Shown piece after piece: positions 1 to 64,000 of a stretch of 64,000 bases of DNA (positions within the stretch are counted from its first letter, which is position 1; the number at the start of each line of letters is the position of its first letter). The DNA comes from Deltaproteobacteria bacterium. GTDB taxonomy: Bacteria > Desulfobacterota > Desulfobulbia > Desulfobulbales > Desulfurivibrionaceae. The position numbers and the translations under genes are program-made. The stretch covers positions 51,073-115,072 of the forward strand of contig JAJZRO010000007.1 of assembly GCA_021802645.1 (NCBI GenBank), written 5' to 3'. The notes below the pieces were generated by a model. The model was not told the DNA's origin and did not search any database. It was given only the letters and a program-made list of their open reading frames with translations.

Positions 1-1
1 G

Positions 2-130
2 GGCGAAGTGGCAGCCAAGTTCGGCGGCGGCGGCCATCGCAACGCCGCCGGTTTCCGATTGACCGAAACCTCCATCGTCGCGGTACGGGAGCAGTTGCTG
101 GCCGAACTCCTGCCGTTGGTTACCCGCTGA
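2..130 (+). CDS. DHH/DHHA1-family phosphoesterase (NrnA-like), 3' end only; the gene starts upstream of the window
   Basis: Frame 2 reads GEVAAKFGGGGHRNAAGFRL...LPLVTR then TGA at 128-130. GGGGH..AAG is the DHHA1 signature, and a position just upstream of truB is typical. Confidence 0.6.
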   Translation, partial: GEVAAKFGGGGHRNAAGFRLTETSIVAVREQLLAELLPLVTR

Positions 131-134
131 TTCC

Positions 135-962
135 ATGGCCGGCCTGACCGCGGGATCGGAACAGGGCAGGGCGACCGTGCCGCTGTCCGCCACTGAGGCT
201 GCTTCCGCCGAGGCGGGTGTCTTTCTTGTCGACAAGCCGGTGGGCCTTACCTCTTTTGCCATGGTGCAACGGATTCGGCGGGCGCTCAATATCAAGAAGG
301 TGGGCCATGCCGGCACCCTGGACCCCTTTGCCTCGGGATTGCTGATCCTCTGCGCCGGCCGACCGGCGACCAGAATCATCGATCAACTCATGGTCGGCGA
401 CAAGGAATACCGCGCCACCCTGCAACTGGGCGTGGAGACCGACACCCAGGACCTGGAAGGTCGGATTACGGCCGAGCGGCCGGTGAACGGGATCGAGGCG
501 GTGCGCATCGACCAGGTGTTGGCACAGTTTACCGGCGAGCTTATGCAGGCGCCGCCGGCGTATTCGGCGGTGAAGCACGAGGGCAAGCCGCTCTATGCCT
601 ACGCCCGCAAGGGCATCACCGTGACCAAGGAACCGCGGCCGGTGGTGATCGCGACCCTGGAGGCCGAATCCTTTGATGCGGCACGAAATCAGCTGACCAT
701 TCGGGTGGTCTGCAGCAAGGGCACCTACATTCGCACCCTGGCCGCCGATATCGGTACGGTCCTGGGGTGCGGCGCCCACCTTGTCGCCCTCCGTCGCCTG
801 CGCAGCGGCCCTTTCCGGGTGGAGGAGGCGCTGGATGGCGCCTGCCTTGCCGAGCGCGATGAGGCGCGGGTGTGCTTGGCCGGCCATCGGTTGACGGTGG
901 ATGCAGTCTTGATGCGGGCTGCGTCCTGGCCGGGTTTGGGCCGTTTGCCACAAAGCGCCTGA
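135..962 (+). CDS. truB: tRNA pseudouridine(55) synthase TruB
   Basis: 275-aa ORF with GVFLVDKPVGLTSF and the catalytic GHAGTLDPFASGLL motif. Conserved truB-rpsO-pnp order. Confidence 0.95.
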   Translation: MAGLTAGSEQGRATVPLSATEAASAEAGVFLVDKPVGLTSFAMVQRIRRALNIKKVGHAGTLDPFASGLLILCAGRPATRIIDQLMVGDKEYRATLQLGVETDTQDLEGRITAERPVNGIEAVRIDQVLAQFTGELMQAPPAYSAVKHEGKPLYAYARKGITVTKEPRPVVIATLEAESFDAARNQLTIRVVCSKGTYIRTLAADIGTVLGCGAHLVALRRLRSGPFRVEEALDGACLAERDEARVCLAGHRLTVDAVLMRAASWPGLGRLPQSA

Positions 963-972
963 ATACAATCAG

Positions 973-1001
973 TTGACAAGAAGGCGTTGTTCCAGTAAGA
1001 A
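973..1001 (+). promoter_or_regulatory. possible sigma-70 promoter for rpsO (TTGACA-N17-TAAGAA)
   Basis: TTGACA at 973-978, 17-nt spacer, TAAGAA at 996-1001, about 85 nt upstream of the rpsO GTG start. The -10 element is weak. Confidence 0.3.
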
Positions 1002-1086
1002 GAACCGTTACCCTAGGAATCGATGGGGGGCCTGAGGGCCTTTCTGCCGATCTCCCGAATATTAATCCGAAGAAGGAGTTATTGCT

Positions 1087-1356
1087 GTGACACTGCAGAC
1101 CGAAGACAAGAAGACCATCATCAGTCAGTACGGCAAACACGAGAACGATTCCGGCTCCCCGGCGGTGCAGATCGCCCTGTTGAGCGCGCGGATCAATTAC
1201 CTCACCGAGCATTTCCAGTCGCACAAGAAGGACCATCATTCCCGTCGCGGCCTTTTGAAGCTGGTTGGCCAGCGCCGCCGGCTGCTTGATTATCTGAAGG
1301 GCAAGGATGTCGACGGCTACCGTGACCTGATCCAGAAGCTCGGCATCCGCAAGTAA
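1087..1356 (+). CDS. rpsO: 30S ribosomal protein S15
   Basis: 89 aa, GTG start, AAGGAG RBS upstream. Sequence ...[48 protein letters not shown] is classic S15. Confidence 0.97.
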
Positions 1357-1387
1357 CACACCACCGGCCATTGTTTGCCCGTCGCGT

Positions 1388-1424
1388 TCGGCCCCTGCCA
1401 TAAGCCAGGGGCCGAGCGTTTTTT
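1388..1424 (+). terminator. rho-independent terminator/attenuator between rpsO and pnp
   Basis: Stem TCGGCCCCTG (1388-1397) pairs with CAGGGGCCGA (1406-1415), followed by a T tract at 1419-1424. This is the classic position of the rpsO terminator / pnp leader hairpin. Confidence 0.75.
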
Positions 1425-1470
1425 CAACGAACCCCCTCTGCGGGCATCTGGCCACCACACAGGAGCAGCA

Positions 1471-3561
<2,091 letters not shown>

Positions 3562-3573
3562 GCACCCGGCTAT

Positions 3574-4830
3574 ATGTACTGTAAAACTACCCTCGACAAC
3601 GGGGTCCGCATCGTCACCGAAAAGGTGGACTCCCGCGTCGTCTCCGTCGGTATCTGGGTTGAGGTCGGCTCCCGCGACGAGCACGACCTCAACAACGGCA
3701 GTGCCCACTTTGTCGAACACATGTTCTTCAAGGGCACTGCCCGCCGTTCCGCCCAGCAGCTCGCCCGCGAACTCGATGTGCTGGGCGGCATGTCCAACGC
3801 CTTCACCGCCAACGAAACCACCTGCTTCTACGCCACGGTCCTCGACGACCGGGTGCCCCGTCTGGTGGAACTCTTTGCCGATATCTTCCTCAACTCCCTC
3901 TTTGCCCCCGAAGAGTTGGAGCGGGAGCGCGAGGTGATCCTCCAGGAGATCAGCATGGTGGAGGACACCCCGGACGATCAGATCCACGAACTTTTCAACC
4001 GTCAGCTCTGGGGCCGCCACCCGCTCGGCAATACGGTGCTCGGTCCCCGCGAGGTGGTGGGGGCGCTCTCCGCCCAGCATCTCCTCGACTACGTCAAACG
4101 TTTCTACCGGCCCGAGCGGGTGCTCATTGTCGCGGCCGGCAACGTGGAGCACGACGCCTTCTGCGCGCTGTGGCGCCAGGAGCTGGCCGGTTTCACTGCC
4201 GCCAAGGGCACGCCGCCACCCCGCACCACGCCGGAACCGGTGGCGCCGCAGCGGCTCGTCTACCCCAAGCCGCTGGAGCAGGTGCACATGGTGCTCGGCA
4301 CCTACGGTCTGCCCATTGCCGCCGAGGCGCGTTACACCCTCTTCCTGCTCAACATCCTCCTGGGCGGCAATATGAGTTCCCGCCTCTTCCAGGAAATCCG
4401 CGAGAAGCGCGGCCTGGCCTATTCGGTATACTCCTACCTCAATTCTCACCGCGACTGCGGGGTGCTGGCGGTCTATCTCGGCATCGATCCTGGCGTGGCC
4501 ACCGAGGCCATGGGGCTGGTGCAGCGCGAACTCACCCGTTTCGTACAGAAGCGGGTGACGGCCGAGGAACTGGCCGAGGCCAAGGATTACGCCCGGGCCG
4601 GGGTCTATCTTTCGGTCGAGAGCATGGAGACCCGCATGACCCAACTGGCCCGCCACGAACTCTATTTCCAACGCGAGGTGCCGTTGGACGAGGTGGTGGC
4701 CGGCATCGCGCAGGTGAGTGCGGCCGAAATCCAGTCCCTGGCCGACGCCCTCTTCTCCCGCCCCCTTTCCGTCGCCGCCATCGGGCCGCTCGCTCGGGGC
4801 GCGGTGGATTGGAGCGTCCTCAAAAGCTGA
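3574..4830 (+). CDS. M16-family (pitrilysin-like) zinc peptidase
   Basis: 418 aa with the inverted zinc motif [10 protein letters not shown] (HxxEH) near the N-terminus and an M16 C-terminal domain pattern. It commonly follows pnp. Confidence 0.85.
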
Positions 4831-4847
4831 ACCCCAAGGAGGAAGCC

Positions 4848-5312
<465 letters not shown>

Positions 5313-5413
5313 GAAGGCAAAAGGCAAAGGGTAAAAGTCAAAAGGCAACGGTGCGGCTGGTGTCAGTTTTTCGCTGATGGCCGATGGCTGAACGCTGTTT
5401 TTGGAGTCTCGTT

Positions 5414-6220
5414 ATGCGATTCTGCGTGCTGGGCGGCGGCAGCAAAGGCAATGCCACCTATGTCGAGACAGGCGGCACCCGCCTGCTCATCGACGCCGGC
5501 TTCTCCGGCAAGGAGATTGAGCGGCGTCTTGTCGCCATCGGCGTCGATCCCGCCTCGCTCCACGCCATCTGCATCACCCACGAACACACCGACCATATCC
5601 GCGGAGTTGGCGTGCTTTCGCGGCGCTACCATCTCCCCGTTCTGGTAAACCGTGCGACTTTCTCGGCCGCCGGTTCGGTGCTCGACAACCTCGCGCAAAC
5701 CGTGCTCTTCGAGACCGGCGCTACCTTCACCTTCCGCGACCTCCATCTCCATCCCTTTGCCATCTCCCACGACGCCGCCGATCCAGTCGGCTTCCTCTGC
5801 CGCGCCAACGGCCTGGTGCTGGGCTATTGCACCGACACCGGCATTGCCTCCCGGCTCATCAGCCACCGCCTTTCCGGCTGCCACGGCCTGGTGCTCGAAT
5901 GCAACCACGATGTGGAGATGCTCGCCAATGGGCCGTATCCGCCGCCCTTGAAACAGCGGGTGCGCGGTAAGAGCGGCCACCTGGCCAATGTCGAGGCGGC
6001 GGCGCTCCTGCGCGGCCTCTTGCACGACCAGCTCCAGCATGTGGTGCTCTCCCATCTCAGCGAAACCAACAACACGCCGCATCTCGCCCGCGAGGCAGTT
6101 CTCGCCATGCTGGCCGCCGCAGCGGCGGAGGAAGGGGCGGCCATGCCGGTTGTTTCCCTGGCCAGCCAGGACGAACCCGGCGAGGTGGTGATCCTGCGGG
6201 AGGGACCATGGAACCGGTAA
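5414..6220 (+). CDS. MBL-fold metallo-hydrolase
   Basis: MRFCVLGGGSKGNATYVE...ITHEHTDHIRG (HxHxDH motif). The start was taken at the internal ATG 5414 that gives the usual N-terminus, while the ORF opens at 5384. Confidence 0.8.
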   Translation: MRFCVLGGGSKGNATYVETGGTRLLIDAGFSGKEIERRLVAIGVDPASLHAICITHEHTDHIRGVGVLSRRYHLPVLVNRATFSAAGSVLDNLAQTVLFETGATFTFRDLHLHPFAISHDAADPVGFLCRANGLVLGYCTDTGIASRLISHRLSGCHGLVLECNHDVEMLANGPYPPPLKQRVRGKSGHLANVEAAALLRGLLHDQLQHVVLSHLSETNNTPHLAREAVLAMLAAAAAEEGAAMPVVSLASQDEPGEVVILREGPWNR

Positions 6221-7002
6221 AGAACCGTTACCCCTGGCGCCTCGGCGCGCCCTCCTACGTGATCCCCGAGGCGGTGCTGCCCAACGTGGAGCTGCTGGCG
6301 CCGCTGGTGGACGATGTCCAGCTCCTCTTTTTCGAGAGCAGCAGCGCCCAGGGCATGGCGCATGCGGTGCCCCTTGCGGCCCTGGCTGATCTCGCCGCAG
6401 CCCATGATCTCACCTATACGGTCCACCTGCCCACCGACCTCTTCCTCGGCCACCCCGACCTGGCAGTGCGGGAGGAGGGGATTGCCGAGATCGAGCACTT
6501 GGTGGCATTGCTCGCCCCGCTCTGTCCCGCGGCCTTCGACCTCCACCTGAACCGCCAGCCGGAGATCAGCGAGGCAGCGTGGCATGACCATCTCGCCTCC
6601 TCGTTGACCCTGCTCCGCAGCCGGTTGGGTAGCGAGACGGAAAAAATCGCCATCGAGAACATCGACTATCCCTTTGCCCAGATACAGGGTCTGGTGGCCG
6701 CCCACGGCTTTTCCGTTTGCCTTGACTTCGGCCATGTGCTTTATTACCAGCACGAGTGGCCTCCCGCCTTGGCGCTGGCCGCTCACGCCGGTCACATACA
6801 CCTCCACGGCGGGCGCGACGGCCGCGACCATCGGCCGTTGGGGTTCGACCAGGCGAGCCATCTCGTCGAGGTGGGCCAGGTCCTCTCACGCGGGAACTTT
6901 CGCGGGGTGTTGACCCTGGAGGTGTACAAATACGACTACCTGCGCCGCTCCTGCGAAATACTCGCGGAGCTGTGGCAACCCTTTACCCGGAGTATCAAGT
7001 GA
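6208..7002 (+). CDS. xylose-isomerase-like TIM-barrel protein, possibly cobamide-remodeling phosphodiesterase CbiR-like
   Basis: 264 aa with N-terminus WRLGAPSYVIPEAVLPNVELLAPLVDDVQLLFFES. It overlaps the MBL gene by 13 nt and its stop overlaps the cobT ATG (GTGATG). The CbiR assignment comes from remembered family resemblance plus context and was not searched. Confidence 0.5.
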   Translation: MEPVKNRYPWRLGAPSYVIPEAVLPNVELLAPLVDDVQLLFFESSSAQGMAHAVPLAALADLAAAHDLTYTVHLPTDLFLGHPDLAVREEGIAEIEHLVALLAPLCPAAFDLHLNRQPEISEAAWHDHLASSLTLLRSRLGSETEKIAIENIDYPFAQIQGLVAAHGFSVCLDFGHVLYYQHEWPPALALAAHAGHIHLHGGRDGRDHRPLGFDQASHLVEVGQVLSRGNFRGVLTLEVYKYDYLRRSCEILAELWQPFTRSIK

Positions 7003-8066
7003 TGCAAACCGCCCAAGACCTCGCGCAATTCTGCGCAGCCATCCAACCCATCGATCCGGCCGCCCAGACCGCGGCCCAGAAGCGGCTCGACAACCTCACC
7101 AAGCCCCAGGGCAGCCTCGGCCGCCTGGAGGAACTGGCTGCCCAGGTCTCTGCCATGCGCGGTACCGTCGCCCCGCCCATCGGCAAGAAGGTGGTCCTCA
7201 CCTTTGCCGGCGACCACGGCGTGGCAGCCGAGGGGGTGAGCAAGTTTCCCCAGGAGGTCACGGTGCAGATGGTGCACAACTTCCTCGGTGGCGGCGCCGG
7301 GGTCAATGTGCTCGCTCGCCACGTGGGCGCCGAGGTGCGGGTGATCGACGTCGGCGTCAAGGAGCCCATTCATGCGGATGGCCTGATCCAGCGCAAGGTG
7401 CGGCCCGGTACCGACAACATCGCGGTTGGCCCGGCCATGAGCGAGGCCGAGGCCGTGGCTGCCATCAACGTGGGCATCGAGGTGGCGCGCCAGGCGATCA
7501 GCGACGGCGCCGATATCCTCGGCACCGGCGAGATGGGCATTGCCAACACCACCCCCTCGGCGGCGCTCTACGCCCTCTTGCTGCCGGCCACCCCTGCCCA
7601 GGTCACCGGCCGCGGCACCGGCCTCGATGACGCGGCCTTGCAGGCAAAGACTCAGGTAATCGAAAAGGCGCTCGCCGTAAACAAGGAACGCTGCGGAACC
7701 CCGCTGGGTGCGCTGGCGGCGGTGGGTGGGCTGGAGATTGCCGCCATCTGCGGCGTGGTGCTCGAAGCGGCGAAGAGCCGCGTGCCCGTGGTGGTGGATG
7801 GCTTCATCTCCACGGCCGGCGCCCTGGTGGCCTTGAAGCTCTGCGAGAACGCCAAGGGCTACTGTCTTTTCAGCCACATGTCCGCCGAGCAGGGCCACCG
7901 CATGTTCTTCGAGACCATGGGCTTTCGGCCGCTGCTCCACCTCGACATGCGCCTCGGCGAGGGCACCGGCGCCGCGCTTTCCATGAGCCTGGTGGAGGCG
8001 GGCCTCAAGGTACTCCACGAGATGGCCACCTTCGGCGAGGCCGGAGTGAGCGAGGCGCAGGAATGA
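7002..8066 (+). CDS. cobT: nicotinate-nucleotide--dimethylbenzimidazole phosphoribosyltransferase
   Basis: Conserved N-terminus from ATG 7002 (...LDNLTKPQGSLGRLEELA), plus GEMGIANTTPS and GEGTGA motifs. The ORF opens further upstream at 6756. Confidence 0.93.
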   Translation: MQTAQDLAQFCAAIQPIDPAAQTAAQKRLDNLTKPQGSLGRLEELAAQVSAMRGTVAPPIGKKVVLTFAGDHGVAAEGVSKFPQEVTVQMVHNFLGGGAGVNVLARHVGAEVRVIDVGVKEPIHADGLIQRKVRPGTDNIAVGPAMSEAEAVAAINVGIEVARQAISDGADILGTGEMGIANTTPSAALYALLLPATPAQVTGRGTGLDDAALQAKTQVIEKALAVNKERCGTPLGALAAVGGLEIAAICGVVLEAAKSRVPVVVDGFISTAGALVALKLCENAKGYCLFSHMSAEQGHRMFFETMGFRPLLHLDMRLGEGTGAALSMSLVEAGLKVLHEMATFGEAGVSEAQE

Positions 8067-8809
8067 ACCTGCTGCGGGCCGCACGGGTCGCGATCTCCTT
8101 TCTCACCATCCTGCCGATTTCGGCGCCGGCTGGTGTGGAGAGCCGCGATCTGACCCGCAGCGCCGCCTTCTTCCCTTTGGTGGGCTGGTTCTTGGGCGGG
8201 CTGCTGCTCCTGGCGGCCAAGATTTTGATTTCGCTATTCGGCAGCGGCCTCACCACCGCCCTGGGGCTGGTGGCCATTCTGGCGTGGCTGACGCGGGGGT
8301 TGCACCTCGACGGTCTGGCTGATCTCGTGGACGGCCTCGGCGGCAGCCATGAACCGGCCCGGCGCCTGGCGATCATGAAGGATTCCTCCATCGGCGCCTT
8401 CGGGGTGATCGGTCTCATCCTGCTGCTGGCCATCAAGGCAAGCACCCTGGCGGATCTGTTGCCGCAACTCTTTGTGGACCACAAACTGGCGCTGCTCGTC
8501 CCGCTGGTGGCCTCCCGCTGGGGTATGGTGCTCCTTGCTTGGCGCGGGCGTTACCCGCGGGAACAGGGTACGGGCCATGCCTTTGTCGGCCAGACCGGCC
8601 TCGGTGAGGTGATCGTCAGCTCCCTCTTTGTCCTGCCCCTTTGTCTTCTCGGGCCGGCAGCCGTGCTCGCGCTGCTTGCCTCCCTTCTTCCCGCCTTCCT
8701 CCTCTACTTCAAGGCCACCCGTGCCCTGGGCGGCATCACCGGCGACGTGCTCGGCGCCTCCTGCGAACTGGGCGAGGCCCTCGGCTGGCTTGCATTGCTG
8801 GCGTGGTAG
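8063..8809 (+). CDS. cobS: adenosylcobinamide-GDP ribazoletransferase (cobalamin synthase)
   Basis: 248-aa polytopic membrane protein with FLTILPI..., GLHLDGLADLVDGL and GGITGDVLGA motifs. ATGA overlap with the cobT stop. Confidence 0.93.
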   Translation: MNLLRAARVAISFLTILPISAPAGVESRDLTRSAAFFPLVGWFLGGLLLLAAKILISLFGSGLTTALGLVAILAWLTRGLHLDGLADLVDGLGGSHEPARRLAIMKDSSIGAFGVIGLILLLAIKASTLADLLPQLFVDHKLALLVPLVASRWGMVLLAWRGRYPREQGTGHAFVGQTGLGEVIVSSLFVLPLCLLGPAAVLALLASLLPAFLLYFKATRALGGITGDVLGASCELGEALGWLALLAW

Positions 8810-8898
8810 AGGGTTGCTTTGCTTCTCATCCTTGACAGGGTATCCCTGGCCGCTGTACACAACAGAAGAGGACAACTCGAAAAGCATGAGGCAACGGC

Positions 8899-9171
8899 TT
8901 GCAATTTGAGTGGGATGCGCGAAAGGCAGCGGTAAATACCAAGAAGCATGAAGTGTCGTTTCACGAGGCCGCGACGGTGTTTGCGGACCCAATGGCCCTT
9001 ACTTTCCATGATCCGGACCACTCCGCAACCGAGCATCGGTTTGTTACGTTTGGGTTGTCCCAGGCAAATCGTCTCCTGGTTGTGGCGCATACCGACCGCG
9101 GCAGAAGAATACGCATCATCAGCGCCCGTTTGATGACAAAAGGTGAGAGGAAAATCTATGAAGAAGAGTAA
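8899..9171 (+). CDS. brnT: BrnT-family (DUF497) toxin
   Basis: 90 aa reading FEWDARKAAVNTKKHEVSFHEAATVF...RIRIISARLMTKGERKIYEE, matching the BrnT pattern. TTG start is the first available in frame. Confidence 0.85.
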   Translation: MQFEWDARKAAVNTKKHEVSFHEAATVFADPMALTFHDPDHSATEHRFVTFGLSQANRLLVVAHTDRGRRIRIISARLMTKGERKIYEEE

Positions 9172-9397
9172 AAGTGACGAGCTTCGTTCTGAATACACTC
9201 GCGCTGACCTTGGGAAAGGGGTGCGGGGCAAACACCTCAAATCCTATCGGGCGGGAACTAATCTCGTGCTGCTGCGCCCCGATGTCGCGGCGGTTTTTCC
9301 TACGGATGAGGCGGTCAACAAGGCGTTGGGTTCCCTCATAGAAGTAGCCGAGAATGTCGGCGCGGCAACGCGCCCGACCAAGCCGCGTCAAAAGTGA
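9158..9397 (+). CDS. BrnA-like antitoxin (partner of BrnT)
   Basis: ATG 9158 overlaps the brnT 3' end by 14 nt, with a GGTGAGAGG RBS. Reads MKKSKSDELRSEYTRADLGKGVRGKH...LLRPDVAAVFPTDEAVNKAL, typical of small antitoxins downstream of BrnT. Confidence 0.65.
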   Translation: MKKSKSDELRSEYTRADLGKGVRGKHLKSYRAGTNLVLLRPDVAAVFPTDEAVNKALGSLIEVAENVGAATRPTKPRQK

Positions 9398-9532
9398 CAG
9401 GTTGGTTAGCTCGTTCTTCAGCCCACAAAGCACAAAGAAATAGGTAGTTATTTCCGCTGGTTCACTGATTCCATGCGGGGTAAGTCGATAACAACGTGAT
9501 GGCGTAATTTAACCAAAACAGGGAGGGGACCT

Positions 9533-9883
9533 ATGATATACCTTTTTGCCTCGCTGCTGCTTATGTACCTTGGCAGAAAGGTGGGTTGGGCGATTTCCAA
9601 GAAAGTCCTTTATCCAGCCCATGCCGCAATCGTTCTGCCCCTCTGTGTGGGGTGGGGAGCTATTGTTGCCCTACTGATATTGGCGCTGATTCGTTGGCAA
9701 GAGCCCCATATCATGCTCAAGATCATCATGGGATATGCTCTGGGGTGGTATGTAGCTATTCCGAACTTCGGGCTAATGGACGAGCGCACAATTCCGCCAT
9801 GGGAAAGGCAAAGGCATTTACATGTTTCCACTTTGCCATCCATCACGTATTTGCTGACGATAGCCATGTCTTTCGTGGCATAA
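9533..9883 (+). CDS. hypothetical small integral membrane protein
   Basis: 116 aa with 3-4 hydrophobic helices and a GGGAGGGGA RBS-like stretch before the ATG. It lies in a lower-GC stretch between two TA pairs. No family recognised. Confidence 0.5.
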   Translation: MIYLFASLLLMYLGRKVGWAISKKVLYPAHAAIVLPLCVGWGAIVALLILALIRWQEPHIMLKIIMGYALGWYVAIPNFGLMDERTIPPWERQRHLHVSTLPSITYLLTIAMSFVA

Positions 9884-9994
9884 AGGGCTACAGGCGTTTC
9901 CTGTTCATAGGGTTATTCCGGGGAGATATATCTAAAATCTCACGCCTTGACTTCCGGTTCGAATTTGGTACGTTAAAAAGACTGGAGGCGAACC

Positions 9995-10270
9995 ATGAAT
10001 ATCACAAACGACATCAAGCCCGTTACCTACCTCAAGTCCCGTGCGGCTGATCTGCTTGAGCAGATTAACGAGACGCATCGCCCGGTCATCATCACGCAGA
10101 ATGGGGAACCGCGAGCCGTGCTCCAAGACCCGCAGAGCTACGAGGCCATGCGCAACGCCATCGGCATCCTGAAGCTCGTTTCTCAAGGGGAGGCGGACAT
10201 CCGCTCTGGCAAAACGCTGGACCAGGATGTAGTGTTCGGTAAACTCGAAGAGATGCTGGCGAAGAAATGA
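9995..10270 (+). CDS. Phd/YefM-family antitoxin
   Basis: 91 aa reading KPVTYLKSRAADLLEQINETHRPVIITQNGEPRAVLQDPQSYE, the canonical Phd/YefM N-terminal domain. GGAGG RBS. Confidence 0.9.
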   Translation: MNITNDIKPVTYLKSRAADLLEQINETHRPVIITQNGEPRAVLQDPQSYEAMRNAIGILKLVSQGEADIRSGKTLDQDVVFGKLEEMLAKK

Positions 10271-10596
10271 AGCGGACCTACCGGGTGGTCTGGGCTGCGA
10301 TTGCCTACGACGATCTGCATGGAATTATCGAATACATTGCCCAGGACAGCCCGGCGAACGCCAGAAAAGTTCTGAAAACCATCAAGAGCAAGGCCGCGAC
10401 CCTGCACCTCTCGCCGCAGCGGGGGCGGGTGGTGCCGGAGTTGCAGGAACAGGGCATTGCCCACTACCGCGAACTCATTGTCACCCCGTGGCGTCTGATC
10501 TACCGGATTGCCGACGAGACGGTCTTGGTGCTCTCCGTCCTCGACAGCCGGCGGAACATCGAAGACCTCTTACTGGCGAGGCTGACAGGAGTATGA
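10267..10596 (+). CDS. ParE/RelE-family toxin
   Basis: 109 aa with ATGA overlap with the antitoxin stop. AYDDLHGIIEYIAQDSPANARKV...YRELIVTPWRLIYRIADETVLVLSVLDSRRN is ParE-like. Confidence 0.9.
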   Translation: MKRTYRVVWAAIAYDDLHGIIEYIAQDSPANARKVLKTIKSKAATLHLSPQRGRVVPELQEQGIAHYRELIVTPWRLIYRIADETVLVLSVLDSRRNIEDLLLARLTGV

Positions 10597-10862
10597 AAAA
10601 CAAAGGAATGAAGAGAGTTGGATTGCTGGTTGGTGGGGTTCTCTTGATCTGTGCCGGTTCCCCGCTGGCTGCCGTAGCGGCGGATAGCATTGTAGCCAAG
10701 GGCAGCCCGGCGCAGGCGGACATCTGCAACAAGGAATTGAAGTGGGGTGTTGTGAACTGCGACCGGGAATTCCGGCAGCATCAGGATACGCGGAAGCATG
10801 CCGACTGCCTGGCTGCGGTCCGCGCCAAATACGACACCTGCATGGACCCTGGCGCGAAGTAG
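10593..10862 (+). CDS. small secreted 4-cysteine protein (paralog A), unknown function
   Basis: 89 aa with a signal peptide (MKNKGMKRVGLLVGGVLLICAGSPLAAVAA). Mature part is KGSPAQADICNKELKWGVVNCDREFRQHQDTRKHADCLAAVRAKYDTCMDPGAK. The ATG overlaps the parE TGA (ATGA). Confidence 0.7.
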   Translation: MKNKGMKRVGLLVGGVLLICAGSPLAAVAADSIVAKGSPAQADICNKELKWGVVNCDREFRQHQDTRKHADCLAAVRAKYDTCMDPGAK

Positions 10863-10915
10863 CCGTTATCCTAGCTCCACCTATTGTCCTCCCTACAACA
10901 CCCAGGAGAAATCTC

Positions 10916-11476
10916 ATGCGTCAGACATACTGCGTGGTTGTGTTGCTTGCTTTCGCTTTGTCTTTTTTTTTGGTGAACCTTGCCCGTGCTGAAGAAAAGG
11001 GGCGAGGCTGCGATTGCGGTACAGTGGACTTTCACACTGGGATTGATCTGAACGCGCCTGCGGGTACGCCGATTCAGGCCGAAGATGATGGGGTCGTTGT
11101 GAAGGTCGAGGGAAACGAGCAGGCTGCAGTGTATTCGTCTACAGGAGGCTTCTGTGGGCGTTACATCGTGTTGCGGCACGATTATAAGAACGGCCGCTCG
11201 GTCTTTACTCGATACGCGCAACTCGGTGCAATAGCCGACAAACAGGGACGCGGCATCAAGGAAGGGCAAAAGATCAAGGCAGGTGAGCGGATTGGTACCA
11301 TTGGCAAGGCGGGACTGCTGCATTTCGAGGTCCGGCCCGTGGCGTCCAAGCCCAACGCCGAAACCAGTCTCTTCCATAAGGATGATCCCACCATGGCATG
11401 GACCAAGTATCAGCCGGTCAATCCGAATGATTTTGATTTCGATCGCTATGCTGGCCGTCAGCCTAAGAAGCAGTAA
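10916..11476 (+). CDS. secreted M23 (LytM-domain) peptidase-like protein with a non-canonical active site
   Basis: 186 aa with a signal peptide. The HxxxD motif is present (FHTGIDLNAPAGTPI) and the C-terminal motif reads GLLHFEVRP instead of HLHFE. The start was chosen at ATG 10916, inside the longer ORF. Confidence 0.8.
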   Translation: MRQTYCVVVLLAFALSFFLVNLARAEEKGRGCDCGTVDFHTGIDLNAPAGTPIQAEDDGVVVKVEGNEQAAVYSSTGGFCGRYIVLRHDYKNGRSVFTRYAQLGAIADKQGRGIKEGQKIKAGERIGTIGKAGLLHFEVRPVASKPNAETSLFHKDDPTMAWTKYQPVNPNDFDFDRYAGRQPKKQ

Positions 11477-11550
11477 CGCAGTTTTCTCAGAGCGAAAAGG
11501 GGGCGGATTTTTTTGAACATGCGCCAACACAAACAACAGCGGAGGGGAAG

Positions 11551-11820
11551 ATGAAAACTACATGCTCGAAAATGGTCGGTGCAATTCTTCTGGGGTATCT
11601 TGTGGGTGGCTTTTTTTCCCCGTTGGCAGCACGCGCCGCGAATGACGCAGTGGCCAAGGGCAGCCCGGCGCAGGCGGACATCTGCAACAAGGAATTAAAG
11701 TGGGGTGTTGTGAACTGCGACCGGGAATTCCGCGAGCATCAGGATACGCGCAAGCATGCCGACTGCCTGGCCGCGGTCCGGGCCAAGTACGACACCTGCA
11801 TGGACCCTGGTTCGAAATAG
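11551..11820 (+). CDS. small secreted 4-cysteine protein (paralog B)
   Basis: 89 aa with a different signal peptide but a near-identical mature region (AKGSPAQADICNKELKWGVVNCDREFREHQDTRKHADCLAAVRAKYDTCMDPGSK). DNA is nearly identical to 10690-10862. Confidence 0.75.
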   Translation: MKTTCSKMVGAILLGYLVGGFFSPLAARAANDAVAKGSPAQADICNKELKWGVVNCDREFREHQDTRKHADCLAAVRAKYDTCMDPGSK

Positions 11821-11887
11821 CGACCAGCCCCAGCACCCTCTTGGCCTTTCCATACGCCGGGGCTTCTACAGGAAAGGAGACGCAGCC

Positions 11888-12433
11888 ATGCAAGCACGCG
11901 GTCCACTTATGATCGAACATCGCCTGATTGAACGGATGCTTGTGGTCATCAAGGATGCTGTGGCGCAGATCGAATCGAGTCATGCGGTTGATCCGGTGTT
12001 CGTGGACACCGCGGTTGATTTCATCAAGGTGTATGCCGATCAGACGCATCATGGGAAGGAGGAAAAGATTTTTTTCCGGGAGCTGGGGAAGCGGGCGCTC
12101 TCCGACGCGGACCGGCGACTCATGAACGAATTGATCGACGAGCATGTGCTGGGGCGGCAGACAACAGCCGCACTTATTGCCGCCAATATGCGTTACCGCA
12201 ATGGGGATACGGCTGCCCTGACCGACATCGTCGAGAAACTCAAGACCCTGATCGAGTTCTATCCAAGGCATATCGCCAAGGAAGACAAGGTTTTCTTCCC
12301 GGCGGCGAGGGCCTACTTCACGGAAGAGGAAGACCAGGCCATGCTGGCGGAGTTCTGGGAGTTTGACCGCAAGATGATCCACGCGAAATACACGGCAGTG
12401 GTCGAAGGATTTGCCAAACGCCCTGGCGCATGA
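11888..12433 (+). CDS. hemerythrin-domain (HHE cation-binding) protein
   Basis: 181 aa from ATG 11888 (AGGAGA RBS). PLMIEHRLIERML..., YADQTHHGKEEKIFF and HIAKEDKVFFP are hemerythrin-like His/Glu repeats. Confidence 0.8.
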   Translation: MQARGPLMIEHRLIERMLVVIKDAVAQIESSHAVDPVFVDTAVDFIKVYADQTHHGKEEKIFFRELGKRALSDADRRLMNELIDEHVLGRQTTAALIAANMRYRNGDTAALTDIVEKLKTLIEFYPRHIAKEDKVFFPAARAYFTEEEDQAMLAEFWEFDRKMIHAKYTAVVEGFAKRPGA

Positions 12434-12516
12434 GGCCACAGAATTATCCGGCAATTACGTTTCTTTTCCCACCGGCCAGTCGCGCGGCCGGCACGCCCCG
12501 ATGACCAGCGGACTGC

Positions 12517-12554
12517 CGAAAAGAGGGACGAAGCCCATGCGGCTCCGTCCCTCT
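12517..12554 (-). terminator. hairpin terminator between the convergent hemerythrin and Gly-repeat genes
   Basis: AGAGGGACG (12522-12530) pairs with CGTCCCTCT (12546-12554). On the minus strand the stem is followed by a CTTTTCGG run. The loop is long (15 nt). Confidence 0.5.
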
Positions 12555-12575
12555 GCGGGGCGACAACTCAGCTCG

Positions 12576-13532
12576 TTACTTACTACCACCCCTGCCGTAT
12601 CCTTTCCCCTGGCCACCGCTGCCGCCAGCCGCACCGCCACCGCCGGTGACGATGCCGGCGCCCTGCCCGTGACTCCCCGCGCCAGGGGAAGAAACACCAC
12701 CGGCTGCACCGCCTGCCCCGGTCACGATGCCGCTCTTGCCCCCGGAACCACCGGCGCCGGTCACAATGCCGCTTTTACCCCCGGAGCCTTTTCCACCAAC
12801 GACATTGGCCCCGCCGCCTGCCCCGGTCACGATGCCGCTCTTGCCCCCGGAACCGCCAGCCCCGGTCACAATGCCGCTTTTACCGTGGCCGGTGGTGGTC
12901 GTCGTTGCGCCGGACGTGGTCGTGGTGCCGGTCGTGGTGGTTCCGGTTTTGATGGCGGAGGTGCGGGAGAGCGCGGTATTGGCGGTTTTCATGCTGCTGA
13001 TGACCGGGCCCAGTTTCGTGCCATAGGCTTGGGCGATCTGGCCCCAGCCCATGCCGCTCGCCCGCATTTGCAGCACGCCTTGCGTCTGCTGCCCGTCAGA
13101 GGTGAGGGTGCCACCCATCATCGCCGCCTGGGTCTGCTGGGCGGTGGGGTTGGTGATGCCGGCGGCGGTGAGCTGCTGCTTGGCCAGCGCCATGGAAATG
13201 TAGGCCTCGCCGTTCCCCATTTTGCCGGTGGGTGGCGTGAAGGTCGTGGTGGAGATGGAACCGTCCGTCGCCTGCGAGGTCAGCGTTATTTCCTTGCCGC
13301 TCCGCAGCCCGCTTGCAAGTGCTTGGGAATTCTCCTCACCGTAGAAGCTGCTGAAATCGGCCGCCGTCCTGTTGGTGACCGTCGTCTGGCCCTTGGACGT
13401 CGCGTAGCGGTCCATCCGGGTGGCCTGGGTTGTCAGAGCCTTGTTGCTGTCCGCCGCCCGGGCGGCGCCGGCCGCCACACCACCGAGCAAAAGAGTCCCC
13501 GCCATGAGAATCACAACGACTTTCTTCTTCAT
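12576..13532 (-). CDS. secreted protein with a Thr-rich linker and C-terminal GKSGIVTGAGG repeats (copy 1), unknown function
   Basis: Start at ATG 13532 (GGAGGTC RBS) with signal peptide MKKKVVVILMAGTLLLGGVAAGAARA. A ~180-aa N-terminal region contains GMGWGQIAQAYGTKLGPVISSMK, followed by a poly-Thr tract, 11-aa Gly-rich repeats and the tail GQGKGYGRGGSK. Confidence 0.8.
   Translation of the reverse strand: MKKKVVVILMAGTLLLGGVAAGAARAADSNKALTTQATRMDRYATSKGQTTVTNRTAADFSSFYGEENSQALASGLRSGKEITLTSQATDGSISTTTFTPPTGKMGNGEAYISMALAKQQLTAAGITNPTAQQTQAAMMGGTLTSDGQQTQGVLQMRASGMGWGQIAQAYGTKLGPVISSMKTANTALSRTSAIKTGTTTTGTTTTSGATTTTTGHGKSGIVTGAGGSGGKSGIVTGAGGGANVVGGKGSGGKSGIVTGAGGSGGKSGIVTGAGGAAGGVSSPGAGSHGQGAGIVTGGGGAAGGSGGQGKGYGRGGSK
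12640..12892 (-). repeat. in-frame 33-nt tandem repeats encoding G-K-S-G-I-V-T-G-A-G-G units
   Basis: The plus strand shows reiterated CCGGTCAC(G/A)ATGCCGCT(C/T)TT(G/A)CCCCCGGA units. This gives four full GKSGIVTGAGG units plus a degenerate AGIVTGGGG unit in the protein. Confidence 0.85.
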
Positions 13533-13611
13533 TTTTGACCTCCTGGGTTCCCCCATTGATTGTCCCGGTCCCTAGAATCCCGAACCAACCCGGTACGGTC
13601 GCTATGCCGGA

Positions 13612-14025
13612 TCAACTGGTTACTTGGCCGTTCAATGCCTTTTCAGTCTGCATGATAATCTCGACTGCGGTGGCGGAATCCATCACCACTTTTCTTGCCG
13701 TGACGCGCATGCGTGTCGTATTCGGACTGATGCACTCCAGCTCCACATTGATGTTCCGGTCCGGTGTCTGGGCTGTGATCTCTTCGCCGCCATTCATTTT
13801 TTCGATGCCGTTGACCTTGATGGCCATGCGTTTCAGGGCGGCCAGGGTGGCTTTTTTCACCTTGGGTAGGGGTTCGGTAAAGGTTTTGTAGGCAATGCCG
13901 CTCAAGGTCTGGCCAACCCCCGCGCCAGCCCCGACGCCCAGCAGGGTCAGTGAAATGGGATCGCAGCCGGAAAGCAGGAACAGCCATATTCCAAGAACGG
14001 CGACCCGGATCGTTGTTTGTCGCAT
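13612..14025 (-). CDS. DUF3568-family lipoprotein (copy 1)
   Basis: 137 aa from ATG 14025 with lipobox LLSGC. GVGAGAGVGQTLSGIAYKTFTEPLPKVKKATLAAL...TTRMRVTARK...SATAVEIIMQTEKAL matches my memory of DUF3568. It lies 80 nt upstream of the Gly-repeat gene on the same strand. Confidence 0.75.
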   Translation of the reverse strand: MRQTTIRVAVLGIWLFLLSGCDPISLTLLGVGAGAGVGQTLSGIAYKTFTEPLPKVKKATLAALKRMAIKVNGIEKMNGGEEITAQTPDRNINVELECISPNTTRMRVTARKVVMDSATAVEIIMQTEKALNGQVTS

Positions 14026-14313
14026 TATTATACCATCCAACAAGTGATTCAGGGATCATGACATCGAGACGAGACCAATCTATCAGCAACTCACGCCATG
14101 TTACACCAAAAAAACAGGGGGGACATCTATGGGAACACTCGGAAAGGGTGTCCCTCCTTTTTGTCGGCGGAGGGAAAGGGGTGTGTCGCTGCCCCGGCCC
14201 TTCCATTGACGCCACCGCTGTTTCTGCTTATTGCAAATAGTGTCGGCAGAATTGTCGGGCCGATGCGTCTGCGCCGCAACAATGGGCCAGTTTCCGGAGA
14301 GGGAGAAAAGGCG

Positions 14314-14438
14314 ATGGCGGTTGATGCTGTCAGCAATATCAATTCCGTTCGGACAACGGTTCTGCAGGGCCAAACCCGGACGACCGTTCCCGTGGCCACC
14401 TCCCCTCTGAGTATCGTTTCCGGCCCTGTTGCCGTAGC
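14314..14438 (+). pseudogene. duplicated 5' fragment of the FlaG-like gene (first ~42 codons) at the duplication junction
   Basis: ATGGCGGTTGATGCTGTCAGCAATATCAATTCCGTT...GTTGCCGTAGCG aligns with 16412-16535 (MAVNDIGNINSVLATVLQGQSRSTVPLATSPLNVV...). Similarity stops at about 14438. Confidence 0.65.
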
Positions 14439-14440
14439 GG

Positions 14441-14668
14441 AGATGGTGCGGCCCTGGCCGATATTGTCGAGAAGCTCAAGACCCTGGTCGAGTTCTATTG
14501 CAAACACATTGCCAAGGAAGACAAGGTCTTCTTTCCTGCCTCGCGCGCCTATTTTTCCGAAGAGGAAGACCAGGCCTGCTGGCGGAGTTCTGGGAGTTTG
14601 ACCACAAGATGATCCACGCGCAATACACGGCAGTGGTCGAAGGATTTACCAAACGCCCTGGAGCAGGA
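14441..14668 (+). pseudogene. duplicated 3' fragment of the hemerythrin gene, frameshifted
   Basis: Aligns with ~12205-12433 (DIVEKLKTL.EFY..HIAKEDKVFFP...EEEDQA / LAEFWEFD.KMIHA.YTAVVEGF.KRPGA). A 1-nt deletion (CAGGCCATGCTGG becomes CAGGCCTGCTGG) splits it into two frames, and there is no start codon. Confidence 0.8.
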
Positions 14669-14755
14669 GGCCACAGAATTATTCGGCAATTGCGTTTCTT
14701 TCCCGCACCGGTCAACCGCGCGGCCGGCAATGCCCCGATGAACCAGCGGACTGCC

Positions 14756-14791
14756 GAAAAGAGGGACGAAACCATGCGGCTCCGTCCCTCT
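14756..14791 (-). terminator. duplicated copy of the hairpin terminator downstream of Gly-repeat gene copy 2
   Basis: AGAGGGACG (14760-14768) pairs with CGTCCCTCT (14783-14791), the same structure as at 12517-12554. Confidence 0.45.
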
Positions 14792-14811
14792 TCGGGGCGA
14801 TATTCAGCTCG

Positions 14812-15675
14812 TTACCTGCCACCCCTGCCGGAGCCTTTTCCCTCGCCACCGCCAGCGGCACCAGCCGCACCGCCACCACCGGTGACGATGCCGGCACCCT
14901 GCCCGTGACTCCCCGCGCCAGGGGAAGAAACACCACCGGCTGCACCGCCTGCCCCGGTCACGATGCCGCTCTTGCCGCCAGCGCCTTTTGCGCTGCCCCC
15001 GGCACCGGCGCCGCCAGCGCCGGTCACAATCCCGCTCTTGCCGGCGCCGGTGGTGGTTTTACCTGTCGCTGTCGTCGGTGTGGTCCTGGTTCTGATGGTG
15101 GCGGTCCGGGAGAGCGCGGTGTTGGCGGCCTTCATGCTGCTGATGACCGGGCCCAGCTTGGTGCCATAGGCTTGGGCAATCTGGCCCCAGCCCATGCCGC
15201 TCGCCCGCATTTGCAGCACACCTTGCACCGGCTGTCCGTCAGAGGTGAACGTGCCGCCCATCATCGCCGCCTGGGTCTGCTGGGCAGTGGGGTTGGTGAT
15301 GCCGGCGGCGGTGAGCTGCTGCTGGGCCAGCGCCATGGAAATGTAGACCTCGCCGTTCCCCATTTTGCCGGTGGGTGGGGTGAAGGTTGTGGTGGAGATG
15401 GAGCCGTCCGTCGCCTGCGAGGTCAGCGTGATCGCGCTGCCGCTGCGCAGCCCGGTGGCAAGCGCTTGGGAATTCTCCTGGCCGTAAAAGCTGCTGAAAT
15501 CGGTTGCCGTCCTGTTGGTGACCAAGGTCTGGCCCTTGGACGTCGCGTAGCGGTCCATCCGGACGGCCTGGGTTGTCAGAGTCTTGTCGCTGTCCGCCGC
15601 CCGCACCACGCCAGTCGCCACACCGCCCAGCCAAAGAGTCCCCGCCATGAGAATTACAGCGACTTTCTTCTTCAT
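14812..15675 (-). CDS. secreted Thr/Gly-repeat protein (copy 2)
   Basis: Start at ATG 15675 with the same RBS and signal peptide as copy 1 (MKKKVAVILMAGTLWLGGVATGVVRA) and a collinear N-terminal region. It has a shorter Thr linker and fewer GKSGIVTGAGG units (287 aa versus 318 aa). Confidence 0.8.
   Translation of the reverse strand: MKKKVAVILMAGTLWLGGVATGVVRAADSDKTLTTQAVRMDRYATSKGQTLVTNRTATDFSSFYGQENSQALATGLRSGSAITLTSQATDGSISTTTFTPPTGKMGNGEVYISMALAQQQLTAAGITNPTAQQTQAAMMGGTFTSDGQPVQGVLQMRASGMGWGQIAQAYGTKLGPVISSMKAANTALSRTATIRTRTTPTTATGKTTTGAGKSGIVTGAGGAGAGGSAKGAGGKSGIVTGAGGAAGGVSSPGAGSHGQGAGIVTGGGGAAGAAGGGEGKGSGRGGR
14876..15050 (-). repeat. shorter 33-nt Gly-repeat array in copy 2
   Basis: Same CCGGTCAC(G/A)AT(G/C)CCGCTCTTGCC unit as in copy 1, but only about three units. 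Confidence 0.75.
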
Positions 15676-15762
15676 CTTTGACCTCCTGGGTTCCCCCATT
15701 GATTGTCCCGGTCCCTAGAATCCCGAACCAACGCGGTACGTCGCGATGCCGGATCAATAGCT

Positions 15763-16170
15763 TTATTGGGCGCCCAACGCCTTTTCGGTCTGCATGATGA
15801 TCTCGACCGCCGTGGCGGAATCCAACAGGGCCGTTTTCCTCGCCGTGACGCGCATGCGTGTCGTATTTGGGCTGAGTGACTCCAGCTCGATTTCGATATC
15901 TCGATCCGCTGCCTGAGCCGAGATATTTTCGCCGCTTTCCACTTTTTGGGTGGTGCCGACCTTGATGGCCATGCGGTTGAGCGCGGTGAGCGCCGCTTTT
16001 TTCACCTTGGGGAGGGGTTCGGTAAAGGTCTTGTAGGCAATGCCGCCCAAGGTCTGGTAAACTCCCGCGCCGGCCCCGACGCCGAACAAGGTCAGCGTAA
16101 TAGGATCGCAGCCGGAAAGGAGGAAGAGGCATCCCCCCAGAACAACTATTCGAATCGATGCATAACGCAT
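15763..16170 (-). CDS. DUF3568-family lipoprotein (copy 2)
   Basis: 135 aa with lipobox LLSGC, collinear with copy 1 at roughly three quarters identity by eye. Confidence 0.75.
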   Translation of the reverse strand: MRYASIRIVVLGGCLFLLSGCDPITLTLFGVGAGAGVYQTLGGIAYKTFTEPLPKVKKAALTALNRMAIKVGTTQKVESGENISAQAADRDIEIELESLSPNTTRMRVTARKTALLDSATAVEIIMQTEKALGAQ

Positions 16171-16312
16171 TGCCGTGTCACCTGGCTGGGGATTGAAGGA
16201 TTGCTACAGAATAAATTTATCAAAAACCCAAGCTGTTTTATATCAAAATAAAGAAGTGCTTGATAACCGGCTGATTCCATTCATGGTAATCCGTTTTCTC
16301 ATTCCCCTGCCA

Positions 16313-16341
16313 TTGACGCCACCGCCATTCCTGTTTAATTT
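16313..16341 (+). promoter_or_regulatory. candidate sigma-70 promoter for the FlaG-like gene (TTGACG-N17-TAATTT)
   Basis: TTGACG at 16313-16318 and TAATTT at 16336-16341. The CCATTGACGCCACCGC block is conserved in the duplicated copy at ~14204 (there TTGACG-N17-TATTGC). Confidence 0.35.
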
Positions 16342-16411
16342 AATAAAATAAGAATAAAGATATCAGGCCATGTGTCCGCTCCGCGAAAGGGAAGGGCGGT
16401 GGAGAACAGAA

Positions 16412-17542
16412 ATGGCGGTGAACGATATCGGTAACATCAATTCGGTGTTGGCAACGGTTCTGCAGGGCCAAAGCCGGAGCACCGTTCCCTTGGCCACTTC
16501 TCCGTTGAATGTCGTTACGAATCCCGTTGCCGTCGCGACTGCCGTAACGCAGAATCTAACCCCCGCCCAACAGGCGGCCGTGCTGGGCACCGAAGCGGTG
16601 CAAACCTTGAACCTGCAGCCGTCCGCTCCGACCGACCCCCTGCTGGCCACCGGCACCGCCCCGGATATGACAACCGTTCTGGAATCGCCAGGGCTGAGCC
16701 CGGCTCAGGAGGCGGCTCTGGCGGTGAACCAAACGGTGCAGGCCGCCATCCAGCCCCAAAACTTGACCCCTGCCCAACAGGCGGCTTTGACCGTCAATCA
16801 GGCGACGCAAGCCCTGGCCACCCAACAGACGCCGGCCGAAACTGCGGCGGCCACCGCGATTACCACGCCAACGCCGGCCCCGGCCCCAGTGGAGACGACG
16901 CTGGCTGCCGCCGGAATCGCAGGCGGAGGGGGGGCGACCGCCACCACACCGGCCGGATCGACGGCAGTTTCAGCCGTCACCACAGCGGCTCCCACCGTGG
17001 TGCCCGCCACGCCCACTACCGCGGCAACGACGGTGGCGGCTCCCGCAGAAGCAATGCCTGCCCAGCCCACCGTCGCCCAACCGATTCCGTATGCCAATGC
17101 CTTTGCGGTCTATGAGGTCAGGAATCCCACCCCACCCCCGCGGGAGCCGGCAGCGATCCGGAAAGAAGTGCATCCAGCCGTGCCGGTCGGTCGGGTGCGG
17201 CCGGTTGATCCGCTGGTTTTGCGGCAGGAATGGGAGAAAAGGAAAAGAGAGAAACGCCAGGGGAGCGGCCAGGCCGTGGCCGCCGCGCCTCGTCCGCCGT
17301 TGGCGGAAAAGGCCATCCGGGATTTGGTCCGCCAGGCCAATGAAACGCTGGCCGCCAGCGGCGTGCCCCTACACCTGGTTCTCTCTCAGAGTGCCGAAGG
17401 GTTCGCCCTGGACGTCTATGAATGTCTGAATGATGCGATGTGCGAGATGACACAGGAGGTGCCGCTTGATCTCAACAACCTCATGACCATTCTGGATAAT
17501 CTGGAGCACGAAAGCGGCATCATCATCAACATCAACACCTAG
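16412..17542 (+). CDS. FlaG-family protein with a long Ala/Thr/Pro-rich low-complexity insertion
   Basis: 376 aa from ATG 16412. The C-terminal ~70 aa (GVPLHLVLSQSAEGFALDVYECLNDAMCEMTQEVPLDLNNLMTILDNLEHESGIIININT) fit the FlaG pattern (xFxvdee.g..vvkv.d..tgevirqiP.e.ll.l...l....Gl.vd). The middle contains NLTPAQQAA-type repeats and poly-A/T/P. Confidence 0.6.
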   Translation: MAVNDIGNINSVLATVLQGQSRSTVPLATSPLNVVTNPVAVATAVTQNLTPAQQAAVLGTEAVQTLNLQPSAPTDPLLATGTAPDMTTVLESPGLSPAQEAALAVNQTVQAAIQPQNLTPAQQAALTVNQATQALATQQTPAETAAATAITTPTPAPAPVETTLAAAGIAGGGGATATTPAGSTAVSAVTTAAPTVVPATPTTAATTVAAPAEAMPAQPTVAQPIPYANAFAVYEVRNPTPPPREPAAIRKEVHPAVPVGRVRPVDPLVLRQEWEKRKREKRQGSGQAVAAAPRPPLAEKAIRDLVRQANETLAASGVPLHLVLSQSAEGFALDVYECLNDAMCEMTQEVPLDLNNLMTILDNLEHESGIIININT

Positions 17543-17647
17543 GGGAGCAACGGTCCCCGCCCAGAAGGGCAGCCCCGTTCTTGTGGGCCATTCGTTGCCC
17601 TCCGGGGCTACCGCCGGGAAAGCGGGCTGTTCCGCTGTTTCGCGTCT

Positions 17648-17860
17648 TCAGCCCGTGGCGATCTTTTTGCGCTGGACTGCCAGTCGCGCGGCCTGTAACG
17701 CCTCGATGGCCAGCGAGCTGCCGCGTATGGGCGGCACCTCGGTACCGAGAATGGACTCCACCACCTCCCGCACCACCAGTTCCGATTCGCCGAGGCGGCT
17801 CGCCAGGGTGGCGAGCCTGGTGATCTGCCGGGTCGCGATATCCTGATACGCCAGGTCGAT
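17648..17860 (-). pseudogene. truncated duplicate of the 3' end of the yihY/brkB-family gene (C-terminal winged-helix region with an in-frame ~33-codon deletion)
   Basis: IDLAYQDIATRQITRLATLASRLGESELVVREVVES/ILGTEVPPIRGSSLAIEALQAARLAVQRKKIATG matches the last residues of the 20784..22178 product, minus LVKAGMLRRVAEAGRHYVLGVAVEKLDPVEVVE. DNA is clearly homologous to 20784-21098. Confidence 0.6.
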
Positions 17861-18127
17861 GCTAGTAAGGGGCGGATACGGCACCAGGCCTTGAACAGTA
17901 AATTCCCTCATGTCAGGTTGCGGGCGCGCTTTCGCGGGAAGAAGTGATTTTTCAAGACCTGACTTCACCGGGCGCGGGTAGGCCTGCGTGTTGCCTGTCA
18001 AGATCGGCGACCCTGCCGCAAGAAAATCACCAGCGCAGTCCACATTTATGTGCGACGGTCGTAGCGGAATGTGCTAAAACCTTTCGAAGTAATGCATGTT
18101 CTTTCACCTTCATGCTCAAGTTTCGCC

Positions 18128-20650
18128 ATGGCCGATCAGTTATCATACCGCGTGACCGCCGACGAGGCGAACCTTCTCAACCTGATGCAGGAAGCGGTTT
18201 ACCTCATCGATTCGGAGCAGAATCTCCTTTTCCTTAACCGGCAAGTGGAACAGCGGCTGGGATTTTCAAACAGCGACGTGGCGGGGCGCAAATGCTTCGA
18301 ACTCTTCGGCCGCGGCGGATGTTGCCGCGATCGTTGCCCTGTTGCCAGGATCATCCATTCCCCCCACCGCAACGTCAAACACCAGGTCACTCTCCAGCCC
18401 AAGGAAGGACCACCGCAGACCTTCCTCTTTGATGCCCAGCCCTTTGTCAAGGAAGGGGTGATCCTCGGCACCCTCATTTTTTTGCACAACAGCTCGCCGG
18501 ACCGTCATAGCAACCCCCTCGCCTCCCAGGATGGAGGCCCCGATCAAGAACGTATCAGGGAAACCATTCACGGCGCCGGTTTACGGGATATTTTCAACCT
18601 TGCCGACCTGGAACGGATGGTCTCCGTCTTTGCCGAAATCCACGGCATCACCTCCGCCATCTTCGACGATCGGATGGAGATGGTGACCGACGTCTATAAT
18701 TTCTCCGACTCCTGCCTCATGGTCAGGAGCAGAAAGGAAGGACTGGCCAGATGCCTTCAGTCGGACGAACGGCTGCTGCACTCCGCCCTGGAGAACAGAC
18801 CCTCCACCCTCCGCTGTATGAGCGCCGGCCTGATGGATGCCGTGGCCCCGATTGTTATCGAAGGCAAACGTCTTGGTACCTGGGCTCTGGGCCAGGTCAT
18901 GGTAGACGGCGAGTTCGACGAGAAACGCTTCCGTGCCTTTGCCGAAGAGATCGGTCTAGTGCCGGATGCCTACCTTGCCGCCCTTGAAAAACAAACACGC
19001 ATGCCCATGGCCAAGATGGAAAAACTGGCCGAATTCCTGGTGCTGCTTACCAAGATGCTGGGCCAGGTGGGGCTCAACCACCTCGTCCTCAATCGCCTCC
19101 ACGAACAACTCCAAAGGGAAAAAGAGCTGCTTGCCGTGACCCTGCGCAGCATCGGCGACGGCATTGTCACCTTGGATGCCCAAGGCAAGGTCCTGCTCCT
19201 GAACAGCATTGCCGAAAAAATGACGGGCTGGCCAAGCGAAGAGGCCATCGGCCGCGGCGTGGAGGAGGTGGTGCATCTTGTCCATCCCCACGACAAGGGC
19301 CAACGGATCATGCCGCAAAATATTGCCGAACTCTTTTACGACCAGGCGCAACTGAATTCCCTGTGTCCCCTTCTCATTGCCAGGTCTGGGCGGGAATATT
19401 CCGTCGTCCCTTCTCTTTCCGAGATATCGCACCTCAACGGGGAGAAGGGTGGCCAGGTCCTCGTGCTGCACGACATAACCGAACTGAAGCAGCTGCAGGA
19501 AAACCTGCTCCAGTCCCAGAAGATGGAGGCCATCGGCACGCTGGCGGGCGGCATTGCCCACGACTTCAACAACATGCTCAACGCCATTCTGGGTTACGCC
19601 CAGCTCTCCCTGCGGGCGCATGATCTCCCGAACGCACTGCGGGAAAACCTCCAACAGATCGTCAAGGCAGGGACGCGGGCGGCCAATCTGGTGCAGCAGA
19701 TTCTCACCTTCAGTCGGAAAAACGAGCAGCAGCGCAAGGTGCTCTTCCTGCAACCCCTGATCAAGGAATCCCTCGCCTTTTTGCGCAGCACCCTCCCGGC
19801 CAACATCGTGGTGCGGCAGAACGTCGACGGCCAATGCGGTGCCGTTCTGGCCAATCCGACGCAGATCCATCAGGTGATCATGAATCTTTGCGCCAATGCC
19901 AGGTATGCCATGCTCGACAACGGCGGCATCCTCGGGATCGAGCTGGAGGAGGCAACCCTCGACGGGGCATCGGCCAACGCCGTTGCCGGACTCCAGGCAG
20001 GGCGCTATGCGCGGCTCACCGTCCGGGATAACGGACAGGGGATGGACAGCCTTACGCAGGCCCGAATCTTCGAGCCCTATTTCACCACCAAACCCATCGG
20101 GCAGGGCACCGGTCTCGGTCTTTCGACGGTGCATGGCATTGTCAAGGCCAACCTCGGGGCCATCACCGTTCAGAGCTCTCCTGGCCAGGGCACGGAATTC
20201 ACCATCTACTTTCCCATTGCCCAGGGGACGGAGCGGGCAGAGCTCACCGAAAAAACTGCCGATGCCTTCCACAAGGTCGGCGGCAAGGTGCTCCTTGTTG
20301 ATGACGAGGAAATGCTGGTCCAGCTCGCCATCAGCGAACTCACGGCCCTCGGCTGCGAGGTCTCGGCCTTTACCGATAGCGAGATGGCCCTTGCCGCTTT
20401 CGTCGCCGCCCCGGGAAAGTTCGACGCACTGATAACCGATCAGACCATGCCAAAACTCTCCGGCACCCAGCTTGCCGCCAAGGTCCTGGCCATGAGCCCC
20501 GATCTGCCGGTCATCCTCACTACCGGCTTCAGCGAGACCGTAGACGCGGAAAAAGCCAAGGCCATGGGGATTCGTGAATTCCTGGAGAAACCGGTTTCCC
20601 TTGCGGACTTTTGCCAGGCGCTCTCCAGGGTGTTACCGCCCCGCTGTTGA
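18128..20650 (+). CDS. hybrid sensor histidine kinase/response regulator (Cys-containing PAS, PocR, PAS, HisKA, HATPase_c, REC)
   Basis: PocR-like block (...SCLMVRSRKEGLARCLQSDERLL...LRCMSAGLMDAVAPIVIEGKRLGTWALGQV), then PAS (LRSIGDGIVTLDAQGKVLLLN), the H-box GGIAHDFNNML, N/G boxes (MNLCANARYAM, DNGQGM, GTGLGLS) and REC (VLLVDDE...ITDQTMPKLSG). The start is uncertain, with GTG 18071, ATG 18092 or ATG 18128 all possible. Confidence 0.88.
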   Translation: MADQLSYRVTADEANLLNLMQEAVYLIDSEQNLLFLNRQVEQRLGFSNSDVAGRKCFELFGRGGCCRDRCPVARIIHSPHRNVKHQVTLQPKEGPPQTFLFDAQPFVKEGVILGTLIFLHNSSPDRHSNPLASQDGGPDQERIRETIHGAGLRDIFNLADLERMVSVFAEIHGITSAIFDDRMEMVTDVYNFSDSCLMVRSRKEGLARCLQSDERLLHSALENRPSTLRCMSAGLMDAVAPIVIEGKRLGTWALGQVMVDGEFDEKRFRAFAEEIGLVPDAYLAALEKQTRMPMAKMEKLAEFLVLLTKMLGQVGLNHLVLNRLHEQLQREKELLAVTLRSIGDGIVTLDAQGKVLLLNSIAEKMTGWPSEEAIGRGVEEVVHLVHPHDKGQRIMPQNIAELFYDQAQLNSLCPLLIARSGREYSVVPSLSEISHLNGEKGGQVLVLHDITELKQLQENLLQSQKMEAIGTLAGGIAHDFNNMLNAILGYAQLSLRAHDLPNALRENLQQIVKAGTRAANLVQQILTFSRKNEQQRKVLFLQPLIKESLAFLRSTLPANIVVRQNVDGQCGAVLANPTQIHQVIMNLCANARYAMLDNGGILGIELEEATLDGASANAVAGLQAGRYARLTVRDNGQGMDSLTQARIFEPYFTTKPIGQGTGLGLSTVHGIVKANLGAITVQSSPGQGTEFTIYFPIAQGTERAELTEKTADAFHKVGGKVLLVDDEEMLVQLAISELTALGCEVSAFTDSEMALAAFVAAPGKFDALITDQTMPKLSGTQLAAKVLAMSPDLPVILTTGFSETVDAEKAKAMGIREFLEKPVSLADFCQALSRVLPPRC

Positions 20651-20783
20651 ACTTAATGGCCAGACGCAGAGCCCGGTGGGAGGGGAGAGACGGCGTCAGG
20701 ATGTGAAAAGTAAGTCTTCTCGTGCCAAGGCGAGAGGTTGCGGGAAGACCCGACCCTTACCTTGCCATGGTACGAAACAGCCG

Positions 20784-22178
20784 TTACCCTGCCACCACCT
20801 TTTTGTGCTGGACCGCCAGTCGCGCGGCCTGTAACGCCTCGATGGCCAGCGAGCTGCCGCGGATGGGCGGCACCTCCGTACCGAGAATGAGCTCCACCAC
20901 CTCCACCGGATCGAGTTTCTCCACCGCCACCCCCAGGACATAGTGGCGTCCGGCCTCGGCCACTCGCCGCAGCATCCCTGCCTTGACCAGCGATTCCACC
21001 ACCTCCCGCACCACCAGTTCCGATTCGCCCAGCCGGCTCGCCAGGGTGGCGAGCTTGGTGATCTGCCGGGTCGCGATATCCTGATACGCCAGGTCGATGA
21101 TGGCAAAGGCCAGGGCCAGCCGGGCGATGGGCGGCGGCTTATGGCGATCCGGCCGCCAGCTGGGCCAGACCTGGACGGCAAAGGCCATCTCGGCGCCGGC
21201 CAGAAAGATGATCCAGCAGAGTTGCAGCCAGACCAGAAAGAGCGGCACGGTGGCAAAGGAACCGTAGATCGTGTTGTAGCCGGCGACGCCGATCTGCAGC
21301 TTGAGGTAGATGATCTGGACAATGAGCCAGACGAGGCCGCCGAAGGCGCCACCGGCTAGGGCGGCGCTAGCCTTGACCCGGGCATTGGGCAGGAAGCGGT
21401 AGAGCAGGCTGAAGGTGCTCACCAGCAGCAACAGCGGCAACAGGTTGAAGAGGAAGACCGCCATGCCGCTTAGAGGAAGCCAGGATTCGAGGTGGTGGCG
21501 CAGGGTCTTGCTCTGCAAGGCGGTAGAGACAGCCAGCGTGATGTTGAGGGAGAAGGGCAGGAGGAGCATCAGGGCCAGATAGTCCATGAGCCGGCGACCC
21601 CACGGGCGGGTGGCGGCCACGTGCCAGATGGCGTTCATCGACTGTTCGATGTTGCTGAAGACCGAGACCGCGGCCAGCAACAGGCCGATGATGCCGAAGG
21701 TGCCCAGGGCCGCGAAGTTGGTGCGGTCTACGTAGTTGAAGAGCTGATCTACGGCCCGGCGCAAATGGCCATAGAGAGTGCGGCGTTCCTCGGCGCGGCG
21801 TTTGGCATGATGGGCGGCTTGCTCGTGGGGAATGGCGTTTTCATCGTTTTCGAAATCGAAGATGGAGGATTCCGCCGAGGCCTCCATCTGGTCGATGAGG
21901 CGATAGGCGGCCTGGCGGGCCTGATTGCCGCCGCCCAACCCCTTGAGCACTGCGGTGCCAAGTGCCAGGGTTGGTACCAGCGAGAGGAGCACGGTGAAGG
22001 TCAGGGCGCTGGCCCGCAGGCTGATGCGGTCGCGTTTGAATTCGTGGCCGAAGATGGCGAGGGTGCGCAGCCAGACCCGCAGGCGGCGTTGCCACCAGGG
22101 TTCGGCGCTGACGGGGGCGGCCCATAGCCAGTCATGAAACCGCGCCAGGCGGTGTTGGAGAGTGTGCATGGTTTCCAT
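20784..22178 (-). CDS. YihY/virulence factor BrkB-family membrane protein with a C-terminal winged-helix extension
   Basis: Start at ATG 22178 (GGAAGGAAAG RBS). ASALTFTVLLSLVP..., multiple TM helices and YGSFATVPLFLVWLQLCWIIFLAGAE are typical of the YihY family. The extra ~110-aa C-terminus looks MarR/wHTH-like. Confidence 0.8.
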   Translation of the reverse strand: METMHTLQHRLARFHDWLWAAPVSAEPWWQRRLRVWLRTLAIFGHEFKRDRISLRASALTFTVLLSLVPTLALGTAVLKGLGGGNQARQAAYRLIDQMEASAESSIFDFENDENAIPHEQAAHHAKRRAEERRTLYGHLRRAVDQLFNYVDRTNFAALGTFGIIGLLLAAVSVFSNIEQSMNAIWHVAATRPWGRRLMDYLALMLLLPFSLNITLAVSTALQSKTLRHHLESWLPLSGMAVFLFNLLPLLLLVSTFSLLYRFLPNARVKASAALAGGAFGGLVWLIVQIIYLKLQIGVAGYNTIYGSFATVPLFLVWLQLCWIIFLAGAEMAFAVQVWPSWRPDRHKPPPIARLALAFAIIDLAYQDIATRQITKLATLASRLGESELVVREVVESLVKAGMLRRVAEAGRHYVLGVAVEKLDPVEVVELILGTEVPPIRGSSLAIEALQAARLAVQHKKVVAG

Positions 22179-22483
22179 GTAATTCTTTCCTTCCCAGGAG
22201 GCCGTGCAGCATCCGTTGTGCGGGGCTGCGGCGGCTGATTCTGCTCGCTGTTTTGGTCGCGTTTTTCGAAGACTTTCCTTTTGAGTGCTTGCTGGGGGGC
22301 CTTCACGCAGCATGGCGGGGAAGGACCGCGACGATCCCGCCGACCATCTTGGGGCATTGGCCGATAATATGCCCTCTGCGTGCGGCAGATCACCGATGCC
22401 CGCCCGTATTGTAGCAGCAGCGAGAGTGATTGGACAACCCTTTCTGGTGGGCGGCCAAGAGCCAAGCCAGGCCGGCGAACCAT

Positions 22484-22515
22484 AAAAAAGGGGGGAGCCG
22501 ATCTCGGCTCCCCCC
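22484..22515 (-). terminator. rho-independent terminator of the glutamine synthetase gene
   Basis: On the minus strand, GGGGGGAGCCGAGATCGGCTCCCCCC is followed by TTTTTT, 29 nt after the stop codon. Confidence 0.85.
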
Positions 22516-22543
22516 TGGGGTCGTACGTGAAACCGGAACTGGC

Positions 22544-24646
22544 TTACAGCTTGAAAAGCAGGTCGCTGTAGGCCGGTACCGGCCAGAGGTCGCGCGGCAT
22601 GATGGTTTCCAGGGCGTCGATCTCCTTGCGCAGTTCGACCATGGCGGTGAAGACCTTGTCGCGATACGCGGCGGCCTGCTTCTCTACCTTGTCGATGGCC
22701 TGCGCCTTCTTGACCTCATCCTCCAGCTTGGCCACCTTCTTGGCGGCATTGCCGAGCAGGGTGGAGACCTGGGCCAGCAGATCCTTCTGGACCGAACCGT
22801 ACTTGCCGGCGGCGTTGACCGAGGCGCCGAGATCGGTCATGAAGTTGATGACCGCCGGGATGTACTCCCGCTTGACCATCTGGATGGCGGTCAGGGCTTC
22901 GATGTTGATGTGCTTGGCGTACTGCTCGGTGTAAATGTCGTAGCGGGAGTGGAGCTCTTCCTTGGTGAGCACGTTGTACTTGGCAAAAAGCTTGGTCGCC
23001 TTCGGGGTGGCGAAGGCCTTGAGCGCATCCACAGAGTTGCGGTTGTTCGGCAGGCCGCGCTTCTCCGCTTCCTTGGCCCATTCGGCCGAGTAGTTGTTGC
23101 CGTTGAAGATGATGCGGCCGTGCTTGGCCAGGGTTTCCTTGAGGATCGCCTGGATTTCGGCATTGACGTTCTTGGCCTTCTCCAGCCGGCTGGCGATCTC
23201 GTCCAGCGCCTCGGCGGCGATGGTGTTCAAGGCCACGTTGGGGCCGGCGATGGACTGGGAGGAGCCGCACATCCGGAACTCGAACTTGTTGCCGGTAAAG
23301 GCAAAGGGCGAGGTGCGGTTGCGGTCGGTGTTGTCCTTCGGCAGCTCGGGCAGGGAATCGACGCCGATCTTGAGGGACTGCGTGCCGCCCTTCTTGATCT
23401 TCTCGCCCTTGGCCACGGCATAGAGGACGTCGGTCAGTTCCTGGCCGAGGAAGATGGAGATGATCGCCGGCGGGGCCTCGTTGGCGCCCAGGCGATGATC
23501 GTTGCCGGAGCTGGCGCAGGTGGCGCGCATGATGTCGGCATGGGTGTCCACCGCCTTGACCAGGGCGGCGAGGAAGACGAGGAACTGGGCGTTGTCCCCT
23601 GGGGTGTGGCCCGGATCGAGGAGGTTGATGCCGTCGTCGGTGGAGAGCGACCAGTTATTATGCTTGCCGCTGCCGTTGACGCCGGCATAGGGCTTCTCGT
23701 GCAGCAGGCAGACCATGTCGTGGCGCAAGGCCACCTTCTGCATGGTCTCCATGACCAGTTGGTTGTGGTCGGTGGCGATGTTGGTGGTTTCGAAGACCGG
23801 AGCCATCTCGAACTGGGCCGGGGCGACCTCGTTGTGCTTGGTCTTGGAGGTGATGCCCATCTTCCAGAGCTCGATGTCGAGATCCTTCATGTAGGCGGCT
23901 ACCCGGTCCTTGATGGCGCCGAAGTATTGATCCTCCAGCTCCTGGCCCTTGGGAGCCGGGGCGCCGAAGAGGGTGCGGCCGCAGCTCATGAGATCGAGGC
24001 GGTCGAGATAGAACTCCTTCTCAGCCAGGAAGTATTCCTGCTCGGCACCGACGGTGGAGGTGACGCGGCTGGAGGTGGTGTTGCCCATGGCCTTCAGCAC
24101 GCGCAGGGCCTGCTTGGAGACCGCGGCCATGGAACGCAGCAGCGGGGTCTTCTTGTCCAGCGCCTCGCCGGTGTAGGAGCAGAAGGCGGTGGGGATGCAG
24201 AGGGTCACGTCGCCCACCGCGTCTTCCTTGAGGAAGGCCGGGGAGGTGCAGTCCCACGCGGTGTAGCCGCGGGCTTCGAAGGTGGCGCGCAGGCCGCCGC
24301 TCGGGAAGGAGGAGGCATCCGGCTCGCCCTGGATGAGCTGCTTGCCGGAGAACTCCATGACCACCGCGCCGGTGCCGGTGGGGGCGATGAAGGAGTCGTG
24401 CTTCTCGGCGGTGGAGCCGGTCAGCGGCTGGAACCAGTGGGTGTAGTGGCTGGCGCCCTTCTCGATGGCCCAGTCCTTCATGGCATTGGCCACCACCGCC
24501 GCGACCTCGGGCTGGAGCTTGGAGCCCTGCTCGATGGTCTTCTTGAGGGCCTTGTACGTCTCCTTGGGCAGCCGCTCTTTCATCACTGCGTCGTTGAATA
24601 CGTTGCTGCCGAACATCTCCGGCACGCTCATGCTGCTCTTGCTCAT
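22544..24646 (-). CDS. glutamine synthetase, type III
   Basis: 700 aa. The N-terminus [31 protein letters not shown]...[11 protein letters not shown] and overall length are characteristic of GS type III (GlnN-type). Confidence 0.92.
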
Positions 24647-24768
24647 TTTTTGTTTCCTCCTGGTAAGGGGTTTGGTGAAAACCGTGTTGCATTTTTTCCC
24701 CGCAGCGCGGGGTGTTGTCGTTCAGCCTCCGGCCTCTCTGGCGCGGCGCTGCGGGTTTCTTGGTTTGG

Positions 24769-27320
24769 TTAACAGAGGATCGGCCCTCCTTTGCCGGGCA
24801 ATCCCGCGGCATGGAGCAGAGCCCTGGTGATTTCCTCCTGCAGGCCCTGGTCGGTGATTTTGGCGTGGTCGTGGCCGAGGACGTAGAAGACATCCACGAT
24901 CTGATCGCGTTCGCTGCCGATCTTGGCGCGATAGATGGAGATGCCGAAATCCGCGAGCGTCCGGGTGATATGGTACAACAGCCCCGGTTGCTCGGCGGCA
25001 TAGACCTCGATAATCGAATAGCGGCTGGAGGCGTGGTTGTCGATGAGCACCCGCGGGGCGTGACGGCGGCCGAGGGCCTGCACCGCACTGCGGATGGTCT
25101 GCTGCTTGTCGGCCAGGCGGTGGGCGAGGCCCAGGCGGTTGTTAAGGGCCAGGCCGAGATCGTGGCTAAGCGCCTGCCAGTCCTGCTCCTGATAGGTGAG
25201 GTTCAGGCTGGAGCGGACATTGAGGACGTCCACGGCGATGCCGTTTTCCCAGGTGAAGATCTGGGCCGCGATCACCTCCAGGTTGTGGAGGGCCAGCGTA
25301 CCGCAGAGTTTGGCGAGTAAGCCGGTGGAGTCCGGCGCCATGATGAGCACCGACCAGGAGAGTCCCTGGTCCTCCGGGTCGACGATGATCTCCCGGCTGG
25401 TTAATTCCCCGCTTCGCCTGATGTGGCGGGCGATGGTCTCCGGCGTGAAGTTGAGCAGGTATTCCTCGGGCAGTTCCTGGAGCACGCTCTGTTCCTCGGC
25501 GGTGAGCAGCGGCGCGACCTGCTCTCGCATCCAGCGCACGCCCTGAGCCGTATCCGGCTGGCCGAGGTCGGTGCGTTCGAGCAGATGGGAAATCTTGAGA
25601 TAGAGTTCGAGGAGCAATGCCCCTTTCCACTCGCTCCAGGCGGTGGGGCCGGTGGCGTGGGCATCGGCCAGGGCGAGGAGATAGAGCATGTGCAGGCGGT
25701 CGGGATCGGCGATATGCCGGGCGCACTGGGTGATGAGGGTTTCGTCGTCGAGGTCGCGCCTGAGCGCGGTAATCGGCAGAAAGAGGTGGTTCTGCACCAA
25801 AAAGACGAGGCAGCTGGTGTCGCGGCTTGTGAGATGGAGGCGTTTGGCGATGCCGCCCACCAGTTCGGCGCCGCGGACGGCGTGATCTTCCTGGTGGCCT
25901 TTGCCGATGTCGTGCAGCAGGGCCGCGAGGTAGAGGACATGCGGCGAGTTGACCTGCATGAAGACCGGCTCCCGGCGGCGGAGGCGGTGCAGCGCGGCCA
26001 CCGTATGCAGCAGGTGGTGATCCACGGTGTAGACGTGATAGACATCGTGCTGGGCCAGGGCATGCACCGCCTCGAATTCGGGCAGATAGGCGCCGAGCAG
26101 GCCGGTTTCCAGCATGGCGGAGAGTGCCTCCAGCGGGTCCTTCGCCTCCAGCAGCACCTCGAAGAAGGCCTTGGCCATGCGTTTCGACTGGCGGAGGCGG
26201 TCGTCCACCAGGTGGAGGTGCTCGCTGATCTGTTTTTTGGTGCGGTAGTGGAGCGGGAGCCCGGTTTTGGCCGCCTGGGCGCAGAGGCGCATCAGGAGGT
26301 GGGGCCGTTTCTCAAGGAGTTCGAGGTCGGTCAGATGCAGACGGCCGCCGCGCACCGTGATCCCCGGTTCCAGGGTATTCTCCATTTCGCGGCCGGGGTG
26401 GGTGTGGACCGCTTCGGCGACGTGCTCGAAGAAGAGGTCGGCCGTGGTGTTCACCGCATTCATGTGGCCATAGAGGTCGCGCATGAACTGTTCCACCCCC
26501 AGCAGGCCGTCACCATCGCGGTAGCGCAGCGCCCGGGCGATTTCCTCCTGATGTTCGAAGTAGAGCTGGTCGTTTTTGCGGCCGCTGACGTAGTGCAGTC
26601 GATTGCGGATGCGGATGAGAAAATCCCATGCCTTCTCGAAGCGTTGCCGTTCCGCGGGGCTCAAGAGGCCGGCTTCGGCGATGGCGTCGAGCCCGTGCAG
26701 GCCGAAGACCACCTGGGCGGTCCACAGCATGGCCTGGATATCGCGGAAGCCGCCGGGGCTTTCCTTGATGTGCGGTTCCAGTTGGTAGCTGTGCTTACCA
26801 AAGCGGTTATGGCGTTCGGTGCGGAAATGCATCATCTTCTGGAGGAATTCACCGCGTTGTCCTTCGATGAAGCGCTGCCGGTATTCCTCGGTCAGCTGCG
26901 TGAAGAGCGCTTGGTCGCCGGCAATATACCGGATGTCGAGCAGCGCCACCCGAAAAAAAAAATCCTCCTCGGCCGTAGTCAGCGAGGCTGCCACGGTGCG
27001 GACGCCATGGCCAACCTCCAGCCCTGCATCCCAGAGGGGATAGAAGATCGCCTCGGTCGTCGCCTGCAGCTGCCCTTCCGTGGCCTCCGGACGGTGGAGC
27101 AGCAAGAGGTCGATATCCGAAAACGGAAACAACTCCCGCCGGCCAAAACCACCCAGGGCCGTGAGAGTTATTCCCTGCTGCGCTTCCGGGCAGGCCCGGA
27201 AGCAGTCAGCCACATAGTTGTCGATCAGCGCCGAGTGCTCATGCAGCAGGTCGCGCCCGCCCGTGCCTCGTCGCCACAGGTGCTCCAGCGCATCGCGCCG
27301 GGCACGCAGTTCTCCCTGCA

Positions 27321-27321
<1 letters not shown>
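24769..27321 (-). CDS. glnD: [protein-PII] uridylyltransferase/uridylyl-removing enzyme
   Basis: 850 aa with a nucleotidyltransferase motif (GGFGRRELFPFSDIDLLLL), an HD domain (LLHDIGKG) and two C-terminal ACT-like domains. The stop overlaps the glnK region. Confidence 0.93.
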
Positions 27322-27671
<350 letters not shown>

Positions 27672-27731
27672 TTATTTTTGCAAGCCGGGAGGGGCGCTCC
27701 CGGCCTGGTTTCCGTCATGAACGTAGTGGGG

Positions 27732-28946
27732 TTAGAGTGAGTAGCCGATCTCGTTGTGCTCGGTGAGGTCGAGACCCTGGACCTCGTCCTCGGTGGAGAC
27801 CCGCAGCCCGACCATCGCATCCACGGCCTTCAGGATGATGAAGGTGGCGACCACCGAGTAGGCGATGGTGGTAAAGGCGTCCATGGCCTGCACCAGGAAG
27901 AGGTGCGGGTTACCATAGAAGAGGCCATTCTTGCCGTTGGGGTTGACCGCGATGGTGGCAAAGAGCCCGGTGGCCAGGGCGCCCCAGAGGCCGCCGACGC
28001 CATGGACGCCGACCACGTCGAGGGCGTCGTCGTAGCCAAGCTTGCCCTTGAGCAGTACCGCGAGATAGCAGAGTGTGCCGGCCACGAGGCCGATGATCAC
28101 CGCCGAGCCGGCGTTGACAAAGCCAGCCCCCGGCGTGATGGCGACCAGGCCAGCGATAGCGCCGGAGGCCGCGCCCAGGGTGGTGGGCTTGCCCTGGATC
28201 AGCCACTCGGCAATGAGCCAGGAGAGCAGGGCGGCCGCAGTGGCCACATGGGTGGTGAAGAAGGCATTGGTGGCGACCTCGTTGGCGGCCAAGGCGCTGC
28301 CGGCATTGAAGCCGAACCAGCCGAACCACAGCAGCCCGGCGCCGAGTACGGTCATCCCGAGGTTGTGGGGGTGGAAGGATTCCTTGCCCCATCCCTTGCG
28401 CTTGCCGAAGACCAGAGCGGCTACCAGGGCGGCGGCGCCGGAGTTGATGTGGATGACGGTGCCGCCGGCGAAATCAAGACCGCCGTGCTTGCTGACCCAG
28501 CCGCCGCCCCAGACCCAGTGGCAAACCGGCAGGTAGACCAGGGTGCACCAGAGGATGGTGAAGAGGAGGAAGGCAGGGAATTTGACCCGTTCGGCAAAGG
28601 TGCCGGTGATGAGCGCGGGGGTGATGATGGCGAACATCAACTGAAAGGCGGCGAAGAGCAGATGCGGGATGGTGGCGGCATACGGCCCGGCGGTGAGGCC
28701 GACCCCTTTGAGCCCGGCCCAGTCGAGGCTGCCGATCAGGCCGTTTACATCCGGGCCAAAGGCGAGGGAATAGCCGTAGAGCACCCAAATGATGGAGACG
28801 ATGCCGAGGCAGGCGAAGCTCTGTAATATGGTACTGAGGACGTTCTTGGAGCGGACCATGCCGCCGTAAAACAGGGCCAACCCTGGGGTCATCAGCATGA
28901 CCAGGGCACTGGCCACCAGCATGAAGGCAATATCTCCGGTGTTCAT
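27732..28946 (-). CDS. amtB: ammonium transporter
   Basis: Start at ATG 28946 (MNTGDIAFMLVASALVMLMTPGLALFYGGMVR). DFAGGTVIHINSG and VHGVGGLWGAL are signature motifs. Confidence 0.95.
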   Translation of the reverse strand: MNTGDIAFMLVASALVMLMTPGLALFYGGMVRSKNVLSTILQSFACLGIVSIIWVLYGYSLAFGPDVNGLIGSLDWAGLKGVGLTAGPYAATIPHLLFAAFQLMFAIITPALITGTFAERVKFPAFLLFTILWCTLVYLPVCHWVWGGGWVSKHGGLDFAGGTVIHINSGAAALVAALVFGKRKGWGKESFHPHNLGMTVLGAGLLWFGWFGFNAGSALAANEVATNAFFTTHVATAAALLSWLIAEWLIQGKPTTLGAASGAIAGLVAITPGAGFVNAGSAVIIGLVAGTLCYLAVLLKGKLGYDDALDVVGVHGVGGLWGALATGLFATIAVNPNGKNGLFYGNPHLFLVQAMDAFTTIAYSVVATFIILKAVDAMVGLRVSTEDEVQGLDLTEHNEIGYSL

Positions 28947-29028
28947 TCTTGGTTCCCTTGGTGGAAGTGGGTTGTGTTGTTGAGCTACCCTATCGAACCG
29001 GCCGGATTCGTGTTTCTGGCAAGGAGAA

Positions 29029-29044
29029 AGCAAGAGATGTGCCA
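29029..29044 (-). promoter_or_regulatory. sigma-54 (-24/-12) promoter upstream of amtB-glnK-glnD
   Basis: The minus strand reads TGGCACATCTCTTGCT, matching TGGCAC-N5-TTGCW, about 80 nt upstream of the amtB ATG. An AT-rich, possibly bent region lies further upstream (29050-29170). Confidence 0.65.
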
Positions 29045-29203
29045 CTGTGGTTGTTTTATTGTAAATATATGATTTTATTTATATTGTTTGTGTTCTTGGT
29101 AGGGTGGGATGACGGAACTTTGTAACGAAAATGTTGTAAATTTTCTATTATTAAACAAATTTGTACAAAATGAAGAGTGCCGCGGGGCGGCCGGGAGGCA
29201 GGA

Positions 29204-30094
29204 TCAGCTGAGTTGATAGCGGGTGAAGGTGATGGATTCGATCGGGGTATCGGCCCACTGTTTTTCGAGCCAGGCGCGGAGGTCCCGCTGGAGATCCCCA
29301 CGGGCCAGTTGGTAACGGCGGAGCTCGGTGACGGTCCGATTGGCGAAGAACTGGTAGATGATGTCCCGGGCCACCGCCTCCTTAGCGGGCGGCAGGTCTT
29401 CCTCTGCGCCGAGCATGGTATTCAGAGTCAGGTCGATCTGCACGAAGAGCAGCGGCCCGCTCTCTTTGGCGTTGTCCCGGACGGGGATGAAAAAATCGTT
29501 GAGGACGAGTTTTTTGTGCACCTTCTCCGGCACGGCGGGCACCCCACCAGTCTGGGGCGCCCCGGCCCCTTTGCTCACGGCAACCGGAGAAAGACTGCTG
29601 GGCGGAGGCACTTTGGGTGTCGCCTGGGGCAGGAGGAGCCAGATGGCAGTGGTGGCCACGATGGGCAGGAGCAGGAGCAGCGCAAGAACCATGAGTTGGC
29701 TGCGGACCGGCAGCGCGGTGAAGCGCTGCCACAGCAAGCGCGGAAGCGAAAGCAGGGCGGTAGGCAGGGTGATGATTTTGGCGACGAGCCCCTGGAACGG
29801 GGCCAGCGAGAGCCCAGGCAAGAGCGGTTTGCCGGAAGCGCCGGCAGCGGGTTGGGCTGCGGCCTCGGCCAGCGCCTTTTCCAGGGTCGCGTCGGCAGCG
29901 GCGCTTGGGGTGGTACCCTTGGTGGCTTCTTCTTCGAGGAAAAATTCTTCGTCGGCCCCGGCGAAGAAGCTGTCGTCCTCGGCCTGGAAGGCGGATTCCC
30001 AATCGGCCCCCCAGTCGGTGTCGGTGTGTTCGGGTGCGGCAGGGGTGCCGCTTTTGTCGGGGACGTTTGGGGTGGGCCGGGCTTCCTCAGCCAT
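29204..30094 (-). CDS. FliL-like flagellar basal-body-associated protein with a long acidic N-terminal extension
   Basis: 296 aa. The C-terminal ~100 aa (LNDFFIPVRDNAKESGPLLFVQIDLTLN...RDIIYQFFANRTVTEL...RDLRAWLEK...IESITFTRYQL) resemble the FliL periplasmic domain. There is a single TM helix (LMVLALLLLLPIVATTAIWLLL), and the gene starts 9 nt after cheY. Confidence 0.55.
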   Translation of the reverse strand: MAEEARPTPNVPDKSGTPAAPEHTDTDWGADWESAFQAEDDSFFAGADEEFFLEEEATKGTTPSAAADATLEKALAEAAAQPAAGASGKPLLPGLSLAPFQGLVAKIITLPTALLSLPRLLWQRFTALPVRSQLMVLALLLLLPIVATTAIWLLLPQATPKVPPPSSLSPVAVSKGAGAPQTGGVPAVPEKVHKKLVLNDFFIPVRDNAKESGPLLFVQIDLTLNTMLGAEEDLPPAKEAVARDIIYQFFANRTVTELRRYQLARGDLQRDLRAWLEKQWADTPIESITFTRYQLS

Positions 30095-30103
30095 GGCGGT
30101 TCA

Positions 30104-30487
30104 TCAGCTGCCGAAGATTTTCTGTAGTTTCTCGGCCAGGGTTTCCGCGGTGAAGGGCTTGACGATGTACTGGCTCACCTTGGCCTTGACCGCGAGGATG
30201 ATGTTGTCCTGCTGGGCCTCGGCGGTGACCATGATGAAGGGGGTGTTGGCCATGCTGGAATCGGCGCGTACCGCCTTGAGCAGGTCAAGGCCCGTCATCT
30301 TCGGCATGTTCCAGTCGGAGATGATGAGGTCGATCTTCTCCGCCTTGAGCACATCCAGGGCGGTGGTGCCGTCGTCCGCCTCAATGACGTTTTTGTAGCC
30401 GAGTTGGGTGAGGATATTTTTAACGATGCGTCGCATGGTGGCGAAGTCGTCAACGACCAGAACCTTCATGTTGGGATTTGCTGCCAT
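30104..30487 (-). CDS. cheY: chemotaxis response regulator CheY
   Basis: 127-aa single REC domain reading KVLVVDDFATMRRIVKNIL...LIISDWNMPKMTGLDLL...IMVTAEA...YIVKPFT, all CheY hallmarks. Confidence 0.9.
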   Translation of the reverse strand: MAANPNMKVLVVDDFATMRRIVKNILTQLGYKNVIEADDGTTALDVLKAEKIDLIISDWNMPKMTGLDLLKAVRADSSMANTPFIMVTAEAQQDNIILAVKAKVSQYIVKPFTAETLAEKLQKIFGS

Positions 30488-30686
30488 AGTTCCTCCCTGT
30501 TCCGCTCGGCGCTACGGGGCTGCCGTAAATCTTCGATCCCGGCGATGAGGCAGAGTGCGGGGAAAGCGCCGGGGTCATTATTTTTGAAAATAAAAAAAGC
30601 TAGTTACAATTATCTCTTTTTTTAAAGAATGCGACGCGGAAAAACAACTCTTTTTTGAAAAAATGGCGGATGGCAAGGCAAGAAAG

Positions 30687-31472
30687 CTAGGCGTCGAGGA
30701 CCTTCCGGAGTTTGGTGCGCAGGCGCAGCATGGCTTTGCTGTGCATCTGGGAAATGCGTGATTCGGTATAGCCCATCACCTCCCCGATCTCTTTCATGGT
30801 GAGGTCTTCCTGGTAGTAGAGGGCGACGGTGAGCTTTTCCTTTTCCGGGAGGTCTTCAATGGCCTTGGTCAGAATCTCCCGGACCTGGGCAAGGTTGAGG
30901 GCAGTGAAGGGGTCACGGTCATCCTGGGTGAAGATGTCGATGAGGTTCGTCTCTGCCTCGTCGGTGGTTTTCTGGCGCACATACTCGATGTCGAGAAAGG
31001 TGACCGATTTGGTTTCGTCGAGGAGTTTGTAGAAGTGGTCCAGTTCGAGGCCCAGTTCCTCGGCCACTTCTTCGTCGGTGGCGGGGCGGCCGAGCCGTTT
31101 TTCGACGTCCGCGTAGGTTTTTTCCAGATCGGTGATCTTGCGGCGCACCGAGCGGGGGACCCAGTCCAGGGCCCGCAGTTCGTCGAGCATCGCGCCTTTG
31201 ATGCGGAATTCGGCATAGGTCTTGAACTGGACGTTCTTGGTGACATCGAACTTGTTGATCGCGTCGATGAGGCCGATGATGCCGCAACTGATCAGGTCGT
31301 CCACCGAGACCTGGGGGGGGAGGCGGGCGACCAGCCTCGTGGCGATGTACTTGATCAGCGGCGTATAGGTCATGATCAACTCGTCCCGTTTGGCGGGGTC
31401 GAGCTGTTCATTGGGCGTGAAATAGGCGCTGGTGTAGTCCCGGAACTTGGGGGACTGCGGTTTGGTCGTCAT
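30687..31472 (-). CDS. fliA: flagellar RNA polymerase sigma factor FliA (sigma-28)
   Basis: Start at ATG 31472. Region 2 is (DDLISCGIIGLIDAINKFD...FKTYAEFRIKGAMLDELR), and region 4 is (LTVALYYQEDLTMKEIGEVMGYTESRISQMHSKA). It follows flhF-flhG. Confidence 0.9.
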   Translation of the reverse strand: MTTKPQSPKFRDYTSAYFTPNEQLDPAKRDELIMTYTPLIKYIATRLVARLPPQVSVDDLISCGIIGLIDAINKFDVTKNVQFKTYAEFRIKGAMLDELRALDWVPRSVRRKITDLEKTYADVEKRLGRPATDEEVAEELGLELDHFYKLLDETKSVTFLDIEYVRQKTTDEAETNLIDIFTQDDRDPFTALNLAQVREILTKAIEDLPEKEKLTVALYYQEDLTMKEIGEVMGYTESRISQMHSKAMLRLRTKLRKVLDA

Positions 31473-31527
31473 GGTGGTGTGACACGCCCTGGGTGGCAAC
31501 GGTTGTTTCCCTTCCAATGAAATTATA

Positions 31528-32403
31528 TTACAGCGCAAAAAGTCCCTGCCAGAAAAATTTGATATTGCCATCGTTTTGCAACGTTGGCCGTTCCGCGGCC
31601 AGTTGTCGCGAGACTTTGGCGAGCATCCTGCTTGCCGCGGCATCAGGATAGAGTTCGCTGACCAGCTTTTGCGCCCGCACCGCCTGCGGCAGTTTGGCGT
31701 CATAGGGGATGTGGCCCATGAAATCGAGCGACAGGGTGTCGAGGAAGCGGTCGGCCACCACGCTCAGTTTGCGGAAGACCGCCATGGCCTCCTTTTCCGA
31801 GCGGGCCTGATTGACCAGGATGCGGAATTTTTTGACGTCGTGCTTGCTCGACAGCACCTTGATCAGCGCGTAGGCGTCGGTGAGCGAGGTCGGTTCCGGA
31901 GTGAGGATGATGATGCGCTCCTGGGCGGCCAGGTTGAAGTAGACCACATTGTTGTTGATGCCGGCGGCGGTATCGACCAGCAGGATATCGATTTCACCGG
32001 CCAGGGTCTCCATTTCGGCGAGGAAGTAGAGGCGCTGGTTTTCGGTCAGATCGGCCAGTTCGAGGATACCGGAGCTGGCGGGCAGGATCTTGAGGCCGCC
32101 GGGGCCCTCCACCAGGATTTCGGCCAGGGTCTTTTCGCCGGTAAAGACGTGGTGGAGATTGAACTTGGGGGTGAGCCCCAGCAGGATGTCGACATTGGCG
32201 AGGTTGAGGTCGGCGTCGAGCACCAGGGTCCGCTTGCCTTCCTTGGCCAAGGCGTAGGCCAGGTTGGTGACGATGTTGGTCTTGCCGACCCCGCCCTTGC
32301 CGCTGGTGACGGCAATGACGCGCGGGGGGGCGGTCTTGGCGCCGACGCCGCCTCGCTTGGGGGTGCGGTGCATGATTTTTTCCAGGGTTGCCGCTTGGCT
32401 CAT
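31528..32403 (-). CDS. flhG: MinD/ParA-family ATPase FlhG (flagellar number regulator)
   Basis: 291 aa with the deviant Walker A VTSGKGGVGKTN. Position between flhF and fliA. Confidence 0.85.
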   Translation of the reverse strand: MSQAATLEKIMHRTPKRGGVGAKTAPPRVIAVTSGKGGVGKTNIVTNLAYALAKEGKRTLVLDADLNLANVDILLGLTPKFNLHHVFTGEKTLAEILVEGPGGLKILPASSGILELADLTENQRLYFLAEMETLAGEIDILLVDTAAGINNNVVYFNLAAQERIIILTPEPTSLTDAYALIKVLSSKHDVKKFRILVNQARSEKEAMAVFRKLSVVADRFLDTLSLDFMGHIPYDAKLPQAVRAQKLVSELYPDAAASRMLAKVSRQLAAERPTLQNDGNIKFFWQGLFAL

Positions 32404-32418
32404 GGCCTCTCCTTTCGC

Positions 32419-33600
32419 TTATTGCAGCCAGGCCTGGCGGCCGGCAACGGTGTCGGTATGCTGCATCGCCGCCTGCCATCCCTTGCCGAACAAGGTGCCG
32501 AGGAACTCCTTGCTCGCCGGCAGGAAATCCTCCGGCACCCGTTGGCCGGTGCAGAGGCAGCTGACCGGCAGGGCCGAGGCGGCGATCTGCTGGCAGAGGA
32601 CGGCGTAGGCCCTGGTCTCGTCGAGCTTGGTCACGATGAGCCCGTGTACCTTGAGGGGTTGGTAGGTGTCGAGGATCTGCTGGAGGTCTTCCTTTTTGGC
32701 GGTGGCGCTTACCACCAGATACGTGTCAATGGTTTGACCGGCAGCGAACCAGGTGGCGAGTTCGCGGACATGGCCGGGGTCAAACGGACTGCGGCCGGCG
32801 GTGTCGATGATGATGAGATCCTTGTCCTGATGCTTTTTGAGGGCGCTGGCCAGATCCTGAGGGCGCAGGGTGACTTCGCAGGGCAGCCGCATGATCCGGG
32901 CGTAGGTGCGGAGCTGTTCGGTGGCGCCGATGCGGTAGCAGTCCATGGAAAGGAGTGCTACCCGGCACTGCTGATGGATGCTGAACCAGGCCGCGATCTT
33001 GGCGGCGGTGGTAGTCTTGCCGACCCCGGTGGGGCCGACCAGGGCGATGACGGTCGGGCCATTCCGGCGCTTGAGCGCCAATGGTTTGGCCTGCAGGCGT
33101 TCGATGAGCTGGTCGCGCCACTGGGCCACGTCTTCGGGGCGTGGTTTGGCGCGGTGCTGGTCAGAGACCGCCCGTGGCGGCGCTTTGACGGTCGTCCTTG
33201 CCGGCGGCAGATCGTTGTGGCGCAACCGTAGCAGGTCGGCAAAGCGGCGGTGCAGATCCTGGGCCTCCTGGCTGGAGGGGAGATCGTCGCTTGCGGTCAT
33301 GGCTGCGGCGCCAAGGCGTCCGTGGGCCGGGGCGGCGGGCGGCGGTTCATCGGCCGGCAGATAGGCGGGGTAACCGTAGCGACGACCTCCCTCGCGAGGG
33401 GGAGGCGGTTCGACCCGCACGCAGGGCTCGGTGTCAAAATCCACCGCAGCCACCACCTCGACCAGGGGGGTGTCGCGGTGTCCGGCCTTGGCGCTGCGCA
33501 GGGTGCGGGTGGAGAGAATCACCGCCTCCGTGCCCAGCTCCTCCTTGACGAGGGCAAGGGCTGCCTTGGTGTCGCGAGCTTCGAAGCGTTTGACCTTCAT
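32419..33600 (-). CDS. flhF: flagellar biosynthesis GTPase FlhF
   Basis: 393 aa with SRP-type GTPase motifs (LVGPTGVGKTTTAAKIA, DTAGRS, TKLDET). Position after flhA. Confidence 0.9.
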   Translation of the reverse strand: MKVKRFEARDTKAALALVKEELGTEAVILSTRTLRSAKAGHRDTPLVEVVAAVDFDTEPCVRVEPPPPREGGRRYGYPAYLPADEPPPAAPAHGRLGAAAMTASDDLPSSQEAQDLHRRFADLLRLRHNDLPPARTTVKAPPRAVSDQHRAKPRPEDVAQWRDQLIERLQAKPLALKRRNGPTVIALVGPTGVGKTTTAAKIAAWFSIHQQCRVALLSMDCYRIGATEQLRTYARIMRLPCEVTLRPQDLASALKKHQDKDLIIIDTAGRSPFDPGHVRELATWFAAGQTIDTYLVVSATAKKEDLQQILDTYQPLKVHGLIVTKLDETRAYAVLCQQIAASALPVSCLCTGQRVPEDFLPASKEFLGTLFGKGWQAAMQHTDTVAGRQAWLQ

Positions 33601-33618
33601 GGCGTTTTCCTGTCATCC

Positions 33619-35739
33619 CTATCGCTTGGGGTTGATCTCGATGGTGCCCAGCGACTTGATCCGCGTCTGCATGGTCACCTCGTTATGTGACAAAACCATG
33701 ACATGGGGCATGAACCGTTCCAGCAGCCGCCGCAAGTGGCGGCGGATCACCGGCGAGCAGAGGATGATGGGTTGGTAGCCATTGCCCGCTGCCCTTTCCG
33801 ACTCCTGCTGGATTTGTTCAAGCAAACGCTGTGCCAGATTTGGTTCGAGATTCAAAAAAGCGCCGTGGTCCGATTGCTGGATCGATTCGCGAATAAGATC
33901 TTCGGTCCGCTGGGCCAGGGTGAGGACGTTGAGGTTGCCCTCCTGGTCGGCATGGGGACTGACGAGGGAGCGCGCCAACTTTTGCCGCACATATTCGGTG
34001 AGGATGTCCGTGTCCCTGCCCATGGGCGCATGGTCGGCCAGGGTCTCGCAGATGGTCAGCAGGTCGCGGATGGAGACCCGTTCGCGCAGCAGATTCTGGA
34101 GAACCTTCTGGACCAGACCCAGCGGCAGCAGGTTCGGCACCAGTTCCTCCACCACCTTCGGATGGGTCTTGGCCAGGTTGTCGAGAAGTTTCTGGGTGTC
34201 CTGGCGGCCTAAGAGTTCGTCGGCATGGGTGCGCAGAATCTCGGTGAGATGGGTGGCCACCACGGTGGAGGGATCGACCACGGTGTAGCCGGCCACCTGG
34301 GCCTCGTCTTTCTTCTCCTCGGCGATCCACAGGGCCGGCAGATGGAAGGCGGGCTCGGTGGTGGGAATGCCCTCGATCTCGCGCTTGGCGGCGCCGGAAT
34401 CCATGGCCAGCAGGTGACCCATCATCACCTCGCCGCGGCCCACCTCGACGCCCTTCATGAGCAGCACGTACTCGTCGGGCTTGAGCTGGAGGTTATCGCG
34501 CACGTGGAGCGGCGGGATCACCAGCCCCATGTCCATGGCGAACTGGCGGCGGATGGCGCGGATGCGTTCCAAGAGATCGCCCTTCTGGTTTTCGTCCACC
34601 AGCGGGATGAGGCCGTAGCCCACCTCCAGCTCCAGGACGTCGAGCGGCAGCAACGCCTCCACCGTCTCCGGCGAGCCGGGAGCCGGGACCGCCGCGGCCT
34701 TTTTCTGTTTTTCTTCCTCCTCCTTGGCCACTTTTTCTGTGGCGCTGCGCTGGAAGGCGAGATAGGCAACGCCGCCGGTGAGGCTGCCGAGGGTGAGGAA
34801 CGCCAGGTGCGGCAGACCGGGGATGAGGCCGAAGAGGATGATGATGCCGGAGGCCACGGCCAGTGCCTGGGGCTGGAGGCCGAACTGCTTGAGGTATTCC
34901 TGGCCCATGCTGCCGTCGGAGGCGGCGCGGCTGACGATGATGCCGGCGGAAGTGGAGATGATGAGGGCCGGGACCTGAGCCACCAGGCCGTCGCCGATGG
35001 TGAGCAGGGTGTAGGTCTCGGCGGCGTTGCCGATCGCCATCTTCTGCATGAGCACGCCGATGAAGAGGCCGCCGATGATGTTGATCATCATGATGACGAT
35101 GCCGGCCACCGCCTCGCCGCGCACGAACTTGCTGGCACCGTCCATGGCCCCGTAGAATTCGGACTGGCGCGAGACCTCCTGCCGCCGCCGTTTGGCCTCG
35201 GCCTCGTTGATCAGGCCGGCGTTGAGGTCGGCGTCGATGGCCATCTGCTTGCCGGGCATGGCGTCCAGGGTGAAGCGGGCCGCCACCTCGGCGATACGGC
35301 CGGAACCCTTGGTGATGACGATGAAGTTGATCAGCACCATGATGAGGAAGATGATGAGGCCCACCGCGTAGTTGCCGCCGACCACGAACTGGCCGAAGGA
35401 CTGGATGACATGGCCCACCGAGCCGGGACCCTCGTGGCCATGGAGCAGGATGAGCCTCGTCGAGGCGATGTTCAGCGAGAGCCGGAAGAGGGTGGTGATC
35501 AAAAGGAGCGACGGAAAGGAGGAAAAGTCGAGCGGATTGGCGTTGTACATGCTGATGAGCATGATGACGAGCCCGATCGTGATGTTGAAGGAGAGCAAGA
35601 GGTCGAGCAGCAGGGGCGGCAGCGGCACCACCATCACCAGCAGGATGCCGACCACGCCCGCCGCCACGAAGAGGCTGCTCATCTCCAGGTTGATCGCCTT
35701 CATTCCCGGTGCCGCCGCTGTTGCCGTCTTATCCGCCAT
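33619..35739 (-). CDS. flhA: flagellar type III export apparatus protein FlhA
   Basis: 706 aa with RLSLNIASTRLIL, GRIAEVAARFTLDAMPGKQMAIDADL and FYGAMDGASKFVRGEA motifs. Confidence 0.97.
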   Translation of the reverse strand: MADKTATAAAPGMKAINLEMSSLFVAAGVVGILLVMVVPLPPLLLDLLLSFNITIGLVIMLISMYNANPLDFSSFPSLLLITTLFRLSLNIASTRLILLHGHEGPGSVGHVIQSFGQFVVGGNYAVGLIIFLIMVLINFIVITKGSGRIAEVAARFTLDAMPGKQMAIDADLNAGLINEAEAKRRRQEVSRQSEFYGAMDGASKFVRGEAVAGIVIMMINIIGGLFIGVLMQKMAIGNAAETYTLLTIGDGLVAQVPALIISTSAGIIVSRAASDGSMGQEYLKQFGLQPQALAVASGIIILFGLIPGLPHLAFLTLGSLTGGVAYLAFQRSATEKVAKEEEEKQKKAAAVPAPGSPETVEALLPLDVLELEVGYGLIPLVDENQKGDLLERIRAIRRQFAMDMGLVIPPLHVRDNLQLKPDEYVLLMKGVEVGRGEVMMGHLLAMDSGAAKREIEGIPTTEPAFHLPALWIAEEKKDEAQVAGYTVVDPSTVVATHLTEILRTHADELLGRQDTQKLLDNLAKTHPKVVEELVPNLLPLGLVQKVLQNLLRERVSIRDLLTICETLADHAPMGRDTDILTEYVRQKLARSLVSPHADQEGNLNVLTLAQRTEDLIRESIQQSDHGAFLNLEPNLAQRLLEQIQQESERAAGNGYQPIILCSPVIRRHLRRLLERFMPHVMVLSHNEVTMQTRIKSLGTIEINPKR

Positions 35740-35762
35740 GGCTTCTCAGTCCGTCCGCGAGG

Positions 35763-36833
35763 TTACGCGCGCTTCTTCTTGAGGCTGTACACATAGGCCA
35801 GGACCTCGGCCACCGTCTGGAAGAGGTTGGCCGGGATCGTCTCGTCCAGCTCCACGCTCTTGTAAAGGGCCTGAGCCAGAGGCTTGTTCTCCACCAGCGG
35901 AATGCCGTGTTCCGCCGCGATTTCCTTGATTCGCTGGGCGATGACCCCGGCACCCTTGGCCACTACGGTGGGGGCGGTCATGGTCAGGCCGTCGTAGCGG
36001 AGGGCGATGGCGAGCCGGGTCGGGTTGGTGATGACCACATGGGCCTTGGGCACCTCGGCCATCATGCGACGGCGGGCCATTTCCATCTGGATCGCGCGGA
36101 TGCGGCCCTTGACGTGCGGGTCTCCTTCGGTCTGCTTGGCCTCGTCCCGGATCTCCTGCTTGGTCATCTTCATCTTTTCCATGAACTGCCAGCGCTGGAA
36201 GCCGTAGTCGATGGCGGCCAGCACCGCGATGATCAGCGCCGCCTTGAGGAAGATCCAGAAGGCCACCCGACCCATGAAGGCGAGAATCTGGTAAGGCGGC
36301 TGGTCCATGAGCGGCAGGATGCCGGGGAGCGCCTTTTCCACCTCATGGTAGGCGACATAGCCGACAATGACCAGTTTGGCGATGGATTTCACCATGATGG
36401 CCAGGGTCTGCTTGGAAAAGATGTTGCTGAATCCCTTGATCGGGTTGATTTTTTCCAGATTGGGGGTGATCTTCTCGGTGGTGAAGAGCACCCCGACCTG
36501 GGCATAGTTGGCGATGAGCGCCATCACCAGGATCACCCCCATGACCGGCCCCAGGATCAGGGCGGTGGTGAGAATGGACTCCCGGGTCAGGGCGGCCATG
36601 TTGGCCGGCACGATTTCGATGGTGTGCAGATTGGCGAGAAAATGGGTCAGCATCCGGCCCATGCGGTCGAACATGTAGTCGCTGGTATAGTAGAGGGTGA
36701 TGAGCCCGGAGAGCAGCACGGCGGCGGAGGGCACCTCCATGCTTCGCGCCACGTCCCCCTTCTTGCGCGCCTCCTGCAGGCGTCGCTGGGTGGGGGCCTC
36801 GCTTTTTTCCTGGCCGGACGATTCGTCTGCCAT
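35763..36833 (-). CDS. flhB: flagellar export protein FlhB
   Basis: 356 aa with EKSEAPTQRRLQEARKKGDVARS and the NPTH-like autocleavage site (VVITNPTRLAIAL). Confidence 0.95.
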   Translation of the reverse strand: MADESSGQEKSEAPTQRRLQEARKKGDVARSMEVPSAAVLLSGLITLYYTSDYMFDRMGRMLTHFLANLHTIEIVPANMAALTRESILTTALILGPVMGVILVMALIANYAQVGVLFTTEKITPNLEKINPIKGFSNIFSKQTLAIMVKSIAKLVIVGYVAYHEVEKALPGILPLMDQPPYQILAFMGRVAFWIFLKAALIIAVLAAIDYGFQRWQFMEKMKMTKQEIRDEAKQTEGDPHVKGRIRAIQMEMARRRMMAEVPKAHVVITNPTRLAIALRYDGLTMTAPTVVAKGAGVIAQRIKEIAAEHGIPLVENKPLAQALYKSVELDETIPANLFQTVAEVLAYVYSLKKKRA

Positions 36834-36836
36834 GGC

Positions 36837-37628
36837 TTATCCTCCCATGCCGCGGGCAAGTTGGGGCAGCAGGTGGCCGAGCATGTTGTAGTTGGCCAGC
36901 ATCAGCGGCAGGAAATAGCTCAAGGAAAGACCGACAAAGATGAGACCGACGGCGATGTTCAGCGGCAGCCCCACGATCAGGATGGGAATCTGCGGCACGG
37001 TCTTGGCGATGATGCCCATGGCCACGTTGGAAAAGAAGAGGGCGGCGCTGGCCGGGGCCATGATCTTGACCGCCAGCACGAACATGTGGCCGGCGCCCTG
37101 CATGATGCCGTTGAAGGTGGCCTGGGTGATGGCGATCTTGCCCGGCGCCACCCATTGATAGCTCTCCACCAGGGTGCGGAAGAAGATGTGGTGGCCATTG
37201 GCGGCGAGAAAGAGAAGGATCGCCACCACGTTCCAGAACAGTCCCACCGGCGCGACCTGGCCTCCGAACTGCGGGTCGATGGTGCCGGCCATGCCCATGC
37301 CCATCTGGATGCCGACCATCTGGCCCGCGGTGTCCACCGCGGCGAAGAGGAAGCGGACAAAGAGCGAGAGGATGCCGCTAAAGGCAATCTCGCAGAGGAT
37401 CAAGACCACGAAGCCGAGGGCGGTGGTCGGCAGTTGCTCGGCAGTAACCGGCACCACCGGCAGCAGCACCAGCGAGGTCATCAGGGAGAGCAGAATCTTG
37501 ATCTGGGTCGGGACGCTGCCGGAGCCGAGGATCGGCATGAGGAAGAGCAGCGGCCCCACGCGGGTGAGGATCACCATGAGGCGCATGAGCTGGCTCAGAC
37601 TCCAGTTGAGCAGGGCGGTATCGACCAT
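36837..37628 (-). CDS. fliR: flagellar export protein FliR
   Basis: 263-aa polytopic membrane protein between fliQ and flhB. The RVGPLLFLMPILG pattern is present. Confidence 0.9.
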   Translation of the reverse strand: MVDTALLNWSLSQLMRLMVILTRVGPLLFLMPILGSGSVPTQIKILLSLMTSLVLLPVVPVTAEQLPTTALGFVVLILCEIAFSGILSLFVRFLFAAVDTAGQMVGIQMGMGMAGTIDPQFGGQVAPVGLFWNVVAILLFLAANGHHIFFRTLVESYQWVAPGKIAITQATFNGIMQGAGHMFVLAVKIMAPASAALFFSNVAMGIIAKTVPQIPILIVGLPLNIAVGLIFVGLSLSYFLPLMLANYNMLGHLLPQLARGMGG

Positions 37629-37643
37629 GGTTTTTCCCGCCCC

Positions 37644-37913
37644 CTACCGGATAATGGTTGGCAGACTACTGATGAGGTTGTGGGTGTAGTCCACCATGGT
37701 GGCGATCATCCAGGAGGAGAGAAAGAGCACGGTGAGCATCACCGCCACGATTTTCGGCACGAAGGTGAGCGTCATCTCCTGGATCTGGGTCACGGCCTGG
37801 AAGAGCGAGATGAAGAGGCCGACGGCCATGCCGACCAGCAGTACCGGCCCGGCAAGGAGGAGGGTGACCTTGACTGCTTCCTGGGAGATGGTGATGGCGT
37901 CCTGTGGTGTCAT
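37644..37913 (-). CDS. fliQ: flagellar export protein FliQ
   Basis: 89 aa with LLLAGPVLLVGMAVGLFISLFQAVTQIQEMTLTFVPKI. Confidence 0.93.
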   Translation of the reverse strand: MTPQDAITISQEAVKVTLLLAGPVLLVGMAVGLFISLFQAVTQIQEMTLTFVPKIVAVMLTVLFLSSWMIATMVDYTHNLISSLPTIIR

Positions 37914-37917
37914 GATG

Positions 37918-38679
37918 TTATACCCCGAAGCTTTTGACCAGTGAGCCGACGATGAGGTACCAGCCGTCCACCAGCACGAAGAGCAGCAGTTTGAATGGCA
38001 GCGACACCATGATCGGCGGCAGCATCATCATGCCCATGGAGAGCAGGATGCTGGAGACCACCATGTCGATGATGAGAAACGGCAGGTAGAGGACGAAGCC
38101 GATGGTGAAGGAGGTCTTGAGTTCGCTGATCATGAAGGCGGGGATCAGCACGGAGGTGGCGACCTCCTCGCGGTTTTTCGGTTTGGGCGCCTTGGCCAGC
38201 GAGAGGAAGAGTTCGAGATCCTTTTCCCGGGTCTGCTTGAACATGAACTCCCGCACCGGCACCAGCGCCGTGGTGAGCGCCTGTTCGGCGTTGATCTGTT
38301 CCGCCATGTAGGGCTTGACCGCGGTCTCGTTGATCTTGGTAAAGACCGGGGCCATGATGAACATGGTGAGGAAAAGGGCGAGCCCTACCAGCACCTGGTT
38401 GGGCGGCATCTGCTGGGTGCCGATGGCGCTCCGCAAAAAGGAGAAGGTCACCACCAGACGGGTGAAGGAGGTCATCATCAGCAGAATGGCCGGCGCCATG
38501 GAGAGCACGGTGAAGAGAAGCAGGATCTCGATCAGAACCGAGACCTGCTGCGGCGATTTGGCCTCGTCGACGCCCACGGAAAGGGTGGGCAGCGGCACCG
38601 CATGGGCCATGGCGGGAAGTCCGAGGAGCAGGCCGATGGCGATGAGGGCGGCGGTCAGCCGGAGACGGCGTTCAGTCAT
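37918..38679 (-). CDS. fliP: flagellar export protein FliP
   Basis: Start at ATG 38679, overlapping the fliO end. Motifs [39 protein letters not shown] and PAFMISELK. Confidence 0.93.
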
Positions 38680-39184
38680 GGTTTTCTTCCTCCGTGGCCT
38701 TTTTCGCCGCCGGCCGCACCGCTCGGTCCAGGAGGGCGGCGAAACCGGAGTCGCGGCGGATGCGGCCGCTCGCCGCCGGCCTGGCACTTGTCGCTGCCGG
38801 CCGCAGCAGGCGAGAGGGATCGTCCAATCGGGTGACCAGGTTGATCTGCTGGTCGGTGACCCCGACCACCAGAACCTCGCCGCCGATCTCGACCACGGTC
38901 AGCTGCTTCTTGGGGCCGAGCATCCGGGTTTCGAGGATGTTGATCATGGCGCCTTGGCTCAGGCCGACTTTGGCGCCGAACTTGCGGAAAAGCTTGGCCA
39001 TGAGCAGCATCAGGCCAAGGATCAGCAGCAGGGCGCCGAGGGCCTTGAAGATGGCGGCCACCAGCGAAAAGGAATCTGCCCCGCTGGTGAGCGGCGCGGT
39101 GCCGTCGGCCGCCAGGACGGCGGTGGCGACGAAGGCCGGCAGCACGGCAAGGCCGGCAAACAGGGAGGGCGTCAGGCGGCGCAT
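38672..39184 (-). CDS. fliO: flagellar biosynthesis protein FliO
   Basis: 170 aa with a single TM helix ([16 protein letters not shown]), then [31 protein letters not shown]. Position between fliN and fliP. Confidence 0.7.
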
Positions 39185-39201
39185 CGACAGGCGTCCTTTT
39201 C

Positions 39202-39591
39202 TCAGGCCATGTTCTTGATGCGGTCGGCCTGGCTGATGATTTCCGTGATGCGCACACCGAAGCGGTCGTTCACCACGATGACCTCACCCTTGCCCATGAG
39301 CTTGCGGTTGACGTAGATTTCCACCGTGTCGCCCGCCGCCTTGTTCAACTCGATCACCGAACCCTGGGAGAGTTGCAGCATCTTGTTGATGATCATGCTG
39401 GTCTTGCCCAGTTCGACGGTGACCTCCAACGGCACGTCGAGCAGGAAATCGAGGTTCTGGCTGCCCGCCTGGCTGGGGGCGCCGTCACTCAACTCCTCGA
39501 AGTTCGGAGCCTGGGCGCCACTCGGGCCTTGCTCGGCAAGGGCCGCGGCCCAATCGTCTCCGGCGGTTCCTTTTCCTGGTTCGTCTGCCAT
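39202..39591 (-). CDS. fliN: flagellar motor switch protein FliN
   Basis: 129 aa with the SpoA domain LDVPLEVTVELGKTSMIINKMLQLSQGSVIELNKAAGDTVEIYVNRKLMGKGEVIVVNDRFGVRI. Confidence 0.9.
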   Translation of the reverse strand: MADEPGKGTAGDDWAAALAEQGPSGAQAPNFEELSDGAPSQAGSQNLDFLLDVPLEVTVELGKTSMIINKMLQLSQGSVIELNKAAGDTVEIYVNRKLMGKGEVIVVNDRFGVRITEIISQADRIKNMA

Positions 39592-39633
39592 GGTTGTTCT
39601 CCTCTGGTCGATGGTTCTCGCCGATGGCGGGGA

Positions 39634-40623
39634 TCAGTCTTTTTCCTGGTCCAGCACTTTTTTCTTGATCAGGAAGGCGTTGTTGCCCCGGTGGATGCCG
39701 GGGGTGCCAAGGTATTTACGGACGCCGCCCACCAAGGCGGGCATCAGTTCGTCGGTGCGGCGGTCGAGTTGGATGATGTCGCCCACCGCAAGGTCCATGA
39801 CGTCACCGGCCGGGATGGTGGCCCGTCCCAGTTCCACCCGGAGTTCCAGATCCAGGTTCTTGACGTTCTCCTGCAGGATGCGCCGGATGGTCAGGTCTTC
39901 CTCGCTCTGCTCGCGCTGGAAGGTGGTAAGCAGTTTGGCCTTGACCGATTCCAGGTTGGCGAGCGGGATACAGGTGGTGATGCTGCCCACCGCCCGGTCC
40001 ATGTCTACGTCGTAGCGGTTGATGATGACCACATCCTCCGGCTGGCAGATCTTGGCGAACTGCGGGTTGATCTCGCTCCGCACGTATTGCACCTTGAGCG
40101 GTTGCAGCGAGTACCAGGCCTTTTCCAGGTCGTTCAGGAGGATGTTCACCACCCGGCGGATGAGCCGCTGCTCGATAGCGGTGAAATCGCGGCCCTCGAT
40201 GCGGATGTTGCGGGTGCCGGTGCCGCCGAGGAAGTTCTCGACAAAGGTGAAGACGAGTTTCGGTTCCAGCACGATGAGGGCGTGACCGCGGAAGGGGGCC
40301 ATCTTGAAGATCTGCAGGCTGCTCGGCACCGGCAGGGTGCGGACGAAGGCACCGAAGCGCTCCAGCTCCATGGGGGCGGCGGTGAGGTCGATGATGCGGC
40401 GCAAGGTGGTGGAGAGCGAGGTGCGCACCGCGCGCATGAAGGCGTCACTGATCGCCTCCATGGCCGGCATCTTGACCTGCACGATGCGTTGCTGCCGGCT
40501 GAAATCATACGGCGTGTAGCCGAGCGACTCCGCATCGATCGGCTCTTCGGGTTCCTCGATTTCGCCGCCGGCGATGCCCTTTAAGAGGGCATCAACCTCG
40601 TCCTGGCTGAGTATCTGTTCCAT
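39634..40623 (-). CDS. fliM: flagellar motor switch protein FliM
   Basis: 329 aa with the N-terminal CheY-P binding motif LSQDEVDALL. The C-terminal SpoA-like domain is also present. Confidence 0.92.
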   Translation of the reverse strand: MEQILSQDEVDALLKGIAGGEIEEPEEPIDAESLGYTPYDFSRQQRIVQVKMPAMEAISDAFMRAVRTSLSTTLRRIIDLTAAPMELERFGAFVRTLPVPSSLQIFKMAPFRGHALIVLEPKLVFTFVENFLGGTGTRNIRIEGRDFTAIEQRLIRRVVNILLNDLEKAWYSLQPLKVQYVRSEINPQFAKICQPEDVVIINRYDVDMDRAVGSITTCIPLANLESVKAKLLTTFQREQSEEDLTIRRILQENVKNLDLELRVELGRATIPAGDVMDLAVGDIIQLDRRTDELMPALVGGVRKYLGTPGIHRGNNAFLIKKKVLDQEKD

Positions 40624-40665
40624 GCGTTGCTCTCGGTTTCGCGGGTCAGAACGCGCGGGTCGCGC

Positions 40666-41175
40666 CTACTGCACGACGAAGTCGGTGAAGTAGATGTTTT
40701 TGATCCGGTCGGGCCGCATGATCTGGTTAAAGCGCTCCAGCAGCTCGTCGCGAATGCGGATTTTGCCCTCCGGGGTCATGACCTCGTCAAAGGAAAGGCT
40801 GGTGAGCAACATGATCACCGTGTCCCGCAATTTGGGGATGACCTGCTTGGCCTTTTCCGCCGCGGCCGGATTTTCGAGTTCGAGTTCGACTTTCAGTTTC
40901 AGATAGCGCTTGCCCGAAGGGTCGGCCAGATTGACGACAAAGGGTTCGAGGGGCAGAATCTCACCAATGGCCTTGCCCGATTCGCCCTTGCCTCCCTCTT
41001 CTTTTTTCTCTTCTCCCGCCGCCGTAGGCTTATGGGTCATGAATTTGGTGTAGGCGAAGAAGCCGCCGCCGCCCACCAGCAGAATGGTCACCCCCAGGAT
41101 GATGAAGAACATGAGTTTGGATTTCTTCGGTGCCTCTTGACTTCCGGCAGCCTCAGTCGCCTTTTCGTCCGCCAT
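40666..41175 (-). CDS. fliL: flagellar basal-body-associated protein FliL
   Basis: Start at ATG 41175 (AGGAG RBS). It has one TM helix, then PLEPFVVNLADPSGKRYLKLKVELEL...RDTVIMLLTS...IRDELLERFNQ, the canonical FliL pattern. First gene of the operon. Confidence 0.85.
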   Translation of the reverse strand: MADEKATEAAGSQEAPKKSKLMFFIILGVTILLVGGGGFFAYTKFMTHKPTAAGEEKKEEGGKGESGKAIGEILPLEPFVVNLADPSGKRYLKLKVELELENPAAAEKAKQVIPKLRDTVIMLLTSLSFDEVMTPEGKIRIRDELLERFNQIMRPDRIKNIYFTDFVVQ

Positions 41176-41235
41176 GTCGTCTCCTCTTTCAGGTAAGCGT
41201 GGACACCCGGTGTCCCTTGGTCTGCCAGCATCCCA

Positions 41236-41251
41236 AGCAAGCATCATGCCA
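41236..41251 (-). promoter_or_regulatory. candidate sigma-54 promoter of the fliL-fliA operon
   Basis: The minus strand reads TGGCATGATGCTTGCT (GG-N10-GC spacing correct), about 60 nt upstream of the fliL ATG. Confidence 0.5.
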
Positions 41252-41720
41252 AGAACCGATTGATGGGTTTAATGTACTGATTTCAGGAGGATTGTTCAAA
41301 TTTTTTCCATTCGTTGGCCGATGATTGCGTGTCGTTGGGCAGCCATGGTCGTCATAATATTGACGAATTGACAGATGAAGTGTCAAAAAAGAGGGGCCTT
41401 GGCGTGAGAAAGGGAAAGTGGCGGCTGGGTCCTGTACAAGTGGCCGTTGGTATGGTAAATAGTGCCATTCGGAAACGGCCCTTTCGCCCGATTGCTGCGT
41501 TGCTCGGTCGCCGAAAAATGCTCAACGTACCGCGTGTACGCTCCGCTTTTTCGTCTCCATCGCTTCTTGCCCTCGAACGAAATCGCTCGTTTCCAATTTG
41601 GCACTCGGCAAGCGGTTCTTTAAACAATAAACAACCAGCAACGGCACGTTGCTCGCCTTTGTTGGGCATCCGCGGCGAGGCGTTGGCTCGCCGTTGGTCA
41701 GCAACCTTGAGGAGCAGGAC

Positions 41721-43649
41721 ATGGGCAAGACAGTTACCGAAAAGATATTGGCCGCCCATCTGGTGGAAGGCCGGATGGAAAAGGGTGCCGAGATCGGCAT
41801 CCGCATCGACCAGACCCTCACCCAGGATGCCACCGGCACCATGGCGTACCTCGAATTCGAGGCCATCGGCATCCCGCGGGTGCAGACGGAACTTTCCGTC
41901 TGCTACGTGGACCACAACCTGCTCCAGTCCGATTTCCGCAACGCCGACGACCACCGCTTCCTGCAATCCATTGCCCGCCGCTTCGGTCTCTACTTCTCGC
42001 CGCCGGGCAACGGCATCTCCCACCAGATCCACCTGGAGCGCTTCGGGCTGCCGGGCAAGACTCTCTTGGGCTCCGACAGCCACACCCCCACCGGCGGGGG
42101 TTTGGGCATGCTCGCCATCGGCGCCGGCGGCCTCGATGTCGCCATGGCCATGGCCGGCAAGCCCTTCTACCTCGTCATGCCCAAGGTGTACGGCGTGAAG
42201 TTGACCGGCACGCTGCGGCCCTGGGTTTCGGCTCGCGACGTGCTGCTTGAGATCCTGCGCCGTCTCTCGGTCAAGGGCGGAGTGGGCTATATCATGGAAT
42301 ACTTCGGCCCCGGGGTCGCGGAACTCTCGGTCACCGACCGCGCCTCCATCACCAACTTCGGCGCCGAACTCGGCGCCACCACCTCGGTCTTCCCCTCGGA
42401 CGAGAACACCAAAAAATTCCTGGAAAGCCAGGGCCGGGCGGAAGCCTGGCAGGAGATCGTCGCCGACCCGGATGCCGTGTACGACGAGGTGATCGAGATC
42501 GACATGTCGCAGCTCGAACCCCTCATCGCCTGCCCCTCCTCGCCGGACAAGGTGGTGAAGGTAAGTGAGGTGGCGGGCAAGCCGGTGGCCCAGGTGCTGG
42601 TCGGCTCCTGCTCCAACTCGTCGCTGCGCGACCTGATGGTGGTGGCCAAGACCCTGGAGAGCCGCACGGTGAGCACCAACGTGAGCTTCGAGATCAACCC
42701 CGGCAGCCGTCAGGTCCTGGAAAACCTCACCGCCCAGGGCGACATGCTCTCCCTGGTGCGGGCCGGCGCCCGGGTGCACCAGGCCGGCTGCCTCGGCTGC
42801 ATCGGCATGGGCCAGGCGCCGCCCACCGGCGCCATTTCGCTGCGCACCTTCCCCCGCAACTTCCCGGGCCGCAGCGGCACCAAGGACGATCAGGTCTACC
42901 TCTGCAGCCCCGAAGTGGCGGTGGCCGCGGCCATCACCGGCAAGATCACCGACCCGCGCGAGCTGGGCGACTACCCCGCCTTCACCCTGCCGGCGAAGTA
43001 CCTGCTCGGCGACCAGCGCATCGAAAAGCCGCTGGCTCCGGCCGAGGCCGAGAAGATCGAGATCATCCGCGGCCCGAACATCGCGCCCTTCCCCCGCTTT
43101 GCGCCGCTGCCCGAGCACTGGCAGGGCACGGTGCTCCTGAAGGTGGAGGACAACATCACCACCGACCACATCATGCCCGCCGGTGCCAAGGTGCTGCCGC
43201 TCCGCAGTAATGTGCCGGCCATCAGCGAGTTCGTCTACAACGCGGTGGACCCGGAGTTCGTGGCCCGGGCCAAGGCCAATCAGCCTGGCATGGTGGTGGG
43301 CGGCGACAACTACGGCCAGGGCTCCTCCCGCGAACACGCGGCCTTGGCCCCGCGCTACCTCGGGGTGCAGGTGAAGCTGGTCAAGAGCTTCGCCCGCATC
43401 CACAAGGCCAACCTCTACAACTTCGGCATCGTGCCGCTCACCTTCGTCAACCCGGCGGATTACGATCTGATCAGCCAGGGGGCGCAGGTGCGCATCCCCG
43501 ACATCCGCAAGAAGATCGCAGCCGGCGAGGAGATCCTCACCGTGGAGGTGAACGGCAAGGTGATCGAGGCTCGCCTCGATGCCTCGGCCCGCCACCGCGA
43601 GATGCTGGTGGCCGGCAGCCTCCTGGGCATGGCCAAGAGTGCCGGGTGA
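41721..43649 (+). CDS. aconitate hydratase (short, ~640-aa aconitase family)
   Basis: Start at ATG 41721 (GAGGAG RBS). Motifs DQTLTQDATG, GSDSHT and Fe-S ligand contexts (GSCSNSS, GCLGCIGMGQ), plus the swivel domain GDNYGQGSSREHAA. Confidence 0.9.
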   Translation: MGKTVTEKILAAHLVEGRMEKGAEIGIRIDQTLTQDATGTMAYLEFEAIGIPRVQTELSVCYVDHNLLQSDFRNADDHRFLQSIARRFGLYFSPPGNGISHQIHLERFGLPGKTLLGSDSHTPTGGGLGMLAIGAGGLDVAMAMAGKPFYLVMPKVYGVKLTGTLRPWVSARDVLLEILRRLSVKGGVGYIMEYFGPGVAELSVTDRASITNFGAELGATTSVFPSDENTKKFLESQGRAEAWQEIVADPDAVYDEVIEIDMSQLEPLIACPSSPDKVVKVSEVAGKPVAQVLVGSCSNSSLRDLMVVAKTLESRTVSTNVSFEINPGSRQVLENLTAQGDMLSLVRAGARVHQAGCLGCIGMGQAPPTGAISLRTFPRNFPGRSGTKDDQVYLCSPEVAVAAAITGKITDPRELGDYPAFTLPAKYLLGDQRIEKPLAPAEAEKIEIIRGPNIAPFPRFAPLPEHWQGTVLLKVEDNITTDHIMPAGAKVLPLRSNVPAISEFVYNAVDPEFVARAKANQPGMVVGGDNYGQGSSREHAALAPRYLGVQVKLVKSFARIHKANLYNFGIVPLTFVNPADYDLISQGAQVRIPDIRKKIAAGEEILTVEVNGKVIEARLDASARHREMLVAGSLLGMAKSAG

Positions 43650-43677
43650 GCGGACGGTAACAGTGGTGCTATGATGA

Positions 43678-43707
43678 GGGGCTGGCCGTGTGGCCAGCCC
43701 CTTTTTT
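43678..43707 (+). terminator. rho-independent terminator of the aconitase gene
   Basis: GGGGCTGGCC (43678-43687) pairs with GGCCAGCCCC (43692-43701), followed by TTTTTT. Confidence 0.85.
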
Positions 43708-44148
43708 GTGTTTCCCTCCTTCTTTTGTTCGCCGTTATGCCGGATGGGTGCAAAAGCCGGATGGGTGCAAAAGAAGGAGGCAAGAAAAGGGCGCCCGACT
43801 GTCCCGGTCCTGACGGACTTCCCGCAGGTACTCGCCGCAGGCGGGAACGCCGTGAACTCGCCCTCCCTGGCTCAGGCCAGACAGCACAGCGTTCTTTTTC
43901 CGCCAGCGGCTGCGTCCTGCGTCCGGTCCAGGACGGGGTTTTGTTGAACCCGTTTCACGCAGCCGAGCACCGGAGAAGACGCCGAACAAGGAGTTTGAAC
44001 TGTTTGAGGCGAAGCCGAGTTTTCAAACTCCCGGCGTTTTCGAGGAGCGCAGGGTAGCCCGCAGGGCCAAGTGATCGGGTGCCCTTTCTTTGGTTCGTTT
44101 CTTTGGGCAAGCAAAGAAATGAACAGAAAAAGCAGGTCGTGGAAGATT

Positions 44149-45087
44149 ATGGAACTCGATGCATTGAGCGTGGGGCTGACCCGCTGCCCCGACTATGACC
44201 GGGCCAAGATCAAGGCCGAGGTGGAGCGCCTCTGCGCGGCCCTTGCCTTCCGGCCTTCCTCCGGCACCAAGGTCTTGCTCAAGCCGAACCTGGTGGCCGG
44301 CACCCGGCGCGACGGGCTGCCCTGTACCCATCCGGAATTCGTGGCCGCGGTGGCGGAGTGGTGCCTCGACCATGGCTGCACCGTCACCGTAGGGGATTCG
44401 CCTGCCTTCGGCACCGCCCGCATGGTCATGCGTTCCTGCGGCATGGCGGCCGCGCTCAAGGGATTGCCGGTGCAGCTCGTCAACTTCGGGCGCTCCCGGC
44501 GCCATCGCTTGCTTCACGGCGCCCACGTCGGCATTGCCCGTGCGGCCCTGGAATGCGACTGCCTCATCAATCTGCCCCGGGTCAAGGCGCACGGCCAACT
44601 CCTCGTGACCCTGGCGGTCAAGAACTACTTCGGCACCGTGGTGGGGTTTCGCAAACCGCTGCTCCATGCCCGTCATGGCGGCCATGAGGGCGACTTTGCC
44701 CGCATGATCGTCGATCTGCTGCCGGTCTTGTCCGGTGGTATCACCCTCATCGACGGCATCGTTGCCATGCACCGCCAGGGACCGGTGAAGGGAGATCCTT
44801 TTCCTTTGGGTCTGATCGGCGCGGCGGTCAATCCGGTGGCACTGGACAGCGCCCTGCTTACCGTGCTCGGCATCGATCCGCAGCGAAGCTCGATCTGGTG
44901 CGAGTGCCGGCGTCGGAACCTGGCGGGGTGGCATCCGGATGGGGTCCGTTATCTGTTGCGCAACCCCCAGGAGTTCCGGGCGACCGGTTTTCTGGTGCCG
45001 CGCCATCTGAAACCCATCAGCTTTCACCCGTGGCATCTTGCCAAGGGCGCGATGAAGCGCCTGTGCAGCCGGCTCTTGCTGCGATAG
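44149..45087 (+). CDS. DUF362-domain protein
   Basis: Start at ATG 44149. KVLLKPNLVAG...HPEFVAAVAEWCLDHGCTVTVGDSPAFG...INLPRVKAHGQLLVTLAVKNYFG is the DUF362 pattern. Confidence 0.7.
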   Translation: MELDALSVGLTRCPDYDRAKIKAEVERLCAALAFRPSSGTKVLLKPNLVAGTRRDGLPCTHPEFVAAVAEWCLDHGCTVTVGDSPAFGTARMVMRSCGMAAALKGLPVQLVNFGRSRRHRLLHGAHVGIARAALECDCLINLPRVKAHGQLLVTLAVKNYFGTVVGFRKPLLHARHGGHEGDFARMIVDLLPVLSGGITLIDGIVAMHRQGPVKGDPFPLGLIGAAVNPVALDSALLTVLGIDPQRSSIWCECRRRNLAGWHPDGVRYLLRNPQEFRATGFLVPRHLKPISFHPWHLAKGAMKRLCSRLLLR

Positions 45088-45183
45088 TGCGGCCTGGCCC
45101 TTGTCTTTCCGGCCGGAGTCTTATACAATCGGGCGAACGCGCAGAGGCGACAAGACGAAGAGGACAGTGATACATGAAGGAGT

Positions 45184-45942
45184 ATGGCCATGTATGAGTT
45201 ACAGGGAAAGGTGGCGCTGATCACCGGCAGTTCGCGGGGAATCGGCAAGGCGATTGCGTTGAAGCTGGCGGCAAGCGGCGTCGATCTGGTGGTGAACTAC
45301 GTGCGCCACCGGCAGGATGCCGAGCAGACCGCGGCCCAGATCGAGCAGCATGGCGTCAAATGTCTGGTGGTGAAGGCCAATGTGGCCGAAGACAACGACG
45401 TGCGCGCCATGTTCGATCTGATTGGGGCCGAGTTCGGGCGGGTCGATTTTCTGATCAGCAATGCCGCCTCGGGTGTGCTCAAGCCGGCCATGGAACTCAC
45501 CGCCCGCCACTGGAATTGGGCGATGGACATCAACGCCCGCGCGCTGCTGATGCTGGCCCAACAGGCGGTGCCGCTGATGCCGGAAGGCGGCCGCATCATG
45601 GCGGTCTCCAGCATGGGCGCGGTGCGGGCCATCGAGAACTACACCGCGGTGGGTGCCTCCAAGGCGGCGCTCGAATCGCTGGTGCGCCATCTGGCGGTGG
45701 AGCTGGGGCCGAAGAAGATCAACGTCAACACCATCAGCGCCGGTGCGGTGGATACCGAGGCCCTGAAGAAGTTCCCCAACCGTCAGCAGATTCTGGACGG
45801 CGCCATTGCCCGCACCCCGCTGGGTCGGCTCACCACGCCGGACGACGTCGCCAACGTGGCACTCTTCCTGTGCAGCGAACTGGCCAGCATGATCCAGGGC
45901 CAGACCATTGTCGTGGACGGCGGCTATTCCATCCGCGCCTGA
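45184..45942 (+). CDS. fabL: enoyl-[acyl-carrier-protein] reductase, FabL type (SDR family)
   Basis: 252 aa, collinear with remembered B. subtilis FabL (LVTGSSRG.GKA.A..LA..G...V.NY.R......T...IE..GVK.LVVKANV...; NAASGVL.P.MEL...HW.W.M.INA.ALL; ENYT.VG.SKAALE.L.RYLAVEL.PK.I.VN..S.GA.DT.ALK.FPNR). Confidence 0.75.
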   Translation: MAMYELQGKVALITGSSRGIGKAIALKLAASGVDLVVNYVRHRQDAEQTAAQIEQHGVKCLVVKANVAEDNDVRAMFDLIGAEFGRVDFLISNAASGVLKPAMELTARHWNWAMDINARALLMLAQQAVPLMPEGGRIMAVSSMGAVRAIENYTAVGASKAALESLVRHLAVELGPKKINVNTISAGAVDTEALKKFPNRQQILDGAIARTPLGRLTTPDDVANVALFLCSELASMIQGQTIVVDGGYSIRA

Positions 45943-46541
45943 TGCAGCCCCATTCCTGCTTTCATACGGTGGTCGAGCTGGTGCTGGCTTCGGCCTCGCC
46001 GCGGCGACAGCGCTTTCTCCATGAGTTGGGCCTCGATTTCACCGTGCAGCCGGCGGATGTGGACGAGAGTCTGACCCCTGGCGAGTTGCCGGCGGTTTTC
46101 GTGCGTCGCCTGGCGGAAGACAAGGCGCGGGCCGTGGCCGGCATGCGGCTGGCGGCGTGGGTGCTGGCCGCGGATACCATTGTCGAGGTGGAGGGTGAGA
46201 TTCTCGGCAAACCGGTTGATGGCGCCGATGCGGTGCGGTTGCTGCAAAAGCTGCGCAACCGTTGGCATGCGGTGTGGACCGGTTTCTGCCTCATGCGGGG
46301 GCAGGCGGTGGTGACCGGGGTGGTGCGGAGCGAGGTGCGGTTCGGCGACTTTTCCGATGCGGTCTGCGCTGCCTATGTCGCCACCGGCGAACCGCTCGAC
46401 AAGGCCGGTGCCTATGGCATCCAGGGCAAGGGCGCCTTCCTGATCCGCGAGATCAAGGGCTCCTACAGCAATGTGGTGGGGCTGCCGCTGCACGAGGTGG
46501 TGGATGCCCTGCTGGCCCAACGCATCATCGAACCCCGCTAA
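45942..46541 (+). CDS. maf: Maf-family nucleoside triphosphate pyrophosphatase
   Basis: 199 aa from ATG 45942 (TGATG overlap with fabL). Motifs LVLASASPRRQRFLHELGL, ADTIV and DKAGAYGIQG. Confidence 0.88.
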   Translation: MQPHSCFHTVVELVLASASPRRQRFLHELGLDFTVQPADVDESLTPGELPAVFVRRLAEDKARAVAGMRLAAWVLAADTIVEVEGEILGKPVDGADAVRLLQKLRNRWHAVWTGFCLMRGQAVVTGVVRSEVRFGDFSDAVCAAYVATGEPLDKAGAYGIQGKGAFLIREIKGSYSNVVGLPLHEVVDALLAQRIIEPR

Positions 46542-46756
46542 TTCCATTTCAACCAAGCGGTAACTTCGCCGCTTCGCTGCTGCCGGCTCAACGCGCGGCG
46601 CGGCTCCTCGCCGTACTGGCTACTGTCTCGTCCGTCGTGCTTCCGCCATCCCTGGCTCGCACGACCTTAGGCCCTTCTTGGCCGTCGCTACTCGCTCGTC
46701 AATGGAGCAAGCCCATCCACTGCCTTCGCGTTCCCATCTTGTTTGGAAATGGAATT
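46540..46756. repeat. ~215-bp intergenic element bounded by imperfect terminal inverted repeats (MITE/REP-like)
   Basis: AATTCCATTTCAACCAAG (46540-46557) faces CTTGTTTGGAAATGGAATT (46738-46756). The outer 11 bp are perfect inverted repeats. It fills the convergent maf/glyS gap and has no convincing ORF. Confidence 0.4.
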
Positions 46757-46768
46757 CGTCCTTTTATC

Positions 46769-48853
46769 TCAACTCCCTTGCTGATTCAGGGCGTACATCT
46801 TCGAGAAATCCCCCACCTTGCGGAAGAGGCCGGCAATGGCGGTGAGCAGCGCCAGGCGGTTGCGGCGCACGCTCGCGTCTTCCGCCATCACCATCACCTG
46901 GTCGAAGAAGGTGTCGATGGGTTCCTTCATCCTGAGAATCACCGCCAGGGCCTCTTCGTATTTCTGCGCCGCCAGCATCGGTGCCGCCTCGGCCTCGATG
47001 GCGCGCAGGGCGGCGGCGAGCGCGCGCTCCGCCGGTTCCGCCAGGGCCGCCTCGTCGATGCGGGTATCGGTGTTCTCCTTGATGATGTTGTTGACCCGCT
47101 TGAAGGAGCCGGCCAGCAGGGCAAAGGCCGGCTGGGCATTGATGGCGATAAGCGCCTCGATCCGGCGGCGGCAGTCCACCACGTCGTCGAAGTCCACCGA
47201 GACTACGGCCTCCACCGCCTCGATCGGCATTCCCTGGCCGGTGAGGTCGTTGGCAAAGCGGCCCTTGATGAACTCCAGCACGTTGGCGCGGGCGGTTGTC
47301 AGTGGTTCGGTGAGCTGGCATTGGTAGAGGGCGAGCGCCCGATCAAGCCAGGAGCCGAGAGAGAGCGAGAGGTTCTTGCCCTGGAGCAGGGACAGGAGGC
47401 CCAATGCCTGACGCCGTAGGCCAAAGGGGTCGGCGGTGCCGGTGGGCTTCTGGCCGATGCCGAAGTAGCCGGCTAACGTGTCGAGCCGGTCGGCGATGCC
47501 GATGATGGTGCCGGCCAACTCGTGCGGCAATTCGCCGCCGGCCCTGAGCGGCAGGTAGTGTTCGGCAATGGCCGTGGCCACCGCCGCCGGTTCACCATGC
47601 AACAGCGCGTAATCGCGGCCGATGCTGCCCTGCAGGGTGGGGAATTCGCCCACCATGTTGGTGAGCAGGTCGGTCTTGGCGAGCAGCGCCGCTCGTTTGA
47701 CCGTCTCGATCAGTTCCGGCGCCAGTTGGCTGGCGAGTTCGCCGGCCAACTGCACCACCCGTTCGGTCTTCTCCGCCATGGTGCCGAGCTTGGCCTGGAA
47801 GACCACGCCGGAGAGATCAGCCACCCGGTCGGCGAGGGTGCGGTGCTGATCTTCCTTGAAAAAGAAGAAGGCGTCTTCGAGTCGGGCGCGGATCACCCGC
47901 TGGTGGCCGTCGGCGCCGAGGACCGGGTCCTTGACCCTGGTGTTGTTCACCGCCACGAAGTGGGGCATGAGCTTGCCCCCTGCATCCACCACGGCGAAGT
48001 ATTTTTGATGCTCGCGCATCGAGGTGATGAGCACCTCCTGCGGCAGGGCGAGGAAGCGCTCCTCGAAGGTCCCGCAGATGGCGTGCGGCTTTTCCACCAG
48101 ATTGGTGACCGTGTCGATCAACTCCTCGTCGGGCAGGATGCGGCCGCCGATAGTATCGGCTGCCTTGGTGATCTCGCTTCGTACCGCCTCGCGCCGTTCG
48201 CTCGGATCGGCCAATACCTCGGCGGCGCGCAGATCGTCGAGGTAGTCGGCGAAATCTTGCGGCTCCATGGCCTGCGGGGCCATGAAGCGATGGCCATAGG
48301 TGCGGCTGCCGCTCTCCAGCGTCTCGAGGCGGAAGGGGATGGCCTGGCCATTGTACCGGGCCAGCAGCCATTGGATCGGCCGGGCGAAGTGGAGGCGGCC
48401 GCTGCCCCAGTGCATCGACTTGGGAAAGGGGATGGTTGGAATCAGTTCCGGCAGCACCTCGGCCAGCAGCGCCGGCGTGGCCTTGCCCGGTTGCTCGACC
48501 CGCACCATCAGGTATTCGCCCTTGGGGGTGGCTACCACCTCGATCGCCTCCACCGCGACGCCGCGGGACTGGGCAAAACCGACGGCCGCCTTGGTCGGCT
48601 GGCCTTGTTGATCGAAGGCCGCCTTTTTTGGTGGCCCCAGAACCTCCTCGACCCGGTCGGGCTGGCGTTCGGCCAGCTCGCTGACGCAGACGGTGAGGCG
48701 CCGGGGGGTGGCGGCGGTCTTGGCCTCGCTGAACGTCAGGCCCAGTTCGCCGAGGCGGCGGGTGAGATTTTCCTTGAGGCTGGCTAAGGCCGGCATCAGG
48801 TAGCCGGCCGGGATTTCCTCGGTGCCGATTTCAAAGAGCAGTTCGTGGGCCAT
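46769..48853 (-). CDS. glyS: glycine--tRNA ligase beta subunit
   Basis: 694 aa with N-terminus LLFEIGTEEIPAGY and typical GlyS length and pattern. Confidence 0.95.
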   Translation of the reverse strand: MAHELLFEIGTEEIPAGYLMPALASLKENLTRRLGELGLTFSEAKTAATPRRLTVCVSELAERQPDRVEEVLGPPKKAAFDQQGQPTKAAVGFAQSRGVAVEAIEVVATPKGEYLMVRVEQPGKATPALLAEVLPELIPTIPFPKSMHWGSGRLHFARPIQWLLARYNGQAIPFRLETLESGSRTYGHRFMAPQAMEPQDFADYLDDLRAAEVLADPSERREAVRSEITKAADTIGGRILPDEELIDTVTNLVEKPHAICGTFEERFLALPQEVLITSMREHQKYFAVVDAGGKLMPHFVAVNNTRVKDPVLGADGHQRVIRARLEDAFFFFKEDQHRTLADRVADLSGVVFQAKLGTMAEKTERVVQLAGELASQLAPELIETVKRAALLAKTDLLTNMVGEFPTLQGSIGRDYALLHGEPAAVATAIAEHYLPLRAGGELPHELAGTIIGIADRLDTLAGYFGIGQKPTGTADPFGLRRQALGLLSLLQGKNLSLSLGSWLDRALALYQCQLTEPLTTARANVLEFIKGRFANDLTGQGMPIEAVEAVVSVDFDDVVDCRRRIEALIAINAQPAFALLAGSFKRVNNIIKENTDTRIDEAALAEPAERALAAALRAIEAEAAPMLAAQKYEEALAVILRMKEPIDTFFDQVMVMAEDASVRRNRLALLTAIAGLFRKVGDFSKMYALNQQGS

Positions 48854-48875
48854 GAGGGGTCTTCCGGGTTGGTGA

Positions 48876-49631
48876 TTAGTGAACAGTGCGTTGCGGGTCC
48901 TGCCCTTTGGGCCATTCCAAGAGGGCGAAGGTGTTGAAGCCGGCGGCCAGATTCTCGACCCGCACGGAAAACCATTTGATGTGCGGATGGCTGGCCAGCT
49001 TGGCGCCGATAGCCTTGGTCAGCCCTTCCACCGCCAGGGTGCATTCCGTCTGCGAGTCGGTGGGCCAGCAGAGGTCGTGGCGGGTCACCGCCTCCACGGT
49101 GTCGATAAGGTCCTCGATCCAGACGAAATGGCGGCAGCGCAGGGCCACCTCCGCCATCCCCCAGTGGCCGAGTGAGCGCGGCATGCCGGTCGTTGGCTGG
49201 GTAGGCTGCGGCGGGGCGATGGGTACCCGAACCGAGAGGACCAGGTCATCCTTCTGTTCGAGGGAACCGTGCATCCGGCAGCGATATTCGTTGATGCCGA
49301 TGGCATTTGCCTCGCCGCGCTTGAGGAAGTAGGGGAATTCGAGTTCCATGTGGGCGGCCGCGGCCTGGAGTTTTTCCTTCATTTCCTCAAGGATGAGATG
49401 AAAGCTGGCCAGGGTGATCTCGCCGTGAAAGCGGTTCAGGATCTCGATGAAACGGCTCATGTGGGTGCCCTTGAACTGATGGGGCAGATTGACGTACATG
49501 TTGACCGTGGCCACCGTGCGCTGAATGCGCTGGGCCTTGTCCAGCAGGGTGATGGGGTAGGAGATGTTCTTGACCCCCACCTTTTTGATGTTGATGCGCC
49601 GGTGGTCGCGCTGGCCCTGGATGTCTTTCAT
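48876..49631 (-). CDS. folE2: GTP cyclohydrolase FolE2/MptA family
   Basis: Reads DIQGQRDHRRINIKKVGVKNISYPITL...VNLPHQFKGTHMSRFIEIL. ATG 49631 is preferred over the TTG at 49643 used by the ORF track. Confidence 0.82.
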   Translation of the reverse strand: MKDIQGQRDHRRINIKKVGVKNISYPITLLDKAQRIQRTVATVNMYVNLPHQFKGTHMSRFIEILNRFHGEITLASFHLILEEMKEKLQAAAAHMELEFPYFLKRGEANAIGINEYRCRMHGSLEQKDDLVLSVRVPIAPPQPTQPTTGMPRSLGHWGMAEVALRCRHFVWIEDLIDTVEAVTRHDLCWPTDSQTECTLAVEGLTKAIGAKLASHPHIKWFSVRVENLAAGFNTFALLEWPKGQDPQRTVH

Positions 49632-49641
49632 GGCGTCCTTC

Positions 49642-49676
49642 AAAAAAACGGCCCGCCGGTATGCAGCGGCGGGCCG
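49642..49676 (-). terminator. rho-independent terminator after the response-regulator gene
   Basis: The minus strand has CGGCCCGCCG ... CGGCGGGCCG followed by TTTTTTT (plus-strand A7 at 49642-49648). Confidence 0.7.
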
Positions 49677-49707
49677 CGGAATGCGGGCGGTGTGCGGGCA
49701 GGAATCA

Positions 49708-50058
49708 TTACGCCAGGTGCTTCCTGACCGCCGCCTTCAATTCGTCGAGATTGGAAGATTTGACAATGTACTCGTCGGAGGCCCACGATGCAAGGTCTTG
49801 TTTGAACTCCTGGTAGGCGGAACAGAGGATGACCGGCACCGTGGGCTTGATCGCCTTGATGCGGCGCAGCGCCTCGATGCCGTTCATGCCCGGCATGTTG
49901 ATGTCGAGGATGATGAGGTCCGGGCCGATGATGTTGAGTTTGTCGAGCGCTTCCTCGCCGGTGAGGGCGGAGTGGACCTCGTAGCCCGCTTCCTCGAGTT
50001 CTTCGCGGTACAGGAGATGGATGCTCTCTTCGTCGTCCACCAGCAGGATTTTTTTCAT
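49708..50058 (-). CDS. stand-alone response regulator (REC domain only)
   Basis: 116 aa from ATG 50058 reading MKKILLVDDEE...LIILDINMPGMNG...ILCSAY...YIVKS. Confidence 0.85.
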   Translation of the reverse strand: MKKILLVDDEESIHLLYREELEEAGYEVHSALTGEEALDKLNIIGPDLIILDINMPGMNGIEALRRIKAIKPTVPVILCSAYQEFKQDLASWASDEYIVKSSNLDELKAAVRKHLA

Positions 50059-50090
50059 CAGTGCGTCCTCCAGGCCGGCCGGGGTGCCGG

Positions 50091-51092
50091 CTAGATCTCC
50101 GCTTCCCGCAGAAAGCGCGCCGCCTCTTCCGGCGGCACCGGGTTGATGTAGAAGCCGGAGCCCCACTCGAAGCCCGCGACCATGGTGAGTTTGGGCATGA
50201 TCTCGAAATGCCAGTGGTAGTGATCCAGCGGTTGCGAACGCAACGGCGCGCCGTGCAGCACGAAATTGTAGGGCACGCCGGGCATGCAGTGGTCGAGGCG
50301 CTTCATACACTCGGAAAAAATTGCCGCCAGATCGCGAAAGGTCTCGTCGTCGGCGGTCATGAAGGAGGAGGCGTGGCGTTTGGGCATGATCCACATCTCG
50401 AAGGGCGAGCGCGGGGCAAAGGGGACGATGGCGAGGAAATGGCTGTTTTGGGCGATGAGCCGGCTACCCTGGCTGAGTTCCTGCCGGATGATGTCGCAGA
50501 AGATGCAGCGTTCCTTGTACTGGTAGTAGGAGAGGCTGCCATCGAGTTCCGAGGCGATCATGCGTGGCACGATGGGCAGCGCCACCAGTTGGGAATGAGA
50601 GTGTTCGAGCGAGGCGCCCGCCGCCGCCCCGAAGTTCTTGAAAACCATGACGTAACGGAAGCGCGGATCCTTGGCGAGGTCGTTCAGGCGATCCCGGTAG
50701 GCCCAGAAGACTTGGACCATGCGCTCCGGCGGGAGCTGGGTGAAGGTTTCATTGTGGTTCGGCGTCTCCACGATGACCTCGTGGGCGCCAATGCCGTTCA
50801 TTTTGTCGTAGAGGCCCTCGCCCTCCTTGTTGAGATCACCTTCGATGATGAGGGCGGGGTATTTATTGGGCACCACCCGGAGCGACCAGCCGGGCTGGTT
50901 CGCCCCGCGGCCGGGTGAGGCGCCGTAGGCCAGCACCTCCGGGGGCGTGGTGTTCTCATTGCCGGGGCATAGGGGACAGAAGCCGCCCCGCACGTGGTTT
51001 TTTTCGATAATGAAATCGCTGGGCCTCTTTCCGCGTTCCGTCGCGATGATAATCCATCGGCCAACAATCGGATCCTTGCGGAGTTCGGGCAT
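50091..51092 (-). CDS. galT: galactose-1-phosphate uridylyltransferase (HIT superfamily)
   Basis: 333 aa with the zinc motif CPLCPGNE, VVPNKYPAL, and the active-site HSHSQL. Confidence 0.85.
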   Translation of the reverse strand: MPELRKDPIVGRWIIIATERGKRPSDFIIEKNHVRGGFCPLCPGNENTTPPEVLAYGASPGRGANQPGWSLRVVPNKYPALIIEGDLNKEGEGLYDKMNGIGAHEVIVETPNHNETFTQLPPERMVQVFWAYRDRLNDLAKDPRFRYVMVFKNFGAAAGASLEHSHSQLVALPIVPRMIASELDGSLSYYQYKERCIFCDIIRQELSQGSRLIAQNSHFLAIVPFAPRSPFEMWIMPKRHASSFMTADDETFRDLAAIFSECMKRLDHCMPGVPYNFVLHGAPLRSQPLDHYHWHFEIMPKLTMVAGFEWGSGFYINPVPPEEAARFLREAEI

Positions 51093-51102
51093 GACGTGAC
51101 CT

Positions 51103-51468
51103 CTAGAGGCCTTTCTGGGCCTTCTCCTGCGTTTCTTGTCTGGTTTTACACTCGATGCAGAGGGTGGTGACCGGCCGCGCCTCCAGGCGTTTCACCGAGA
51201 TGTCGTCGCCGCACTCTTCGCAGATGCCGTAGGTGCCGTCGTCGATCCGCTCCATGGCCTCCTTGATCTTCGACAACAGCTTGCGTTCGCGGTCGCGGAT
51301 GCGCAGCTCGAAGCTGCGGTCCGATTCGGCCGTGGCGCGATCGGTCGGGTCGGGGTAATTATCGTTATGGTCCGTCATCTCATGGATGGTTTTGTCTGCT
51401 TCGGTGAGGAGCTGCTGGCTCATGTCCTCAAGTTTTTTGCGGAAATGCTCAAGCTGTTTTGGTTTCAC
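51103..51468 (-). CDS. dksA: TraR/DksA-family zinc-finger transcriptional regulator
   Basis: 121 aa from GTG 51468 (AAGGAG RBS) with a coiled-coil region and the C4 finger CEECGDDI...CIEC. Confidence 0.8.
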   Translation of the reverse strand: MKPKQLEHFRKKLEDMSQQLLTEADKTIHEMTDHNDNYPDPTDRATAESDRSFELRIRDRERKLLSKIKEAMERIDDGTYGICEECGDDISVKRLEARPVTTLCIECKTRQETQEKAQKGL

Positions 51469-51526
51469 GATACAACTCCTTGGGGTTCGCCTTTTCTTCC
51501 ATGATACCAGAACGGGGAGTCGCCAC

Positions 51527-52018
51527 CTACCCGTTTCGTTGATATCTACCGCTCTTGCCACCGGTTTTTTCGAGTAGCCGGATATTGCCGATGGTCATAC
51601 CTTTGTCAACCGCCTTGCACATATCGTAGATGGTCAGCGCCGCGACACTGACCGCGGTGAGCGCCTCCATCTCCACCCCGGTTTTGCCGCTGATGCCCAC
51701 CGTGGCCTCGATCTCCACCGTGTGGTGCTCTTCGTCGAGCCGGAATCGCACCTCGGCCCGGTCGATGGCCAGGGGGTGGGTAAGGGGAATCAATTCGTCC
51801 ACCCGTTTGGCCGCCATGATGCCGGCGATCCTGGCCACGCCGAGCACGTCGCCCTTGGCCATGGTGCCGGCCGCGAGCTGGGCAAAGGCCTTGGGGGACA
51901 TGGTGATTGCGCCGCCCGCCGTGGCCTCCCGGGCGGTGACGGCCTTGCTGCCGACATCAACCATCCAGGCGTTGCCGCTGGCGTCAAAATGGGTGAGGGT
52001 GGCGCGTTTGGCGGTCAT
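51527..52018 (-). CDS. moaC: cyclic pyranopterin monophosphate synthase MoaC
   Basis: 163 aa with LTHFD..G...[21 protein letters not shown] and [23 protein letters not shown]. Confidence 0.93.
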
Positions 52019-52102
52019 GGGGCGACTGTCTCCGTCTGTTTGGTGCCTGGCGTCCCTGGCCGGCAGGCGTCAGTGGATTCTTTCCTTATAGCCACGCCCA
52101 CT

Positions 52103-53490
<1,388 letters not shown>

Positions 53491-53677
53491 GTACGGTATT
53501 CCTCCTGGCGAGGGTTTCGACCCGTGCGGGGTCGCTTAAACTCGCCAAATATAATACAGCGGAATGATTTGGCAAATGGTTTTTCGCCGGTACGTATATT
53601 TTTTTTATTTATTCCGAGTGGTTATTGTTTTCTTTGGGCGGGCGCCGCAGCGGTTTGCAGATGGGCTTGTCGTTTTA

Positions 53678-53693
53678 TGGCATGAAATATGCA
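53678..53693 (+). promoter_or_regulatory. candidate sigma-54 promoter upstream of the lipoprotein operon
   Basis: TGGCATGAAATATGCA has correct GG-N10-GC spacing and lies about 215 nt upstream of the ATG at 53907. Confidence 0.4.
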
Positions 53694-53906
53694 AAAAAAA
53701 TCAACAGCCGTATCGTTGACCACACGTTTCCGGGCCAGGCCAGGCGGCGTGAGAGCAGCATCAACGCCGGACAGAAAGCGGGACCGCCGGAATTTTTTAC
53801 CGGCCGGGTGGCGTGATACTGGGTGTCGATTTTTTGACGATATGGCAGATTGCGACTGATGTCGGTCTCTGGGGAGATAGGACATGGCAGGCAAAAGGAG
53901 AAAGGG

Positions 53907-54158
53907 ATGCGAAAGCTTGGGATGGTGATTTTGTTGTTTTTGCTGGCCGGTTGTTCCGGTGGCATACGTTCCTCGCTGGTGGAGATGGACCTGCGGCTCG
54001 CATCGCCCGCCTTGCGGCTCAATAATGATGACGTGCCGGTGGTCTATCCCGATCAATATGCCGGCGGCGGCGCCAGCCGCGATCCGATGGTGAACGCCTT
54101 CGGCCCGTCGTGGGAGAGCCTGGAGCCGTTTTACAGCGATTATCGGTTCAACCCCTGA
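53907..54158 (+). CDS. small lipoprotein, unknown function
   Basis: 83 aa from ATG 53907 (AAAAGGAGAAAGGG RBS) with lipobox LLAGC. First gene of a tightly spaced four-gene set. Confidence 0.6.
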   Translation: MRKLGMVILLFLLAGCSGGIRSSLVEMDLRLASPALRLNNDDVPVVYPDQYAGGGASRDPMVNAFGPSWESLEPFYSDYRFNP

Positions 54159-54159
54159 T

Positions 54160-55035
54160 ATGAGGCACATCGCCATGATAGGAAGAAAATGTTACACTGG
54201 TCTGCTGCTGGGCGTGGTTCTGCTGGGCTGGCCGATGATTGCTGCGGCAGGAGGGCAGGGAGCGGTATTCAAAGAGCCGCCCCCGGCGGTGGATACCTCG
54301 ATGCCGGACCTTCCGCCGCCGGCGGCTCCGACAACCGAGCCCCCGGCGCTAACGGCCCCGGCGGCAACGACGTCGCCGGTTAACACCCCGCCCTATCGCC
54401 CTTATTTTTACAACTATCCCCATGAAATTCCGGCTGATTACGTCTTCCGTACCGAACGGGTCTTCTCGCCCCAAGGCATGGGGGGCGGCTTGTTCTCCGG
54501 CTTTGCCGGAAGCAACGCCTCGCCGGTTGCCGCCAACGCGGCACTGTCCACGGCGGTGCACAACTTGGCCCAACGGCTGTTGACCGGCACCCAGGAGGAG
54601 ATCGCCGACGAATACACCGTCGCGGTGAGCACCTTTGTCAATCTCAACAATCTCTATGCCACTTCCGCCTTGGGCCGCTACGTGGGCGAGCAGATGATCG
54701 GCGAACTGCGGGGTAGCGGTATCGCGGTGATCGACGTGCGCAAGACGCCGGGTATCATGGTGAGCAGATACAATGGTGAATACAGTTTGTCGCGGGACAT
54801 GAAAGAGTTGCGTTACATCCAAAACGCCCAGGCCATGCTGGTCGGTACGTATACGGTAGCCGAAGGCCGGGTTTTTTTGAATGCCCGGCTGCTCCGGAAC
54901 GCCGACAATATGGTGCTGGCGGCGGCCACCCTGGAGATTCCCATGGATGCCGTGGTGGCTGGCATGCTGGCCGACGAGGGGATGCCGGCGAGCAAGGCGA
55001 CGCCGGTGGCGGTGCGGGCCTTTGGTAAACGATAA
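54160..55035 (+). CDS. FlgO-family-like outer-membrane-associated protein with a Pro-rich N-terminal region
   Basis: 291 aa with a signal sequence and a PPPA/TEPP-rich linker. It then reads VAVSTFVNLNNLYATSALGRYVGEQMIGELRGSGIAVIDVRK...GEYSLSRDMKEL...AMLVGTYTVAEGRVFLNARLLR, as remembered for FlgO family members. Not searched. Confidence 0.55.
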   Translation: MRHIAMIGRKCYTGLLLGVVLLGWPMIAAAGGQGAVFKEPPPAVDTSMPDLPPPAAPTTEPPALTAPAATTSPVNTPPYRPYFYNYPHEIPADYVFRTERVFSPQGMGGGLFSGFAGSNASPVAANAALSTAVHNLAQRLLTGTQEEIADEYTVAVSTFVNLNNLYATSALGRYVGEQMIGELRGSGIAVIDVRKTPGIMVSRYNGEYSLSRDMKELRYIQNAQAMLVGTYTVAEGRVFLNARLLRNADNMVLAAATLEIPMDAVVAGMLADEGMPASKATPVAVRAFGKR

Positions 55036-55046
55036 GGAGAATAAGG

Positions 55047-55646
55047 ATGAAATGCGCAAAAGGCCTCCGGCGATGGGGGATGGGGTTGCTGGCTGCCCTG
55101 GTGCTGCTTGCCGGCTGTGGGCCGACGGTGCATACCGGCGGCACGGCCTCGGTGGTAACCCCCGATTTTTTCGGCCTCGGTGAAGAGGTGGCGCAGCAGC
55201 TGGCGCAAAATTTTCATCATGGCCGCGCTACCGGCATGAGCCTCATGCTCACCACCATGGTGAAGGTGGATAACCTTTACGAGACCAGCCGCTTCGGCCG
55301 GACCTTTACCGAGTCGCTGGCCACCAGACTTTTCCGCCATGGCTTCGGGGTGGTGGAGATCCGCAAGGCGAGCGAAGTGCTGGTCAAGGCCAACAGCGGT
55401 GAGTTGATGCTGACCAGGGATGCCCGGTTGCTCGCCAAGCAACAAAGGGTCCATGGCATCGTGGTGGGCACCTATTCCTTGACCCCGCGGACGGTAATCC
55501 TCAATGTCCGCATTCTTGACGCTGCCTCGCAGGATGTCCTTTCCGTCGCCGGGGTGGAGATCCAGCGGAGCGCCAATATCAACTATCTGCTGGCCGCGTC
55601 CGCCGACGGCGCAGAGGATGCCGGCGTGTCCGCCCGGGAGCGGTAG
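55047..55646 (+). CDS. FlgO-family-like lipoprotein (paralog)
   Basis: 199 aa with an AAGGAG RBS and lipobox LLAGC. Reads LMLTTMVKVDNLYETSRFGRTFTESLATRLFRHGFGVVEIRK...GELMLTRDARLL...GIVVGTYSLTPRTVILNVRILD. Confidence 0.6.
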   Translation: MKCAKGLRRWGMGLLAALVLLAGCGPTVHTGGTASVVTPDFFGLGEEVAQQLAQNFHHGRATGMSLMLTTMVKVDNLYETSRFGRTFTESLATRLFRHGFGVVEIRKASEVLVKANSGELMLTRDARLLAKQQRVHGIVVGTYSLTPRTVILNVRILDAASQDVLSVAGVEIQRSANINYLLAASADGAEDAGVSARER

Positions 55647-55655
55647 GAGGGGAGT

Positions 55656-56288
55656 ATGCGAAGAGGCATGCTGTTGTGGGTGGCGTTGGCGATGCTCGCT
55701 GCCGGCTGTTCACTCCGCGACCAACGTTCGACGCTGTACGTCGAGCCGCGGACCGGTTCGCCGGTGGTCTATATCCATCCGTTGCAGAACACCTTCGACG
55801 AGGCGTCGGTGGGGGTGCTGCCCTTTTCGGTGCCGGAGAACGTCCCCCCGGCGCAGGGGGTGCAGGTGGCCGCCCTGTTTAAGGACGTGCTGCTCGGCAA
55901 ACGCGCCTTTCCGGTGGTGCGGCAGTTGGGACAGGGGTATGGCGATCTGGATGAGGCCTTGGCCCGCGGCAAGGCGGCCAAGGTCGATCTGGTGCTCGCC
56001 GGCCGGGTGAATTACGCCTTGGCGGCCACCGAATTGGGCGGCGGCCGGGTTTCGGTCTCGGTGCGGCTCCTGAATGTCCGTTCCGGCAACACGGTTTGGT
56101 ATATCGAGCAGGCGATCGACCAGCCCATGGATTATCCCGACATGGGGATGTGGGGCCGGTTGGTGGATTCGTTCGGGGTGCCGAAGGTGCGGCCGTCGAC
56201 CGGCGCGCCACCGGTACCCAATATGCTGGCCAAGATCGCGGTGGACATGGCCGAGGTCATGGCCGGCGCCCGCATGGTGAATCGGTAG
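55656..56288 (+). CDS. lipoprotein, TolB-N/LpoB-like pattern, unknown function
   Basis: 210 aa with lipobox LAAGC. Reads VGVLPFSVP...VDLVLAGRVNY...RVSVSVRLLNVRSGNTVWYIEQAI. Confidence 0.55.
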   Translation: MRRGMLLWVALAMLAAGCSLRDQRSTLYVEPRTGSPVVYIHPLQNTFDEASVGVLPFSVPENVPPAQGVQVAALFKDVLLGKRAFPVVRQLGQGYGDLDEALARGKAAKVDLVLAGRVNYALAATELGGGRVSVSVRLLNVRSGNTVWYIEQAIDQPMDYPDMGMWGRLVDSFGVPKVRPSTGAPPVPNMLAKIAVDMAEVMAGARMVNR

Positions 56289-56455
56289 GGCGGTGGCTGC
56301 CTTGGCAGCCTTGAAAAGACCCCAACGCGAGTTGATCGGCACCAATCGAGCCGCCTTTCTGTCTCGCATTTCAAAGCGAACAGCCGGCGGCGCGCAGGGC
56401 AAGGCGGCATTGGCGTAGCCTGTGGCGGGAAGCAACGCCTTGGGCACCGTAAGGC

Positions 56456-57198
56456 TTACGGTGCAGAGCCGACCGCTTTCCGTCCCGCAAATTTCACCGC
56501 AATGATGCTGATCTCGTAGAGGATGATGAGCGGGATCGCCATCAGGCATTGATTCACCACGTCCGGCGTGGGGGTGAGGATGGCGGCGACGATGAAGGCG
56601 ATGAGGATGGCGTAGCGGCGGTTCTTGCGGAGGAAAGAGGCATCAAACAGGCCGAGGCGGGCAAGCAGCACCATGAAGACCGGCAACTCGAAGACCAGGC
56701 CAAAGGCGATGAGTAATCGGATTGACAGGGAGAAATATTCCGTCACCGCTGGCAACGGGGTGAGGAAATCGCTGGAGTAGCCCACCAGAAAGCGAAAGGC
56801 CGGCGGGAAGACCACGTAATACCCAAAGGCGGCTCCGACCAGAAAGCAGAGCACCGACACCACGGTAAAGGGCAACAGCACCCGTTTTTCGTGCTGGTAG
56901 AGCCCAGGCGCCACGAACCGCCAGATCTGCCAGAAGAGAACCGGACTCGCCAGTACGATGCCGGCGGCCAGGGCGATTTTCAGATAAAAAAAAAGCCCTC
57001 CTGATAGGAGGTGAAAATCAGGGTGCTCCCTGGCGGCAACACCGCAAAGACGGGACGAAAGAGCCACTCGCCGATCTCTTTGCTGTAGGCATAGGCGATG
57101 CCAAAACCCACCGCCACGGCGATCACGGAGTTGACGAGACAACGGCGCAGATCCGCTAGATGCTCGGTCAGGCCCTGCTTTTTAAATTCTTCCGCCAT
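56456..57198 (-). pseudogene. tatC: tatC (twin-arginine translocase subunit) interrupted by a -1 frameshift in a homopolymer
   Basis: The N-terminal 72 aa (56980..57198: ...LTEHLADLRRCL...IFTSYQEGFFFI*) and the remainder (from ...FFYLKIALAAGIVLASPVLFWQIWRFVAPGLY... to 56456) are in different frames. They join at the A9/T9 run at 56986-56994, and one extra T restores GFFFYLKIAL. Confidence 0.85.
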
Positions 57199-57350
57199 GG
57201 TTGCGCGTCCGTTTTCGCTCCAGGGAGCGTGTTGGCAAGAGACTCCGCGCCATACTAACCGGATGGCTGGGCATGGTCAAGCAAATCCAAACGGTTTTGT
57301 AGCGAAGGGGGTTGCATCATTCCCGCCGACAGGGTAGTTCATGGGCTGTC

Positions 57351-58226
57351 ATGAAGAACCTGCCCACTCCTCACGATTTGGCTTCCGGTCGTGCGCTGCT
57401 CGCCCGGCCGCTGTTGCCGTTGGCCCGCCTTGCCGGCTTCCTGTATCTTACCGGCCCCTTCGAGCGGATCGCCGAGCTGCTCGGCGAACTCCCGGATCCG
57501 ATCGAAATCGGCGGGGTGCTCTATCCGCAACCAGCGGCGTTGCTCCAGCCCTATCTGGCGATTCTCCAAGAGTTCGAACAGTTCAAACATCCGACCGCGC
57601 GGTCGTATCGGATCATTGATGAGAGCGGCAACGAACTGCCGTCCATGGAGGCCATCGACCTGTGGTGCAGCCACCACCTGCTGGTGCAGGAGTTGGAGGT
57701 GATCAACAGCCTGCTCTGCGCCCCTTGCGGCTGCACCCTCTGCTGCACGGGGCCGGCGGCAGAGATGGGCCAGGTTTTTTTCGAGATCCCGCTGCATGCC
57801 GCGGAGTGTCAGTGGTTTCCCCTTGCCGCCATGGACACCGAGGCGAGCCGGGCAACGACGCCATATCAGGAGCCGCCACTCCGGCGAGGCGATCTCCCGT
57901 TTTATGAAACCGCCCCGGCGCTCTATCATTGGCAGGGGGGCTGGAGCCTGATTTTGCCCAGGAATGCGGCCTGCCCCCATCTGGAGCCGACTGGCCGCTG
58001 CCGCATTTACCCGCACAGACCCGAGGTCTGCCGCCGGCCGCAGATTTTTTCCTATGTCCTGGAGGCGCTCCCGGCAGCCCAGGCGAACGAAGTGACTACC
58101 TATCAGGCCCGCCGTTCCCTGCTCGCAGTCTGGGATTGCCCCTATGTCCAGGTGTTGCAGGAGTCGATTGCTGCTTTCGCCGCGGCCTGCGAACTCACCC
58201 CGGTATTCCGGCAGAATAAGGCCTGA
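57351..58226 (+). CDS. YkgJ-family (UPF0153) cysteine-cluster protein
   Basis: Reads CAPCGCTLCC...ACPHLEPTGRCRIYPHRPEVCRRPQIF, which fits the CxxCxxCC ... C.iY..RP..CR pattern. Start taken at ATG 57351. Confidence 0.65.
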   Translation: MKNLPTPHDLASGRALLARPLLPLARLAGFLYLTGPFERIAELLGELPDPIEIGGVLYPQPAALLQPYLAILQEFEQFKHPTARSYRIIDESGNELPSMEAIDLWCSHHLLVQELEVINSLLCAPCGCTLCCTGPAAEMGQVFFEIPLHAAECQWFPLAAMDTEASRATTPYQEPPLRRGDLPFYETAPALYHWQGGWSLILPRNAACPHLEPTGRCRIYPHRPEVCRRPQIFSYVLEALPAAQANEVTTYQARRSLLAVWDCPYVQVLQESIAAFAAACELTPVFRQNKA

Positions 58227-58244
58227 GCCGCTTCAGGTGATCGG

Positions 58245-58937
58245 TCAGCTTTTCTTGCGTTGTTGCTGGAAAAGCTGCCACAACGGTGTAATGCGCCGTA
58301 TCCGCTGGTGTGGCAAGGCTTCCCATAGGATAGCCGGCGGCTCGTCGCGCGCAGCCGCGATTTCGCTGGTGCCACCAGGATGGATCACCACATCGGCCCG
58401 CACATCCCATGGCTGCGCATCGTCAACTACCGTTTCCCCCGTTAAAAAATTTCCGGTGACCGCCACGACCGCGAACGACGCCGCCAAGCCGCCGGCGGCC
58501 TGCAGGATGGCGACGGTCAGATCGAAAAAACCCTTGCCCTCGGCCACCATCACTCCGCGTTGATCCACTGCCACCGCATTGGTCACCAGCAATCCGATCT
58601 GGCCGCCGGCCAAACCGGACAGGGTAAGCCGTTCGCCGCAAGTCACGATGCCATGCGGAGTAACCGCCTGCCTTAAGGCGCCAAAGGGCAGGGTGTACGG
58701 CGTCAGCGTCCAGAAGCCCTCCACTAGCCCGGCAGCGGGCATGAACAGGCGTTTGCCGTCACAAAGGGCGTTGATGCGAATTTGCTGTAGCATGGGCGCT
58801 GGGTCGACCGCAACCGCCCTGGTAATGCGATACGGTGTGAGACGACGCACCTGTTCGGCGATGCGACCAGGAGAGAAGGTGGCACCGCTGGTCGGCTCTT
58901 TTGAGGTTCGGCGCAGGAGTTCCTTGTTCATCCGCAT
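58245..58937 (-). CDS. hypothetical protein, possibly 5-formyltetrahydrofolate cyclo-ligase-like fold
   Basis: 230 aa. The only supporting similarity is VAVDQRGVMVAEGKGFFDL, which resembles the vavD..G.RlG.G.GyYDR motif. Weak assignment. Confidence 0.35.
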   Translation of the reverse strand: MRMNKELLRRTSKEPTSGATFSPGRIAEQVRRLTPYRITRAVAVDPAPMLQQIRINALCDGKRLFMPAAGLVEGFWTLTPYTLPFGALRQAVTPHGIVTCGERLTLSGLAGGQIGLLVTNAVAVDQRGVMVAEGKGFFDLTVAILQAAGGLAASFAVVAVTGNFLTGETVVDDAQPWDVRADVVIHPGGTSEIAAARDEPPAILWEALPHQRIRRITPLWQLFQQQRKKS

Positions 58938-58946
58938 CTCCCAAAC

Positions 58947-58979
58947 AAAAAAGGGCCGGCGAGTTTACCCCGCCGGCCC
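58947..58979 (-). terminator. rho-independent terminator after the carboxypeptidase gene
   Basis: The minus strand has GGGCCGGCG ... CGCCGGCCC followed by TTTTTT. Confidence 0.8.
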
Positions 58980-59001
58980 TACGTTTCCATTACCGCCTGC
59001 C

Positions 59002-60114
59002 TTACAGGTTGGTGGAAACCCTTCGTCCCTCGTCAACCGCCCGTAAGGCGGAGTGACGCTGACGTCCGGGCGCCTCGCCGCGCCCCTCCCGCGCTGCCAC
59101 CGTCATCCCCTGCATCTTGGTCTGAAAACCGAAATCCACCAACCGCCGGACATCCTCCCACATGGACTCGCTTCCCATGAGCGCAACGATGATTTCGTGG
59201 CCGTCACGGCTGAATTTACCGACATACGTCTTGCGGGCAGCATCAGTATAACCGGTCTTGCCGCCCTCGGCGCCCTCGATCTGCCAGAGTGCCCTATTGT
59301 GAGAGTGCAACAGCTTGCCGTCACTGGTTTTCACCTCGGTAACGGCCATGCGCCGGCAAAAATCCCCATCCAGCATCGCCTGCCGGAAAATCGTCGCCAA
59401 GTCGTGGGCGGTAGTCTGCTGTCCCGGCGCGGTCAAGCCGTTGGCCGTCTTGCAAATCGTATTGGTGGCGCCCAGTGATTCCGCCTTACGTGTCATCAGT
59501 TTGGCAAAGGCTCTCTCCGAGCCCGCGATCCGTTCGGCCAACGCCACACTGGCGTCGTTGGCCGAAGCCAGCAGCACCGCATTGATGAGGTCGTCGGCCA
59601 CATATGTTTTCCCGGGCCGGAGATAAACCTTGGAACGCGGCATCCGCGCCGCCTCCCGGCTGGCTGGGACCATGTCGTCGGGGCGTAACGACTGCACCGC
59701 GATCAATCCGGTCAACACTTTGATGGTGCTGGCAGGCTGTCGCGGCAGATCCGGATTGAGGGCGTAAATCAACTCGCCGGTCGCCGCATCCATTATCACG
59801 GCGCTCCGCGATGTCAGTTGCTCCTGCAAATAGGCCGCGCCCTGAATGTTGTCGCCGTAATGCTCGGCTACTCTGACGCAGTGAACAGCGCCTTGTTTTT
59901 TCGCGAGGGCGGCATGCCGCCTTTTTGCCCGCCGCAGCCGATGTTTTTGGGCGGCGGCCGAGGCCTTCGACTTCTTCTCCCCCCGAACGCTCGCACTCCG
60001 CTTGTGCTTGACGGCACCCCGATGATGCGTATTGCGCGCCAACGCGGGGGGCGCCATAAGCAACAACGTCACTCCGAAGACCAGGATAGTTTTAAATATC
60101 TTTTCCAACCTCAT
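59002..60114 (-). CDS. D-alanyl-D-alanine carboxypeptidase (S11, PBP5/6-like)
   Basis: 370 aa with a signal peptide, SxxK (ASTIKVLT), SxN (SAND) and KTG (GGKTGYT). Confidence 0.88.
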   Translation of the reverse strand: MRLEKIFKTILVFGVTLLLMAPPALARNTHHRGAVKHKRSASVRGEKKSKASAAAQKHRLRRAKRRHAALAKKQGAVHCVRVAEHYGDNIQGAAYLQEQLTSRSAVIMDAATGELIYALNPDLPRQPASTIKVLTGLIAVQSLRPDDMVPASREAARMPRSKVYLRPGKTYVADDLINAVLLASANDASVALAERIAGSERAFAKLMTRKAESLGATNTICKTANGLTAPGQQTTAHDLATIFRQAMLDGDFCRRMAVTEVKTSDGKLLHSHNRALWQIEGAEGGKTGYTDAARKTYVGKFSRDGHEIIVALMGSESMWEDVRRLVDFGFQTKMQGMTVAAREGRGEAPGRQRHSALRAVDEGRRVSTNL

Positions 60115-60786
60115 TGTCCTTTCCCCTTGTTCTCCCTATCGGAACATCACGAAATCATCATAAAAATCATCATGATATCCTAGAAAAAGCTATATCGCAT
60201 GGAGGAGGTATAAATCAACCTTTTTTTGAACTTTTTTGGGCAACAGGTTGTTTTCACGAAACTATTAACCATGTTGCTCCTATGCCAATCCCACAACCGG
60301 TTGGTGCCTTTGGTGTTCCACTACACGATATATGGGATACCGGCCATGAACAAGGAATTCCAGACGGACCATTCAATTTTTTCACTTTTTTCCGGCAAAG
60401 ACGCATGATGCTCTTTCTCCCAGCCTCACCTGTCAGCGTATTGGCGAAGATGGTTCCGGGAGTCGCCGATTGTTCAGGTATCACATGTTCCTCCAGGGGG
60501 AAGATCTCGTCTTTGGCGCTTCTCCACCGCAGCCTCTGCCAAGATCCTTGATTTCTTGAGGCAACACGGCATCATCGCGGCGCAGCTTTCCCGATACAGC
60601 GCCATCGCTCATCGGCCGGCAAGAGCGTTCGGCAGCACGTGCCGTTTCGGCCGGAGCGGAGGGTGGTGGCCGCTCACGGTTTGGGTGGTTTTGCCGGAGG
60701 CATCGAGGTAAGATAATGATTGTCGGCGCTGGAACCATCGCGCCCAGAGATGCGGCCGCGTCCGACGACCGTTGCGGAGGCAGCGC

Positions 60787-61866
<1,080 letters not shown>

Positions 61867-61870
61867 TCAT

Positions 61871-62338
61871 TCATTCCCCCTCGTCGTATACGACCCAGAA
61901 GAGCCCGTGTTCGGTATTGAAAAGGAAGAGCCCTGGCTGCGCGAGCAAGTCCGCGGCGGAAAAATCGGTCGTCGCCTGTGAGCGCGGCAGGCCGAGCTTC
62001 ATGGTGCCACCGGGGTCAACCCTCCCCAGCAGGCTGCCGACCGCCATGTTGGCCGTCTCTTTCACCGTGTCGAGCACCTGGGACTCGTTGACATCGGTGG
62101 CGTTGACGCCCAGAAAGTTGACCGTGATACCACGGGCCAGGCCCTGTGGCAGATAGAAACGGAAGCGGCCGGACTTCGCCCCCTGAAAACTGATGGTAGC
62201 CTCATAGTAGGAGGCATCGGTCGCGCCGATCTCTTCCTGGGTTGGCGTTTCGAACAACGGTTCCAGAAAGGTGAAATACATGGTCTCGAAGACCTCGGAC
62301 AAGGTCTCATAGATGGTCTGCCGCAGATTGGTATCCAT
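61871..62338 (-). CDS. CheX-like chemotaxis phosphatase domain protein
   Basis: 155 aa from ATG 62338. LSEVFETMYF..., SFQGAKSGRFRFYLPQGLA and DTVKETANMAVGSLLG fit the CheX-like pattern. Context lies between cheB and a CheY-like gene. Confidence 0.5.
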   Translation of the reverse strand: MDTNLRQTIYETLSEVFETMYFTFLEPLFETPTQEEIGATDASYYEATISFQGAKSGRFRFYLPQGLARGITVNFLGVNATDVNESQVLDTVKETANMAVGSLLGRVDPGGTMKLGLPRSQATTDFSAADLLAQPGLFLFNTEHGLFWVVYDEGE

Positions 62339-62367
62339 TGCACCTCCCACCGCGAAAGGATGAGCCG

Positions 62368-62808
62368 TTAAAAATCCATGTCGCTGTCTTCGCCGCCCTG
62401 GCGCGGCATGTCAGCCATCTGGTGTTCGTAGGCCTTGGCCAGCACCTCATAGAGGATGGTCTTGATGGTTTCCGGCACAAAGGGTTTTTTGATATATCCC
62501 GCCACCCCCAGGCGCTTCGCCTCTTCCACCCGGGCCTCGCTGGACTCGGTGGTGATGAAGATCAACGGGATGCGCCGGTAATCCGCGCTGGCGTTCACCG
62601 CCCGCAACAAATCCATGCCGCCCATCTCCGGCATGTTGATGTCGGAGAGGATCACATCGATCCAGTTGTTCTCCAGAATTGCCAGTGCCTCTTTGCCGTT
62701 GGCTGCCTCGTGGAATTCGCCGACCGGCACCCCGGACATCTCCACCGTCTTCTTGACCACGGCCCGCATGGTTTCCGAGTCGTCCGCCACCAGAATATTG
62801 AACGCCAT
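62368..62808 (-). CDS. CheY-like single-domain response regulator with an acidic C-terminal tail
   Basis: 146 aa reading NILVADDSETMR...VILSDINMPEMGG...IFITTE...YIKKPF. Confidence 0.85.
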   Translation of the reverse strand: MAFNILVADDSETMRAVVKKTVEMSGVPVGEFHEAANGKEALAILENNWIDVILSDINMPEMGGMDLLRAVNASADYRRIPLIFITTESSEARVEEAKRLGVAGYIKKPFVPETIKTILYEVLAKAYEHQMADMPRQGGEDSDMDF

Positions 62809-62865
62809 ACCCCCACTCCTGTCTTCACTTTAGCCCAACGCCTGCAACATGGAGCTTTTGCCGCG

Positions 62866-63711
62866 TCAGAGGTGAAAAAGCTCCTGCGCCCGTTCCATCT
62901 CTTCCAGCAGGTTCGCCATGCACAGATCCAGATTCGCCGGGGTGATCCCGAATCGTCGCAACCCCTCTCCTTGCAGCTTGGTGGCCAGGCCATCGGCTCC
63001 GACCCCGATCCCCATGGAGATCACCAGGGCATTGCTCAACGAGATCAGGGCGGTGAGCGGCTCCTTTTTCAAGGCATCCGGGTCATGGTGCTGAAGCACC
63101 GCCAGCTGCATCTCTTCCGGGAACTCCCATTTTTTTAAAATTATGCCACCGAGTTCGGCGTGGTCGATCCCCAGCAACTCCTTTTCTGCCTCCACGAAGG
63201 AACACTGATCCTTTACCACCTTGATCATGATCTGCTTGAAGTCGTCGGCCACAAAGGTGCTCAGAAATCGTTTGCCAATGTCGTGGAGCAATCCCACCGT
63301 ATAGGCAACGCCGGGATCCACCCCCTGAATGTATTTCACCATGTGTTTGGCGAGAATGGCCGTTGCCACGGAATGCCGCCAGAGTTCGCCCTGTTCGAGT
63401 TTATAGCCGTCGCCCACGGCGCCCTTGTAAAATCGGGCGCTGCTGCTGGTCACAATCACATCTTTCAGGGTGTCGTGACCCACGATCACCAACGCCTCGT
63501 TGAGGGAGGAAACCTTGCGCGGCAGGCCGAAATAGGCGGCGTTGCAGATCTTGAGCACATTGGCGGTGATGACCTGATCGTACTGGATCACCTCGGCTAA
63601 GGCTTTGGCATCGGTCTCCGGGTCGTCCAGCAGCTCCATGACCCGTTGCACCACCTTGGGAAAGGGCTGCACGTGCTTGACCAGGCTCAGGATTTCATCG
63701 ATGCGGCTCAT
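62866..63711 (-). CDS. HDOD-domain signalling protein
   Basis: 281 aa. PFPKVVQRVMELLDDPETDAKALAEVIQYDQVITANVLKICNAAYFGLPRKVSSLNEALVIVG and LLHDIGK match the HDOD pattern. Confidence 0.85.
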   Translation of the reverse strand: MSRIDEILSLVKHVQPFPKVVQRVMELLDDPETDAKALAEVIQYDQVITANVLKICNAAYFGLPRKVSSLNEALVIVGHDTLKDVIVTSSSARFYKGAVGDGYKLEQGELWRHSVATAILAKHMVKYIQGVDPGVAYTVGLLHDIGKRFLSTFVADDFKQIMIKVVKDQCSFVEAEKELLGIDHAELGGIILKKWEFPEEMQLAVLQHHDPDALKKEPLTALISLSNALVISMGIGVGADGLATKLQGEGLRRFGITPANLDLCMANLLEEMERAQELFHL

Positions 63712-64000
63712 AATTCAAACTCCCCCCGGCCGGAGACCTTTAACCGGGTGATGCCGGTGCCGATCTCGAGGCTCACCGTCCGGTTGCCGGTACCCCCGAC
63801 ATCTTCCTTGGCGATCATGATGTTGTTCTTCCAGAACATCTTGCGCAGCACGGCGTGGTTACGTTTGCCGATGTTGAAGATGCCGGCGTTGTCCATGATC
63901 TGGGAGCCCCCCACCACCTTGACGATCAGCCGGTTTTTGACGGCGCCGTATTTGTAGGTTTCCTTGAAGAGCAGCGGGATGCCGGAATCGGCAAACATGA
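63708..64000 (-). CDS. cheD: chemoreceptor glutamine deamidase CheD, 3' part only (the gene continues beyond the window)
   Basis: The C-terminal sequence ...GAVKNRLIVKVVGGSQIM...FNIGKRNHAVLRKMFWKNNIMIAKEDVGGTGNRTVSLEIGTG is typical of CheD. Confidence 0.85.
   Translation of the reverse strand, partial: MFADSGIPLLFKETYKYGAVKNRLIVKVVGGSQIMDNAGIFNIGKRNHAVLRKMFWKNNIMIAKEDVGGTGNRTVSLEIGTGITRLKVSGRGEFEL

What the first reader, a model, noticed from the sequence alone, without database searches (positions are those of the whole stretch)
12200..16540. Tandem ~2.1-2.2 kb segmental duplication with a readable chimeric junction
Two collinear units are visible, at about 12205-14438 and 14441-16535. Each unit carries a hemerythrin 3' part, a hairpin terminator, a Gly-repeat secreted protein gene (-), a DUF3568 lipoprotein gene (-), a divergent promoter region with the conserved CCATTGACGCCACCGC block, and the first ~42 codons of the FlaG-like gene. 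At about 14438-14442 the FlaG-like 5' fragment is fused directly to the middle of a second hemerythrin copy, which is the signature of a head-to-tail tandem duplication. The junction copies are decaying: there is a 1-nt deletion in the hemerythrin fragment and the chimeric ORF reads out of frame. Both copies of the two-gene module remain intact, although they have diverged (lipoproteins only about 3/4 identical by eye). This argues that the duplication is old and that both copies are maintained by selection.
Basis: seen in the sequence. Interest (0 to 1): 0.7.

Follow-up and report, generated by a model that had tools for sequence, protein, structure and literature searches.

The report
Old tandem gene duplication, partly re-homogenised
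A 2.2-kb stretch carrying a lipoprotein gene and a glycine-rich secreted-protein gene was copied head-to-tail long ago; both copies still work and still swap sequence, which makes it a clean but ordinary example of bacterial gene duplication.

Summary
Window 12205-14440 and 14441-16537 are two collinear direct copies. BLASTN aligns 1824 nt at 81.6% identity (E=0), plus 126 nt at 76%.

Each unit carries:
- a hemerythrin 3' part
- a strong terminator hairpin
- a Gly-repeat secreted-protein gene (-)
- a DUF3568 lipoprotein gene (-)
- a promoter/leader region
- the first 42 codons of the next (+) gene

At 14437-14441 that 5' fragment is fused out of frame to mid-hemerythrin. The hemerythrin fragment also has a 1-nt deletion and a lost stop codon.

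It is not an assembly artefact. Three independent assemblies (98.9-99.97% identical) span the junction. The longest exact run shared by the two units is 80 nt.

Relatives have one unit. L008 has the single-unit order hemerythrin-NosL-Gly-Lip-'FlaG-like'.

Both gene pairs are under purifying selection (dN/dS 0.31 and 0.25).

New here: the units are a mosaic. The edges and the lipoprotein genes are about as diverged as orthologues of other taxa. The hemerythrin 3' end and the Gly gene show shared history and strain-level patches of paralogue-derived bases. That is gene conversion.

The 'FlaG-like' label is barely supported.

Verdict: real, well read by the first stage, and a textbook process. 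Interest is low to moderate.

The parts
11888..12433 (+). Complete hemerythrin (HHE) gene, 181 aa. Its last ~228 nt (12205-12433) are the proximal end of unit 1.
   Evidence: PF01814 E=3.5e-14. Orthologue in L008 at 83% aa identity.
12205..14440 (.). Duplication unit 1 (2236 nt).
   Evidence: Self-BLASTN and global alignment.
14441..16537 (.). Duplication unit 2 (2097 nt).
12518..12554 (-). Intrinsic terminator of the Lip1-Gly1 operon: 14-bp GC-rich stem followed by UUUU.
   Evidence: RNA fold, z=-3.4, 0/200 shuffles fold as well.
12576..13532 (-). Gly1, a secreted protein of 318 aa. It has a signal peptide, a conserved ~160-aa domain, a Thr-rich linker and 5 GxSGIVTGAGG-type repeats.
   Evidence: ORF. 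Family of >=799 homologues with no Pfam domain. AF2 gives pLDDT>90 for residues 30-190 and a disordered tail. Repeat count.
13612..14025 (-). Lip1, a DUF3568 lipoprotein of 137 aa (lipobox LLSGC), the first gene of the operon.
   Evidence: PF12092 30.2 bits, cutoff 23.2.
14026..14313 (.). Divergent promoter/leader region 1. It holds the conserved -35-like block CCATTGACGCCACCGC at 14203-14218 and the leader block GGCCGATGCGTCTGC.
   Evidence: Alignment with region 2 and with L008/L009. Only ~50-60% identical to region 2 outside these blocks.
14314..14440 (+). Truncated 5' fragment (42 codons) of the downstream gene, a relic at the distal end of unit 1.
   Evidence: 76% nt identity to 16412-16537. 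tblastn 67% over aa 1-45.
14437..14441 (.). Novel junction. The 5' fragment is fused out of frame to hemerythrin codon ~106, with at most 2-3 nt (GG/CGG) of microhomology.
   Evidence: Three-way displays. Frames: 14314 mod 3 = 1 versus 14442 mod 3 = 0.
14441..14668 (+). Hemerythrin 3' pseudogene fragment. It has a 1-nt deletion between 14576 and 14577, and its stop codon TGA has become GGA.
14314..14601 (+). Chimeric 95-codon ORF: 42 codons of the downstream gene plus 53 out-of-frame codons. Gene callers extend it to 167 aa (14098-14601). Probably not a real gene.
14756..14791 (-). Intrinsic terminator of the Lip2-Gly2 operon.
   Evidence: RNA fold, z=-3.75.
14812..15675 (-). Gly2, a secreted protein of 287 aa with 3 repeats.
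15763..16170 (-). Lip2, a DUF3568 lipoprotein of 135 aa.
   Evidence: PF12092 35.7 bits.
16171..16411 (.). Divergent promoter/leader region 2, with the block at 16310-16325.
16412..17542 (+). It has a low-complexity A/T/P-rich middle and a conserved C-terminal ~140-aa domain with a D-C...C motif. Its first 126 nt are the distal end of unit 2.
   Evidence: No Pfam or NCBIfam hit. 98 relatives by exhaustive HMMER, of which 3 of 37 scanned touch PF03646 at E>=7.6e-4.
12331..13600 (.). Approximate gene-conversion (re-homogenised) tract in unit 1; its partner is about 14566-15745. The left breakpoint at ~12330/14566 is sharp. The right limit is gradual.
   Evidence: Identity profile. Outgroup polarisation. 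Fisher tests. Strain variants equal to the paralogue's base.

Best explanation
This is a genuine, ancient head-to-tail tandem duplication of a ~2.2-kb segment.

**Origin.** One illegitimate (microhomology-poor) recombination event between misaligned sister chromosomes joined codon 42 of the gene downstream of the lipoprotein operon to codon ~106 of the hemerythrin gene. That copied everything in between: the hemerythrin 3' end, the terminator, the Gly-repeat secreted-protein gene, the DUF3568 lipoprotein gene and the divergent promoter/leader region. The event left two non-functional gene fragments at the junction. (The structure is shown; the mechanism of origin is inferred.)

**Age.** The event is about as old as the split from the nearest sequenced relatives, which have one unit.

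**Selection and divergence.**
- Both Lip-Gly operons have been kept under purifying selection.
- The lipoproteins, the promoter regions and the Gly repeat numbers have diverged. This points to specialisation by expression and/or surface properties (inferred).

**Gene conversion.** RecA-type gene conversion between the copies has repeatedly re-homogenised the central part, from the hemerythrin 3' end through the Gly gene to the Gly-Lip spacer. It is still going on among strains.

**Junction relics (inferred).** The relics probably persist because they carry elements still in use: the terminator of operon 2 and the promoter region of operon 1.
For: **Structure**
- E=0 collinear self-alignment and a chimeric junction.
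- Complete hemerythrin and downstream genes lie at the outer ends.

**Not an artefact**
- L001, L002 and L003 come from separate assemblies (99.97%, 98.9% and 99.3% identical). All span the junction with the same architecture.
- The units differ at 19% of aligned sites. Their longest shared exact run is 80 nt, shorter than the k=141 suggested by the k141 contig names.

**Single unit in relatives**
- L008 has downstream gene, Lip, Gly, NosL, hemerythrin.
- L005/L006 are syntenic through CobS, CobT and other genes, with one Lip-Gly pair.
- About 70 of 80 genome loci have exactly one Lip immediately upstream of one Gly.

**Selection**
- NG86 gives Lip1/Lip2 dN/dS 0.31 and Gly1/Gly2 0.25. Orthologue pairs give 0.18-0.37.

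**Age**
- Lip1/Lip2 dS is 0.53, against 0.50-0.67 between taxa.
- The 5' fragment gives 12, 11 and 12 changes on the three branches. The left part of the hemerythrin fragment gives 17, 10 and 4.

**Conversion**
- The right part of the hemerythrin fragment gives 0, 4 and 16. The contrast with the left part has p=3e-6.
- In Gly, the internal branch has 84 changes against 77 copy-specific ones. In Lip the numbers are 13 and 46 (p=6e-5).
- In strain L002, 22 of 59 variants equal the paralogue's base. In L003 it is 14 of 29, including a run of 10 in 15463-15563. The chance expectation is about 6.5% (p<1e-9).

**Regulatory elements kept**
- Terminators are retained in both copies.
- The promoter and leader blocks are conserved with L008/L009.
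Against: - No closer relative than ~74% aa identity was found. The duplication therefore cannot be bracketed on a tree, and dS near 0.5 is imprecise (about 100 synonymous sites in Lip).
- The pseudogene fragments have not evolved faster than their functional counterparts. That is odd for long-neutral DNA. It could mean a younger event combined with import of diverged DNA into parts of the locus.
- The strain comparisons rest on metagenome assemblies, which could in principle blend paralogues or strains.
- Specialisation of the two operons is inferred only from sequence divergence. There are no expression or functional data.
- The function of the Lip-Gly operon is unknown.
Confidence: 0.8

Rival explanations
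1. Assembly artefact: a single Lip-Gly unit was expanded, or two strain variants were stitched in tandem by the assembler.
For: Several metagenome contigs break inside or next to the region. L001 and L004 end at window 16859. L002 ends in Gly1 and L003 in Lip1.
Against: - Three independent assemblies of slightly different strains all contain the junction and the same order.
- The copies are only ~81% identical, with no shared run longer than 80 nt.
- The copies differ far more than the strains do (about 1%).
- The junction joins two different genes. Stitching of strain variants cannot produce that.
Confidence: 0.02
2. Recent duplication followed by rapid divergence. The event would be young, as the 93-98% identical central tract suggests. 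The lipoprotein genes, promoter regions and edge fragments would then have diverged quickly through positive or relaxed selection, or through replacement of segments by homologous recombination with diverged relatives.
For: - The central tract differs by only 2-7%.
- In 12331-12433 the two copies share 16 changes relative to L008.
- In the left hemerythrin segment, fragment 2 is nearer to L008 (14 differences) than hem1 is (21). In the promoter blocks, region 1 is nearer to L008 than region 2. Both hint at imported or unevenly evolving segments.
Against: - Deep divergence also affects synonymous sites (Lip dS 0.53) and non-coding or pseudogene DNA on both edges of the unit. Selection cannot explain that.
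- It would need several independent imports, one at each edge and one in Lip, instead of one process.
- That one process, conversion, is seen directly among strains.
- The 14 vs 21 asymmetry is not significant (p=0.25).
Confidence: 0.13
3. The second Lip-Gly cassette was acquired horizontally and inserted next to the resident one (xenologue rather than paralogue).
For: - Lip1 and Lip2 are each slightly closer to the L005 orthologue (79-80% aa) than to each other (74%).
- The Lip-Gly pair behaves as a portable two-gene module found in many phyla.
Against: - The copied segment includes local context that a foreign cassette would not bring: the 3' end of the neighbouring hemerythrin gene on one side, and the promoter, leader and first 42 codons of the neighbouring downstream gene on the other.
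- The Gly genes group together against L008 and L005.
- No mobile-element genes lie in or next to the units.
Confidence: 0.05

Closest known systems
Bacterial tandem (segmental) duplications formed by illegitimate or short-homology recombination and kept by selection. This is the duplication-amplification-divergence framework described for Salmonella and E. coli by Roth, Andersson, Hughes and colleagues (cited from my own knowledge).
   Same: - Head-to-tail copies with no spacer.
- One novel join point fusing the end of the unit to its start.
- Truncated genes at the join and intact genes at the outer ends.
- At most 2-3 nt of homology at the join.
   Different: Laboratory duplications are usually large, identical and lost at high frequency. 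This one is small (2.2 kb), fixed in every strain sampled, and ~19% diverged. That divergence largely protects it from loss by homologous recombination.
Gene conversion (concerted evolution) between bacterial paralogues, for example tuf A/B, rRNA operons, and pilin or opa families (cited from my own knowledge).
   Same: - Mosaic identity with a sharp breakpoint.
- Different coalescence depth in neighbouring segments.
- Patches in one strain that carry the other copy's bases.
   Different: Conversion here is partial and patchy. It does not keep the copies identical, and there is no sign of a programmed variation system (no silent cassettes, no invertase).
DUF3568 (PF12092) lipoprotein family
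   Same: Both Lip genes score above the Pfam gathering threshold and have a lipobox.
   Different: The family has no known function; only five papers in the library mention it. Its near-obligate pairing with the Gly-repeat secreted protein (about 70 of 80 loci) is not documented in anything I could find.
   Same: The C-terminal domain has a similar length. 3 of 37 relatives give weak PF03646 hits, best E=7.6e-4.
   Different: - The window protein itself gives no hit even at E<=10.
- It is 376 aa with a long A/T/P-rich region and a conserved D-C...C motif.
- None of the genes examined in window 1-32000 is flagellar.

Membership tests
Head-to-tail tandem duplication | Two adjacent, collinear, directly repeated units, far beyond chance similarity. 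| tested here: met
   BLASTN 1824 nt at 81.6%, E=0, plus 126 nt at 76%. The units abut at 14440/14441.
Head-to-tail tandem duplication | A single novel junction joins the distal end of the unit to its proximal start, with intact copies of the interrupted genes at the outer ends. | tested here: met
   The 5' fragment of the downstream gene (14314-14440) is fused to hemerythrin codon ~106 (14441 onward). The complete genes are at 11888-12433 and 16412-17542.
Head-to-tail tandem duplication | The unduplicated arrangement exists in relatives. | tested here: met
   L008-L011 have downstream gene, Lip, Gly, (NosL), hemerythrin with one unit. L005/L006/L013, L007 and L012 also have one unit.
Head-to-tail tandem duplication | Physically present in the genome, not produced by the assembler. 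| tested here: met
   Three independent assemblies span the junction. The longest shared exact run is 80 nt.
Head-to-tail tandem duplication | Short or micro-homology at the join, as the signature of the formation mechanism. | tested here: inconclusive
   Only GG/CGG can be assigned to both parents. A GTTRCCG similarity lies 5-12 nt upstream. Later substitutions blur the original join.
Gene conversion between paralogues | Neighbouring segments of the repeat have significantly different coalescence depth relative to an outgroup. | tested here: met
   Hemerythrin fragment: left part 17/10/4 versus right part 0/4/16, p=3e-6. Gly 84:77 versus Lip 13:46, p=6e-5.
Gene conversion between paralogues | Polymorphisms in one copy carry the base of the other copy more often than chance, and in runs. 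| tested here: met
   L002 22/59 and L003 14/29 against ~6.5% expected. L003 has a run of 10 in 15463-15563. Caveat: these are metagenome assemblies.
Retention of both copies by purifying selection | Intact ORFs and expression signals, with dN/dS well below 1 between the copies. | tested here: met
   Both pairs are full length with signal peptide or lipobox, ribosome-binding site and terminator. dN/dS is 0.31 (Lip) and 0.25 (Gly). Expression was not tested.
DUF3568 (PF12092) | Score above the Pfam gathering threshold. | tested here: met
   30.2 and 35.7 bits against a cutoff of 23.2.
Hemerythrin HHE domain (PF01814) | Score above the Pfam gathering threshold. | tested here: met
   53.8 bits against a cutoff of 25.3.
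FlaG (PF03646) | Match to the family profile. | tested here: not met
   No hit for the whole protein or its C-terminal domain at E<=10. Only 3 of 37 relatives hit, at E>=7.6e-4.

The most novel reading that the evidence does not exclude
The Lip-Gly pair is a DUF3568 lipoprotein plus a secreted protein. The secreted protein has a confidently predicted domain with no match in the PDB, and a GKSGIVTGAGG-repeat tail. The reading is that this pair is a widespread, uncharacterised cell-envelope module. This species would then have turned one copy into two functionally specialised systems, with diverged lipoprotein surfaces, repeat numbers and promoters.

On this reading the junction 'relics' are not decaying. 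They have been co-opted: a live promoter and leader drive a new short chimeric transcript or ORF, and the hemerythrin fragment provides the terminator of operon 2. That would explain why the relics have changed no faster than the functional genes.
Probability: 0.15. Interest if true: 0.45.

Novelty: new member of a known kind. Interest (0 to 1): 0.27.

Why it matters
This is a tidy natural example of the full life history of a bacterial tandem duplication. The join point is readable. The event is fixed in the species. Both copies are under purifying selection, the regulatory regions have diverged, and gene conversion is partial and ongoing. It also shows that sequence identity along such a repeat is not a clock.

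Beyond that it changes nothing fundamental. The most useful by-product is the observation that a DUF3568 lipoprotein gene and a Gly-repeat secreted-protein gene form a conserved two-gene operon in many Betaproteobacteria, Binatia and 'Deltaproteobacteria' MAGs. Neither has a known function or a known fold relative, which makes the pair a candidate for experimental characterisation.

Tried and rejected
- **Exact look-up of Gly1.** With my start codon it found nothing. Lip2 worked.
- **Family searches.** Pfam and NCBIfam give nothing for the Gly proteins or the downstream gene.
- **Fold search.** Foldseek of the Gly1 model against the PDB gives no match better than E=2, so there is no functional lead.
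- **Word-indexed homologue search.** For the downstream gene's C-terminal domain it found only one protein. The exhaustive search found 98, but only a faint FlaG link.
- **Rfam.** No RNA family in 9000-22000.
- **Consensus promoter scan.** No sigma-70 site in 11800-16700. The promoter assignment rests only on conserved TTGACG-containing blocks.
- **Junction-specific pattern.** Absent from the JGI metagenome contigs, so no more distant carriers of the same junction were found.
- **Genome collection.** It does not contain this species; the best hit is 66%. Neighbours are labelled Sulfuricella sp. and 'Deltaproteobacteria bacterium' MAGs.
- **Cluster look-up.** It gave no names.
- **Considered and rejected.** Assembly artefact, horizontally acquired second cassette, and a programmed variation system. 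The last was rejected because there are no recombinase genes or inverted repeats of note.
- **Technical failure.** One script call failed for technical reasons.

Full report
**1. The observation**

A self-BLASTN of window 9000-20000 gives one dominant off-diagonal alignment: 12212-14026 against 14448-16171 (1824 nt, 81.6% identity, 18 gap openings, E=0). A second collinear piece is 14314-14439 against 16412-16537 (126 nt, 76%, E=1e-20). The repeat finder shows the same blocks in register, with spacing shrinking from 2236 to 2143 to 2098 nt because of indels. A global alignment fixes the units at 12205/6-14440 and 14441/2-16537.

**2. Contents of each unit**

- The complete hemerythrin gene is 11888-12433 (PF01814, E=3.5e-14).
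- The two lipoproteins are 13612-14025 and 15763-16170, on the - strand. Both are DUF3568 above the gathering score and have an LLSGC lipobox.
- The two Gly-rich genes are 12576-13532 and 14812-15675, on the - strand. They start at an ATG six bases after AGGAGG. They encode 318 and 287 aa with a signal peptide, and 5 versus 3 GxSGIVTGAGG-type repeats.
- On the - strand each Gly gene is followed by a 14-bp GC-rich hairpin and UUUU (z=-3.4 and -3.75).
- The CCATTGACGCCACCGC block is at 14203-14218 and 16310-16325.

**3. The junction**

- Homology to the downstream gene runs to 14439/40. Homology to hemerythrin starts at 14439-14442 and corresponds to 12203-12206.
- Only GG/CGG can be assigned to both parents, so the join is microhomology-poor.
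- The downstream-gene frame (14314, mod 3 = 1) and the hemerythrin frame (14442, mod 3 = 0) differ, so the fusion is out of frame. The chimeric ORF ends at 14601.
- The hemerythrin fragment still reads DGAALADIVEKLKTLVEFYCKHIAKEDKVFFPASRAYFSEEEDQA. It then loses one base (A12341, between 14576 and 14577) and continues in another frame as LLAEFWEFDHKMIHAQYTAVVEGFTKRPGAGG. The stop codon has changed to GGA.

**4. Not an artefact**

- An exact look-up of Lip2 returned four contigs from separate assemblies.
- L001 (ENA ERZ27237050), L002 (NCBI GCA_027341005.1) and L003 (ENA ERZ27237541) are 99.97%, 98.9% and 99.3% identical to the window. All contain the junction and the same gene order.
- The units differ at 19% of aligned sites. 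They share no exact run longer than 80 nt, which is below the k=141 suggested by the k141 contig names.

**5. Relatives have one unit**

- The Gly protein belongs to a large family without a Pfam model: at least 799 hits, mostly Betaproteobacteria, Binatia and 'Deltaproteobacteria' MAGs.
- In about 70 of the 80 genome loci fetched, a DUF3568 gene lies directly upstream of the Gly gene. With few exceptions there is one of each. It is therefore a conserved two-gene operon.
- The closest loci are single-unit.
  - L008-L011 (Logan) have downstream gene, Lip, Gly, NosL, hemerythrin. This is the orthologous locus.
  - L005/L006/L013 share CobS, CobT, AP endonuclease, a lactamase-B-fold gene, M16 peptidase and PNPase synteny (80-95% aa) but have one Lip-Gly pair.
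- The window's own species is not in the genome collection. The best match is 66%.

**6. Selection and age**

Nei-Gojobori estimates:

| Pair | dS | dN | dN/dS |
|---|---|---|---|
| Lip1/Lip2 | 0.53 | 0.165 | 0.31 |
| Gly1/Gly2 | 0.33 | 0.084 | 0.25 |
| Orthologue pairs, Lip | 0.50-0.89 | - | 0.18-0.27 |
| Orthologue pairs, Gly | 0.35-1.0 | - | 0.25-0.37 |

Both copies are therefore constrained. The lipoprotein paralogues are as far apart as orthologues of different taxa.

**7. Mosaic structure and gene conversion**

- *Identity profile.*
  - 78-83% in 12208-12328.
  - A sharp step to 93-98% from ~12330 to 12740.
  - Indels in the repeat region.
  - About 92% in the Gly N-terminal domain.
  - 97-98% in the Gly-Lip spacer.
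  - 70-93% in Lip.
  - About 50-60% in the promoter region.
  - About 80% in the 5' fragment.
- *Polarisation with L008.* Counts are copy-1 branch / copy-2 branch / outgroup branch.
  - Left hemerythrin segment (126 sites): 17 / 10 / 4.
  - Right hemerythrin segment (102 sites): 0 / 4 / 16. The contrast with the left segment has Fisher p=3e-6.
  - 5' fragment: 12 / 11 / 12.
- *Outgroups L008 and L005 together.* The Gly genes have 84 changes on the internal branch against 77 copy-specific ones. The Lip genes have 13 against 46 (p=6e-5).
- *Strain comparison.*
  - L002 differs from the window at 79 sites, 30 of them in Gly1. 22 of 59 variants at paralogue-aligned sites equal the paralogue's base.
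  - In L003 the figure is 14 of 29, including ten consecutive variants in 15463-15563.
  - Chance expectation is about 6.5% (p<1e-9).
- *Simplest reading.* An old duplication whose centre has been, and still is being, homogenised by gene conversion.

**8. The relics**

- Derived changes in the pseudogene fragments are spread evenly over codon positions (6/4/8 and 3/4/4). This fits loss of coding constraint.
- They are not more numerous than those in the functional copies.
- The promoter and leader blocks upstream of the truncated fragment are, if anything, closer to L008 than those upstream of the complete gene.
- I take this as a hint that the relics persist because they overlap working signals: the promoter region of operon 1 and the terminator of operon 2. 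This is inference.

**9. Function of the module**

- AlphaFold2 with a 23-sequence alignment gives a confident helical-plus-hairpin domain for residues 30-190 (pLDDT>90) and a disordered Gly-rich tail.
- Foldseek against the PDB finds nothing better than E=2.
- DUF3568 has no functional literature.
- The function is therefore unknown. A lipoprotein-anchored or lipoprotein-assisted secreted envelope protein is my guess from the signal sequences only.

**10. The 'FlaG-like' label**

- The protein has no Pfam or NCBIfam hit even at E<=10.
- An exhaustive HMMER search finds 98 relatives, many of them ~140-aa proteins.
- Only 3 of 37 scanned touch PF03646, best E=7.6e-4.
- None of the genes examined in window 1-32000 is flagellar.

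**11. Verdict**

The addition is the gene-conversion mosaic, and the correction is the weak FlaG label. The process is textbook, so interest is low to moderate.

Noticed in passing
window 10658-10863 and 11616-11821: A second local duplication (206 nt, 88% identity). Two copies of an 89-aa Cys-containing secreted-protein gene (about 10593-10862 and 11551-11820) flank an M23 peptidase gene (10919-11476). No family hit for the small protein.
   Followed up: partly
window 17651-17861 and 20799-21099: A fragment of the C-terminal coding region of the BrkB-family gene (20784-22313, - strand) is repeated just downstream of the 'FlaG-like' gene. Two blocks are 94-96% identical at the DNA level, and tblastn covers aa 406-509. 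As a result the PocR-PAS hybrid histidine kinase gene (18071-20650) is bracketed by direct repeats. In the relative L008, BrkB directly adjoins the 'FlaG-like' gene. The kinase therefore looks like a later insertion or rearrangement with its own relic.
   Followed up: partly
91 loci L001-L091 (e.g. L005 3723-5107, L007 7466-8858, L008 6089-7475): A DUF3568 lipoprotein gene lies immediately upstream of the Gly-repeat secreted-protein gene in about 70 of 80 genome loci from several phyla. This is an undescribed conserved two-gene operon. The secreted protein's N-terminal domain is confidently predicted but has no PDB fold match.
   Followed up: partly
window 12709-12779 and 12814-12884: An internal 71-nt direct repeat (96% identity, 105-nt period) inside Gly1 encodes extra GKSGIVTGAGG units. 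Gly1 has 5 repeats and Gly2 has 3, so repeat number changes independently within each copy.
   Followed up: partly
window 14240-14290 and 16350-16395; L008/L009 leader: A leader block (GGCCGATGCGTCTGCtCCGCgAAA) between the promoter-like block and the start codon of the 'FlaG-like' gene is conserved between this species and L008/L009. It is even kept upstream of the truncated copy. It may be a regulatory 5'-UTR element. No Rfam family matches.
   Followed up: no
window 9995-10596: A PhdYeFM/ParE toxin-antitoxin pair sits between the conserved CobS block and the variable region. The relative L005 has a MazE/PIN pair at the same place. This stretch looks like a hotspot for gene turnover.
   Followed up: no
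L048 6987-8606, L077 7573-9122, L035, L060, L064: A few distant genomes carry an extra lipoprotein or Gly-domain gene next to the pair, at low identity. Duplication of parts of this module has therefore happened more than once.
   Followed up: no

Follow-up and report, generated by a model that had tools for sequence, protein, structure and literature searches.

A tandemly duplicated two-gene module pairing a DUF3568/Flpp3-family lipoprotein with an exported protein of a widespread, apparently undescribed family

What do two neighbouring copies of a small lipoprotein gene, each followed by a gene for a larger exported protein, contribute to the cell envelope? The initial annotation of the 64,000-nt stretch of DNA analysed here (the window) described an uncharacterised envelope module kept in two copies, in which a small gene precedes a large one by 60–80 nt. 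The sequence bears out the four genes together with their motifs: minus-strand open reading frames are found at 12576-13556, 13612-14043, 14812-15699 and 15763-16170, and they encode the lipobox, a shared block, repeats and basic C-termini. The order of small gene then large gene also stands, whereas the spacing has to be revised. For the large genes, MKKK is the most probable start (15675 in copy B, 13532 in copy A), since an AGGAGG ribosome-binding site lies just upstream and the public gene calls agree; the intergenic gaps are therefore 87 nt in copy B and 79 nt in copy A. The longest reading frame of the copy A lipoprotein gene reaches 14043, its most likely start being at 14025. The resulting features are as follows.

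15763-16170, minus strand: lipoprotein gene, copy B, an open reading frame of 135 aa (Pfam PF12092, 35.7 bits against a cutoff of 23.2)
14812-15675, minus strand: exported partner gene, copy B, 287 aa (MKKK start; identical to public gene call P0001)
15103-15612, minus strand: N-terminal domain of copy B partner, residues 22-191, mostly helical (pLDDT > 90; holds the FTPPTGKMGxGN and GMGWGQIA blocks)
14815-15102, minus strand: tail of copy B partner, residues 192-287 (pLDDT < 50; Thr-rich linker, three IVTG motifs, GRGGR C-terminus, charge +8)
13612-14025, minus strand: lipoprotein gene, copy A, 137 aa (PF12092, 30.2 bits; public gene call also 137 aa)
12576-13532, minus strand: exported partner gene, copy A, 318 aa (same domain as copy B, longer tail)
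12960-13469, minus strand: N-terminal domain of copy A partner, residues 22-191 (same domain as in copy B)
12579-12959, minus strand: tail of copy A partner, longer than that of copy B (five IVTG motifs, GQGKGYGRGGSK end)

Both modules derive from one 2.2-kb head-to-tail tandem duplication, the units of which are 84% identical at the nucleotide level in a local alignment. The duplication and its relics are delimited as follows.

12212-14439, no strand: duplication unit A (local alignment to 14448-16537 over 2,071 aligned nt, 84% identity; repeat families D1-D12)
14448-16537, no strand: duplication unit B (from the local alignment; abuts unit A directly)
14311-14439, plus strand: relic of the 5' end of a 390-aa gene at the duplication junction (75% nucleotide identity to the parent, 16409-16537)
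14448-14704, plus strand: relic of the 3' end of a hemerythrin gene (81-94% nucleotide identity to the parent, 12212-12469)

The ends of the duplication fall inside the hemerythrin gene (Pfam Hemerythrin match of the parent, E 7e-14) and the 390-aa gene; both flanking genes were partly copied, and the cut through them produced the chimeric relic at ~14311-14704. The reading frame at 14098-14601 opens with MAVDAVSNINSV..., resembling the MAVNDIGNINSV... start of the parent 390-aa gene, and the frame of the hemerythrin relic encodes LAEFWEFDHKMIHAQYTAVVEGFTKRPGA. Copies A and B share 74% amino acid identity in the lipoprotein and 87% in the exported partner, and both duplicated copies are under purifying selection (dN/dS of 0.25 for the large gene and 0.31 for the lipoprotein gene). 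The module is present twice, as initially described, but the second copy is a local tandem duplication within this lineage; the closest relatives have a single copy of the gene pair.

The 390-aa neighbour (16370-17542) had been regarded as a FlaG-like gene divergent from the pair, which raised the idea of a role for the pair at the flagellar filament or sheath. Its likeness to FlaG (PF03646) is a loose C-terminal pattern read by eye; the protein has no Pfam match even at E <= 10 and no NCBIfam match. It is essentially an orphan: a comparison of its last 130 residues with 5.8 billion proteins yields just two homologues, both lacking Pfam domains. The window does contain flhA, flhF, flhG and a fliA-type sigma factor gene (30.7-35.7 kb), but these lie at least 14 kb from the pair, and the intervening genes encode a histidine kinase, BrkB, GSIII, GlnD and AmtB, nitrogen-metabolism products among them. 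At the other loci examined, neither the 390-aa neighbour nor any flagellar gene adjoins the pair, and none of 68 regions upstream of lipoprotein genes carries a sigma-28 promoter pattern. The flagellar link fails because nothing in the searches supports the neighbour as FlaG and related loci do not contain it; we consider this explanation extremely improbable and already largely refuted.

The small protein can be placed in a known family. Both copies exceed the Pfam gathering score for DUF3568 (PF12092), a precomputed assignment that is also found on most of 475 homologues, and both have a signal peptide followed by the lipobox FLLSG|C, as the initial annotation had recognised. The lipobox cysteine is invariant across 112 homologues. 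In copy B, the signal peptide and LLSG|C21 are followed by a Gly-rich tether (residues 22-38) and a helix-grip alpha/beta domain (residues 40-135), the latter modelled by AlphaFold2 with pLDDT > 90. The tether contains a conserved LTxFGVGAGAGV segment, and its glycines are invariant or nearly so in the same 112 homologues. When the model was compared with known structures using Foldseek, the three top matches were entries of the Francisella lipoprotein Flpp3 (6pny, 9nlt and 2mu4; E 2.9e-6 to 1.3e-4, TM 0.57-0.71), the best being 6pny (E 2.9e-6, TM 0.60/0.69). On the predicted model, the small protein is a structural relative of Flpp3. Weaker matches include helix-grip/Bet v1/START (SRPBCC) folds and the C-terminal domain of BamC (E 1e-3 to 2e-2), and the lipid-binding KA1 and PRELID domains are also among the structural neighbours. 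Placement in the inner or outer membrane cannot be read from the sequence, because the residue following the lipidated cysteine varies between homologues (D, E, A, V or S).

By contrast with the lipoprotein, the large protein had been assigned to no characterised family, and this holds for Pfam, NCBIfam, and the sequences and folds of the PDB. Both large proteins have a signal peptide with an AXA cleavage site (copy B is cut after VRA) and share an identical GMGWGQIAQAYGTKLGPVISSMK block. The ~165-aa helical domain has no PDB fold match (best E = 2) and no significant PDB sequence match, and its profile recovers 1,469 clusters at 50% identity; judged by these searches, it is a previously undescribed domain that defines a widespread family. 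Two identities were considered for the GMGWGQIA block and rejected. Similarity to helix-turn-helix HTH_68 (PF22943) is found in 14 of 108 members at 13.2 bits or less against a threshold of 27, and similarity to DUF433 (PF04255) in six of 108, with a best score of 21.1 bits against 23.6; both sub-threshold resemblances map to residues ~137-181.

The tails of the large proteins combine Thr-rich linkers, GKSGIVTGAGG repeats (four plus a terminal GAGIVTGGGG in copy A, two plus one in copy B) and basic Gly-rich C-termini, with tail net charges of +8 and +9. Three to five G(K/R)(S/G)GIVTGAG motifs follow the helical domain; a wider form of the motif, (Q)G(N)A(Y)G(R/S)-G-I-V-T-G-A-G, is present in two to five copies spaced unevenly at 18-28 residues. 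The final IVTG motif is invariant or nearly so across 108 homologues. Since this motif and the tether glycines of the lipoprotein are so conserved across 108 and 112 homologues, respectively, the alignments indicate sequence constraint on both rather than mere low complexity. Several tails finish in His/Gly-rich runs, and in related members of the family the tail is replaced by (ERPEKP)n or Pro-rich repeats; multi-domain forms also occur. The C-terminus of the large protein is GKG(N/G/K) with no hydrophobic helix, and there is no Pfam or NCBIfam match to PEP-CTERM, LPXTG, autotransporter or T1SS RTX proteins and no C-terminal transmembrane or sorting motif, in agreement with the initial view that sorting signals are lacking.

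Could the repeats form a fibre? In such an arrangement, the large protein would be released to the surface and polymerise through its Gly/Val/Thr-rich repeats, in a cross-beta or other manner, and the Gly-rich segment of the lipoprotein would nucleate or anchor the polymer, as CsgB does for CsgA. Both proteins do contain conserved segments of small and beta-branched residues (GIVTGAG in the repeats, GVGAGAGV in the tether), a PDB sequence comparison of the tail gives only a resemblance to the repeat/NAC region of alpha-synuclein (a non-significant E = 0.8), and the lipoprotein covaries with the repeat tail (see below). However, the tail comes out as disordered in the AlphaFold2 prediction (pLDDT < 50, no secondary structure), with neither the beta-solenoid nor the collagen-like rod that the initial annotation had envisaged, although a single-chain prediction is compatible with folding upon polymerisation. 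The variable spacing of the two to five motifs, together with the predicted disorder, speaks against a regular fibre. Furthermore, no CsgG/FapF-like channel and no T1SS, T2SS or T5SS component adjoins the pair in ~80 loci, the globular domain of the lipoprotein (~95 aa) is far too small for a secretion channel, and the replacement tails of relatives are not amyloid-like. The proposed anchor-and-fibre or surface-layer-like pair is therefore weakened, and we regard a fibre or functional-amyloid matrix as improbable.

In 63 of 76 testable GTDB species genomes, whose flanks are otherwise unrelated, the large-protein gene is immediately preceded by the lipoprotein gene on the same strand, and in all three reverse look-ups from the lipoprotein the large-protein gene is adjacent; the view of the locus as an uncharacterised two-gene envelope module is borne out by this co-occurrence. 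Seven of seven metagenomic contexts with different flanks likewise show the pair on one strand, with gaps of 13-153 nt. The hosts are environmental Betaproteobacteria and allies, many of them from soil and groundwater. Leaving clade-specific synteny aside, no further gene is repeatedly found near the pair in ~80 loci, and no conserved promoter or regulatory motif connecting it to a stress or envelope regulon was found. The presence of the lipoprotein also covaries with the type of tail: with two or more motif copies defining an IVTG-type tail, such tails are paired in 49 of 50 loci (a single IVTG-tailed protein lacks an adjacent lipoprotein) versus none of six for (ERPEKP)n tails (Fisher p = 2e-7). 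Tails fall below this motif threshold in 13 of the 62 paired loci.

These data also bear on whether the proteins are co-transcribed but function separately, the operon reflecting shared regulation only. The helix-grip cavity of the lipoprotein would then hold a hydrophobic small molecule or lipid, and the large protein would be an independent periplasmic spacer that binds polyanions or metals. The ligands of helix-grip domains are often small hydrophobic molecules and not peptides, and the Foldseek neighbours of the lipoprotein (Bet v1/START/SRPBCC, KA1 and PRELID) fit this view, as do the His/Gly-rich ends of several tails, the multi-domain forms and the 13 of 76 loci in which a large-family member occurs without the lipoprotein. 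A cavity was described in the NMR structure of Flpp3 (PMC4688374) but was not seen in the XFEL structure (bioRxiv 10.1101/2025.07.02.662053). Separate functions are also difficult to reconcile with the tight same-strand adjacency, which is seen whichever of the two genes is taken as the starting point although the flanks turn over completely, and with the covariation of lipoprotein and tail type. We consider this alternative rather unlikely.

Our preferred reading, which we put at somewhat short of an even chance, is that the two genes of each module form an operon encoding an envelope complex tethered to the membrane. The DUF3568/Flpp3-family lipoprotein, lipid-anchored at Cys21 and carrying its helix-grip Bet v1-like domain on the Gly-rich tether, may serve as membrane anchor or receptor for the Sec-exported partner with its ~165-aa helical domain and disordered, strongly basic tail. 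The IVTG motifs could be docking sites for the lipoprotein, in which case one partner could engage several lipoproteins; alternatively, the anchored partner may extend a flexible cationic arm to negatively charged polymers of the envelope, for example peptidoglycan, phospholipid or LPS. We infer that the two proteins interact physically, that the motifs serve in docking and that the location is periplasmic, and any physiological role would be an inference as well. A bolder version, possible but doubtful in our judgement, is that the large protein is the first dedicated binding partner of a Flpp3/DUF3568 lipoprotein, each IVTG motif capturing one lipoprotein to give a multivalent, periplasmic, membrane-tethered scaffold on a new widespread fold. 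If so, evolution would have combined a new fold (~1,470 clusters) with interchangeable Gly-rich, (ERPEKP)n or Pro-rich spacer tails. The conserved pairing of lipoprotein and exported protein points to an uncharacterised cell-envelope pair in many bacteria.

Among known systems, the closest relative of the small protein is Flpp3 (FTT1416c of Francisella tularensis), the solved member of PF12092, for which roles in virulence or TLR2 stimulation have been reported. Both are small lipoproteins of ~120-140 aa with a lipobox cysteine, and the predicted helix-grip alpha/beta fold superposes on 6pny, 9nlt and 2mu4, although sequence identity is only 14% in the structural alignment. Flpp3 is reported to be an outer-membrane lipoprotein of an intracellular pathogen, probably not surface-exposed and with no known partner (bioRxiv 10.1101/2025.07.02.662053), and its gene likewise occurs as duplicates or triplicates in Francisella (PMC7431613). 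The proteins described here, by contrast, come from environmental bacteria and have a Gly-rich tether that is highly conserved, and their genes are coupled to that of a dedicated exported protein. The similarity to BamC and to Bet v1/START (SRPBCC) proteins is confined to fold matches much weaker than those to Flpp3, with no sequence similarity and no linked BAM components; BamC is itself an outer-membrane lipoprotein that acts via protein-protein contacts. As in curli (CsgA/CsgB and the lipoprotein CsgG) and Fap, a Sec-exported protein with imperfect repeats is encoded beside a lipoprotein. However, the large protein lacks Q/N-rich strand-loop-strand repeats, a predicted beta-solenoid and regular spacing, no CsgE/F/G or FapF homologues occur in seven annotated neighbourhoods, and the lipoprotein is a Flpp3-like globular domain rather than a channel. 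TonB, with its (EP)n(KP)n region, TolA, LpoA/LpoB and RcsF cross the periplasm via disordered or polyproline spacers, and they resemble the present proteins in that an exported or lipid-anchored polypeptide joins a globular domain to a long region lacking globular structure. No sequence or fold relationship to them was detected, nor a TonB C-terminal or LpoB domain, yet sister members of the family carry TonB-like (ERPEKP)n tails. Unlike in TonB-type spanners, the anchor and the spacer here reside on separate polypeptides.

Four minus-strand ORFs in the order small-large, small-large are read between 12.5 and 16.2 kb of the window. The small ORFs encode lipoproteins and the large ones their exported partners (12576-13532 in copy A, 14812-15675 in copy B), and two gene relics lie at the junction of the copies:

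15763-16170, minus strand: lipoprotein B, 135 aa, signal peptide and lipobox FLLSG↓C
13612-14025, minus strand: lipoprotein A, 137 aa, signal peptide and lipobox FLLSG↓C
14311-14439: relic of the 5' end of the divergent 390-aa gene, at the junction, fused to the hemerythrin relic
14448-14704: 3'-end relic of the hemerythrin gene, at the junction, fused to the relic of the 390-aa gene

Directly past the lipobox, both lipoproteins have a Gly-rich hydrophobic stretch, DPI(T/S)LTL(F/L)GVGAGAGV. For the large proteins the most likely start is the MKKK at 15675 (287 aa) and 13532 (318 aa) instead of the longest-ORF start, since an AGGAGG ribosome-binding site stands just 5' and public gene calls have the identical start. 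In both, a signal peptide (…VRA↓AD) and an N-terminal region of 190 residues precede a Thr-rich linker and the GKSGIVTGAGG repeats, which number 4+1 in copy A and 2+1 in copy B; the tail is Gly-rich and basic, with net charges of +9 and +8, respectively. Every motif cited in the initial annotation is found in these translations. The sole DNA tandem array detected by TRF is a short 18-nt one in the Thr-linker of copy A; at the DNA level the IVTG repeats escape detection, their copies being too divergent or too far apart. No conserved regulation is apparent in 68 upstream regions, where neither k-mer enrichment nor the patterns for sigma-54, sigma-28 and sigma-E exceed shuffled controls, and no sigma-70-like site is found in the window region. 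A match to the alphaproteobacterial sRNA ar35 at 14753-14889 (minus strand), overlapping the coding sequence at the 3' end of large gene B, was rejected as most likely due to chance (Rfam, 28.4 bits versus a gathering score of 45, E = 0.02). A megablast search for a plasmid origin gave no match.

Two modules are indeed present, as the initial annotation stated, but they stem from one lineage-specific tandem duplication. Its head-to-tail units, 12212-14439 and 14448-16537, are 84% identical over 2,071 aligned nt. Their ends fall inside both flanking genes (the 390-aa gene and the hemerythrin gene), which is why a chimeric relic is kept at the junction: ORF 14098-14601 is a chimera of the two relics. 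Across 14098-14908, ~43 codons from the start of the 390-aa gene are followed, out of frame, by the last ~85 codons of the hemerythrin gene; the relic marks the breakpoints of the 2.2-kb duplication, and a public gene call gives it as a 167-aa protein. The duplication is lineage-specific because the closest long-contig relatives (72% aa identity) carry only one module, set in the same cobS-cobT-…-dUTPase neighbourhood. Between copies A and B, dN/dS is 0.25 for the large gene (dS 0.30) and 0.31 for the lipoprotein gene (dS 0.53). The copies have thus diverged under purifying selection and both are probably functional. A second local duplication (10488-10862 and 11551-11820, plus strand; 206 nt, 88% identity, 958 nt apart) has copied a small secreted Cys-containing protein (…KGSPAQADICNKELKWGVVNCDREF…) to either side of an M23 peptidase gene (10742-11476). 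A PhdYeFM antitoxin and ParE toxin pair (9995-10596, plus strand) directly adjoins the duplicated region, and the related locus L002 has a MazE/PIN pair at the equivalent position, so that this toxin-antitoxin site has the look of a variable islet lying between the module and cobS.

The proposed link of the module to the flagellum does not hold, since the neighbour taken for a FlaG-like gene (16370-17542, plus strand) has no FlaG signal and is missing from all related loci examined, and a sigma-28 pattern is upstream of none of the 68 lipoprotein genes. The 390-aa product has no FlaG Pfam match at E ≤ 10, no NCBIfam match and no PDB relative, and a search of 5.8 billion proteins with its last 130 residues gave just two homologues, both unannotated. 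The protein, whose middle is Pro/Ala/Thr-rich, is therefore an orphan and cannot be shown to be a FlaG. Together with a histidine kinase gene (18071-20650) it separates the module from BrkB, which adjoins the module directly in the closest relatives (loci L002 and L003). Flagellar genes are found elsewhere in the window:

30687-35739, minus strand: genes for flagellar export and regulation, FHIPEP (FlhA), SRP54-type GTPase (FlhF) and MinD/ParA-type ATPase (FlhG)

This segment includes a sigma-70-family factor in the FliA position and lies downstream of AmtB, GlnD and a type III glutamine synthetase. A PocR/PAS hybrid histidine kinase, BrkB, glutamine synthetase III, GlnD and AmtB stand between the module and the flagellar genes. 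We regard a flagellar role of the pair as highly improbable.

The large protein belongs to no characterised family, in agreement with the initial annotation: Pfam, NCBIfam, PDB profile and Foldseek searches gave no significant relative. Neither single sequences nor all 108 members (E ≤ 1) have a Pfam or NCBIfam match above threshold, and the 108 members searched against Pfam gave only sub-threshold matches of the GMGWGQIA block to the helix-turn-helix models HTH_68 and DUF433. AlphaFold2, run on the 108-sequence alignment, models residues 22-191 with pLDDT > 90 as three N-terminal helices, a beta-hairpin and five helices with invariant FTPPTGKMGxGN and GMGWGQIA blocks; everything beyond about residue 195 is predicted to be disordered. 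Foldseek found no fold match (best E = 2 in PDB; best E = 0.04 with TM ≤ 0.21 in BFVD), and the PDB profile search returned only non-significant alpha-synuclein and formate-dehydrogenase matches. Neither a conserved Cys or His nor an obvious catalytic constellation is seen among the invariant residues of the alignment, and the domain has the appearance of a module for binding or structure. A domain-only profile retrieves 1,469 clusters at 50% identity from 1.84 billion representatives (E ≤ 1e-3), 403 of them at E ≤ 1e-30. The helical-domain family is large and unannotated, and the domain falls in no described family. Its members share a common plan: a signal peptide is followed by one to three domain copies and a non-globular, repetitive tail, and the C-terminus is short and either basic or His-rich. 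The tail is Gly-rich with IVTG motifs, (ERPEKP)n or another Pro-rich repeat. Two or three tandem helical domains followed by Pro-rich (RPEVP/VRPNLP) tails ending in GHH or GRH are found in database proteins P0247-P0252 and P0360, and the domain acts here as an independent, repeatable module.

In the 108 homologues the tail motif has the consensus (Q)G(N)A(Y)G(R/S)GIVTGAG and occurs in 2-5 copies (mode 3) spaced by 18-28 residues; the last motif is nearly invariant and the C-terminal end is GKG(N/G/K/H). The Gly/Val/Thr motifs and a non-significant similarity to alpha-synuclein would suit a surface fibre or functional amyloid, a role made improbable by the predicted disorder of the tail, the irregular motif spacing, the failure to find secretion genes linked to the pair and the fact that Pro-rich spacers can take the place of the tail. 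The similarity itself, between the Gly-rich tail (profile positions 208-285) and the KTKEGV-repeat and NAC region (E about 0.8-6), is a compositional echo (GIVTGAG versus GAVVTGV) that bears only on the amyloid alternative.

Both lipoprotein copies score above the gathering threshold of Pfam DUF3568, and the homologue search gave 475 sequences. AlphaFold2 (112-sequence alignment) models residues 40-135 as a beta-alpha-beta4-alpha domain with pLDDT > 90. The best three Foldseek matches in PDB are all Francisella tularensis Flpp3 (6pny, 9nlt_B and 2mu4; E 2.9e-6 to 1.3e-4, TM 0.57-0.71), followed at E ~1e-3 or worse by helix-grip (Bet v1/START), BamC C-terminal and KA1 domains. Flpp3 came up in the fold search only, the PDB sequence search giving no match. 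In the homologue alignment the Gly-rich tether and the globular domain are equally conserved, with G32, G36 and G43 invariant. Position +2, next to the lipidated Cys, is variable (D, E, A, V or S), so the Asp at +2 in the window lipoproteins was rejected as a family-wide inner-membrane retention signal.

Co-occurrence of the two genes is conserved. A ~135-aa DUF3568-like gene is located 13-153 nt upstream of the large gene on the same strand in seven metagenomic contexts with unrelated flanks, including AsmA/BrkB, GT2/GtrA/YfhO, RecA/RecX and TctC. In a sample of one genome per GTDB species, 208 genomes have a large-family relative. Most are Betaproteobacteria (Sulfuricella, Usitatibacter, Rhodocyclaceae, Methylotenera and unclassified Burkholderiales), with a few Binatia, Tectomicrobia and 'Deltaproteobacteria' MAGs. 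Among the best 80 loci, four are cut by a contig end, and the lipoprotein is directly upstream in 63 of the remaining 76, L033 and L053 being counted as paired after re-scoring by eye. Starting in reverse from lipoprotein homologues, the downstream gene is a large-family member in 3/3 cases (E 1e-41 to 5e-49). Pairing follows the tail type: tails with two or more IVTG motifs are paired in 49 cases and unpaired in one, versus none paired and six unpaired for (ERPEKP)n tails (Fisher p = 2e-7). The TonB-like, charged Pro-rich (ERPEKP)n tail replaces the Gly-rich one in loci L060, L068, L080, L088, L090, L054 and L070, from Aromatoleum diolicum 22Lin, Azospira, Rhodocyclaceae and Methyloversatilis MAGs, and no lipoprotein is found within the 12-kb locus around any of them.

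No third gene recurs near the pair beyond clade-specific synteny, which in Usitatibacter-like genomes involves the dcw cluster and in Sulfuricella-like genomes a GT2/GtrA/YfhO cluster. In ten loci of the former (L029, L033, L045, L050, L053, L063, L071, L079, L084 and L086) the pair lies directly upstream of mraZ-rsmH-ftsI-murE, probably a clade-specific arrangement. An additional paralogue consisting of the domain alone is found upstream of the lipoprotein gene in L033 and L053, and L050 carries further copies on the downstream side. In the Sulfuricella-like loci L004 (9006-16858), L005 and L006 (1649-9633), the large gene is immediately followed by GT2, GtrA and GT-C-type genes (YfhO, DUF2079, PMT_2) in a convergent cluster, which is absent from the window. 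Such genes in relatives, along with the Thr-rich linker, make it conceivable that the partner is O-glycosylated in the periplasm. Locus L069 (5513-7110; lipoprotein, large-family gene, second lipoprotein) represents an independent module expansion.

The best reading is that lipoprotein and partner act together at the membrane, since they are co-encoded, their flanks are fully turned over and no third conserved partner exists; that they are functionally separate proteins in a shared operon seems unlikely. A membrane-tethered complex of the two is a tentative proposal, with chances a little short of even, and docking through the IVTG motifs is rated below the complex itself. The covariation of tail type with the lipoprotein suggests that the IVTG tail is the element needing the lipoprotein. 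Our preferred model is accordingly that the Flpp3-like lipoprotein would anchor or receive the partner through these short motifs. They may serve as multivalent docking sites, preferred to a structural repeat because of the irregular spacing and predicted disorder, while the cationic flexible tail and the helical domain would operate in the periplasm near the membrane.

The practical weight of the module is moderate, since carriers in the examined set are nearly all metagenome-assembled genomes of uncultured soil and groundwater bacteria. The helical-domain family, sizeable, putatively periplasmic and with no Pfam, PDB or detectable fold relative, would merit a family entry and a structure. 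For the lipoprotein a known system exists. FTT1416c/Flpp3, whose structure is solved, is given as a DUF3568 protein (PMC7431613) and is described as a virulence determinant with a Bet v1-like fold that is lipid-anchored in the outer membrane (PMC4688374), for which a binding partner is unreported and surface exposure improbable (bioRxiv 10.1101/2025.07.02.662053). In the literature searched, papers mentioning DUF3568 describe no partner protein, and the lipoprotein-partner coupling was not found there. That the lipoprotein, in environmental relatives of Flpp3, is tied genetically to a single exported protein and its presence tracks a repeat motif of that protein provides a testable hypothesis on what DUF3568 lipoproteins bind. 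The window lipoprotein is a new, distant member of this known, functionally opaque family, and the module is an Flpp3-type lipoprotein locus with a dedicated partner.
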